Shown: positions 1 to 60,149, counted from the whole stretch's first letter. The stretch: 60,149 nt of DNA, filler included, from Nemertoderma westbladi (GCA_032718475.1; 2 parts of 2 records of this genome joined end to end with filler, not necessarily neighbours in it), one strand, 5' to 3'. Notes: generated from the letters alone by a model not told the origin. Program-made: numbers and translations.

Positions 1-141
1 GCAGTTAGGAACTTTCACCCGTCAAACGGCTGGACAGACACCCCTCAAACGGGTGGATGAGTTTGTATTTCTCCACACAAATCCCTATTAAAAATTAAAA
101 TTAAATTCGCATTGCTATTTTTTTAGACGCACGAGTAAAAT

Positions 142-747
142 TTTAGTATATCAAGAAGATTGGGGTGTCTGATTATTTATCAGTATTCCAAATATAATAT
201 TCCATCAACAAATATAATGAATAACCGACAGTAAATAGCAGTACAAAGTTTAAGGTGTGAATGGTTATGAATGCAGTGAGTTTCGTTCTGATTTGGTATG
301 ATAACAGATATACGTTCTATAATTAAGCCTACTAATGTTGGGCTAAAGACTGAAACACGGAGGTTCCAAAGCCGGTGTTCGAGGCTGTGGACAAAATCAC
401 ATACTGACTCAACTCCACGAGTTTCTATATACAATCTCTAACGCAGAGGCAAAAAAACGCTCTGATTGGTCGACCGAACAAAGAAGGAACAGAGAACAAA
501 GAAAAGCTCCACGTATACAGCATCAGCTGTTAGCCGTCGTCATGGTAGCTACACTGTTTCCAGAGGATTTGGCGCATTGCGTCATAAAATTGCTAATCAT
601 GTCCGCTAAAGTACACATACAGAAGAAATGGCTTTTATGTCCTCTAAAACAACAGTACAGTAAGGACACGGCCATTTATGCCTGTTAAACCAACTACAGA
701 GTACTTTACGGGGAAAATAACCGGCTAATTACGCAAAAGCCTTTACA
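142..747 (-). repeat. 3' LTR, distal end missing or interrupted
   Basis: Matches 14547-15150 with about 3 substitutions and 2 single-base indels. Begins TGTAAAG on the minus strand at 747. Similarity stops abruptly at 142. Confidence 0.92.
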
Positions 748-758
748 CCGCTCCCAGA
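748..758 (-). promoter_or_regulatory. Polypurine tract
   Basis: Minus strand reads ...GGGAGCGG directly before the TGT start of the 3' LTR. Confidence 0.7.
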
Positions 759-825
759 AAATGGGATTTAAGTCTATAAAATATAACAAATCACAGTTTC
801 TAAAATATAAAAATACTCTAAACAG

Positions 826-3800
826 TTAGTCTTTCTTACGCGGACGGCGTTTACGCAGTTTTTTGAGGCTAGCAAGAGTCCTTTTCTCTTTGGGGCGAGC
901 CACTTTACTAGGAGGGCTGTAACTCCTGGGTGAAGGGTGCAATACAATTGCATCAGAAGGTTTAGGATTACGATCGGTATATCCGCCGGTCGAGGTACCT
1001 GGTTGATCGATATCAACTTCAGTGGAGCGAGGTCTAACGGCCTTTAGGGCGCGTCTTAGGACAGCAGCTCCTACGGGTCCTTGACGGGTCGTCTGGACAA
1101 TGGCGGTAGGTGGACCGTGAGTGGTGAGAAACTTCCTTGGTTTAATGGTTCTTTCCAGCTCGCGTTCTCGGGCTCGATATTCGTAGGGCCGTCGAGATAC
1201 TTCCTGTAACTCAGGGTGCGAGTTGATAAATAAATCGCCATACTCAGGGTCTTGACGGATGAAATTGATCAAATGGTATGAAGTAATATCGTTAGGATTG
1301 ACGTTCCTAAGATATTTTCGAACAAATTTGGTGGAAATACACTCACCAACACGCTTCATTAGTTCGTAACTCGGTGTGCGTGTTTTTTGTTCCACAGACG
1401 CGAATAAATAAGGATGGAACGCGTAAACTCCCTCATAAGAGCGTCCAGGGTAGTAGCGATGGCGGGACTCACAATGTAAATCCGCGTTCGCTTCCCAAGC
1501 TCGGATGTAGCGCAGGGTAATCATCTCATCTACGCTTTCTAAATCGCGGTTAAAGGGGCAATTATAACTGGCATGTCCTTTAAGTTGACAGTGGTGGCAT
1601 TGGGTCATAAATTGGGGGCAGACTGCAAAAATATGCGAGTTATTAAGTCTGCAATACGCACAATAGATCTCCATCATCGGTTGTTCGTGGAAATAGGAGC
1701 AGGGTACGTCTGAGTCCATAGGGGTGAAATGGTCTCTCGATGCGCATAATCGACAACGTTTTCGAGAAACATAGTTGGCGTGTCGATAATCGTATGCGGT
1801 GAGACATTGTGGACCTTGATACCACTCCAAGACGTAATCGTTATCGCTGCTCCGGGGCGCTGTAGGCTGGATCGCTTCAGACTCTAAGCAGATTGGTTCG
1901 TCTTCCAATTGCATAGCTGAGGTAGGTGCGGCTGTCTCCGCAAGCGGACCCACTGTCTGAACTTCCACGACAGAATAACCTGTGGGTATTCGGGGTCTTT
2001 GTATAACAGATGAATGTAAGTTCTGTATACAAACGTCCTGAAAGAGAGCAAATCCCGCGCTGTTTAGCTTCTCCGCAGCTGAGTCTCTTAGGCTGAGTTT
2101 GGTCAGAGCGCGGTCCTTGAACTGACTATCAACGTTACGGAACGGAGTCAGAAAGCGCCTGAAACATTCGAAGCGGATGAATTTATTGTGTTCATCTAAC
2201 TTGGCGAGTTTGGTTCCAAGTATTAAGGGATGGGCGCGTATGGTACGACTGCACACATCGGCGAGCCAACCGGCAAGTGCTGCGTTTTCAAAGATCGTGT
2301 ATATAGCTAAGGAGGGACGAAGTGGAACACTCATAAAGCTATACACGGCGCCAGGTGCGGTCAATGGTCCATCAAAGTATAAACGAGAATAATGATCTCC
2401 ATATACTTGTTGGTAATTTATAGGATTTCCAACCTTGAAATTCCATCCGTATTCTTGAAAGGCAAGATGTCCGATGGAGGTTCGTTGTACTTTAGTAATG
2501 CCGCTGGGTGTATTTGCATACATAGTGCGGAAGAAACCTCGGCCTTCTGCCCAGGGAGCAATCAGCTGAGTATCCACGAAAGGGTATGGGATGTTCTCCA
2601 TATTCCGAAAGTCGTTTTGTAGATCTCCATAAACAGCTGAGCCGATTTTAAGGATTCTTTCGTTAAACAACATCTCGAGCACGGGCTGGGGTAACATCGA
2701 TCCATCGATACCCATGGCCGGTTTGCGCTCGGTGTCGGCGACATAACGCTGCGCGAGTTCGAATTGTCCATGTCGGAGTTTCTTTTGTGTCTCAGTAAGA
2801 GTCTCAAAAGAATAATCAATCACATCGGAACACGCTCGAGTAAATACGTGGGTAGAACCAGCGAGTCCTCGTATGTGTATCATCCGCGTAGTTCCCAGTT
2901 CTCCAACCGGAACGCTACCTTCGTTGTCGTAAGTGACAACTCCATACATCTCGATAACGTTAAGAGTCTCTTTCCACTCTTTAGTGGCGTTTTCGAGGGT
3001 CATTCCCACTGGATGCCACAAGGTAGCGCATTCGCTAGCATTAGGTAGGTCTCTATACTTTAAATATTGTGTGGTATATGTTTCCACATCTCCATATCGT
3101 TGTATTCTTTCCTCCTCGAATAACACGTCAAGATTCCAGTGTACTAAACGAGTTTTGATGAATCCATCAAGATTATACGGAGGTATTGTTTCTTTCTCTA
3201 TTCTGGAAACATTGTATGGTTTTCGAAATGAGTTTATTTTAACTAACTGATCCAGATGTTTATGCAGTTGTTCGAGTTCGACAAGATCGAGAGGATTTAT
3301 GAGTGGCAGAAACCTCAGACTATGTGTAGGATCTTCCGGTTTTACCATGTAATATTGTGTTAGGTTGACGTAATAAGGGTGATCTTTGATCCCATAAAAC
3401 GAGTCCGGTAAAGGTCTAGCACGTATGTTAACATCGTGTACCATGCGACGGACAAGATCCGCTCTATTGTCCGGAGGTTCAACGAGTATACCATCGACAC
3501 GAGCGGCTTCGATGGGCGGACGTTGCAACATAGGAGCGTCAGCGATAAGATCTCTAGATCTTAGGTTGATATCAACCGGTTGGGGTTGTACCGTCGCAAA
3601 GAGTTTGTCTCCGAAATGGGGAACCATCGAGGGATGAAGGATGGTTTTAGAGTAGAGATCCGTCATAAGGATTTGAGCTTCGGGTTGAGCTAAAGCTGCT
3701 TCTTCTCTCTCATCTAGTTCTATATGTCTCTCCTCGAGCTGATTTTCCTCCGCTTGTTGTTGTAGACGCTCATCTAGGAACTCTTGTAAAGAGTAGGTTC

Positions 3801-5079
3801 GTCCACGTTCGATGTCCTCCTCGAGATTTTGTATTTCTCTATCGAACTGGGGTAAAGCTAATTCCTTCACCGCTTGGACTTGTTGTTGCAATTTACGTTT
3901 CTCCATACAATCGTAAGTTCCTTTTCCGATTTTCTGCCGAATAGCGTCTAACGCGTTTCGTACGACGCTCTCTTCGACTTCCATAACGGGTTGTATCGAG
4001 GTGAAGCCGGGACGGTTGTGTGGGTTAAACGGCGATATTAGATGACCGCGTCCCAATCCAGCTAGGTAGGGTTGGCGAATATCTAGCGAGCCTACTACCG
4101 GAGTGCCACCGATCAACTGTTCGGGTAACACTAGATCTTTGAACAGTGAGTACAGTTCGGGAGGATCCGTGATACTATTAGGATCAAGAGTCTGAGGTCT
4201 AACTGAGGAATGAGGAGGTCTGACCGAGTATTCCGGAACTCTGATCATTGGTTTGTTCAAGGATCGTTTGAGTCGAGCGACCGTAGGGGATACGTCGAAC
4301 AGGTTTCGCTCGAAACTCCCATAAGTATATCGTGTAAAACTGTGTTTAGCGCAACGTCTCCGCGGATGTTTATGTCTTTCCATTTGCTGATTGGGTCTAG
4401 GGCATTCGTCGCAGTAATACCAAAGACGCACGTCCTGCAGGGGAAACGCGGGTGATCGTTCTCCAGTTTTACAATATTCCTCCATCTGTTCGAAGCTATC
4501 TGGGACAACAGGTAGCGGTCGATCGGCGGTAAGATACATCATAGTGAAATAGAGTCGTTTGAGTTCTATCATAGGATCATGATGTATACCTTGAGGATAT
4601 CTAGTTTCGAGATTTTGTTGGCTGGAAATATTGAGATATGTCTCTCTCAGGAATTCCAGATAATCGTTGAAGTCACTACGTTTATCTGGCTCTTCAACGT
4701 CTTCCCTTTCGAGTCTGTTTCGAATAGAGTTCTCGTGTTCTATTCTCGGTTTATCGTTCCGACTCCGCTGGGTATGATATTTAAATAAAACCATTTCCCT
4801 TTCGGTATCTACATCATCCGTATCGTGTAAATCGATAGGATGGCCGGTAGTTAAGAAGTCCATATACGTACCATTACGATGCGTATAGCGAGCGGTGAAC
4901 TTTCTATAATCCAATTCACGCGTAAGTTGCTCCGGGGACATTGGCGGTTCGATATAACGACCATCATCCTCCGTAGTAGTTGGACCAGCGTCGCCGCGTA
5001 TCAAGCTATCGACAAACACTTGTAAAGGTAGAGTATATCGCTCCCTGATACTAAGATCATCTTCTATCAACTCAGTCAT
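826..5079 (-). CDS. Retroelement accessory protein (1417 aa): coiled coil, DEDDy-like 3'-5' exonuclease, three CCHC-type zinc knuckles, basic C-terminus
   Basis: Uninterrupted 4.25-kb ORF. Exonuclease-like motifs VVTYDNEG (ExoI), LPQPVLEMLFNERILKIGSAVYGD (ExoII), FVDTQLIA, SIGHLAF and PLRPSLAIYTIFE (ExoIII-like). Knuckles CRLC..H..C, CAYC..H..C and CHHCQLKGHASYNC. Ends KKLRKRRPRKKD. Confidence 0.85.
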   Translation of the reverse strand: MTELIEDDLSIRERYTLPLQVFVDSLIRGDAGPTTTEDDGRYIEPPMSPEQLTRELDYRKFTARYTHRNGTYMDFLTTGHPIDLHDTDDVDTEREMVLFKYHTQRSRNDKPRIEHENSIRNRLEREDVEEPDKRSDFNDYLEFLRETYLNISSQQNLETRYPQGIHHDPMIELKRLYFTMMYLTADRPLPVVPDSFEQMEEYCKTGERSPAFPLQDVRLWYYCDECPRPNQQMERHKHPRRRCAKHSFTRYTYGSFERNLFDVSPTVARLKRSLNKPMIRVPEYSVRPPHSSVRPQTLDPNSITDPPELYSLFKDLVLPEQLIGGTPVVGSLDIRQPYLAGLGRGHLISPFNPHNRPGFTSIQPVMEVEESVVRNALDAIRQKIGKGTYDCMEKRKLQQQVQAVKELALPQFDREIQNLEEDIERGRTYSLQEFLDERLQQQAEENQLEERHIELDEREEAALAQPEAQILMTDLYSKTILHPSMVPHFGDKLFATVQPQPVDINLRSRDLIADAPMLQRPPIEAARVDGILVEPPDNRADLVRRMVHDVNIRARPLPDSFYGIKDHPYYVNLTQYYMVKPEDPTHSLRFLPLINPLDLVELEQLHKHLDQLVKINSFRKPYNVSRIEKETIPPYNLDGFIKTRLVHWNLDVLFEEERIQRYGDVETYTTQYLKYRDLPNASECATLWHPVGMTLENATKEWKETLNVIEMYGVVTYDNEGSVPVGELGTTRMIHIRGLAGSTHVFTRACSDVIDYSFETLTETQKKLRHGQFELAQRYVADTERKPAMGIDGSMLPQPVLEMLFNERILKIGSAVYGDLQNDFRNMENIPYPFVDTQLIAPWAEGRGFFRTMYANTPSGITKVQRTSIGHLAFQEYGWNFKVGNPINYQQVYGDHYSRLYFDGPLTAPGAVYSFMSVPLRPSLAIYTIFENAALAGWLADVCSRTIRAHPLILGTKLAKLDEHNKFIRFECFRRFLTPFRNVDSQFKDRALTKLSLRDSAAEKLNSAGFALFQDVCIQNLHSSVIQRPRIPTGYSVVEVQTVGPLAETAAPTSAMQLEDEPICLESEAIQPTAPRSSDNDYVLEWYQGPQCLTAYDYRHANYVSRKRCRLCASRDHFTPMDSDVPCSYFHEQPMMEIYCAYCRLNNSHIFAVCPQFMTQCHHCQLKGHASYNCPFNRDLESVDEMITLRYIRAWEANADLHCESRHRYYPGRSYEGVYAFHPYLFASVEQKTRTPSYELMKRVGECISTKFVRKYLRNVNPNDITSYHLINFIRQDPEYGDLFINSHPELQEVSRRPYEYRARERELERTIKPRKFLTTHGPPTAIVQTTRQGPVGAAVLRRALKAVRPRSTEVDIDQPGTSTGGYTDRNPKPSDAIVLHPSPRSYSPPSKVARPKEKRTLASLKKLRKRRPRKKD

Positions 5080-5899
5080 ATCTGCTATGAGTTTATCAAT
5101 ATTACAATGAGTTTATATATTAGGCTAGCGGGCGTCGCTGCCTACCCCTCTTTTGCCCCCGGACAGTGCAAGATCCTCAGCGCCGATGTACCGTCGTTGC
5201 TGTGCTTTCGCCAACGATGTAGCTACACAACGACAACGATAACCGGCACAAGTCACTCCACTGTCCGTCCCAAAGGCTTAGATGTACTTCAGGTTCTTTC
5301 TGGAGAGTTAGGGCTACTTTCACAATTGCGACTAGCTACTGTAAACACACTTTAGCAGTAACATTCACCTATGAACGCACAAATTCAACACAACTGCCAC
5401 AAACTGTGCACATTCGGGCCATTTGTCCGTTAGTCAAGTGCCTTCCAGAATGTCACGTTGTTATTATGTATCCTTGGATACTAGCGGTGTGCTATTTATT
5501 CCGTATGCTATTCAATGAGCAAGCTTTTGATTGTTCTGTTAACTCGCTTCTAATTCTAGCGTGGTTGTTGCTATGGTGACATTATGGAAAGCTAGCGGTA
5601 GAATTAGGGTAATTCTCATGCATACAGATCTGGGATGCTATTTAATAGTAAGTCTTTAATGGTCAATATCATCTTTATATATGATTTTATGAATTTTATC
5701 GGCTATTGACTCTATATTGGAGATTCTCGCACACTAATACACTTAATAGAGTGAATCTCCGCTCCCATGATCTATTAATTAATGGAATTTTGGGAATGTT
5801 ATAAATTGTATAAAAATAACAATTTATTAAATTCATTAAAATATATGAATTTAAATTTATTCCCGTAAATTGTATTATTTAATGTTAAATAGACACAAT

Positions 5900-6163
5900 T
5901 TTATTCCAGAACGTGTCTGGGGACTGGGATCCTTGATTCTAGGAATTTTGTCTTTTTAAGAGTATCGGTAAGTGCTACGATATCTTAATTGACTAGAATT
6001 TTAAAGGATCCAAAATTCGACAGATTTTGTAAATATTAATAATTAATATTTAGGATGGGCACCAGTTTATTCCAGAACTTGTCTGGGGACGTTAACCACT
6101 GATTCTAGAATTTGTCTTTCAAGTATATCGGTGGGTGCCGCGATATCTTAATCGACTAGAATT
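5900..6163. repeat. Diverged duplicated ~100-bp motif between pol and the accessory ORF
   Basis: ttattccagaac.tgtctgggga...gattctag..ttttgtcttt...tatcggt..gtgc..cgatatcttaa..gactagaatt occurs at about 5900-6000 and 6067-6163. Confidence 0.8.
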
Positions 6164-6711
6164 ACAGATGGTCAAAGGGTTTAACAGATTTATTTGCGTT
6201 GTACGCTACTGTTAAAGGGACATCACGCTACTATATGTATTATTTAATATACGGTATGAGAGCAATATCGCACGAAGCAATGTCAGTGAGAAGAGGCAAG
6301 TCGTTTCCAAGGTCTACCCAGAGCTTGGTTTAGCCGAGACACGAGGATCTGAATTTTGCATTCCTAATACTCTGCTTACCAATAATACTTAAATATAGTA
6401 GGAGCTTTATTGTACTTTAATAAGTACGGACATTTCATCTTACTGTAGTTACGTATTTGTAATGTAATACGGACAGTAAGGAAGGAGAAAAAGAATTAAT
6501 TCTCGCCGTCACACTAAATATATAATATATAAGTAATTAAGTAATAAACATTAATATATATTGCACTAATCTACTAAATAATCGCTAAAATAACATTCTA
6601 CTAAATAAAATTAAAGAAAACGATTATAATAAAATTACATAATAATACATACATAAATATAAAATAATAAGAATATAAAATAATATGGTCACACACCCAC
6701 TCCAGACGATG

Positions 6712-9700
6712 TTACGTTGGGGAGTCCCTAGATGTTTGTTGGATTAGGGAGGTGGTCGTGGGAAGAGTATCTTGCCTTCCATAGTTTCCGGACAGTTCTC
6801 GGTCTCTTTCCAGTAAACATAAACGACCAACTGGGCGATTGAGCTGCTGTGTCTCGAAGACAATTCCAGGTTTCCTCTTCGTCCTGGAATAGTGACGATA
6901 GAAACATCGCTTCAAATACATGACGGCCTTACAAAGCCGATTCCAGGATCTATAGTGGTCCATCGCTCCCGGCAGGAGAGGTGAGAGTCGCGGCGAGACG
7001 TCTGGTGTTCCAGATCTCCAGTCTCTCTCTCTGATCTCCACAACAGATCGGTTCGCAGTGGGGGAGTTTAGATCCACAGCGTCGTCCCTGGCAATGTGTA
7101 ATACAGACAGATCTATCACGGGTTTAAATAACCTTGATTTACTCGTCCGGGTTTTAGGTTCGACTTTCTCCGCTCCCTTGGCTTGTCTAATCTCAGCCGT
7201 GGTAAGATGGGGAGGCCATTCATCTTCTTTACTTAGGAAGTCGGGTCCACCTAACCAGTCTGGAGTATCTGTCAGTTCTTGAGGAGTTGCTCCTCGGGAA
7301 GCGATGTCGGTTAGATTAATCGTCTCGGGGCAATGTCTCCATTGATCTACATTGGAGTTAATATCGTCATTATCTGAGGAGTATGGTGTTCCCTCAGTTG
7401 GGTCGTCTACCTCACTGCTCTCCGCTTCCCATTCACTTACTTGGTATACCCGTTCTTTTGGTAACCTTTCTATGAGAGTTCTACGGGAAGGGCCAGTAAG
7501 GTACCAACCTACTCGAGTTCTTCCCGCATAGGCTTGTAGTGGTTGCGGTTGAGCAGGCCGTTTCTCCAATGTCTCGAGCGCTTCATGCGCATTTTGACCG
7601 ATGAGTATTTGGACTCCAGGGTAATCGGTGTTGAATCTAGGTATTTCAAGCTGCTGGGTGAAATCGTCCTCATCCCAGTTATAAGGTTCTACTTGGCTGG
7701 TAGCGAAGTTCTTTATCGCAACCATTTTTACTGACCTTATGCTGTGTTCTCCTAGTTCATCCTGGGGGGTGGACAACGCACCTACATAATAATCCGTTAT
7801 TACTGTAGATTTCCAAACCTGCATAATTCCTGACATGTTTAACTTAGTTCGGAACTTGGGTTGTCCAGCAAAGATGTCTTCGGCTAGTTCTTTGTCGATG
7901 AATGTTCCTGTGCTACCGGAGTCAAGGAGGGCGTTCACTATATAACTCCTTTTAGGTCCATGGACCCTTAACTGTACTACAGGAAATTCTCGGATTCCTA
8001 CATTGGAAGTTGGCGCTTTCCAAGATGGTTGTCAGTCAGAAGTAGTTAGGGTGAGGTCGCTGTCTGTGTCTTTTTCATACGTAAGTGCTCGATACACTGC
8101 GGTATTTATCATGTAACAGGATTCATTTTCGTCGGAGAATTCATCCATATAGAATCCTTCCATCTCAGAACTTTGGTCAGTGTCGTTCACATCACTGAAT
8201 TGGACATGTAGTTCGGAATCACTTACCTGACTCTGGCTGTTTCGCTCGAATTCAGTGTGCAACAAGATATGATGTTTCGCACCGCACTTTGCACACCTTG
8301 TGTCGGAGTAACAGGTTCGCCGTTGGTGTCCTTGTCTGAGGCAATTATAACACAACCGCTTATCCCACATGACTTCCCATCTATCCTTTAATGATTTCTT
8401 TAGGAATTCATCACACATATTCAAACGGTGGGTCCCGTCACATAGCACACATTTCGGTTTGATGTTACTTACCTTATTTTGAATAACATTGTGCACACTC
8501 GTTCTTTCTTCGGGCTTTCTTACCTGAATTCTCTTAGGAGACGTAGGGGGAGTTTTTCTTACCTGTTCTCTCCTGTCATTGGTTCGAGACTTGAATTTAC
8601 TTACTTCCTTAGGCGCTTTGTTGTCATAGTAAGATCTTTCAGTGTCTTTCCCGCTGTCCTCTCCTTGAGAAGCCTGGCTTTCGCCGTCGTCTGTATAACA
8701 CACTGGTGTTACCTTTCTCCTAGAAACGGGTTTCTCACTTACCTTGTTTTCCAGTGTCTTCTCTCTGGACTGCTTTAGGAGCTATAATTTCACTTCTCCA
8801 TCTAAGAATGACATGAGATCAGCCATGGTAGGGTCTAGTCGTTGCTGTTCCATCATATATAACACTTTCTTATCCCAGCGTGTACCCACTCCACCCTTCG
8901 GTAAAGTAGAGGCCACAGCTCCAATAACCATAGAACTCTGATATTCATGAGACTTACCTAGCCAATCTAATTGTCTACAGATCTCCTGAATCTCATCGGA
9001 AAACTCTATAATCCCGCTGCTAATGAATTTTCGGGGCGCTACCAATTTTGCATACAAATACCTAGCTATGTTATTCCTATTACCATACCTGATGTTTAGT
9101 GTATCCCAAACTTGTCTTAATCCGTCTGGATGTCCAATAAACTTTAACGCCATTAACTTGGGAGATCCTTCCAAGCACTCGATGAGGAATCTAAGTTTCT
9201 CTCCATTAGATAGTACAGAGTTCTGTATGTTATCTTTATAATATTCATTAAAAAAAGGTAACCATTTCATCTCATCTCCATTGAACTTGACTATCTCTCC
9301 CACCTTTACCGCTTGACGGGCTTCGGTTCTAGCCATTTGACGCGTAAAACTTTCTTGGGCCATCGTGTTATTTAATATTGAGTTATCGGTATATAAATTT
9401 CTCGGATTATGATCAGGTCTATAGGGAATATCATTATCAACAGGTCTATAATTACCCTTAATAGGGTTCACTATAGGAGTTTCTACTTCACTAGCAGTAT
9501 AGATGCGTGTAGGCTCCACACCTTGCGCATGAAACACTTCAGACCTAACAGGTTGACACATTGTTACAGGGGGTGGTGGTATACCCTTTTGTGTATTTAC
9601 TAATTTATCACGTTCTAACGCGATACTTTGCTGCACTTCTTGCAACTCTAACCTACTCTCTCTAATTGTTCCCTTTAACTGCTGCACAGTTCCCTCCATC

Positions 9701-11673
9701 TCCTGGGCCTGCCGAGAGGAGCGAGAATGTTGTTCCCTCAGCTGTCCGAGCAGGGGACCCATCTCCCGTCGTCCCTCATCTACCCACTCGACCGCCGAAG
9801 CGGGAGGCGCCAATGTTGTAGCGGGCGGACGAGGGACAACGGGCGACAAGTCATGAATATTTCGCTCGGAGTCCCGGACATGAACAATTTCAGGGGTGGT
9901 TCTGTGGGGCACAGGTAGCTTCGTGCTGTGCAGAGGGAATTTAGAGGTAGGTTCAAGGAGTACAGGTGTCTCTAGCACCGAAGGGGTGGCTTCGAGAACA
10001 GGCCTAATTATTTCAGGCTCATCTACTATAGTAGGGAGTCTTTCTATATTAATTATTTGGTCTGTGGGTTCTGTACTACCTAAGTTTGTGTTAGTTAGTT
10101 GCCTTCTAACAGCTGGGGGCAAATCAGGCAATTTCTGACGGTGGGATATTCTTCTACGTCTGCTTAGACGAGATCTATTTCCTCCGCCTTCAGCATCAGT
10201 TGTATCGCCTTCCTCAGATGATGTATATCCCTGCCTTTTGGGAGTAGATCGACTCATCATCTGCATTTGACTAGCTGTTAACTGTTTATTTATGCAGTCT
10301 TGATTCTCTTGAATATTTTCCAAATCTAGTTGGGCGATCTCTTCAGCCGCTCTACGTTCTGCTTCTGCCACCGCTATCTTTCTTTCCGCTTCTGCCGCTG
10401 CTGCCGCTTTTGCCTCTGTCGCTGCCGCTTTTGCCTCTGCCGCTGCTTCTGCCGCCTTTCCTTGTGCTTCTGCTTCTGCTGCTGCCACTGCTGCTATCTT
10501 TCTGTCTTCTATACGTTTTTTCTTTACTTGTTCTTCTTGGACTTTAGCGATGCGGAGGCGTTCATCAAATTTAGCTTGGTTCGCCGCTCTCATATCCACA
10601 TCGATTGCGTCCAACACAAGCTTGGTTCCTTCGCTATTAGGGCTAAGTCCATCTAGCCTTCTCCTCAACTCTTCATCACCTAAAAAGCGTTGATAGTCTG
10701 ACAGATAGATGTCAATGGTATCCCTCTTATGCGGTTTCTCTGCCATCGCTTCACTTTCCACTTGTGAAAAAGTAGCGTCTGTTGATTCTCCATGGGTTGA
10801 GCGCTCATCTAGCTGAGCTTTCCACTGAGCCGTTCCTTGAACCTGGAGACTCACCCGTTGAAACCAAGTCTTTACGGCAACTTGCAACAACGTGTCTTGT
10901 CTTCTTTTAGAAGCTTCCTCAAAGGCTGATAAGATTAGCCTGATTCGTAGAATTTTTTCTCTAACTTGATAAAGCAGCTGTCCCTGCTCTTGAGGTCCTT
11001 GGGGTTGTTGAAACAGTTGTTCTTCTAATCGCTCCATGGAGCTGAAGAATCCCTAGGCGTATCCTGCTGCGGACCTCTTCCACACAGCTGGATCGATGGT
11101 TTCCTTGGTTACTCCCATCCTGTGTATGTCTTCCCAGGCAGCTTCTGATAAATCAAACGGGAGTCCGGGTCCGGGGAAGTTCCATTGCGACTCGACAATA
11201 GACTTCAGTTCTTCCCTTGTGTATCCCGCATAACTATCTTTAGTCGATCGCTTATTTCTCACCCAATCGATCTGGTGTTCTTCCACCGCAGTCAATAACC
11301 TAGTGAGTACGGCTGCAGGAAGGATGAGAAGGGGATCCGAATAAACCGCATCCGTCATCTTTGCTCTGTGCTCGGGTGTCAGCTCTTCAGTATCCGCACT
11401 ACTGGAGCTGTCGGGCCGCTGAGAAATAAGTTCTCGGCTCGCGGGTAGTTGCTGTTCTGCTGCTTCTTGGTCCCGCTTAACCTGAGCTCGAGTGCCTATG
11501 ATAGACCTACGATGTTGGACTAGCCTAGGGTCTGATATTACTACGGTAGGGATGATCTTTCTTACAGTAGGAGGTGAGTTGAACTTCGGTCCTACACGTT
11601 CCACACTCCTGTCTGGGTCACATATGGTTGTATCTAGGAGACTGTCTGACAGGTTTTGCTTTGTGTCAGACAT
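6712..11673 (-). pseudogene. BEL/Pao gag-protease-(deleted pol) polyprotein, one reading frame with three internal stops
   Basis: ORFs 11053-11673, 8782-11037, 8032-8703 and 6712-7938 share one frame, separated only by TAG, TAG and TGA. Contains DUF1759-like KFNGDEMKWLPFF..EKLRFL, knuckles CVLC/CYNC/CAKC..HHILLH, ALLDSGS, TRVGWYLTG, RNase H tail WRHCPETINLTDIASRG..WLGGPDFL and integrase end RPVGRLCLL. No RT YxDD or integrase DDE core is visible. Confidence 0.88.
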
Positions 11674-11799
11674 GTTGGTTTGTACAGTTGAATGTCTACT
11701 GCTATATTACAGTTTAAGCAAGTCTAGCAATTCAGTATCACCATTAGCCTAGTAATTAATTACCGATACTGCTACTCAGTGTAGCGTAATATATATATA

Positions 11800-12190
11800 A
11801 TATATTAGAATACTGGTATGCTTATAGTATATATATAAGTATTGTCACAGACTAGATTTGTCACAGAATACCGGTATGTAATTTCAGCACAAGTATAGAT
11901 AAATATATAATAGGCCTATCGTGAATACCGGTATACAGCTTACACTTATAGTGTATATAAGTATAATTATGAACTAGAATTAATTACAGAATACCGGTAT
12001 AATTTCAGCCTAAAATTTATAGAAATAAATATAATAAGCCTATCGTGAATACCGGTATACAGCTTACACTTATAATGTATATATATAAGTATAATTACAG
12101 ACTAGAATTAATTACTGAATACCGGTATAATTTCAGCCTAAAATTTATAGAAATAAATATAATAAACCTATTGTAAATACCGGTATGTCA
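11800..12190. repeat. Imperfect tandem repeats (aataccggtat-containing) in the retroelement leader
   Basis: Recurring blocks aataccggtat, cctatcgtgaat, actagaattaattac and aatttcagcctaaaatttatag. Confidence 0.75.
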
Positions 12191-13133
12191 ATTATTTTAG
12201 AATAATTGAATTTCTGAATTTTAAGGGTTACTTGGTTACTTTAACTTACTTTATTACCGTTATTTAAGCAGTAGTCCAACTGATATTTAGACCTAATTGA
12301 TGTATGGCAGGCCTACTATTTATAAATCGTTTGAGTTGATTTATAATATATATACCCGTTAAAATGGGTTTTGTCAATGTTTGAAATAAATGTTATTATT
12401 TCTGGGGGGAGTCACTACACAGAAGCTGTGCGCTCTCAGTGAAGTGCTACTTGTTGGACACTAAAACAAATAATTCTAATTTACCTAAGTTACTTAATAC
12501 TACAAATTACGTACAATTCGGGTGAGATTACAATCTCTAAATAAACACAAAAATTACAAGTACGAATTTTTAGGGTAATTTTACAAGAAGTCTACTAACC
12601 AGCCTAACAAAGGGTTAGAATATCTGGTTATTACAACGGACAGGTTACTACGGTATTTGAAAATAATAAGTAGTAGTAAATATACTGCGTTGTCCAGATA
12701 GAAAAATACCACCGTCTGACGACTTATAGCCGTATCGCTATAAGTACTACGTTATGTATCACGGAGTGTTCCTACCTAGAAGTTAATTACCGCGGTCTAC
12801 CAGAACCAACGTGCCTATTAACCACTTTACAACACAAATATACTGTCTACACACTAATCACCTTCGGAAAGCACTGTACATTAAACCCTAAATTAGGTAC
12901 AAGTACTTATACAACAAATAATCAGTAGTTAAAAATACTTGTACAGCTAAAAGAACCACGGTATCTGCTGGAGTGACCGGGGCACAAAATCACCAGTCTT
13001 TACCTACGCCAAGCAGCCCTGATGTAGTACCGGGGTTAATTTAACTATAACGGTATATATAACAAGCACAATTACTGTAGGAACAAACTTGGGGATATGA
13101 ATGTTGCGAATAATCGCATAAACTCTGAATAAT

Positions 13134-13705
13134 AAATATTACGCTACGCGTACAGACTACTCAAACAAAATGCAGACCAAATACTGACAGACTACTATCA
13201 AGCCTAAACAAACTACGGTATATGCAGACTCCGAAATGGTTAGTTAGTATGCGTTCTAACCGAGTAGTACGACTTATTCTTTCGAGGGGGTTTACCTCAC
13301 AGCTCTGGAAGCCCCTACGTTCCCAACTGGCACTTTATCGGACATACACTCTACACACACCGAAATCTCTTCAGACCTAACAACAGCCAGACAAAATCCA
13401 GCCTACAAATTATCTAAATAAGAAATATTACGCTACCCGTACAGACTACACAAACAAAGTACAGACCAAACGCTGGCAGACTACTATCAAGCCTAAATAC
13501 ACTACAGTATATGCAGACTCCGAAATGGTTAGTTAGTATGCGTTCTAACCGAGTAGGACAACTTATTCTTTCGAGGGGGTTTACCTCACAGCACTGGAAG
13601 CCCCTACGTTCCCAACTGGCACTTTATCGGACATACACTCTACACACACTACAGTCCCTTCAGACTTTATGACAGTCAGACAACAGTCCAGCCTACAAAT
13701 TATCT
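13134..13705. repeat. ~289-bp tandem duplication in the retroelement leader
   Basis: aaatattacgctac...cctacaaattatct is present twice, starting at about 13134 and 13423. Confidence 0.9.
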
Positions 13706-14483
13706 GTACAATCTGAGCAGGCTTACACGCCTTCTGCTCAATATTAGCCTACAAATAAATAAAACTTGACAGAAACAAGTAAAATCTCAATAAAAAACCA
13801 GGGCGGCCGTCCCTGATTAATTATTAAGGCCTACCGGTATATAATTATCAAAATCGAATAATACTGCTGTACCTGTACTGCTGTAGGTACCGGTCCGGGT
13901 GGTTAGGTAGTCAGGCCTACTGGGTACCGGTTGCCGGTACTTCAGCTTTATTGCCTACTGCAATACAGAAGCTATATCTGTTATTGTTCGCGCTTTCAGA
14001 CCTTTAGCAGTTTAACCTGCCAAATTGGGATGTCTTCTAGATAATAGATTGTCTTTAGCCTATGACAAGTATTTGATACACTACATTAGCCGAAGCCAGT
14101 CTATGCGCGATCATTCACCCGCTGGATATACCCGGGAGACTGGATTCGGAAGCCTAACCGTATTGCGGGGTAGGCCTACTGTATTATTCGACTGGTCGCA
14201 ATATATATAATCTCCGACAAATATTATTCACTTTCGGGAAATATTAACAGTTCCTTTAGGACGTGGCGCTCTAAATATGTAAACAGAGCTATGACTTAAA
14301 CTAGACACAACGGGATGGCTATAGATTCACGTATATGGCGCATTCTTTAGGAGATGCTTTGTTATCAGTCACAATCATACACAATACTGCACAATGCTGC
14401 ACACTGATCTGCCGACCTTCACTAATTTTAGTCACATATAAAGAGAACAACAGACAATACATGTAGGGCCTATAAAATAGCAT

Positions 14484-14501
14484 TAGATTCACTTCAAACC
14501 A
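14484..14501 (-). promoter_or_regulatory. Candidate primer binding site
   Basis: Minus strand reads TTACA-TTAAG-TGGTTTGAAGTGAATC, a TGG 5 nt after the putative LTR end. The matching tRNA cannot be assigned. Confidence 0.35.
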
Positions 14502-14506
14502 CTTAA

Positions 14507-15150
14507 TGTAAGTCGCAATCGTTATATGTAACCGGTCTCTCTAACCTTTAGTATATCAAGAAGATTGGGGTGTCTGATTATTTATCAGTATTCCAAATAT
14601 AATATTCCATCAACAAATATAATGAATAACCGACAGTAAATAGCAGTACAAAGTTTAAGGTGTGAATGGTTATGAATGCAGTGAGTTTCGTTATGATTTG
14701 GTATGATAACAGATATACGTTCTATAATTAAGCCTACTAATGTTGGGCTAAAGACTGAAACACGGAGGTTCCAAAGCCGGTGTTCGAGGCTGTGGACAAA
14801 ATCACATACTGACTCAACTCCACGAGTTTCTATATACAATCTCTAACGCAGAGGCAAAAAACGCTCTGATTGGTCGACCGAACAAAGAAGGAACAGAGAA
14901 CAAAGAAAAGCTCCACTATACAGCATCAGCTGTTAGCCGTCGTCATGGTAGCTACACTGTTTCCAGAGGATTTGGCGCATTGCGTCATAAAATTGCTAAT
15001 CATGTCCGCTAAAGTACACATACAGAAGAAATGGCTTTTATGTCCTCTAAAACAACAGTACAGTAAGGACACGGCCTTTTATGCCTGTTAAACCAACTAC
15101 AGAGTACTTTACGGGGAAAATAATCGGCTAATTACGCAAAAGCCTTTACA
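14507..15150 (-). repeat. 5' LTR (TGTAA...TTACA)
   Basis: The right boundary (ttaca at 15150) is shared with the other LTR. The left boundary is inferred from tgtaa at 14507 next to the PBS candidate; tgtaa at 14527 is an alternative. Confidence 0.85.
14831..14873 (-). promoter_or_regulatory. CCAAT box and TATA-like box of the LTR promoter
   Basis: Minus strand GACCAATCAG is followed about 33 nt later by TATATAGAAA, in the element's sense orientation and in both LTRs. Confidence 0.5.
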
Positions 15151-15713
15151 CCGGGTCATTGAGTGCCTTGTGATCATGTCAGGGGAGGAGGGGCGATCAT
15201 CCGTCCAAGCGATCACGGTAAACTCTAGGTTTTCTTTGAATATCAAAAAGTGGTAGGAAACAATCATTTTCAAGTCCACCCACATTTAAAAATTCCATCT
15301 TATTTATTCTTGAAATTCTTTATGTTAACCCTATTAGCATTATCTGTATTAAGGGGGGGGGGGGGGGGGGGATTGATGATATCCAGATATAAAACATATT
15401 AAGTAAATACAAAATTTAATATGTAACCCAATATATTTGAGGAAGTTTCCAATTTGTAATATTAATAAATATTATTATTATTATATATATTATTAAATAT
15501 TATTATATAACTATAGCTAATATGACATTGAACAAAAAAAAGTAGCAAAAACTAGCTACTAACAAAAAATCCCAGTCATGGGTACACATACTGTAGTAGT
15601 GCTGTATAAATCTAGCTACAGTGCTATCATTCATTATATTCATGATAAACTGAGTTTTATTTACAAATTTCGGGTCTGGGGTATTCCGCAAAAATGCCGC
15701 TTACGGTACCGGT

Positions 15714-16566
15714 AACCTGGTAACGGAATGCTAACAGCTGAAACATTGATTTTAAGATACCGTGGAATTTGAAGGTCCTACATGGCTACCTTGAAATTTA
15801 TCTCGAACCTTGACTTCAACACAAGTCAAGATTTTTTGTGTTACCGCGGTAACACAAAAAATCTTATAATTATAATATGTTATATAATTAATGTTATGTT
15901 ATTAATATGATAATTTATAATTAATTATTGAGTGATAATTTCTAACTTGATATTATCATGATATGATCATGATAAGATCTGAAAAGATCTTCGTATGATA
16001 TGTAATCTTATGTAAAACGCTGTGAAAGAGAGTACTCTGGTCGGTCAAATACGGCAAAAAAAATAATTATCATTATGGCCTCTGCCTCTGAATTTGGGCA
16101 GCCTCTTTATCTGGCCTGATCTTATCCTGATCGTAGTCTGATCGTAGCAGATATAATAGCCATGTTGTTACTTTCCAAGACAATAATTATAATGTTTAAT
16201 GTAAAAATGGTTTTAATATTTAACAAATTGCAACCATACATTCAATAAATAAATATTTTTTTAATATTTTGTATATGTAAATTCTTAAAAGATTTTGTAT
16301 GATCATTCTATGATCGTAGCAGATTTACAATGTATTATGATCGCTGCAGATGAATCAAGCACATAGCATGATCCGTATAGATATTGGCAGATTCGTAAAG
16401 TCGCTTCGCTAGTCTAGGGCGGCTTGAAATTTCAAATTTACCTGGAGGAAAATCTTAAGTCTACCTTGAGGTAGACCTTGAAATATTTCAGGTGGGAATA
16501 ATAGTATAGTAAAATAGATTCAAGGTTAGTTTCAAGGTCAATCTCAAGATTTTTTGAGTTACTCGG
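15714..16566. mobile_element. Adjacent MITE-like elements with GGTAAC/GTTAC termini
   Basis: Termini acctggtaac, gtgttaccg|cggtaacac and gagttactcgg, with shared subterminal tcaagattttttg and accttga motifs. Confidence 0.45.
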
Positions 16567-17099
16567 CCCAGGTCTGCTGGTATAATATATATACCAATTG
16601 CAGAATTGAGGGAAAGGAGCAGGTTACAGACAGACAGAGGTGGGCTTTTCTAAACAAAACAATAAACCGATAAAGCAAAGGATCACTTTACCTGGCATCC
16701 GAGCAAGGCGGGTGTACTGAAACAGTAATTACAGTCTGACAGTAGCCTATAGGCCTACTACCTATCTACCTATAGCTATAGGCCTAATAAATAAGCTACC
16801 GGTACTGATTGTAGTAAGAAGTTAGTAGCTGGTAGCAAAGCAATCACCAATCATGTTATGGCAGTATTTTTCACTAACATCCATCGGTCAGTCGGTACGC
16901 AAAAGTGATAGAACCAAAAAGATCAAAATGGGTAGGGCCTACAGTTCCACCCTCTTCTTTTTTATGTTCTGCGTTAGGCCTATGCGATTACTAAGCCCAT
17001 TTCTATGAACAAATGATCTCATAAAATCTTTACCTGGAGTGTTGTCTTTGAAATATTGTGCTTTTTTACCTAACCGTTCGAGGTAATTATTAATTAACG

Positions 17100-17449
17100 T
17101 CTGACTGTCTGAGCATCTAATAGAGTTTGTGGAAAACCATAATCAGAGATCACTTTAAATCGATCGGCAATGATTTTCTCTACTTCTTTAGTAGGCTAAA
17201 CTGTCTACGATGTCCAATGTCAAATGTCACCAGTGTGTAGTTTATTCAATTTGTTTTGTATTGTCGAACGAGGAATCTTGAATTGCTTTGAAGCTTGTCG
17301 TTGAGTCAATATACCACATCTGATCCTGACTGCCTGATGGCTACCAGCGCTTCTTCGAGATTGCTATCAGTATAATTTCGATATTGCCTAGTTCCAGGCT
17401 TTTCTCGTAGGCCAGCTGTTGAACCAGACTTTCTTCCAAAAGACGCCAT
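17100..17449 (-). pseudogene. pogo/Tigger-like transposase N-terminal (HTH-psq) fragment
   Basis: YRNYTDSNLEEALVAIRQ, then after a frameshift TQRQASKQFKIPRSTIQNKL...DYGFP. Confidence 0.65.
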
Positions 17450-19172
17450 TACATCATTATGGTACCTGTACAGCTGTACAGAAAAGCAATTACCAGTTAA
17501 AGACCTAAATTTCCTATGGACCATTTTACGTTATCCCATTTTAGTCCTAAAGTAGCCTACAGTACAACATTGGCCACAAGCCATAGATCAAAAATATGTA
17601 ATTATTTCATGCAGAACTTTTTTGGGATGATGAGTTCAACCTTCTTAAAGACCAATAGCAGAAAAAACGGCAAGATTATCCATTCCATATAACCTCTATG
17701 GTCTGATGGTATAGACCTATATTGTCTAATTTTTTAAGCATAATATTCTACCTTCATTTAACTTATTTTATTCAAAGGAACATGACTCTTTCGGTGCAGT
17801 TTTTAATGTTTATCTGATTGCCTTGATAATATCAGAATATAGCTAATAACTACAACATTTGTTTGTTGAAAAATGTGCCCCATGTTGAACACACATCACA
17901 AAAATATAAATTTTTTCCTGGTGCAATGTTGTCATCAAGGCCAAAGTTGTCCTGTTCTACGGTACCGGTACTACAGGAATTTATTAGATGTATTTAATTA
18001 CCGCTGAATGTCATAATTACAGAATTATTATACAATTGGAATAGGCCTACCAGTAATGGGTTACAATTCCATATTTCAGTATTTCCAAAGCTACTCCAAA
18101 AGTTGAATTTTAAAAAAAGTTGAATTTTAAACTCTACTCCAAAAGCAGAAAAGTTGAATTTTAATAAAAAGTTGAATTTTAAAAAATAAAGTTGAAATTT
18201 CAACTCAGTTGAAAATAGAACTTCTCCCCGACTGGTTAAGGCTGTCACTAATGTTTTCACCAACTAATAAATAGTGTTAGGCAGTTAGGCCTATGATAAA
18301 AAACCAGGCCGAAATTTTGAACTAAAAAATTACCTGTTTTTCTAAACATATGCTTAAAACATAAGTACGGTTCGGAAATCGAATGTAGGCCTACCATAGT
18401 TGAAATGAAATAGTTGAAATAACCTACCACGATCACGAATGCATACCGGAACCGGACCGCGACTGGTGGAACAGGGAATTTTCACTCCCCATGCAAAATC
18501 AACCCCGGTTAAAATTCCCTAGGCCTAGTGTATTCTCACTTCCGGGGTGTAATATCTAATTTCCCTAGTGTATTATAATAACCCCTCCAGGGAAAAATCA
18601 CCCCTGAATTTATCAATTTTCATTCTCAATTTAGGGAAAGGAGCAGGTTACAGTGCCTCGTTAATTTAACCAAAACAATAAACTAAACACAATCAGACAT
18701 AGAACAGGTTACAGTTTTATTTTTGAGATAATCATCTGTTATTTGTGTCCAATTTCTGAATTTCCCCTGGAGAGAGGTGACGTCCTGTCACCCCCCCCCC
18801 CCCCCCCCCCCCCTCCCCCATATCTGGCAAATCTATCCCCGGTTAAATTTCCCTAGCTGCCTTCTGCCTAGTCCAGTAGTCAGCTAGTGTATGCCTGTAT
18901 GCTCACTCCCTGTGTATTTTATTTGTATCTTCTACAATCTAGTACTACAGTACTTGACTACTGCTGTACTGGTATATATAAATCTCCAGCGTGTGTTTGT
19001 GTGGTTGTCAGAGGTATCTGTGGTCTTATCTGTTCGTCTGTAAGCTGGTAAGCTTATATTGAATTTAAATTTCACTAAAAAATCACCCAGAGTAGTTTCA
19101 CCCACGGTTAAAATACGCTGCGGTCTTTTGCCGTAATTCGTAGGACCGTCCCCCGGTATGGTAAAAAAATTT

Positions 19173-20249
19173 TCCTTCACCGGTAACATGGGGTATTTTT
19201 ATACCCCAAATTGATAAGACATTTTAAGTAACATTAAACAGAAAAACCCTTACAATCCCCCTCCCAGAATTTGCCAAATGGTGAAAAAATAAGTTGTGAA
19301 TTTTTTTTTCAATTTGGTTGAAATCTACCCAACGCTCAATGCCACAAAAAAGTTATCCCACTACAATCGCGACCGTCGTTAATGTCGCGATGGGGTGTTT
19401 TGCAACAAGATACTATCATAGTGAAGCATTAGCTGTGAGAGTGTTTCTCATTTTAGGTTTTTTAGTGGTGTTATGGGTCAAGTACACCCTGAAGTATACC
19501 ATTGCAGTTCCAATAAGCATAAAATGAGTCAAATACCACCACTAAAAGTCAACAAAGTGATATATATATATACAGATATATCACCTCGCAATAGCACAAG
19601 ATCTTGAATTGTAATATGAAATATACACCATGACTGCAAAAGTACTGATGATTTGGTCATAAAATGTGATTATTGTCCAACTAAATTATACATTGCAGTT
19701 TCAATGAACCCAAAATGAGACCCAAAAGGCCAGAACACCTCTAAGAAAGCCTACACAATAAGAATTATTCACATATACTTAGCAATCTATCGCATCGCGA
19801 TTAGGCCGAAGTTTTGGCTTGTGAAATACAGGCCATACACAATTACAGTAGCCTAGCTTCATAATACTGATAATTTGGTCTTAAAAGACAAAGTTAAAAC
19901 ATGCCTCTAGCTGTCTAGTACAACTAAATCGACCATTGTGGTTCCAATGAAACCAAAATGAGTCACAAACAGACAAAGCACCACTAAACGAGCACCATAA
20001 CGTTATGGCTGTATGGGGTATTTTTATACCCCATCTTACCTAACTAAGTTGTTTTCAAATTAAGGGCCCATAACATTTTTCATAAACAAAATTTTATGGG
20101 TTTGACCCACACAATCGTTAGATTACAAGTTTTTTGGAAGATACTATGAAGTTGGACTTACATAATATGAGAGATTGTCGAAAAATATAAAAAGTAATCC
20201 CCTTGGGCTTGGGGTATTATTTTACCCCACGTTACCGGGGGAGGGTTAA
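19173..20249. mobile_element. Non-autonomous DNA element with terminal inverted repeats, piggyBac-like right end
   Basis: ccggtaacatggggtat at the left is inverted as taccccacgttaccgg at the right, which ends gggTTAA. Confidence 0.55.
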
Positions 20250-20744
20250 ACAGATAAAGTCGGTCCGTCTAAAACAGACTGACACTGACTGACTGACAGC
20301 TGGACAGTACCTGCCCTGCAGTGACCTAACAGTCAGACAGTGTGCGCTCTTGCGCACCAAAAATAACCTTTTTTTCTAAACATACAGACATAGGCTTAAA
20401 ACATGTAAATACGGAAATTTTAATTGACAATTTAATTTATTTTTAATTTAGTATAAAACATAGCAACGATGCAGCATGTACGTACGTACAGTACATATAG
20501 TAAGAGTAACATAGCCTAGATTATACAGTTATAGTCTGATAGTAAGTAGCTATGTACTATCTGACTATAGCAGCTAAACCCGTGAACCCTGAACCTGAAC
20601 TACCTTGTTGAGTTGTTATTTATATACCAGTCTGCCAGTACCTGTTTGCTGGTTTGCCTGTCACCTGTGCGGTATAAGACATTTTGTTTGTTAGTAATAT
20701 TTGTGTAAGTCTTATTTATGCTATTTTAAGTTGTAACATTTAAG

Positions 20745-21491
20745 ATGGATGATGAACAAAGTTTAAAGGAGTGTGAGGCGTACGTTCAGAAGCACAACAT
20801 CCAACAGGTTCTCAAGGAATGCATCGTTCAGCTTTGCATCCACCGACCAGATGAACCAATGACATTCCTCCGGGATCACTTCGGCCAACTGGCCAAGGAG
20901 AGCAAAAAATCCGCGGACAAACCCAAGAAATCATCCTCGGATGAGCAGGAGATTGAGCAGGACACACAGGAGGAAGATCCCTCCCCGGTGCCTCCGGTGG
21001 GAGGAGCGAAGCGTCCACGTCGAAGAGGAGCCGTTAGCGCTGAGGTTTATACGGAAGAGGACGCCGCTAGTTATGTGAAGAAAGTCGTCCCGAAGGATTA
21101 TAAGACGATGGCAGCGCTCTCTAAGGCCATCGAGAAGAATATATTGTTCGCTCATCTCGATGAAGGTGAGAAGAGCGATGTCTTTGACGCCATGTTCGGG
21201 GTGAATCACACCGCTGGGGAGGTGATTATCCAGCAGGGCGACGACGGGGATAACTTCTACGTTATCGATTCCGGCGAGGTGGACGTTTACGTAAACGCGG
21301 AGTATATATCGTCGATCTCGGAGGGCAGCAGCTTCGGGGAGTTGGCGTTGATATATGGGACGCCGCGCGCTGCCACCATCAAGGCGAAAACGGACGCGAA
21401 GCTGTGGGCAATCGACAGGGACACTTACCGGAGGATCCTGATGGGTTCCACAATGCGGCGACGTACCATGTACGAGTCCTTCCTCGCCAAG
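20745..21491 (+). CDS. PRKAR1: cAMP-dependent protein kinase type I regulatory subunit, coding exon 1
   Basis: D/D domain [26 protein letters not shown], pseudosubstrate RRRGAVS and cAMP site [17 protein letters not shown]. Similarity ends at the phase-0 donor AAG|gtaggc. Confidence 0.97.
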
Positions 21492-22099
21492 GTAGGCCGA
21501 ATATTAATTTTTTGTTATTTCCTTAATTCCATCGCCTCTATCGAACTCACCAAAAGTAATATCAGTTAATCAAACGTTTGCATTTTCCTTCTATAATAGG
21601 CTAATATGTAAACTTAACATTACCAGTACCGTACTAAATATATTTTGGTTGAGGGGCGGGCTTATAATTTAGGCCTCTCAGCCTTTCATCCTCTCCCTGT
21701 GGTATACAATTTGGATCATTTGAATTACTGGGAGTAAAACTTGGTATAGGAGGAGCGGGTAGCACCCTCTGGAGGTTTTTTTTTTAATTTAACCTTTATA
21801 GCATTTATTATATTTAACAATTATATACACTGATCCACCATTTGCGTTTACCACTCTTCTCAATTTAGAATCTTAGCAGAACAATAAAAAACAACAAGTA
21901 GTTAGTTAGTTTGATCTTTAATGTCCAGGGCCATAACCCCCCCCCCCCCCCCACTCCAACAGAAAAATGCATCTCACTTTCACTATCACCATTACAGACC
22001 CGAACATGAAATGTTATTCTATTTATTATATTTAATTATCTGCGCTACGCGCGAGTGGACCATCACATTTCGCCCTTGGGAGCAGTAAATCGCTGTACC

Positions 22100-22400
22100 C
22101 TAAAATCCATCATAATGCCTTTGGTTGTACTTTGTTGACATGTGGTGCTGCCTTTGCAAAACTCCAGATTTCGGATCCATAGTCAGTTATATATTGATGA
22201 TACGCAAGAGGAAAATAGCTTAGTAAAGTTACTGTACCCGAACACTTTTACTTTTGGATATAATTGCTTCCAGCTTAGTGCACGAAGCCCGGACTTAGTC
22301 CGTGCATCCACAGTTTCCCGAAAAGTATTAAATTCGTCGAAAATAATTCCGAGGTATTTGTATTTTCTCACTACCTGAAGTACTTTACTTCTAGTGTAGA
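22100..22400 (-). pseudogene. Short LINE reverse transcriptase fragment in the intron
   Basis: VRKYKYLGIIFDE motif, typical of the non-LTR RT thumb region. Confidence 0.5.
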
Positions 22401-22499
22401 AAGTGCAAGTAAATGGAGGGTTAATATCGTTAATAACAGTCTGGGAGGTCAAACCATCGCATTCAACTAAACCACAATATACTATTCCTAAATAGGCTA

Positions 22500-23508
22500 T
22501 ACACTATGTCCTAGAATATAATAGTATCGTTATTCGGGGGAGTATCGTTTCATTATACCCCTCCAATTTTTCTACAAATCGTAATGAGAATGCATGAAAT
22601 TTGAAACAGAGATAGTTTCACCTCCCGACCACTGACTGGGTGAGCCAGAAATTTTATTTTTGCTTTCATTCTTTAGCTACTAGTGTTTGAAAAAGGTGTC
22701 TCCGGAGATTTTTCACAGTTCCCAGTGCAATCATTTTTCCAGTCATTTGTTGTTAGTACCAATAGAAAGCTGGCCGTGCATTGATTCCAAATATGTAAAA
22801 ACATTTGAATTTGGCTGGTAAATAGCTGAGATATTCGAATGTTGCATTGTATTTGCTTCCACTGCAGGCCATTTATTATATTTAATAAATGTACTTGTTT
22901 ATCCCATACGTAGCTGGGCAACAATGCAATACCTTTTTAATCATACTATTATGGAGCAGGAGCTATTGAATAGCTATGTAATATAACTCGTACAAAATAC
23001 AAAGGAGCACGAAAGGAAATACATACGTGTGCAGTATTATTTATAGTGGGACAAATAGTTAACTTGGGCTAATGGGATAAAACAAAATGTTCTAGAATAT
23101 TGTATTTTTATTTAATAGAATAAAACGCCTTGTGCAGGTGCTAAACCATGCAACCTTTGAACGTTCATAACTCGGCTATTTCCCAACCAAATTCAAATGG
23201 TTTTATATTTTTAGAATCCTTGTACGGTCAGCTTTCTATTGGTTCCATCACGATACGGTTCAATAATAACTGCAATGTAACTGGTGAAATATCACCGGAT
23301 AAACCTTTTTCAAACGCTTGTACCGGTAGCGAAAAAATGAAAGCAAAAATATAAGTTCTGGCTCATCCAGGAGGAGGGAGGTGAAACTATCTATGTTTCA
23401 AATTTCATCTAATATCACTAAGGTTTGTAGAAAAATTTGGAGGGGGGGGGGGGGGGGGGGGGGCAGGTACCTCTTGAATAACGACACTATATTCCTGGAC
23501 ATGGTGTA
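22500..23508. mobile_element. MITE with long imperfect TIRs, Tc1/mariner-like, in the PKA-RI intron
   Basis: tacactatgtcc...tttctacaaa...gaaatttgaaaca..gatagtttcacctccc..tgagccagaa is inverted at 23357-23508 (ends ggacatggtgta). A related right end occurs at about 28600-28702. Confidence 0.7.
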
Positions 23509-23937
23509 GGGTGTAGAAACGAAATGGAATGAAGGCATCTTTGCGGCTCATTAAGCCAAGGAACATAATACCGGTCCGGTACCTATTATGTTTATATGTT
23601 ATTATATATGTTATATATAAACATTGTTTACCACGTGACGGATCTTCTACAAAATACATCCACTCTGCTTCACAAGTAACTTCTGTTCCCATTTATCGAG
23701 CAGTGAAGGATGAAAGTCTAAGTCTGGGCTAGACTGCAGCTCTTTAAGCATCTTTAAGCTCTTCTAGCGATGGAAAGAACATGATAATTTCAAATATTTA
23801 CCAGTTTTTATATATATTTTAGTCGATCTATACACAAACACAATATATAATATCTGTAATAATATTAATATTAATATACAGTTGAATATAACTATTTTTT
23901 TTAATTATTATACATATATTTAATTTATTATCCGTAG

Positions 23938-24327
23938 GTTTCGATTCTGGAGAATCTCGATAAATGGGAGCGACTGACGATTGCAGACGCGTTGGAAGCG
24001 GTTAATTTCGTCGACGGGGAATCCATAGTGAAGCAGGGCGATCGTGGCGAGGAGTTTTACGTGATCCTGGAGGGCCATGCGGTAGTCCTGCAGCGTCGGT
24101 CCGACGACGAGGAAAACATCGAGGTGGGGAATCTGGGAGCCGCGGATTACTTTGGGGAGATCGCGCTGCTGCTGGATCGGCCCCGCGCCGCGACCATAGT
24201 GGCTCGGGGCCCGCTCAAGTGTTGCAAGTTGGATCGGGCCAGGTTCGAGCGGCTCCTTGGGCCCTGCGCCGATATATTGAAGCGCAACATGGCCCAGTAT
24301 AACAGCATCGTGTCGCTCTCAGTGTGA
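23938..24327 (+). CDS. PRKAR1: cAMP-dependent protein kinase type I regulatory subunit, coding exon 2
   Basis: Acceptor ccgtag|GTT restores [21 protein letters not shown]. Contains cAMP site [17 protein letters not shown] and ends YNSIVSLSV-stop. Spliced product is 378 aa. Confidence 0.97.
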
Positions 24328-24335
24328 GTCTGACT

Positions 24336-24425
24336 GTGGTACCGGTAGCGGTATACTGTAGTACCGGTACCGGTATACTGTGGTACCGGTAGCGGTATAC
24401 TGTAGTACCGGTAGCGGTATACTAT
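24336..24425. repeat. Short tandem repeat (gtaccggtagcggtatactgta) just after the stop codon
   Basis: About 4 imperfect copies of a ~22-bp unit. Confidence 0.85.
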
Positions 24426-26699
24426 ACACACACACTCTCTGTTTGCTTCGTAGTGTTACTTGTTTTATATATACTAACTCACCAACCGTCCAACTATATC
24501 TATATTGTTTACGTTTGTTACGTTTCAGTCCGCGGTTAATATTTCAATGATAAGAAAATTAGTAAGTAAGGGGCCATCCTTAAATTACGTCACAATACGA
24601 AATGTTGGGGTGGGGGGTCTGAGCTGTAAAGGAGAACGGAGGGTTACCACTTTACCATTTGTCCTAATCAACTTTTGTCTGATGTCTTTTATTGATGGCC
24701 CCTATTATATGACACTTATAAATATGGCGTATATATTTATCTCAAATAAACTATCGGTATATATATTTTCTAGGAGTGCTAACCATGTTATTGCAGCTCA
24801 CAGATTTGTAAATCGCCCTTTTGATATTGTTACATTTATATGGCAGTTTATTCCTTTTAGCTTTATAATAACACCGTTTTATTAAGAGCAAATTACATAC
24901 TGTAGTCAGTGTGTGTATATATAATAGAGCATGGAATGTAATACTAAAAGTATATATTAATTATAAAATGTATATAATCCGTGGGACCAACCCAATCTTG
25001 TCACATTTTTAGCAAGTTGGTAAAACTTGTGTTAAATTATTTCTAATTTTTGCAATATCTTGTAGTAAAACTGTATGAAACCTGTACTTAAATAAATGTA
25101 GTTGATTTCATTTTTTGGTTTCCTTGAACAACAAGAAAATGTATTAAATTATAAATAATACTAATTACACTTTTGAACGGTGAATAAGTTGGTACCTAAT
25201 TTATATCATTTACGTAAAATTCACTAAAAGTCGCTTTAAATTTATTTTACTTGTAAATTTATCAAAAATAGTGGTCATTATCACTCACTTTCTCACAATT
25301 TATCCCCACGTTTGAATTGTTTTTACTTCACGCAGGTAAATACAGATTTTCTAAAGTGATTATGAACTCTACTTTGTCGCTCGTTAATATTTAATGATAT
25401 GAAATAAATATATGTTGAATATTTGAATAAATATTTACTTATTCAAAGCTGTTTGGTTACGTACGCTGCGTCAATTCTTGAATTCCGCGTATTTTTTCTG
25501 TTCGTAATTTGTGTTGGTCCTGCTGAATTTATTTATGTGCGTCCCTTACTTTACCCTTGTAGGTGTTGAGCAATATAAATCTGAGCCAAATAGACTCAAT
25601 CTACCGGTATATAATATACTATATGTCTTATTTATTTTGTTTCGTGTATTATATAACACAGGAAAGTGTCTCAATCCCATGGGGTATAAAGTCAGATTTA
25701 TTCCTCTAATGATGTTTAAAAGGAAATATTTTGGTACAATTCAGGAGTTAATATGTTCCATATTATTTATTCAGCTACGGATATTTACCCCTCAGATACT
25801 GTTATCCCCCAGATTTAAACCCGGTTCACAGATTGACTGGATGGGGGGGTATTTTAAACGCACTTTGACAGCGCAGTCGCCGCGTTTTCACAGGGCTGTA
25901 ACCAAAAACCTAAACGCTGTGATTGAATAGCAGTCCAGAGCGCGATCACGGCCCTCTCACAGCTCTGCCACAGCATTGTCACCACGAATTGTATCTGTGA
26001 GCCGGTCCTAATTGATAATATTTGGTACATTTCAACTGCTACTAGACTTATTATTATCGTTTTATCAATTTCCCCTTATTTCCTCCCATATTTTTTTTGG
26101 TGTAGTGGTATTTTGTAATTAACTGTCTATTTATAGTGCGTACTTTATATATATTTAACCTTTGCAGCGTTTACTTTTTACAGTTGTTAGATTACTCATT
26201 TATTTAGTTGTTGAAAAATTATTACTAATATTTGTTGGCTCAGGCCAATATATCTGCACTGCTAGAGGCTATCATAATAGAAACAGTAATGTTTAATTAA
26301 ATTAATCATTTAAATCAGGTTTCCATTGAAATGTATCTATCTGGAATTCTAATAATTATAAGTTGAGTTAATGGAGATCGCGATTTTTTATAAGCTAATT
26401 GATGTGGTTGGTATTTAGCTAGTACATTTTGTGGTGCATACTATAGTTTCCTTATCACAGGAAATATATCAATAAATCTTATATTAATGGCCGTTTATTG
26501 TTTGAATATTGAATATATTAAAATTCACCAGTGAGTATAGTATATTTGCTGTATTTTCCATAACTTCATAAATTCCTCGCATTGCTTCCCAACATGCCTG
26601 CTCTATAATTATATATCATATAATATCGAACGCTTTCATTACCTCAGTTATTACAAGAGACGTCCTGTGTCTGAATGGATTCATCTCATGAACCGCTTT

Positions 26700-27300
26700 C
26701 ACTAAATTTGTTTGCTACTATGAGATGCCGGCTTATCGACAAAATTGCGCCACCACATCCCCCATGACTTTAACCAACTTATCCTCATCTTGAGACAATT
26801 GTCTGTTAACAGGCGTCTCCAGAGAAAGTAGCGTCCTGCGCACCAGTATTATCTTCGAGGCCACAACAAGATTGTGCACTGGTTGGTGCTCAAGTCTACT
26901 GAATTTCGAATGGCTCTGCGCTTGACCTGTATCACCCCCAGCGGTACACACAGCTGTTGTTGAGCCACCGTCGTATAGTAGTGATCAATAATAATTATTT
27001 CTGCAATAATTTCCTCAGGAATCCCATATAATAGCACGTGCCGTTACAATCTATGCCGAACATGAACATACGTGATTGGGATACTGAATTGTAGGCATTA
27101 TAGAAGTCAAGAAAAAGCCCCAGAATGGTCTCCATGGTCCCACGACCTTTCTGGAACCCATTCTGGTTTACACGTAACAGTCTCTCAACAGGATTCTTAA
27201 TGCATTTTCAATATATTTATATTGTAATAGCTTTGCAGCAGATTCCTACCACAACCGAGCAATCTGATCGATCACTCGCAAATTATTAATAAGTAACATT
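26700..27300 (-). pseudogene. Degraded RTE-like reverse transcriptase fragment
   Basis: Minus strand reads NQNGFQKGRGT, LFLDFYNAYNSV, LYGIPEEII and GVIQ across frameshifts. Confidence 0.55.
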
Positions 27301-28804
27301 GTCCTCCGTATAGGCGGTAATGGCGATTAGTTGGCAATTAATAACGTAGCATTAAACGTATGTATAGAATGGCCGCACCTACTTACGACTCAAACGAAAC
27401 GGGAATTGATAAACCCTCTTCAAAAGCACTATAACAATTATTAATTGATAGCAGAAAAGCAGACGATAATACGATCTCCAATATTGTGGCTTATTTGACT
27501 TTGAACCATTCACCCACGTCTGCACCTACTAACTTATTCGTTTGCATCCTGTTTTTAATCCCTTTAGTCCCATTATTATACTCTTAACACCCACAAAACT
27601 ATACCTACAAACACCAAACAAATGCTGTTATACTGACAATATATCACTCTTAGTAACCTAGGAAGTAGTGCTTATAGTTTTATAATTGCCTATATCCCAA
27701 ACCTGTTGCCGAAATATCCCAACAACTTCTTTCACAGTAACTTGCATTGTCGTCACTTTACCTTATACCCCACCCGCATCCCAATGATGTTTCGAACAGA
27801 GAGCTGGTCAAGTTTATTAAAATTCCAATTTCGCCCTAAATCATTGGGCGAAGTTTTTGGGCTCCACAATTGTAACATTACACAATGCCGTTATTATTAA
27901 CAGCGAATTGTTATTTAGCACTTTACAACTTTAGAGGAATTTACAACCTGTACATTTAGTGATATATTATTATGTTGTAATGTCCCAAAAGAGCGACTTT
28001 ACAGTGCATTCGTTCAATGCAAGTGAACCTGAAACTTGGGATCGCCATGGTTACCACATAAACAATAATTGATATTTATTACTAATTGCCTGACAGTTGC
28101 ACTACTTGTTGCTTTTAAGCAACAGTTCTATTATCTGTTTTATCTCAGAAAAACCATCAACCAACCATTACTGTACTTTGTAGCTAGTAGGATAATTAAA
28201 TTATCCAATAAAAACGAAGGGTCTTGGGTGGGAGGTTTAAATTATGTTGTAAGTTAACATTCAATAATGCTGATAGGAAAGTTGTGAATTTTAGTTTATA
28301 GGGTGATTGTGTATTTATTAAATAGAATAAATGGCCTGCAGTGAACAATAATTCTTGCAATCTTTGAATGCCTATATCTCAGCTGTTTCTCAATGAAATT
28401 CAGACATTGTTACATATTTGGAATCCTTGCAACGCAAGCTTTTATTGATGTGAAAAAATTACGACTAAAGTGAAGAATGGCAATGATACAGAGGGTGCGA
28501 TTTCGCAAAAGACACTTTTTTAAAACGCTTATAAATAAAATTTAAAAGCGAAATCGACAATTCCGGCTTCATGGTAACAACCACGGTGAGTTGAACTAGT
28601 TGTGTTTCAAATTTCAAGCAATATGATAAAGATTTGTAGAAAAATTTGGGGGGGGGGTCCGTGTCATCAGAAAATGACACTATATTACGTGACATGGTGT
28701 ATACACCATAACCCTTAATACAACAACCATTTTTAGGGGGTCGGAGCCCCCCCCCCCCCCCCCCCTAATTTTTTTCAAATTTCAATAAAATGCTACGGAA
28801 TTCG

Positions 28805-29223
28805 GTATGATGATATATCGACACCTTTTCTTACTGGTGGCCTGGCCGGGCCTTATTATTTAGCTGAGCGCTTAAAACTCTCCATCTTGTTTTTCATTAC
28901 CCATAATTAATATTCTAGAATTGAGTAAAAAAAACATTAGAATTATAGCGGTTTACGTCACAAAAATTTACACCTTAGTATTTTGATAATATCTCCGGAA
29001 GTTCTTGGTGAAATTTAAAACGGGTTTCATATTCGGAATCTGTAGACGAAGGCGGTTCTAATGATATCTAGATCTCATTCCAAAGACGAAAAATAAAGCT
29101 GACGGAAGTGGCTAAATATTGCGAAATAGACGATTTTTAACGGCTTGTTGTATCGAAATAGCTCATAAATTAAAAAATCCGGCCAGGCCACCAGTAAGAA
29201 AAGGTGTCGATATATCATCATAC
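28805..29223. mobile_element. MITE with perfect ~45-bp terminal inverted repeats
   Basis: gtatgatgatatatcgacaccttttcttactggtggcctggccgg and its exact reverse complement at 29179-29223, with TA at both ends. Confidence 0.85.
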
Positions 29224-30116
29224 ATATCGGTATATTGGTTTATACATTTTGTGGAAAGAGATTTCTATGTATATTAAAATAACTGCCTTACCAGGAACCA
29301 ATAAAAGCTGGAATATTAACTTAATAACAAGAACGACTCGACCGTGACCAGTTATTTACTGCATAGATGCTCACTTGACAGTTTACGATACAGTTTTTAC
29401 TTGGAAAAGTTCTAGCAGCGATAGGCTGCGAAAATATCCCATACAACCGCCTAAGGGCAATTAATAAGTGAAAAAGTGAGGTGGTACCGGTTGGTCCTTT
29501 TGGGAGAAAAGTTGATCTGTGCTAGATTCCCTTTACAGTAAGATACCGTGCATTTTTTTACTCTGTAAAACTGTATTTGTATTATTGCTGTTGCAGTTAT
29601 AAAATTTAATGCTGTCTTGTCTCGCCATAAGGACAGTTACAGTATTATTTTCTATTAATAAAAAAAGGATTAGTACACCAATTTTCGTCCAGCAAATAAG
29701 CATTCTTAAAGGTGTTGTGCTTCCCAATTTTGTGCCAAAATTTGTTTGTTTTAAAGAGCCTCGTGGCAAACGCTCACGTCCATGAGTAGTGCTTGGTAAT
29801 TTTCTGGCGATAAATATCAAAGCTAAAATACTCAGTTTTTTCTCAAAGTGCTGGGTTACGAAAGGGGTAGAATATTCCGAATTTATACTTCCGAAAATTC
29901 CTTGCAAGTATAAATATGAATATTCTATGTTTCAAAGAGATATTTAGATTAAATCCTGATGCCGTTGAATTTCTCTAAAATGTTGTTGGAGCTGCCATTG
30001 ACACGCCAACAAACAGTAATCACTCGCTTTCAGTGAAGGAACAAATTCTAACTGTTCTTAGATTTTATGCATTGAATGGTGAAAACAACTTTAGACTTTA
30101 AACAACTTTTACAACC

Positions 30117-30271
30117 CCGGGGGGCAATTGTCCGGAGGGCAATTGTCCGGAGGGCAATTGTCCGGAGGGCAATTGTCCGGAGGGCAATTGTCCGGGAGGT
30201 AATTGTCCTCGGGGGACAATTTTCCGGGGGGCAATTGTCCTCGGGGGCAATTGTCCGGGGGGCAATTGTCC
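30117..30271. repeat. 15-bp minisatellite (ggagggcaattgtcc)n
   Basis: About 10 tandem copies, degenerating to the right. Confidence 0.92.
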
Positions 30272-31771
30272 TAGTTCCGGAAATAATATTGGCGTACTTA
30301 TAATTCAATGTTTTAAGTTCAGTTTCAGCTTTGGTGTATTTTCCGAAAGGCCCTAATTTCGGTGCACCAAAAGTGAGCTACCACTAGGTAGTCATATCCT
30401 AGTCTGAAAAACCTACTACAGCAAGCCAACAAAGCCAAACTAGAAGTTATTAAAATAACACAAATTTAGAAATTTTGTCATGGGACTACTTCTATTTTTC
30501 GTGAAAATTCTGATACCCAGCTTACGGAATTTTCATTTTTTAAGATTTTGAACTGTTCTTCCATTATTTTCTGTTGCCACAGCCCAAATTTTATAGGATA
30601 TCATTGCTGCGCCACTGCTGCTAATGGTTTATACACCCCAGTGGTAATAGGGTTAAATAATGTACGTGTTCTGTATATAGGCCTACGGTATACAGTACAA
30701 CTCGGCAATAATATACGGTAGGCAATATATTTAATAGTTAATAAGCGATGCAAAATGCCAACCCTAACAAACAGAGTGATATAAAACGTACTAATATCCA
30801 TCCTTTCTTCTTCAATTTAATACTATAGCAATAATAAAATCTAATTTTTGTAGTCACCCACAGTACAGCAATAATAAAATCTCAAATATTATTATGACTT
30901 ATTCAGCTGAATGTAGTGTGATTTTAGAATTTAGTGATCATGGCTAATATTACATGTCCTTGTCACATAAAATGTCTAGGTGATGGCGATAATGGCGATA
31001 GTTCCAGAACACACGGTATTTATTTTTCATAGGGAACTTTATGTAAAATATATCCAACCAACAACAATACCGACCACTATCATACGTATACAGTAAAGTA
31101 CGTCTTCTAATGTCCACCTATTATATCTACTGATATGTTTATTCTGCTATTTTCACGTATATAATTTGTTCAAAAGTATGATGGTTCTTCAATTTATCGA
31201 TAGCTAGTGATATTTTCATCATTGCTGGTGTTTTGCGGGTACTAGTGTGTTATAGGTACACCCCCAAAAAAAAGGTGTGTAAATGTTAGTTTATTGGTTA
31301 ATTTGGCAACAGAGTTTCTGTTAGCACTTTAATTAAAAAAACCTGCGTTAGCGTGCTGAGGAATCTGTATACATGTTTGTGTTTGACTGTGTGCCTAATT
31401 TAGGGTAGTAACATCCTAAGAATACCTTTCTCCATACTTCTTCTTAACAAATTTGGTTGGAAATGCCCTGGAGCCTTTTTATATCAAAAAGGCAAAAAAA
31501 AAACCCTTTTTTGGGGCCTTTTTGATCTAAAATGGCTCCAGAGCATTTGAGGCAAAATTTGTTAAGAAGAATTGGATGCAGGGTTCTTCCGAACCTATAA
31601 TCCAAATTTCGACAAATTTCAACAAATATTGGTGGAGAAATGGCCCTTGCCGCAAAAAGGGCCTTTTGGCTTTTACGGAGTCATTTTGAGGCCAATTTTA
31701 AAAATATTTGCTTTGGCTATTCTCAGATAGTCCAGACGATGTTTAGTAGCAGAAAAAATAATTTTCACCCA

Positions 31772-31871
31772 NNNNNNNNNNNNNNNNNNNNNNNNNNNNN
31801 NNNNNNNNNNNNNNNTTAATTAATTAANNNNNNNNNNNNNNNNNNNNNNNNNNNNNNNNNNNNNNNNNNNN
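31772..31871. other. Assembly gap with artificial TTAATTAATTAA linker
   Basis: 44 N, then TTAATTAATTAA (stops in all six frames), then 44 N. Confidence 0.95.
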
Positions 31872-32490
31872 CAAGTGAAAACAAATTATACATCATCTAT
31901 TATAGCGACAGCAAATTTGAACACTAGTGGTCGAATTTCTGGTTGAAAATGATGAACTCTGGGTTTTGTGGGTTTTATATCTTTCAATATTAAATTATTC
32001 AATTTTAATTAAGGTTTCAATGACAAATGCTAATTTTTTTTTTAATTATTATATTAAAAGAAAAATTATTAATAGAAGGACTATTATTAATAGGAGGGCT
32101 GGGGCAATATTGTTAATAAGGCAGGTGGGTATACTCGGGGTACCACCTACCTTACCTGTCTTACTTTCTTATTTTTCGTTGGACAAGCCTGGGCTGGGAT
32201 AATGTGAATTCTATCTGGTCTGGATGCTAATGTTACTTCAACAAATATTTATTGGGTGATATTGTAGAATATTGAGCCCAATGTACTTTATGATGCAACG
32301 TGAGCATCCGCTCGGGGTAGAATATAAATTAATAAAGAAGCCGCAAGGTGGTGTAATGGAAAGCAAGTCTTATCAGTCACTGCTTATACTGATACAGTAT
32401 AAATCAAACAACAAAGGTTATGCAGCAATCTATTCGGCTTTCTTGACAGCCGATAACTTACAACCCTTCGGATGAATTCAGAATATTTTA
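31872..32490 (+). repeat. ~620-bp direct repeat, copy 1
   Basis: Nearly identical to 34138-34757, with about 8 differences seen. Confidence 0.92.
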
Positions 32491-32577
32491 ATTTTTAATC
32501 AATTAAATTACAGTTAATTTTTTAAGCCTATATGCTAGTCACATAATAATTAATTATACAATTACAATTACAATAAT

Positions 32578-33780
32578 AACAATTATACATTCTATTGCGA
32601 GCACTATTGCGTGAGTATACGCTTGCCGCACAAGTAATTTCATATTCTGTGCCGCATAATTAATTATACATTCTATTGCGAGCACTATTGCGTGAGTATA
32701 CGCTTGCCGCACAAGTAATTTTATATTCTGTGCCGCATAATTAATTAAACATTCTATTGCGAGCACTATTGCGTGAGTATACGCTTGCCGCACAAGTAAT
32801 TTTATATTCTGTGCCACATAATTAATTATACATTCTATTGCAAGCACTATTGCGTGAGTATACGCTTGCCGCACAAGTAATTTCATATTCTGTGCCGCAT
32901 AATTAATTATACATTCTATTGCGAGCACTATTGCGTGAGTATACGCTTGCCGCACAAGTAATTTTATATTCTGTGCCACATAATTAATTATACATTCTAT
33001 TGCGAGCACTATTGCGTGAGTATACGCTTGCCGCACAAGTAATTTTATCTTCTGTGCCGCATAATTAATTAAACATTCTATTGCGAGCACTATTGCGTGA
33101 GTATACGCTTGCCGCACAAGTAATTTCATATTCTGTGCCGCATAATTAATTAAACATTCTATTGAGAGCACTATTGCGTGAGTATAGGCTTGCCGCACAA
33201 GTTATTTTATATTCTGTTCCGCATAATTAATTAAACATTCTATTGCGAGCACTATTGCGTGAGTATACGCTTGCCGCACAAGTAATTTTATATTCTGTGC
33301 CGCATAATTAATTATACATTCTATTGCGAGCACTATTGCGTGAGTATACGCTTGCCGCACAAGTAATTTTATATTCTGTGCCGCATAATTAATTAAACAT
33401 TCTATTGCGAGCACTATTGCGTGAGTATACGCTTGCCGCACAAGTAATTTTATATTCTGTGCCACATAATTAATTATACATTCTATTGCAAGCACTATTG
33501 CGTGAGTATACGCTTGCCGCACAAGTAATTTCATATTCTGTGCCGCATAATCAATTATACATTCTATTGCGAGCACTATTGCGTGAGTATACGCTTGCCG
33601 CACAAGTAATTTTATATTCTGTGCCGCATAAATAATTATACATTCTATTGCGAGCACTAATGCGTGAGTATACGCTTGCCGCACAATTTTATTTTACATT
33701 CTGTGCCCCATAATTAATTAAACATTCTATTGTGAGCACTATTGCGTGAATATACGCTTACCACACATTTAATTATATGT
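32578..33780. repeat. 81-bp tandem satellite, about 15 copies
   Basis: Unit cattctattgcgagcactattgcgtgagtatacgcttgccgcacaagtaattttatattctgtgccgcataattaattata recurs every 81 bp. Confidence 0.97.
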
Positions 33781-34137
33781 GCCACGAAATTAATTGTACA
33801 TTATGTTACAAGCATTACGATGATTGGCGTATATATGCTTACAACACAGTTATTGATTACTAAAAACGAGTAATATGCGTACAATTAATGTTCAATTACA
33901 CATCATGTTGTTGCATTATTGCATACATTTTTAGTCATGACACAATAAATTATGTAATCATTAAGCTTCTGCAAATTTCCCACAATCGTATATCTACATG
34001 AATGTTGTCGCACTTAGTACAACAAATATAAATAATGCAATATATTATACATTCTTTCCCTGACATTATACATTATGCCCACTTTTGCTGACCAAGGACC
34101 AGAACACCCACTGTACTGTACTCCTGCCGTACACGAC

Positions 34138-34757
34138 CAAGTGAAAAAAAGTTATACATCATCTATTATAGCGACAGCAAATTTGAACACTAGTGGTCGA
34201 CTTTCTGGTTGAAAATGATGAACTCTGGGTTTTGTGGGTTTTATATCTTTCAATATTAAATTCTTCAATTTTAATTAAGGTTTCAATGACAAATGCAAAT
34301 TTTTTTTTTAATTATTATATTAAAAGAAAAATTATTAATAGATGAACTATTATTAATAGGAGGGCTGGGGCAATATTGTTAATAAGGCAGGTGGGTATAC
34401 TAGGGGTACCACCTACCTTACCTGTCTTACTTTCTTATTTTTCGTTGGACAAGCCTGGGCTGGGATAATGTGAATTCTATCTGGTCTGGATGCTAATGTT
34501 ACTTCAACAAATATTTATTGGGTGATATTGTAGAATATTGAGCCCAATGTACTTTATGATGCAACGTGAGCATCCGCTCGGGGTAGAATATAAATTAATA
34601 AAGAAGCCGCAAGGTGGTGTAATGGAAAGCAAGTCTTATCAGTCACTGCTTATACTGATACAGTATAAATCAAACAACAAAGGTTATGCAGCAATCTATT
34701 CGGCTTTCTTGACAGCCGATAACTTACAACCCTTCGGATGAATTCAGAATATTTTAA
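34138..34757 (+). repeat. ~620-bp direct repeat, copy 2
   Basis: Nearly identical to 31872-32490. Confidence 0.92.
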
Positions 34758-35313
34758 CCCACCAACCTCCTCCCCTTTCTTCCTCCATAAAATGTAATAA
34801 AGGTTGAGTGTAAATTATTTAATGATGTTTAACGGTTCGGTTATTGATCTCTAAATATTGATGTGCAGTTTATATATTTCTATACATGCTATTCATGTGC
34901 ATGATATATGATTACTATGCATGCATTGGGTCTATATACCCTCACCCTTTGAAATATATGCCTTCTTTACAAGGCACTTTCACCCGTTAAACAATTGTTT
35001 CATATTTGCAAAGCGGAGCTGCGCAAAAAACAGGGATAGCACGTCTGTATCATAAAGTTTGCCTTGTGGCTTGCCTGAGGAGACATTTTCATTAAAGTGA
35101 ATATACAATAAAATGTAAAATGTGTATAAATGTCATGGGGTCAAATGTTTTTATTTGGTTTTCTTATTATTTGCTTGTGTTCGTTATTATTTTGGTTTTC
35201 ATGGGTGATACAATTAAATCAAAATTAAAAATTCAATATTTTGCATCAGTTATTAAGTATAGTGACCGTTTCTCTCAAGGGGGGCACGTGCCCCCCCTCT
35301 GGATCCGCCCCTG

Positions 35314-35659
35314 CTATTATAGGAACAGGTAACAGGATTACCTGCCAGAACAAGATTAAATATTATAAATTTTAAAGGGAAATCAAGAAATAGAAGTGGT
35401 GTTTATAAAAAGGTTAGGGTGAATTGGTCCTGTGGCCTTGTCTTCAAGTTGCCCTAGTTCCCCCGGGTGGGTTCTATTTCTATTGCAAGAGGTCCTAGTA
35501 CTCATGAAAGTCCCTTTAGGAATTAAATTGGTAAAATTTAACCCAGTCAATTTTCAGCAATTAACAATTAACCCTTTCATGTTGGCGCACAGGCATTGCC
35601 TGCGCAGCGCATAGGCATTGCCTGCGCAGCGCATAGGCATTGCCTGCGCAGCGCATAGG
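35314..35659 (+). repeat. ~300-bp direct repeat, copy 1, with a triplicated 22-mer and a TTAA-CCCTTT piggyBac-like end
   Basis: ctattataggaacagg...gcataggt is repeated at 38840-39137. A lone hAT-type TIR ggatccgcccctg precedes it at 35301-35313. Confidence 0.88.
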
Positions 35660-36999
35660 TTTCTCATTATGTCAACGCTATATTACTAGACTAATTTAAG
35701 TATTTGGTGAAGTGGGATTCATAATTCATCCTTTTACTAAACCGCAATCCAGAACAAATGAATTTATATTCAACTGGCCCAATGTTTTCAATTATTGATG
35801 TTATTGTATATATTATAAGAAAGATAAACAATTCTTTTCCATGGACTTAGAAAGAGAGGTGTGTGACTATGCTCATATTTGCCCTGCAACGGAAATTAAT
35901 GGTGCACCTAGTACCTACAGAGTCAATCAACAAATCAATCTACAAATTATGGTGGGGAAGGCAATTATATACCTGCAATGTTTTAACTCATTCCAACCTG
36001 AACGATTTGTTGATGTTCTTAATAAGGCCAGCTGATGACGATGAATTGGTAACTTCAAACGGCCGTACCCAGTGTATGTTTTCATGGACTAATCCAGTTT
36101 CTCAATTCACACCATTATCTAGTAATAGTACCATGAGCAATAATTGGAGTCTGCTATCGATCCAGAACGTTTCTTAAATTCACCATCCCTTCCATTCCCT
36201 TATTTAATATTGCCAGGCCCAATCTGCTATCTGTTCTGATAAAAATGGGATTACAGGAGTACAGGTTTGAGATGTCCAGTGCGGTTTTTATTGATTCCAT
36301 CGGATTCAGGACCCTCATAAACCCGTATAACACATGAAACAAGATGATTCTATCTATTGATCAATTTGCTTATTTTCAAAAATTTGGTGCTGGCACAACA
36401 ATTTTAAACCACCAGCGAAAAATACAAGTTTGAAAACTCTTAAGCAAATTTTACTTATTCCATTGAATTCAGAACCCTCACAAACCCGTATAATGCAAGA
36501 AACAAGGTGACACAATCAATTTATATATTTGATAGTTTGCAAAATTTGGTGCTAGCACCAAATTTAGCACCCACTTCTGAAAAATACAAGTTTGAGATGT
36601 CTAGTTGGATAATTATTTATTCCATTTAATTCAGAACTGCCATAAACCTCTAAAACGTGTGCAAAATGTTGTCACAAGTAATACCGCTAGAGTACAATGT
36701 ATATGTCAATGTATATAATATCTGTAATATAGTATATAGTAATAATATACTCTACTACAATAATAATCTGGTACTGGTAAACAGCTTACTGTATGATTTT
36801 GATCATAATACTGTACTCCTGCAGTCATCATAAAACATTCATAGCTATAATAGTTACAATATATATAAATATAATTATATTTGATTCTAATGGTTTCTAA
36901 TTCTGATTACTTCCCCAATATTCTAATGGGGAAGTGTACTTACTATACATGGAAACATCCCCCTAAATACACTTCAGATGAATTGACAAAATGCAGTAA

Positions 37000-37353
37000 G
37001 TGTGTAAATAGGGGCCAGGAAACGTCTATAAAGTTTCAAAGGAAACTTACATTCCCTTAGAGACACTATGGCAAAATGTTCTACATAGCCCCATGCGTGT
37101 TGGTTCTGGAGGAATAACAGTCCTGACTAAGGAGAAGTTAATAGTTGAAGATGTTATATTTAGTGCTAAGTGTGGATTTCCAATGGATCGAAGTGATGTC
37201 CTCAAAATGGTAAAGTCATTTCTTGATTCGACAAGGGTAGAAAATTCGACACTTAAGAATAATCGATTTGGGAAAGACTGGAAGCATGGATTTGAGAACC
37301 ATTGGAAGGATACACTTAGTAAATTCAAACCAGAGTTGCTAACCACAGCATGA
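37000..37353 (+). pseudogene. pogo/CENP-B-like transposase fragment
   Basis: YKVSKETYIPLETL, then AKCGFPMDRSDVLKMVKSFLD...NNRFGKDWKHGF. Confidence 0.65.
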
Positions 37354-37589
37354 GCACATGGATGGGATCTCACAACCTGTCTGTGACCAATTTTGGGGGA
37401 CATATGAGAAGATATTAAAATATAATAATTTGTTTTAACGATTTGACATCCATGTTCAAGTATATTATTATTACAATATAATTTAGTGAACAGGACGATG
37501 GATGAAAGAAATATTAATAATATTTTGTATTTTATATTATATATTTTTAATATAAATCCTACCATCATATGTCGAATTGTCCAAATATT

Positions 37590-38590
37590 AAACATATAAT
37601 AGATGGCGGTTATCTTCTTCATACTATGCCATGGCAAGTTGGGTCTACTTATTACAATATCTGCAAGATGTCTGTCAACTATCTAGGAAGTAAGTTTGGA
37701 AAAGCCCATGTGATATTCGATGGATATCCTGATGAACCAACAACAAAGGATATAATTACAATGCCAAGTGAAGTGCTTATAAAACATGGTTCAACTATTG
37801 AACAAGCAATATCCGATGTAGATTTTCTAATTGCTATAACTGTTATTACAAGTACAGAAACGTCATCGACAATTGTTATTGGTCATGATTGGTCTTCTTC
37901 ACCAAGCAAGTATATAATCTGCAAAGTTATGTCCACTTATATATCAAACAGTACCCACACAAAATGTGTCCAACAAAGTCAGTGAAGGTGTGGAATATTA
38001 TTGATTATGTTACCGATTTAGGCTCAGAAGTGTGCAGTTCTTTACTGTTTATTCACTCATTGGTAGGATGAGACCACTACTTCACTAATACATCTCAAAT
38101 CTCTGCCACTAAAGAGAGTAAAGGATGGTGATGTAACATTATTAGAATTTGCAGCAGTATTCTATAATCAGTCTTCAGGTAAAGCTTATATAGTGTTTGC
38201 AGATTAAAATGCATTAATATGTTTATTAAACAGAAAACATAATAATAGTTTGTATATTTTGCGGCACAGATGGTTTTGTAAAACAATTGCAAAGGCAGGC
38301 AGCCATGTCAAACCCCAAATGTTGCCTCTAACTTGCTCAGCTGCAAAGTACCACAGCTATCGTGTATACCTCCAGATTCAGGTATGGAAAGGAAGATCCG
38401 ATTTAAATCCAACAGAATGGGGTTGGAAGCTAATAGATGGAAAGCTTCTTCCTGTAACAACCGTTCTGCCACCTGCACCACCTGAGACAGTTATGCCACA
38501 CTAGCATGAAGCTGCAGAAAGCATAACATTTCCTGCTTAATTGCCTGTGGAATATGTAAGGGGGAGGGAGGACTGCAAAAACAATCAAGA
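37590..38590 (+). pseudogene. Academ (AcademX)-like transposon fragment: XPG/PIN-like nuclease and Cys-rich tail
   Basis: IIDGGYLLH..W..G.TY, VIFDGY.D.PTTKD and LPLT..AAKYHSYRVYLQIQVW..LNPTEWGW..LLPVTT.LPPAP, followed by a Cys-rich remnant, with stops and frameshifts. Confidence 0.55.
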
Positions 38591-38839
38591 TCCGTTACTT
38601 GCACTTAGTGGTGGTGATATTGATGATGGAGTGGTTGATTAAATAAGCCTACCAAACAAATCCATATAATCATTAATTTATTAAATTGTTGATTTTGTAC
38701 CGGTATACATTACTCCAATATATATTTGTTATCAACTATATATTATATACCATATATGTATGCAACCATATATATTTCAATATAGAATATCGGTATCTAA
38801 ATTTAACATATAAAAGATAATATATAATTAAATATAATA

Positions 38840-39137
38840 CTATTATAGGAACAGGTCACAGGATTACCTGCCAGAACAAGATTAAATATTATAAATTTTA
38901 AAGGGAAATCAAGAAATAGAAGTGGTGTTCATAAAAAGGTTAGGGTGAATTGGTACTGTGGCATTGTCTTCAAGTTGCCTTAGTTCCCCCGGGTTCTATT
39001 TCTATTGCAAGAGGTCCTAGTGCTCATGAAAGTCCCTTTAGGAATTAAATTGGTAAAATTTAAACCATCAATTTTCAGCAATTAACAATTAACCCTTTCA
39101 TGTTGGTGCACAGGCATTGCCTGCGCAGCGCATAGGT
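38840..39137 (+). repeat. ~300-bp direct repeat, copy 2
   Basis: Matches 35314-35659 but has a single copy of the 22-mer. Confidence 0.88.
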
Positions 39138-39379
39138 GTTCGGCACACTGACATTGCCCGCGCTATATATTACTTTATTATAGATCATACAAAATTAAAT
39201 AGCTGGGGACAGCCTTGCCTTAAATGCAGGCTATAAATAGAATATTACATGCTATACTGTAAACTGATTGGTCAATTCAACATGCTTTTACAACAGGGAA
39301 ATGGTTACAATGTACTGTAGATTATAGGCACAGTATACTGTATGATTACAACTCTTGTAGCCTATTGTTCACCCTTATA

Positions 39380-39769
39380 TACTACTACTACTACTAGGAT
39401 CGGCATGCTGCATTGCAGCTGCATTTTTAAGAATGCTGTGCCGGCTTGTCAACAAAATTGCACCGCCACAAGTCCCTATCACCCATGACATTTGCTAGAT
39501 CATCCGCATCTTCAAGGCCAGTGTCCTTTAAGATGCGTCTCAAGAAAGTCATGGGCTGTCCACCATGCTTATTCACTCCATGAGGCTGCCAAAGTACAAG
39601 ATTATGCACCTGCTGGTCCTCACGGCGAAAGCAATGTCCTGCAAAGCGGAGGCGATTTTGTTCTAGTGTCAAGCTTGGGGGAACCAATAAGACACCTCCA
39701 ATGTTATATAGTGTCTGGTTGGAGATGTGTGCATTGTACTTGACACAATGAACCCGGCGTAGCATTCTT
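39380..39769 (-). mobile_element. 5'-truncated RTE-like LINE 3' end with (TAG)n tail
   Basis: Nearly identical reverse complement of 53110-53485. Encodes RLRFAGHCFR and ends atcctagtagtagtagt. Confidence 0.85.
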
Positions 39770-41349
39770 GTTTATAAGAGTAAAATGCTTTCCCACGTTA
39801 TTGCATTATTATGACTTTAGTCAGTCAGTCAGTCATAATTTATATATTTTATAATTAGCTCCCCACCCCCCACCCCCCTTTCGTTAGCGTACAGTATACT
39901 TTATAATGGAACCATATCCAAAGAGGCATTTTTGCAATACGAAAATACCACAGGTATGATATGAACTATATCTGACGAAGATGGCCTGTGATTCCCAAGT
40001 ATCGGAATCCGAATCATTGGATGAGTCTGTATGCATAACCGGGCATAAACCGGAGGTTCCCTAATCTGAATGTTGACGTATTGCTGAATTGACTAAAGCT
40101 GTAAAGCCAAGATGTTAACGGAGATTTCGTTGAAGAGAAATTAGGTTGTTAATACATAATAATATAATAATAATCTCAATAAACAGATAAACAGTTAACG
40201 GAATCTCGTAACAAATGGTGAAGTTAGGGCATCATATATATAGATAGGTACTGGTACGGAAACAAACAACTTCTACACATAGGGCTGATTGCTATATTTA
40301 GAATGCAACAATGAATCTTGTTACCGGTACGACTTTTACTGATAAAGAAAAAAGAGGGTTAACAATAATTAGGTCCTAAATGCTAAAAGTATATCGATTC
40401 GAATACAGAGTCAAGTAGTAGTGATAATTCTCCCGAAACTGCTATCACTTCAACATTTGATAGAAAAGATACCCGTAACAGGTAAACAACAATGTCTGTC
40501 CCTGCGCTGTGTTTGGTGTTGAGAGAACGTAGCGAATGGTGTTCGTCCAATAGATACCAGATACAGATGTAGTGTATGTCCCCAAAAGCCAGTACTACAT
40601 TTGGAGAACTGCTTTGAGGCATATCATAATATGCTGTAGGCCCTACACTCTACAGTGACTTAGACTTCATGTTAGATTGTCAGTTCTAAATTACAGCACA
40701 TGTTCACGCAACCTATTTCATTCAATTTGGCACCCGCAAAAGCCTCTATATACAAAATTGTGCGCAATTATGTTCTAGTTATATAGTATTTGTTGATATT
40801 TGATATTATTTGATTTGATAAGTGACAAAAGTGATACATTGCTTAAAGTATCACAAACATGCGTTCACGGAATCTAAAAACGATTTTATTGGAATCAGCA
40901 CCCTCGAAAACCACAAGGAGCAAAATATTGTCTCAAAACTCCAAATAACTTTTCATGTAAATTAAATACCGGTAAACCTACTGACCTACAGTCTGATAGT
41001 AGTCTAGTGCTGCAGTGGTCGTAACAAGAGTGGCTGGAAACAGAACCATATTAGAGTTCCGGTACTACCAGATTACAGAGCAGCAAATAGAGTGGAGGTC
41101 AAAACCCTATTTGTTTCAAGTAATTCACTATTTCAGTGGCTGAACTAATATAAAAATATTGTTTATTATTTTGGTTAGGCCTATAAAAGACTGCCTCTGT
41201 CAGTCTGTACTGTAACCTGTGTTGTATTGTATGTCTGTCTAGACCATGCATCCAGTTAGGCTGTGTGTGTATAGTGTCTGAGATACGATAGAGTGCATCA
41301 CACTGATCATCTAGATAACTTCAATATTCAAATACATCAAATACAAATA

Positions 41350-41995
41350 CTAATAACTTTTTAGAGATCCTGAATTGCTGTAACAGCACCATGAATGAGC
41401 GTGAGAAAGCCATCATATATCCTGTGTTGCAGAATGGCAGTTACTTTGCCCATTCTGAGAACGTATTGATAGGCATGATGGCTTCAGATGATATCAGCAC
41501 AAGATTGTCGGAATTTGATACAGTCTACAATATTGCCCATTCTGAGAACGTATTGATAGGCATGATGGCTTCAGATGATATCAGCACAAGATTGTCGGAA
41601 TTTGATACAGTCTACAATATTCGAGTGTCTACATTGGCAGAGGAGCCTAAAGAGAGACGAGTCTTCACAAAACCAAGCATAACTTGTCAAGAATTGTCCT
41701 TGAATGATTTGTTGAATGCAAACCTGATTAAATATCAACCCCCACTGTTGGCGACAGTTGGTATAACTGAATAGAAGTCTAGACTCAACGATAGACCAAT
41801 TACTGGGCAGATACCCTGTCACTCATAAGGAGTTGAGCGAATAGTTCAATGCGTTTCAAAAGCAGCAGGCCGCGTTCGTGGAGCAGTGCAACGTGACAAA
41901 CTTATAAGATCCCAGTTAGCCAGTAGGAAGTCAATGCCATTGTTCAGATCTAGGAAATATTTCAAGTGCCATTTTACTGGTTCAAAGTCATAATG
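41350..41995 (+). pseudogene. DNA transposase C-terminal fragment (hAT-related; subfamily uncertain) with an internal 87-bp duplication
   Basis: YFAHSENVLIGM, then PCHS*GVERIVQCVSKAA..V.G..RD..IRSQLASRKSMP.F. Confidence 0.55.
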
Positions 41996-42583
41996 ATACG
42001 GTTGAAGAATTATGATTCACTGTTGTATACAGTAGCATAATATATGTTGTTGTATTGTGATGTGTGATGACTTAAGAGTATAAATTAATAAAATGTACAA
42101 AAAATGGAATAATAATGTATTTTCAGTTTCTAGAGATATTTCTCATCCACACTTACACCGACATTACCTTGAGTCACCCTAAGATGCCAATTAGATAATT
42201 TAAAGCACTAAAATATAGACTTAATCTATGTAGTATGGGCCTCAGTCCCAATCCCAATAAACATTAACTTGGTCGTTTTGGCGGCCAAAATGACCAAAAT
42301 CGCCAAAAAAATGCAGTGTATTCCTATGGGCTACTTGGTCGTTTTGGCGAAGCGATTTAACTCGAGTCAGCTCAATCCAGACAGTCTGTCTCATAGGCCA
42401 TCCATTTGGTGGATCTGACTAAATGTCGGCTCGCATTCATTTTTATGATTGACAGATTGTTAACTTACCCGGCGCTGAGCCTTGCAGTACTGGAGTCCGC
42501 CCACTGAGGCATTGATAGAGTACACAGTCTTATAAAAGGAGTTGAATGGGGCTTCGTTAAGGGAGGAGTATGTATTATAATCT

Positions 42584-42790
42584 GAATTAATTTATGGACA
42601 TCCCGAAATTAATTTATGGACGTCCCGAAATTAACTATATGGGCATCCCGAAATTAACTTATGGACGTCCCGAAATTAACTTATGGACGTCCCGAAATTA
42701 ATCTATCAACCAATCAGAATCGTAATGAAATAACTAATTAATGGACGACCATAAATTAATTTCGGGATGTTAATTTCGGAAATTAATTTC
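42584..42790. repeat. ~24-bp tandem repeat (gaaattaatttatggacgtccc) with an inverted copy
   Basis: About 5 tandem copies at 42584-42700; the inverted ccataaattaatttcggga is at about 42750. Confidence 0.8.
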
Positions 42791-43194
42791 AATAATATTT
42801 TTTTTTATAATAAAAATTTTTTTTAATATTTTTTTACAATGTATAATTCGCGGACACTGCGGGGTGATTACAAAACAAAGACCCAATTATAAAGACCTTC
42901 ATAATCTTGTTACATGTGTTAACTTTCGTGAATTGTTTTGAATCCCCCGTCACGCCTCTGTAACTTGCTCCTTTACTAATCTGCAGTGGCATAGTCTGCA
43001 TAGCAATGGTACATAACGCTCATTGTGACCTGTACAAAACAAAGAGGTTAAGTCGCGTTACGTCCCAAAGAGCGTTAGGTTCCAAAGAGCTTTAGGTCCC
43101 ATTGCCAGAGAGCGTGAGGTCACATTGCCATTTAAAGGAGCAGGTTAGTAAAGAAGCAGGTTACAGAGGCGTGTTGGGGAACCAAAACAATAAA

Positions 43195-45165
43195 CTGACG
43201 ATACTGCCTTATATGTTGAAGTAAATAGCCGCAACTCCATATCTTCATCTGAGTCACTTAATCGGGATCTCAATTCCATCTCTCAATGGGGTGCAACTTG
43301 GCTTGTTACTTTTAATGCATCCAAGACTGAGTCTATGGTTCTTTCACATCGGAAAACCAGGGACTCTGGTCACACTGTGTTGTCCTTAAATAATATCCCC
43401 ATTGTTGAGGTTAATGAGCATAAACACCTCGGCTGTATACTGACACCAGACTTAAAGTGGCATTTGCAGATTAATTCCATGATTAGTCGTGCAAGTAGGA
43501 AATTGAACATGTTGCGCTCGGTAAAATATATTGTCAACAGGAAAGCTCTTAATAATATTTATGTTTCATTTATTAGATCTACCTTAGAATACGCTAGTCC
43601 AGTCTGGGATAACTGTTCTGAGGAATTAAACAACTCCCTGGAACTACTGAACAAGGAAGCGATTAGACTAATCTGCAAATTAACAGTATCTTGTTCTTCC
43701 TCTAATTTATATGCTGAGTCTGGACTATGTACTCTGCAAGAGCGCCGAAACTTTCAGAAACTTGTAATTATGTATAAAATGATGAATGGGTCCGCCCCTG
43801 GTCACTTAAGGGCCACTCTCCCCTCAACTTTTAGCAGTATTAGCCAACGGGCCACTCGCAATTCGGCAGACTTGCGTCCTCCTTTTGCTCGGACCAATTT
43901 CTATAAAAATGCGTTCTTACCATCATCAGTAAGGCTATGGAACACATTGCCCATTGAGATCCGTAATTCTGAAACCCTCCAATCCTTCAAAACTAACATA
44001 TACCCCTTTGTATGTAATGTCCACTATGTTCCACCATATTACTTAATGGGTGCGCGCGCCTAGAATAAACGGTTTGTTATCCCGCCTGCGGTGCAATTGT
44101 TCATCTTTAAATTTCGACCTATTTTCAAACTTCATCAAACCATATAAAAGTTGCCAGTGTGGTCACGTTAAAGAGGATGCATTCCATTACTTCTTTGAAT
44201 GTCCTTTGTACCATAACTTCCACCTCATTATGCAAGCCAATATTGTTTCTCTTGGCTTCCGTCCCTCATTGTTTCTATTATTGCAAGGCCCCCAAAATAA
44301 GAATGATCTGAATGGGGCCGAATCAATAATTTATGCAATCACTGATTTCGTTGAGAAGACAGGAAGATTTAACCATTTGGGGTACTAAAATAACAATAAT
44401 AATAATAATAAGCATGATAATTATAATATCAAGTGCCGTAATTTGTTTTAATTTCATTTATAAATTTAAAAATAAATAAAAGTACGTCCTGCTCCAGATT
44501 ACAGACTGTTACCTGAAATTGTATGTAGTTGTTATATTTTTTAATTTATTTTCGTGGAGCCATAGAACGAGTTGGAGGCAACCTGGGTGATTAAACAAAT
44601 TTAACCTGTACAATATTACATTTCATGTTGCAACATGTAGCATTATTCATTGTACGAGCTTCATGTTGCAACATGTAGCATTATTCATTGTACGAGCTAT
44701 TTATTTAGTGCCTATTATACTCATTGCAATACTTAACGCTAATTAATATTACACTAAGAAATTGTAATATTGCATTGTAATAATGTATTTTATATTGAAT
44801 TATTTTGTAATTTGGTTTTGATAATATATAATCGTCTTACTTTTGGGTGTAGTTCTATCTAACTCTAGTATGGATCGTTAGTGCATACCTCTGCAGCAGT
44901 CTGGGCGTGTATGTATGAATGTGTGTGTATGTTTGCGTATGAGTGGTGTGTGTACTGTTTGTATGTATGTGTTCAATGTTCGTATGATATGTGTGCTAGT
45001 TGTATGTCATATTTTTTGATTAAGAATATCAATCTAAAATATATTGGTGCCGGTGCAATTTATACAGTTTATCGTTATGGATGAACGGGCTTAACATAAG
45101 CTTAGGCTTGTTGCCCAATCATCCTCACCAATTGAGGTAAATAAATGTTAAATGGAAATCAATCA
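43195..45165 (+). mobile_element. 5'-truncated CR1/L2-group LINE (RT C-terminus, CCHC tail and 3' UTR)
   Basis: DDTALY..., FNASKT, KHLGCIL, RSTLEYASPVW and FLPSSVRLWNTLP, then a frameshift into CQCGHVKEDAFHYFFECP. Ends with ataaa and short aatc repeats. Confidence 0.85.
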
Positions 45166-45479
45166 ACTATTAATACTAATAATAACAACATAATAATAAT
45201 AAATAATTAAAATTTAATACATATTTTACAGTTTGGAATATGATGGATAACCTAACCTATATTCTGGAGCTCGATGTGGGGGGATCAACTCTGAACTTAT
45301 GTCAGCGACACCGACACCATCAACATGATCCTACTCCCAAGCTGAAAAAAACCCAACCATTGTTGGCACACCAAAACCCACCACCTACAAGAAACACCAA
45401 CCCAAGAGACAACCACAACAAGTAATAAAACCAACTGCCAAACCATCTCAATGGAAGAAAAATAGAAAAAAAGACGCGG

Positions 45480-48400
45480 TAAATGAAAGAGAGTCCAAAC
45501 AGGTGAAAACTGTGAAGAACTGCGACAACAAATGCCAGTTTGGATGTTCAAGGCGCTACTCGTATACAGACTGTCAGTCTATTCATAATTTATTTTATAA
45601 AATACACCGCGAAGATGAATTGGCTGTTGGCAAACACCATGCAAAGCCAAATAGAATGGTAAAGGAGGACCGGCGAGAAAAAGAAGAAATCCTCCTTCTC
45701 TTAATTCCTCCAGATGCCAGAGGGAGATCATTGAAGTAGAATCTGTAAGGATTTATTTTTGTCGAATCTAGATATAAATGCGTCACGGGTATACACCACC
45801 CACAAGAATAAGAATTGTGGTGCAGCAACTGGCGATCGGCGTCATGAAGGAAACCATCATGTTTCTGACACAATGAAGGATGGGGTTCGAGCACACATAC
45901 GTTTGTTTGGTAGCAATGGTAGATTTGCACGACGGAAATATCTACCAGCTCTCCTGAATCCATCCAGGTTGTACCAACAATATGTAGAGTCGTCCCCAGA
46001 GGAGATTACCTGACAGGGGCGGATCCAAGGGGGGGGGGGGGGGGGGGCTAGGGGGCTCAAGCCCCCCCCCCCCCCCCAAAGTTTTATCACTCTAAACCTG
46101 ACGCAGATGCAGCCAGCCAATGTACTGCTACTGCAGAGTTCCTGAGTTTATTCTTTATTCATAAATTAATTTCCCCTACATATTTGTAGTAACATATTCA
46201 CACTAACTGTCTGACAGTAGTACTACCGGTACTGCAATCAGCCATTACAGTCTGCATGACAGTGTGAACTTTAAAATGTTTCAGTTTTGCAGGTAATACA
46301 GTAATATGGTAGCTTACTGTAATACACAACACTGTCAACACATACACCAAAACTGTAACGGTATGGCAGTATGGTATTGGTAGGCCTACTGTAAATAATT
46401 GTAAATCAGTAAATTATATGACTGTACACTGTCAGACTGTGACTGTACCACTGCGAGCTCAGGTTATTTCATCTGTTAATTATTTCTGTTATCACTGTTA
46501 CCGCATTAATTCTGTACCCTAATCATGAAGCAGACTTTAATGGATTTTTTCGGTGCTGCTGAAAAGTCTGCACGTGTGGAGCAAATAGAATCCACAAGTG
46601 CTGTGCAGCAGCCAGCTTGACGGTATTATTGTATTATTACTTGGCGGTATTGATTTAATGCCTCCCCGAGTTGTTGGCCGCCAAACCCAACGTGGTAACA
46701 TCCCTGCATCAGGTGCTGAGGAGTACTTCCGACTCAACGTCTATATTTCCTTGGCTTGACGAACTTATTGGTCAGTTGCAAGACCGATTTATAGAAGATT
46801 GTCCGAAGCAACTACAACTACAGGAGCTAATACCGTCTGTCATTCATGAAGTCTACGAGGGCGACTCAACTAATCAAGATAGTCGAAGACCTAAACCTTG
46901 ATGATGACATGGAGATGCCATTAGATAGAATTTCGGTCGAGATTTCCAGCTGGTGTCGTTTCGCAGCATCTCTAATAGACGAGGATAAGAATTCTACAGA
47001 TATTGCCACGTGGGTGAAGAAGGCCAACGATCGCTTTCTTCCGTCAATTGTATTTCTGCTGCGAATGTTCGGCACACTTCTCATTTCCATAGCCACAACA
47101 GAGCGAACTTTTCCAAGTTGAAACTATTGAAGTCATACCTTAGGGTAACAATGACACAGCAACGATTAACTGGTCTGGCATTAATGTCCATCCATAAACA
47201 AATAATAGTAACTGTAGATGAAATTATTCAGGAGTTTGCAGGACGCCAGGCCCGCCGATTACTCCTTATTTAATTTTGTACAATGTTAGTAGGCCTACAA
47301 TCTCTTGGTAATCTCGTTTTTTAGCTTTATTCTTAATATCCATATAATATGTAATTAAATTCTCAATACTATAGCAATAATTCTCAGATTGTTGTTGTTA
47401 GAAATGTGTGTTGTGTTCCACAAACCTGTACCCAGAAACTTTTTCAGGGGGGGGGGGGGGGGGGGGGGGGGGGGCTGAAAAAGTTTCTGGGTACAGAATG
47501 TTGGCCCCTCCCGAAATAAATTTCTGGATCCGCTCCTGTTACCTGAGGCAATATTACTATATTCAATACCGAGTTCAACATTTCATTCCATTTCCCGCAC
47601 AAAGATATGTGTGTATTATGTGAAGAACATAAGATTTGACACAACGAAAATGATGTTGATGTAGACTTCGAAAATGTAAGTTAATTAAAATTATTCTTAA
47701 ATTGAATACAATAAATGATTATAATTAATTTTAGTTGTAAATTCTAATAACTGTTTAAAAATTATCTAATTATCTTCTGATCTAATAATTCACTCCAATT
47801 CACTTCAATACCTTAACACAAACAATAAACATTCAAGAGCAAAAAAATGGATTTAGAAAATAACCACAATATTTGGCGGAATAAATAAATTTATGTAAAA
47901 AATTTAATACAAATAGAATTATGATTATTTCAAAGTAAAATATAATAGAATTGTTAATTTTTTACTAAATTAGGCCTATGCAATATTTATACTCCTAGAA
48001 ATACAGTACAACGAACACACTATGAAAGAGGCCACAAAGACAATCCATGACGAACATTGGGCATCAGCAAAATGTGTGTTGGTGGTGGATTTCGAAAACG
48101 TCAAAGTAATCCCTATGGCGGGAAGTACCTTCTACCAACATAAACTGAAACAATTTAAATTAACCAGTCACATCAAAACCACAAATAAAAAAAACAGCAA
48201 TAAACATCTTATGGACAGAAGATACGGGATGAAGGGCTGGCAATGATATCGCCAGTGCCCTGGTATCAATCCTGGACGAAACCTTTAAGATTATACCACC
48301 AGCCATGGAAGAACTCACTGTGTGGATGGATAGATGGATTACACAAAATAGGAACAGCTACCTTACCATGGTGGTAAAGTGGTGGCTACAACAACAAACG

Positions 48401-48620
48401 CAGTTACAAACCATGTCCATCCACTACAGCATAGTTGGCCACGGACTTGTCCAGGAAGTGGATAACATCCATTCTCAAAAAGAGAGTAGGTTCCAAGGGA
48501 GGAGAGAGGTGTGGTGCCACTATCCTACTTAAAGATATTTAAAGAAATAAATCAGGAATGGATAGTTAAGCGACTCAGAAGCGCGGAATTCCGGGAATTC
48601 AGCACTATCTTAAGAAATTA
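45480..48620 (+). pseudogene. Degraded DNA transposase (Sola1-like), split by a hAT insertion
   Basis: GDRR..NH.VSD..K..VRAHI..F...RKYLP.L...RLYQQY lies before the insertion. VVDFENV..P..STFYQHKL, NDIASAL, WMD..QNRN and GHGLVQEVDNIHS lie after it. Confidence 0.55.
46014..47538 (+). mobile_element. Internally deleted hAT transposon with TIRs and an 8-bp TSD
   Basis: TIRs CAGGGGCGGATCC and GGATCCGCTCCTG. TSD TTACCTGA at 46006-46013 and 47539-47546. hATC dimerisation motif TTERTF|SKLKLLKSYLRVTMTQQRLTGLALMSIH. Confidence 0.93.
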
Positions 48621-49989
48621 CAAGTTTGTAAATTATAAAAATAAATGTTTAATATAGGGCATTGAAAAAAATAAGTAATGTTATTAGGCCCCCTAAGTGA
48701 TGCTCACAGAAACTGAATCATACTTGGTAGCGTTTATTACTGGAACTATTTAAATGAGAAGGCATTGTTTTGAAAACGATACTATTAATTTGTTTAATTA
48801 ATTGTTGCTAATTGCATTGAATTTGACAAAACTAGTTTACTAATAATTTGCAATTAGTTCTAATATATTATTATTAATATTATATATATATATATATATT
48901 TAATATAAATGTATACATATATTATAAATTATAATTTAATCAAAATTTGGATTCCGATTCAGATTCAGTTCATAACACTGAAAGGAACTATCAATCAATC
49001 AAACTAAAATTTATTGTATTGTATATTATTAGGTGACAGCATTAAATTATAAAAAAAAAAAATTCCCTATAGTCTGTAACATTATTATTTTGCATTATGT
49101 TTATTAAATGAGTCACAAACAAAAATTCCTGTTGTCAATGAATTATATTGTTTATTATTATTATTTTTATTACAGCTATCATAGGTAACATATTTCTCCA
49201 TTCATGTAATGGAGATATGGTGGGAAAATCCATTGAGTGTATTCTACAAGATGGAGTTCGAGGGAGAACTGAAGAGAGCCAACATTCGATTCCCTGTCAA
49301 CATTGGATCTCGTAAAAGAAAGGCCATAAGAAACCCGCTGGACTAGCTAGGACGAGTGTACGTATTGTACAGTCCCCTTCCCAACCAACCCCAACAGTGT
49401 CATCAAAACCTACAGAGGGACATCCAGGCGATGTTAAAGCTAATGCCACTCCGCGATCGGTGAAATCGCGATCGGATTTATGAAAGCAATAGCTGGTAAA
49501 GTTAGAAAATAGCAAAGTTATAAGTTATCCATGTAGAAACTCGAGGGACAGGAAAACGTCACGTTGCATGTTTACATGGCAACATGATTCATATTAATTA
49601 TATATTACCAGTGAATATTATCCTAAAATAATTTTATATTAATTTTTAATTTAAGACTTTAACCATAGTGTAAACTACTGTACTTCGAAATTTTGAAAAA
49701 TATATTCAAATTATTTCCTTAATAAATTAATTTAACCATCAAATAATACAGAGATGGGAATTACTTATTAATGCCTGAATACTACCCCCCCCCCCCCCCC
49801 CTTAATATATTAAAAAAAGTTTTTTTGTAAATTTCCAAAATAAGGGGGTACTACCCTCCCCCCCCCCCCCCCCCCCCCCCCTTAATAAATATTAAAAATT
49901 TTGACATTCAAATCAATATAAATCCGCACAGCGGGGTGTTTGCTAGAAGTGATTCCCTGCAGTTCCCTATGTCTGAAGCTTTCGAACTC

Positions 49990-50290
49990 TCAGCTCCGCA
50001 TATCAATCACTACCCGCCTCGGCTGCAAATTAACCGAGCCCCACTCCTGCACCAGGTGTGGTAGCCCAGTCCATGCGGATTGACTGCACGGCCTTTATTG
50101 TCAGAAGAGTGCTGGCTGATTCGTCCCCGCCATTCAATGCTGAATGAGATCCTGAAGCGTGGGTTGGCCAGCTGCAATATCCCCTCCCTCTAGATTCTAT
50201 TCTAGATTCACCCGGCCTCTTTAGAACAGATGGTAAACGGGTAGATGGATGACTCTGGTGCATTGGGAGATCGGAAAGACTTTATCCTAC
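49990..50290 (+). pseudogene. CRE-like non-LTR retrotransposon fragment (zinc finger and restriction-like endonuclease)
   Basis: CTRCG..LHGLYCQKSAG, RHSMLNEILKRGL and GLFRTDGKRVDG..LVHWEIGK, with stops and frameshifts. Confidence 0.55.
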
Positions 50291-51495
50291 CTTAAAGATG
50301 TAAAAGATTTTTAATAATAGAGTAGTTTTATTGATAGTATTTAATATTGACATTTATTCATTTGATATCCATATTTAAAAGCATTTCACAATTTGTAAAC
50401 ATAAATACTCCAATGAAATAAACTCTTAAGTTTTCAAATGATATTTAGCATTTATTCAATTTTCATTTATGTTTATCAACAGGTTTCTACGGCGCTTTTT
50501 AGAGCGTTGAGACATACAGTAAGTACCGTGATGTCAGCCAGCAGAAACATCCGTTTACTTCCTGTTGTAAGAGCTACTCGTCGGCGCGCTAGTGCAGTTG
50601 GCTGCACACGTATAGCCGACCGACTATTCCTAAGCAAACCTACAGTATGGTGATTCAAAAAATTAAAAAATATATATTTTTTTATTGCTCAAGTGAATTT
50701 TCCCATTGCATTTCACCTCAAAACATTATATACAATTGTTTTTTCAAAAAATATTAAACTTAACACTAGAAAGCCAATGTCTCATTTTTGACACAAATCT
50801 GACTTTGACCATGCCTGACATGCTACAATTTCTACAAGTTCTACAAGCTCATGGAGTAAAAATTTTTTACAGCCATCCCTACTATGAAAATTTTAAAAAG
50901 TTACTAGAAAAGCCAGATGTGTTAAAAATTACACAAAGGCAAAATAGTGCCAATAAAGGCAATATTTCAATTTCTGATGAGCCACTTATTCTGTAAATAT
51001 GTCTAAATGGGTAGGTGAAAAATAAAAGCTAACTAAAAATACATATATATTTTTTTTTTTAATTTTAAATATAATAAATATTACTTATAAATAGATTTAG
51101 GGGTAATTACTAATTTAGAATTCACTCAATTAAAATTCGGTCGACACCCCATAGGGAGTATCTATTGGAAATTCTTTCTGCAAAATTTTGCTATATTTTG
51201 TTTAGAATTGTAGAAGATACATTTCCTACAGTAGTGTTTTTATAACATTCAAAATATACTATTGTTTACTTTGCCCAATGTTTGTTACTAGTTTCATTAC
51301 TTTTTATGGTCCTCAAAATAATATTAGCTTGTCTGCTGTGTTCTTTACTATAGCCCTATAAAATCCGGTGCCCAAATGCTTTAGGGCATATAGTAGAATT
51401 GTGTAGAGTAGAGTTTTATAGAATTTATACATAATATTCCATACACTTAGATTTATATTAGATTTTATTTAGAATAAGATTTTTTGTAAACCGAC

Positions 51496-52260
51496 ATGGA
51501 TAATAGGAGCAACATTGGTATGTCTCTTCACGGGAGAGTCTATACCTCTGCAGATGATACAGGCAGCAGACTCAGATTATTCTGGCGAGGATGAACTTTC
51601 GCCAGGAGATGATGGGGATGATTATGATGTACCTACCATCCAATCGAGAGTCTGATGATGATTTTGAGAATATCGACACCATAGAATTGCCTCCAGATGG
51701 AACTCCAGACAGCACTGACACTGACAAGGATGTTGAATCCGAACACTCAGGGTCAAAAGGAAAAAAAAGATGAAAAAGAAGAAAGTCTTCCTCCTAATGA
51801 ATCTTCAAATGGAACAAAATGGTTTACTGATTGTCCTATAACTGTGGAAACTAGTCACGTCAAAATGTACTCAAGAAGGCACCAGGTTAAAGCCATATGT
51901 TAATGCTAGGGTTGCCACAGAGTTAGATTCATGGGAAGAGTTTATTGACTCAACAGTCAACAATGTTGCAAAAAATATTTGATTATAGTAATGCATATCA
52001 TCCCTCTGGTATGGAACCTATACCATTGGTAGAATTGAAAAAGTTTATTGCATTGCAATATGCCAGAGGTCTTTATAATCATCATATTCCTAGGGATTTA
52101 CTTTGGAGTGAACAATATGGGATTCTGTTGTTTTGAAATACTATGTCTCGCAACAGGTATGAAGCCATTTCTAGAATTTTGGGATTTAATTTGAAAAGTA
52201 ATCATTCGGAACAATCTGATGATCATTTCAAGCATATAAGGAGATATATTTGAAAGGTTT
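51496..52260 (+). pseudogene. piggyBac-like transposase N-terminal fragment
   Basis: Acidic N-terminus, then ELKKFIALQYARGL..LLWSEQYG..NTMSRNRYE...DIFERF. Confidence 0.65.
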
Positions 52261-52289
52261 GTGGGGCGAGCCATGAAGTGAGTGAGCCT

Positions 52290-53485
52290 TAGCATAGGGG
52301 TACCATTAAGAAAGACAGGCATTTGGCTGTTATCTTTGTTGACTTCTTTATGGCCTTTGATTCAGTCTCTCGTTCACGTATGTTCAGCATACTTTCATTA
52401 TATGGGATTCCTGATGAAATTATTGCAGCAATCAGATCAGTATACGATGGTTCGACTACATTTGTGTCTACTGTTGATGGTGACACAGAACCATTTGAAG
52501 TATTATGGGGAGTCCTCCACGGAGACACACTTGCACCATTATTGTTCATAATTGTGGTTGACTATGTTCTACGCATGTCCTTAGATCATCATAATGATGA
52601 TGGGGTGATGGTAACTCCACCTACTGGTTCCAGAAGTCGAGGAAATCCTGACAGGTATCTAACTGATCTAGACATTGCTAATGACTTAGGAGTATACTCA
52701 GAATCACTAGAGGGAGCCCAACAGCTCCTCAGCTCATTAGAACAGGCTGCTTCTAGTGTTGGTCTTTTTATTAACTCCAAAAAGACCAAAATTTTGACAG
52801 GTAACTTTGAAAGTCCTCAGCAAGTCTGATCGGATGAGCATAAGCTCAAAAGATGGTATGCTTGAGCATGTGGATGACTTCTGTTACCTGGGATCAAGGA
52901 TCCGGAAGTCAGGTGAGGACTTTCGAATATGTAAGGGAAAGGCATGGGCAGCCTTGAATAGGCTTTCCAGGATTTGGAAGTCACCGAGAATTAATCGGAA
53001 ACTTAAGGTACGATTATTTAGAGCAGCAGTAGTTCCAGTACTCCTCTATGGGAGTCCTTGCTGGGCTCTAACTGCTGAGGACACCAAATCTCTGGATGGC
53101 ACATTCATAAGAATGCTACGCCGGGTTCATTGTGTCAAGTACAATGCACACATCTCCAACCAGACACTATATAACATTGGAGGTGTCTCATTGGTTCCCC
53201 CAAGCTTGACACTAGAACAAAATCGCCTCCGCTTTGCAGGACATTGCTTTCGCCGTGAGGACCAGCCAGTGCATAATCTTGTACTTTGGCAGCCTCATGG
53301 AGTGAATAAGCATGGTGGAAAGCCCATGACTTTCTTGAGACGCATCTTAAAGGACACTGGCCTTGAAGATGCGGATGATCTAGCAAATGTCATGGGTGAT
53401 AGGAAGTTGTGGCGGTGCAATTTTGTCGATAAGCCGGCACAGCATTCTTAAAAATGCAGCTGCAATGCAGCTTGCCGATCCTAGT
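52290..53485 (+). mobile_element. 5'-truncated RTE-clade LINE
   Basis: FVDF..AFDSVSR, GVLHGDTLAPLLF, degenerate DLDIANDL, FCYLGS, VLLYGS..W and RLRFAGHC, with one frameshift near 52820. Confidence 0.88.
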
Positions 53486-56400
53486 AATTATGTTGATGGT
53501 GTCTACACAAACTAAAGAGACCATTGCGGATCGAATGAGCCATTTTTAATTCTGTGGGATAATTAGAAGCTCCTTTTTTTGTAATATTCCAATATCTCAT
53601 TGATGCGCTAATGGTAAGTTGGAACTATCATATACCTTTTGAGCAATATCTCGAGAACTAATAATTTTTGTGTTGTTTTCATTGTGTCTATCCCCACTAA
53701 AATGCTGTTTGCGATTCAAATGAGACAAATATGAGGCATTTACGATCAACAGAAGTGAAAAATTGAGCAGCTCTTAAATTTGTACCTTGTAATTGTTCTT
53801 TATGTGACTGGAGTCAATATACAATATAACGGCACAATTTCCTGAACATTATATATATATATATATACAATATATACACATATAAGTTTGGCAATCAAAA
53901 TTTGTATTTTTGAATTATAAATTTGAATACTTAATCTGATATCAAATCGACTGCTTTTATGAAACAACTAAATTTCATTTGACAATAATAAGATAGAAAA
54001 GGGATGTCTGGTGCATTGACACATAATGACACAATAGCAGAATAAGGAGACACAAGCGAAAATAGTTTGATTAGTGAAAGTAGTAATTTGAACTCAAATT
54101 GGTGATTGCGAAAAATATTGATGTGCTAGGTCCAATGTGAAAATAAATTTAGAATCTGCATTATAGAATTATGTATGATTCATTCATATGAACAAAACTC
54201 ATTCCAGTCATTACCGTATGCGCGCAGGGCACCACCCGCTGAACTCAAACACCAATGCAATACAGTATAATAAAAGATGTATTATTTGTTTGAAAGTGTG
54301 TCATGCAGCATATCATTTGATAGAGAATTACAAATTGCACATAAATAATGCGCATAAATATTTCTAAGCCCAAGCATAAGCTTATTTGGATTTATCGCGA
54401 TAACCCACTCTATCGCAAAATATCGCCAAATTGCGAAAATACAAAAGCTCGTTGGGCAACCCCTAGATATCAATATTTATGGCTAAATATTGGCATGGGT
54501 TTGTTTTATAACCTCTTCCATCAAATGGAAAACGTCCCCATATGAATTTCAAAAATTCGATTTTTATGAAGGTACCTATTGTCCTGTCACCTTCACATAA
54601 ACTTACATTATTACACTTACGATTCCATTCGCCAATCACACTTATGTCAATATTGGGCCTACTGAACTGTGTCTGTACCACCCCTATATTTCAACTCATA
54701 TAATTAAATTTTGTGTTAATAACTTCACATTCACAAGATTAACTACTTGGGGGCTGGATATAATAAATCTAACACCTAAAACATGACAACTGAAAAAAAA
54801 AGTTAATATGACAATTTTTCCGAATTTTCAAGTTTTTGAAAAATAGTGAGTATATCTGTACCACTCTTATGCATCAACTCAATCAAAAAATTTTCATAAG
54901 TAAATCTTCACAATCACCATATGATTAAATTAAACTACTTGAGGACTGCAAATTTCACATTTGAAAATTTCAGGTCGAAGTGCAAATAAAAGTAGGCGGT
55001 AGGTGCTGCGTCATTTTACAAAATGTATCATCCCTTAAGTTTAATATTTTTTGAAAAAATTTGTATATAATGTTTTGAGGTGAAATACAATGGGAAAATT
55101 CACTTGAGCAATGAAAATAAGAAAAAAGTGTTTTTTGAATCACCCTAACCTACAGTCTAACACTTGAACTCTGTGTAAAAAGGAATGTATCCCTAGATGT
55201 TCCAATCATTTATCAATCTTCCAATCGTTTATCAATGTTCCAATCGTTTTGGCATACGCAACGCATGCCTATAAACCATAACAACAATGTTATATTATAG
55301 GCCTACTGACTAGGCTAATGTCACCTGCTGACATCGGCTGCTAGCTTTCTCTTCTAATACTGTTGGTATAATAACCCTCACATGATTTCACCCATTTTCT
55401 CCATTCCTTACAGCGTTTGGAACACTTTGTCTCTCTACCTACCATCTAAAGTAAGTGAAAAAAAAACCCTTACTAGTTCGACCCCTATCTCCCTATCTCC
55501 ATTCCTTACATTATTTCAACGTCCAATCAAATAATAGTTTATTAACCAATCCCAAGCACCAATTCGTTATGGTGTTCCTACTGGTGTAAGGATTGGGAAT
55601 ACATGTAAGGGTAGACTAATTCAGCCACATAAAGACATATGGTACCAGTCCAGTAGGCGTCATTCAGTCATTATATATATATTCATTATGCATTCCCTAT
55701 CTTCTTTCTGGCTTTCCCATGGTGTTACCTGGTTACCGCTGTACCTGTCAGCAAGTACATATGTATGTACATGGCAGCATGGTACACCTGTACACCACTC
55801 AACCACTACACAAACAATCTCCTCCACCACAACCATTATCAGATTATTACAGTATTAGGCCATAGGTACGAATTACAGTATTAGAAGTTTAACCTTCACT
55901 CTCCATGTCTTCTGTCTGCAGTTCTGTGAAATTTAATGTTGGAATAACCGGCAGCTCGGAATCTAAACTGCCAGCAGCAGCAGGCATTGAGGGCAGGCCG
56001 GCTGGTAGTTCTGCAGGTTCGACTGGTATGGTAATACTCTCTGACTGTCAACTGTTCTGCTGGTGTATTGACAATTGATGTGCAGCTGTGCAGGGTAGTG
56101 GTACCGACCGCTATTTATAACAGTCGGACAGTTCAGCAGTTTAATGGTGTAATTCGGTAACCAGGCTGCCAGTCTTATAGATGTAACTCTTGGGCCAATG
56201 CACTGCTTCTTTATCACATAGCAATGAGAATATCACCAAAGTTACAGTTGGCTTCAAGTCAACAATTCTCAAGAATGTGGCAGAAAAGGTCTTTCCTGGC
56301 CACCCAAATTATAAATTCATAGAAGCATTTGCTTTCATTCAACACACAGTATACATCATACACATTAAAAACTGGATAAAAAGTCGCTCTACAATTTCAC

Positions 56401-59400
56401 ATAGAAAGTACCTGAGGGGCAGGCCACTGAGTTTTTAGGAGAGGAGTCAATCAAGCAAGTAAAGAATGCAATCCTGACGAGCATGATTGGAAACGAGCTT
56501 GCCGTGCTTCAGATTCTGTAAAGATTCATTCATTCAGATTCGGTAAAGAAAGCTGTACATAATAGAATCGACTTCCAAACAACCAAATATACTCCTCGCA
56601 ATGCAGACCCAATGAATAAAGAAAAGGCTTTAATAACAATGATATTTAGTGTAAATAAATACTGCTTCTCAAGACAGCGGAGTGCTATAGAATGTCTTAG
56701 TGGGAAAAAAATGAATATAACAATGGAAACTATTTTCAATATTGCTTCAACAAATCAAAAAATCTTATGAGCAATCCCTTTCTTAAAGGGTAGAATTTGA
56801 CATCAATCAAGTCTATGCTTATTGTTTTCAATAAGACAGACTGAAGAATCCTCACTAATTTAAAAGTCGAACAAATTGGAGAGGTTATTGTGGATCTATC
56901 TCATAGAGGATAACAATCTATCACATTGGTATGATATACTAAAAACTGCCAAAAGAAAACAATATTATATACATATATAATATATGATATATAATATTAT
57001 AACCTCACTGAAGATCCGGATGAATAAGAATGGTCTATTTAGGTTCTACATGCATTTGGAGTAATTTGGGATCAATAAAAACACTTATTTCTGTCATCAT
57101 AAATTAATAATTACTTTTGAAATGGTAGCTCATTGTTTAGTATAATTTTATTCATATATACCGGTATATAAATATTTATCTTAGGTATATAAAAAAACCC
57201 GACTTGAGGGTCAAGTGTCACTTTTAAAGTTATATATATAAGAGAAGCGCAATTTAATTGTGGTTCAGATGTAACAACAACCATTTCGTTTCAATCATCC
57301 GTTCAAAAATTCTTAATCAAAGAGTGTAATTGAATTAAGAAAAATTTTGATGATACGAATTATAAATATCTCTATAAAGGTAAAAAAACAGCATCACAAA
57401 TAAGATTGATCTTAGTGTGCTCTATTCTATATGGATGGATATATATATTTATATGGATGGCTCTATATGGATATATTCGATGGATGAGCTTTAGGCCCAA
57501 AACATTTCCGATTAAATGATATTGACAATGGTCTGAATCTACTTTTAAAATGTGGGGCGAGCCAGTATTAGGTTGGCATCCATCAAGGTTACCTAGAAAA
57601 TAAAAGAAAGTCTAACAGATCAGCCACAGCCACTGGTATTGCAATATTTCTACAATCTGTGATTTTCACTGTTTTGAAATACCAAAAATGTGATTTTAGG
57701 GTTCCAATTAGCAGATTAGGGTTAGAACGAGGGTTCCAGATAGGGTTGGAGGTAAAACACTTCTTGTCTAGGGTTTCAATTGCAAAATTACTAAATAACA
57801 CTATTATACCTGGTTGTGGCAGATCTGCAAGATCTGTCTCTAATGTCCTGTAGACTAACTAATTATTGCATGCACATGCAAGAGGGTCATTTTAGAATTT
57901 TTTTTGTAATTCTTCTGTATCATTGAGTCATGTTTGTTGGGAAAACGGAGATTTCATGACTTTAACAAAAATATAAGTGGCTATCCAATAGAACAAACAA
58001 ATGGAATTTACATGGCTATGTTAGTTTTCGTGCTGTGGTCCCTTTCTGTCACCCTTCTCCAGTATTTTTCAAGCGAAAATTTTCAAAGCTTTTATGGCTA
58101 ATTAAAATTAATTTATTTGCGATATGTAGCGGCGTTTTTGGACACTGATCACACTTATAGAACTCAAATATAACATAATAATTTATAGTAATTATTCATA
58201 GTAATTTTGAATTGGCCCTCTGAGGGATGAAAAAAACAAGTATTGAAAATGTGATAAATGAAAAATCACCGCAAAATCAAATTGATTTTAATACCATTTT
58301 TCATTTATGTTTTTTGGGATGCTGATTACGAATATGACACTGACATATATCGTACATTGTTGATTAGAGCATTTTTGGCATGTGGCATGAAAAATACAAG
58401 TAGCACAAATTTGATAATCAAAAATTGTTTAAAAAAGTTTAAAAAAAAAAAATTTTTAGACATTATGGGTTTTCTGGGATGCTGATCACGAATATGACAC
58501 TCAAAAATATCGTATTATCTAACCAAATTCGATTTATGCCGTTTTAAATTTTTTGCCTCTTATATTTTTTGTCCCACTGGACAAGCACCAAAAATGATAG
58601 TTTTGTATCGTTATCAGCGACCTTGAAAAGCAGTATAGCTTTAGAATTAAATATTTCATATACCGTATAAAATGTAGAGTCAACATGGCACTGCAGGACA
58701 TACCAATGCACTGTGTTATTAGCACATGGTATTGTTGGCCTTGGATCATCATGGTACTTTATTGAATATAATTAACCATCATGGCATGGCCAAAATTGAA
58801 TATAATTAACCATCATGGCATGGCCAAACCATGGGCATTGTAGGGAAAGACATGGCAATGTAAGTTATTAACAATTGAGCATCATGGCATGGGTCGTCAA
58901 GGCACAGCATAATGAATTCTTGCCAACACAAAAATATCAGGTTAGTTCAAAGTTAGCTTGCTGACGATCCTAGTTTGTGAGTCCAATGGAATCAGATTTA
59001 AGAGATTTACAACAAAATATCTGGATTTAATTTAATACCTTCAATTCAAAATGTATTACAAATTAATAATTTATTAATTTGGCATAAATTGATTGACAAG
59101 GTATTCAGTTCTATTTACACTACAAATATTAAAATGCAAATCAAATCCAAATAAAAACAAGTAAAAAGTACAACCTTTCAATTATTACTGAGGGTACTAT
59201 AAACTATAATACGGGCATGGCTGGCTACCCACATAAAAAAAAATGCAAATCCATGCGCTACTTTAGTAATAACAATAATCCCCAAATATAAACAAATTAA
59301 ACAAACTTATAGTAACTATAATATTTTTGCATATCATATAATTATAAAAATATTATTTTTCGAAAGTATTCAGATCGAGTTAGTATCTATTTATACTGCA

Positions 59401-59441
59401 AATAATGAATATGCATTTAGTGTTATTATTATATTACATAT

Positions 59442-59849
59442 TAGTGTTCAAATGGGAACAGACTTTTCGGGATCGGGATTATCACTCTCGGAATCCCGTT
59501 TTTCGCGATCGGGATTGAATTTCGACTAAATTCCTTAAAGTTATTAGTATATGTGGTGGGTTTTTGGTAACACTCACTTAATCTTACAGTTCTGGAATAT
59601 TAGTAAGATAAAGTTATATCGAAATTATTTTGCAATCGATTACTAGATGGTTTACTGACATACAAATTCGATATAATCAAAATATTTCCGTTCTGCTGGA
59701 ACAAATTATTAGATATTCAACAAATTTACTTACTACATATATATTTCGGCATATATATATTTATATACCAAAAAAAGTTGGGACCCTGGAATAGCATTTT
59801 TCACCAGGATCCTGGGTTTTTGGGATCGGGATCCCATTTAATAGACTGT
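59442..59849. mobile_element. MITE-like element with imperfect TIRs and cgggat subterminal repeats
   Basis: tagtgttcaaatggga at the left and tcccatttaatagactg at the right, with repeated gggatcgggat. Confidence 0.5.
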
Positions 59850-59851
59850 AA

Positions 59852-59990
59852 TTTATATCCAATTGAGAAATAAAAATACAAACCTTACAATATATCCAAT
59901 TAAGAAATAAAAAGACAAACTTTATATCCAATTAAGAAATAAATATACAAACTTTTTATATCCAATTAATAAATAAAAATACAAACTTTC
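59852..59990. repeat. ~33-bp AT-rich tandem repeat
   Basis: tatatccaattaagaaataaaaatacaaac occurs 4 times. Confidence 0.8.
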
Positions 59991-60149
59991 AATTATATTG
60001 CTGAGAAGGTAATAAACTAAAATGGCAACTAAAGGGTAAACTGTGAAAAAAAACATGCAAATTCATCCAATGAGTAACAATTTATCTGTGTATACTACAA
60101 AACAATTTGAAATTCACAGCTGAAAACGACTCACGATCTGTGTATGATG

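Follow-up and report, generated by a model that had tools for sequence, protein, structure and literature searches.

A third gene under purifying selection in a BEL/Pao retroelement family of Nemertoderma westbladi, with a probable DEDDy-type exonuclease fold and zinc knuckles

The third open reading frame (ORF3) of a BEL/Pao retroelement in Nemertoderma westbladi (GCA_032718475.1) is best read as a selected gene of a multi-copy element family, whose product is likely a 3'-5' exoribonuclease with RNA-holding zinc knuckles that most likely blunts small-RNA silencing. We give this reading as a whole a probability of roughly 0.45. The element lies in a window of 60,149 nucleotides, the whole stretch of DNA that was analysed, in which parts of two records of the genome are joined with filler.

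The element is bounded by paired TG..CA LTRs (99.2% identical over 609 aligned bases) and has a polypurine tract; its 3' LTR is clipped (Table 1). A gag with DUF1759 (PF03564, E 4.2e-10, over the cut-off in a Pfam scan) and a triple zinc knuckle is followed by an aspartic protease (Asp_protease_2, E 0.0016), which supports the BEL/Pao identity proposed in the first-pass annotation of this DNA. The gag frame is broken by in-frame stops (11053-11055, 8782-8784, and 8032-8034). In the pol remnant, the protease leads directly into WRHCP..DIASRG..GPDFL (7341-7234) and SWNRL (6948), which we take to be the post-RNase H motifs of BEL elements. Pfam and motif scans of the pol remnant detected no reverse transcriptase (RT), RNase H core, or integrase; thus, this copy is a non-autonomous derivative. 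No canonical TGG primer-binding site was found directly behind the 5' LTR.

Table 1. Features of the retroelement and of ORF3, with positions counted from the first letter of the window.
Feature	Position	Strand	Remarks
5' LTR, 624 bp	14527..15150	-	starts TGTAA, ends TTACA in element sense
Non-coding long leader	11707..14526	-	tandem repeats: 128-bp (x2.9), 289-bp (x2)
BEL/Pao gag, single frame	8035..11706	-	DUF1759 ~9285-8899; three gag knuckles 8451-8257
pol remnant	6712..8031	-	aspartic protease, LLDSGS at 7929
AT-rich non-coding spacer	5080..6711	-	
ORF3, 1417 aa, intact	826..5079	-	env position
Cys/His cluster, aa 223-246	4342..4413	-	possible zinc site, from sequence only
Charged helical, coiled-coil-like stretch, aa ~395-465	3685..3897	-	crude heptad scan
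DEDDy-type 3'-5' exonuclease domain (predicted), aa ~700-950	2230..2982	-	D718, E720 (ExoI), D819 (ExoII), Y927/E931 (ExoIII)
Three close CCHC-type knuckles, aa 1109-1174	1558..1755	-	zf-CCHC_3 E 0.0016
Conserved post-knuckle motif, aa ~1190-1225	1405..1512	-	E..A........R.......G..F
Basic C-terminal tail	829..903	-	possible NLS or RNA-binding tail
Short purine tract GGGAGCGG	748..755	-	adjoins 3' LTR
3' LTR	142..747	-	without last ~20 bases of 5' LTR

ORF3 sits between the broken gag-pol and the polypurine tract/3' LTR as an intronless 4.25-kb frame (coding positions 829-5079, stop codon 826-828) with zero internal stops, and the frame ends 78 bases before the 3' LTR. The initial description of an intact frame in the env position that lacks env features held up. 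The highest 19-residue hydropathy value is 1.19 and the N-terminus is acidic, so we predict neither a transmembrane segment nor a signal peptide; the C-terminus is basic. An env identity was rejected on the grounds that there is no membrane segment. Of the two features noted upstream of the exonuclease domain, the coiled coil is picked up by a crude heptad scan, whereas the Cys/His cluster has no Pfam match and no homologue that supports it. A CAG two bases ahead of the ORF3 ATG could be a candidate splice acceptor, and ORF3 may be expressed from a separate, perhaps spliced RNA.

Thousands of ORF3 variant contigs with 80-99% identity are present in three DNA runs. Variants among copies were collected from four sequencing runs; they are contig-derived and unphased, and the lists hold the best-supported 40 of 160 and the best 40 of 4069 rows. 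Within the exonuclease domain, 33 of the 40 listed variants are synonymous, against an expectation of 27.6% (p 8e-13, pN/pS ~0.08). Catalytic codons contain a single listed variant, which is synonymous, and no indels at a 20% share were found in the domain among the copies. Across the whole of ORF3, synonymous changes account for 8 of 12 listed variants. These unphased contig variants, used in place of the dN/dS comparison suggested at first pass, show that ORF3 is under strong purifying selection among copies. Since ORF3 multiplies along with the element, this implies that copies with a functional product gave rise to more descendants. An intact frame with codon-level selection among many copies therefore does something for the element, and it is very likely that ORF3 is maintained for the element's benefit.

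We assign a DEDDy fold to residues ~700-950 with high confidence. As in the DEDDy family (E. coli RNase D, WRN, Nibbler/Mut-7, EXD1/EXD2, Rrp6, and Egalitarian), the motifs D-x-E, K-x-G...D, D-T-Q, and P-L-x6-Y-x3-acid occur in order and with matching spacing (YDNEG, 2931-2917; LPQPVLEMLFNERILKIGSAVYGD, 2694-2623; VDTQ, 2577-2566; PLRPSLAIYTIFE, 2325-2287). Unlike the family, to whose members it is 12-23% identical, the domain contains two insertions of ~30-40 aa each, has a candidate ExoIII (Y927-x3-E931) in which Glu (E931) replaces Asp and bulky residues occupy positions that are small in the family, and is accompanied by no HRDC match in Pfam scans of the whole of ORF3.

A four-block chain built from 40 bacterial DEDDy enzymes only scored 38.7 on ORF3, compared to 14.5 +/- 3.4 for shuffled sequences (maximum 34.5; 0 of 1000 shuffles reached the ORF3 score). 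It selected ExoI, ExoII, and VDT unprompted, which upholds most of the earlier claim that ExoI, ExoII, and ExoIII occur in order. ExoIII is the weak part of that claim: the bacterial matrix gives its block, YTIFE, a score of -2.6, other registers score higher, and the chain does not choose it, so that the ExoIII call rests on agreement with a distant homologue (P0001, see below) and on a multiple alignment. In this 42-row alignment of the 40 bacterial DEDDy sequences, ORF3, and P0001, residues D718, E720, D819, L920, and Y927 are invariant. D718 and E720 (ExoI) align with D and E in 40/40 bacterial rows and in P0001, ExoII comprises D819 followed by D836-T837 (K-x-G/H-x5-D, D-T), and the E931 column holds D in 40/40 bacterial rows and E in P0001. 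D941, also present in P0001, could be an alternative fourth acid.

Profile searches point the same way. Among 18,950 NCBIfam models, the best for ORF3 was RNase D TIGR01388 (E 0.0032; 16.8 bits on the ExoII stretch vs. a curated cut-off of 299), and PRK10829 gave E 0.021. A 40-sequence DEDDy profile scored 7.6 bits on ORF3 and 8.7 on P0001, both on ExoII, whereas the best of 500 shuffles scored 2.9. Used alone, the 17 WRN/EXD-like bacterial rows gave no separation (-0.2 bits vs. a top shuffle of 3.0), and with the 23 RNase D-like rows ORF3 scored 2.4 bits, below the 3.2 of the top shuffle. Pfam scans of ORF3 returned neither PF01612 (DNA_pol_A_exo1) nor any other exonuclease, and PDB sequence searches with the exonuclease domain produced chance matches only, none of them an exonuclease. 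A single-sequence AlphaFold model failed (pLDDT 30). The model from the 42-row alignment had a pLDDT of 64 overall (85-90 at motif cores), and its top fold matches were all DEDD enzymes (Z 11.7-14.0, rmsd 3-4 A over 160-180 residues), a largely circular result because 40 of the rows are DEDDy enzymes. Thus, of the checks proposed at first pass, the Pfam scan gave no PF01612 match and the fold search gave DEDD matches, albeit from an alignment-biased model. Overall, the DEDDy/RNase D-type fold is supported by the NCBIfam RNase D match, the 40-row profile, the alignment, and the block chain. The suggested specific link to the WRN/EXD1/Mut-7 subgroup was not supported, as DEDDy subgroups are tied in the fold matches of the biased model.

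Downstream, all three of the CCHC-type knuckles originally annotated are present, and the third is canonical. The second reads C-x2-C-x5-H-x4-C, but the first is irregular in this copy (C-x2-C-x4-H-x9-C). A knuckle profile searched against the PDB had its best match in Air2 (E 4.3e-6) and also matched HIV NC and Lin28, all of them RNA binders, in keeping with the RNA-binding type initially proposed.

Only two matches to ORF3, P0001 (E 4.4e-7) and P0002, were recovered from 1.84 billion protein representatives, and no named cellular relative was among these. P0001 matches the exonuclease domain (30% over 150 aa), the knuckles, and the post-knuckle motif; its own Pfam DNA_pol_A_exo1 match has E 0.2 (11.9 bits vs. 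a cut-off of 23.6). ORF3 and P0001 are ~24-30% identical, and both keep acids at the four catalytic columns as well as the tyrosine. In P0002 the exonuclease region has decayed and the knuckle module is retained; thus, this module can persist without the enzyme. The post-knuckle motif is common to ORF3, P0001, and both P0002 repeats. Word-index searches yielded 0 of 4542 candidates for ORF3 aa 560-1290 and, for P0001 aa 25-275, only P0001 itself among 1674. A two-row profile search, in whose alignment ExoI is out of register, found 0 of 2449 at E 10. Searches of phages and plasmids (tblastn) gave matches at E 4-9 only, PHROGs gave nothing relevant, and viral contigs gave 0 of 16 candidate stretches. 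No indexed window had short words in common with ORF3.

The published descriptions of exonuclease cargo in retroelements that we found all concern unrelated rotifer elements, a precedent correctly named in the first-pass annotation. The bdelloid rotifer LTR retrotransposons Juno and Vesta carry a DEDDy ORF3 that is shared with Athena/Terminon elements (PMC5408684). As here, it is a separate third ORF behind pol in which an RNase D-like DEDDy exonuclease of predicted activity replaces env, and one catalytic Asp is changed to Glu (DEED in rotifers vs. D-E-D-E in ORF3; PMC5408684). The host elements differ (BEL/Pao vs. the rotifer lineages Juno and Vesta), and the rotifer proteins are set apart by their description, which gives them no coiled coil and does not mention CCHC knuckles (PMC5408684). 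Intragenomic variation in rotifer ORF3s was neutral for the env and GDSL types, the DEDDy type not being among those tested (PMC5408684), in contrast to the strong purifying selection observed here.

Another parallel is Trypanosoma brucei RNase D (TbRND; PDB 7c42, 7c45), which combines an exonuclease with CCHC fingers and trims small guide RNAs (PMC7797062). Like ORF3, which gave no HRDC match, it lacks HRDC and has tandem CCHC fingers behind its DEDD exonuclease; the fingers bind RNA at a point upstream of the 3' end (PMC7797062). TbRND is cellular and mitochondrial, with four fingers near the exonuclease and a canonical DEDD (PMC7797062), whereas the knuckles of ORF3 number three and lie ~160 aa downstream of the exonuclease domain; in addition, ORF3 carries an N-terminal part of 700 aa and the post-knuckle motif. 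TbRND was matched by the fold search (Z 11.7, biased model) and weakly by the ORF3 knuckle profile (E 0.084), and the likeness carries no sign of direct descent. The architecture that was unrecognised at first is therefore shared in layout by P0001 and, as far as exonuclease and CCHC fingers go, by the trypanosome enzyme. What is new is the BEL/Pao host, the exonuclease-plus-knuckle layout with no HRDC match, which resembles trypanosome RNase D, and the demonstrated selection.

The ORF3 exonuclease is somewhat more likely than not to be catalytically active. It would employ two-metal 3'-5' catalysis with Glu931 as the fourth ligand; Klenow exonuclease reportedly retains much of its activity with Glu at the position of the ExoIII Asp, which we do not count as evidence. 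The role of the zinc knuckles would be to bind single-stranded RNA and guide its 3' end into the active site. That the substrate would be RNA, not DNA, is suggested by the knuckles and by the likeness to trypanosome RNase D. The targets may be small RNAs or their precursors, in which case host small-RNA silencing of the element would be blunted. Anti-silencing as the main role is a tentative assignment, for which we would offer somewhat less than even odds.

Egalitarian and EXD1 have exonuclease folds that bind RNA without cutting it. ORF3 could similarly be a pseudo-nuclease whose fold acts together with the knuckles, coiled coil, and basic tail to transport or shield element RNA. Consistent with this are the remodelled ExoIII (Glu for Asp, bulky residues), the long insertions in the domain, the presence of Exd1 (Z 12.5) and Egalitarian (Z 11.7) among the tied matches in the fold search with the biased model, the knuckle module retained in P0002, and the occurrence of inactive DEDD derivatives in piRNA biogenesis (PMC5408684). 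However, ORF3 and P0001 have kept all four acids and the tyrosine at their low identity, which would be needless in a dead enzyme, and we regard such an RNA adaptor as rather unlikely.

The same sequence evidence for an enzyme would fit an active exonuclease that trims the element's own RNA 3' end, primer RNA, or cDNA ends in replication. To our knowledge, other BEL/Pao elements replicate without a gene of the ORF3 type, which argues against this role; moreover, ORF3 is separate from gag-pol, so that its packaging is not obvious, and 1417 aa with a basic tail exceeds what end-trimming needs. Trimming has been put forward for rotifer ORF3s (PMC5408684), and the lack of a canonical primer-binding site behind the 5' LTR could mean an unusual processed primer, but we consider this role unlikely. 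A captured host gene riding passively, or a host gene near which LTRs have fallen, is very improbable and largely refuted: P0001 and P0002 may lie outside LTR elements, and none of the listed contig pieces from other copies (all <1.4 kb) spans both ORF3 and an LTR, but against this stand the intronless frame that ends so close to the 3' LTR, the thousands of divergent contigs, the strong synonymous bias among copies, and the search of 1.84 billion representatives that returned no named cellular relative.

A bolder form of the anti-silencing reading, to which we assign a low likelihood, is that ORF3 founds an old retroelement-borne exonuclease-knuckle family (with P0001 and P0002) of active RNases directed against piRNA/siRNA defence. 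A BEL/Pao family without RT and integrase would then keep gag, protease, and ORF3 under selection as an anti-silencing helper that borrows its replication enzymes from other elements.

The gene bears on whether animal transposons deploy enzymes to counter small-RNA silencing; the rotifer exonuclease ORF3s were published without evidence of selection or activity. ORF3 adds an intact gene from a different LTR superfamily with codon-level selection, and its compact exonuclease domain is directly assayable. Its product would arm the element against host RNA silencing.

A single LTR element on the minus strand fills the first 15 kb of the window, and its two LTRs are 99.2% identical over 609 aligned bases. 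The first-pass annotation had assigned it to BEL/Pao, an assignment that we retain because the gag-pol frame encodes DUF1759 (Pfam E 4.2e-10, above the cut-off), three gag knuckles and an aspartic protease (E 0.0016). No reverse transcriptase (RT), RNase H core or integrase was detected in the gag-pol of this copy, and the short pol motifs remaining in the element are presumably those that follow the BEL RNase H. The pol remnant (6712-8031, minus strand) forms one open frame across the sites of the missing RT, RNase H and integrase. Loose ends at the RT junction were absent among the 24 listed of 3832 (counts incomplete), which weakly suggests that RT is lacking from the family as a whole and not from this copy alone. 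No canonical TGG primer-binding site occurs directly behind the 5' LTR (14400-14526), and a spacer of 1.6 kb separates gag-pol from ORF3.

Features of the element and of the contig carrying P0002, a distant homologue of ORF3
Feature	Position	Strand	Remarks
5' LTR	14527-15150	-	reads TGTAA..TTACA
gag-pol, single frame	11706 to 6712	-	three in-frame stops
3' LTR	142-747	-	without last ~20 bases; short purine tract adjoins
P0002	L001 79-2025		intronless ORF, then ~1.35 kb of non-coding DNA
Start of acidic ORF	L001 3384-3683		no Pfam match; beyond the non-coding stretch of P0002

Elsewhere in the window, an open 279-aa frame (20730-21566, plus strand) matches the Pfam RIIa and cNMP-binding models of a protein kinase A regulatory subunit; being long and unbroken, it may represent either a retrocopy or a host gene poor in introns. 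The genes of the window outside the element, this one among them, are consistent with an animal as host. Broken reverse-transcriptase frames at 52293-53448 (plus strand; RVT_1 E 3e-12, DUF6451) are probably a non-LTR element fragment. An array of 81-bp tandem repeats (32419-33771; about 14-17 units), open on the minus strand, has a 300-bp direct repeat on either side (31872 and 34138), beside a run of N. At 22558-23444 there are nested inverted repeats of the kind usual in MITE-like elements, and a 378-bp repeat occurs in two orientations at 39392-39769 and 53109-53486.

ORF3, an intact frame of 1417 aa, lies between the pol remnant and the 3' LTR, which begins 78 bases past its end. Because it has neither a hydrophobic segment (maximum hydropathy 1.19) nor a signal peptide, an env identity was ruled out. 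The anatomy described in the first-pass annotation holds, and every motif named there was found in its place. The N-terminal 700 aa had no Pfam match.

No Pfam exonuclease model, including the one suggested earlier as a check, matched ORF3, and a sequence search with the domain (aa ~700-950) returned no exonuclease in the PDB. Searched in isolation against NCBIfam, the domain had two RNase D models as its top matches (E 0.0032 and 0.021). As an independent test set we used 40 PF01612 proteins, picked from 149 matches listed and spanning stand-alone WRN/EXD-like, short RNase D-like and RNase D groups. Their joint profile scored 7.6 bits for ORF3 and 8.7 bits for P0001, a second distant homologue, both on ExoII (best of 500 shuffles, 2.9); neither of two sub-profiles used singly separated ORF3 from shuffles. 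A four-block chain built from the 40 rows picked ExoI (aa 714), ExoII (803) and VDT (834) unprompted and gave ORF3 a score of 38.7, reached by 0/1000 shuffles (mean 14.5, maximum 34.5). ExoIII is the weak point, with the chain favouring other registers and YTIFE scoring -2.6. In the multiple alignment including P0001, D718, E720, D819, L920 and Y927 are invariant (42/42 rows), and the E931 column holds D in 40/40 bacterial rows and E in P0001. D941, common to ORF3 and P0001, is a candidate alternative fourth acid. We conclude that ORF3 is a real feature with a probable DEDDy exonuclease domain.

Structure prediction from the single sequence gave no usable fold. A model from a 42-row alignment (pLDDT 64; motif cores 85-90) matched DEDD nucleases exclusively: RNase D (Z 14.0, with an rmsd of 3.6 over 167 residues), WRN (13.4), Nibbler (12.9), Rrp6 (12.7), Exd1 (12.5), and TbRND and Egalitarian (both 11.7). 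Because 40 of the 42 rows were DEDDy enzymes, these matches indicate compatibility rather than independent proof, and such a model cannot pick the DEDDy subgroup.

A phmmer search with aa 480-1300 against 1.84 billion representatives returned two matches at E up to 0.001, both singletons. P0001 (648 aa) aligned with the knuckles and, at 30% identity over 150 aa, with the exonuclease; the arrangement of its SIDVE, KVGSNIKAD, LDTQ and PLCHDQLYYIYCE follows that of the ORF3 motifs. P0002 (633 aa) matched in the knuckles and post-knuckle motif, present in two copies, and its N-terminus is exonuclease-like and decayed; its contig gave no proof of a surrounding LTR element. The best PDB matches of the knuckle module were Air2 (E 4.3e-6), HIV nucleocapsid and Lin28. 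Given the two homologues, the exonuclease, three knuckles and post-knuckle motif define a small, deeply diverged family, of which ORF3 is a long form.

ORF3 or part of it occurs in five sequencing runs from four studies, and four of the runs were analysed. Contigs span all 30 element bins in each of the four, and variant contigs, numbering in the thousands and 80-99% identical, identify the element as a multi-copy family; the listed contig pieces, all short, revealed no ORF3-LTR linkage in another copy. Deletion derivatives exist, since other copies have internal deletions (joints 972-3729, 1906-4712, 4842-5053, 6840-7168), several within ORF3. Run X5, labelled as a different organism and at a guess an RNA run, yielded pieces about 84-88% identical across ORF3 (889-3696), representing either a related family in a second species or carry-over.

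Comparison between copies, with variants listed blind to codon position, showed codon-level constraint. Among the best 40 of 160 exonuclease-domain variants at 20% share, 33 were synonymous (expected, 27.6%; p 8e-13) and 35 at third positions, giving a pN/pS of about 0.08, a rough value because listed variants are well supported and hence older. None of the 40 introduced a stop, the sole listed catalytic-codon variant was synonymous, and the domain had no indels at 20% share. Across the whole of ORF3, 8/12 listed variants were synonymous, versus 34% expected for transitions, and the 12 listed indels (of 394) all fell outside ORF3; the gag-pol frame gave 8/16, after exclusion from its 17 rows of one that fell in a stop codon. 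Purifying selection on ORF3 is clear.

DEDDy ORF3s, putative exonucleases, are described in the rotifer Juno, Vesta and Athena elements (PMC5408684), an account repeated in PMC6431247 and PMC6338049. Their motif is DEED, whereas the site here is D-E-D-E, and the rotifer env and GDSL ORF3s that were tested vary neutrally (PMC5408684), in contrast to the purifying selection found here. Full-text searches of a collection with few subscription papers turned up no BEL/Pao element described as carrying an exonuclease ORF; Repbase, outside this coverage, may annotate one. What is new is the BEL/Pao host, the HRDC-less D-E-D-E exonuclease and knuckle module, and the clear purifying selection.

Since ORF3 is duplicated together with the element, and the copies have kept its protein sequence, it probably serves the element, and a passive passenger is scarcely credible. 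DEDDy domains use two metals to take nucleotides off 3' ends, and single-stranded RNA is the ligand of tandem CCHC knuckles. Trypanosoma brucei RNase D, which pairs a DEDD exonuclease with CCHC knuckles, trims small guide RNAs (PMC7797062). This family background and pairing favour an RNA exonuclease. An adaptor that holds RNA without cutting it, a reading that the weak ExoIII favours and the acids kept in both ORF3 and P0001 speak against, is unlikely; a role in processing nucleic acids of the element itself (RNA, primer or cDNA ends) is similarly unlikely. We give a probability of about 0.45 to ORF3 being a 3'-5' exonuclease of RNA, translated from its own transcript, whose knuckles would grip single-stranded RNA while the DEDDy domain trims its 3' end, the targets being host silencing RNAs. 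The Lassa NP exonuclease, which removes RNA and so escapes host sensing (PMC3429428), is a viral precedent, and we hypothesize that ORF3 may have an anti-silencing role.
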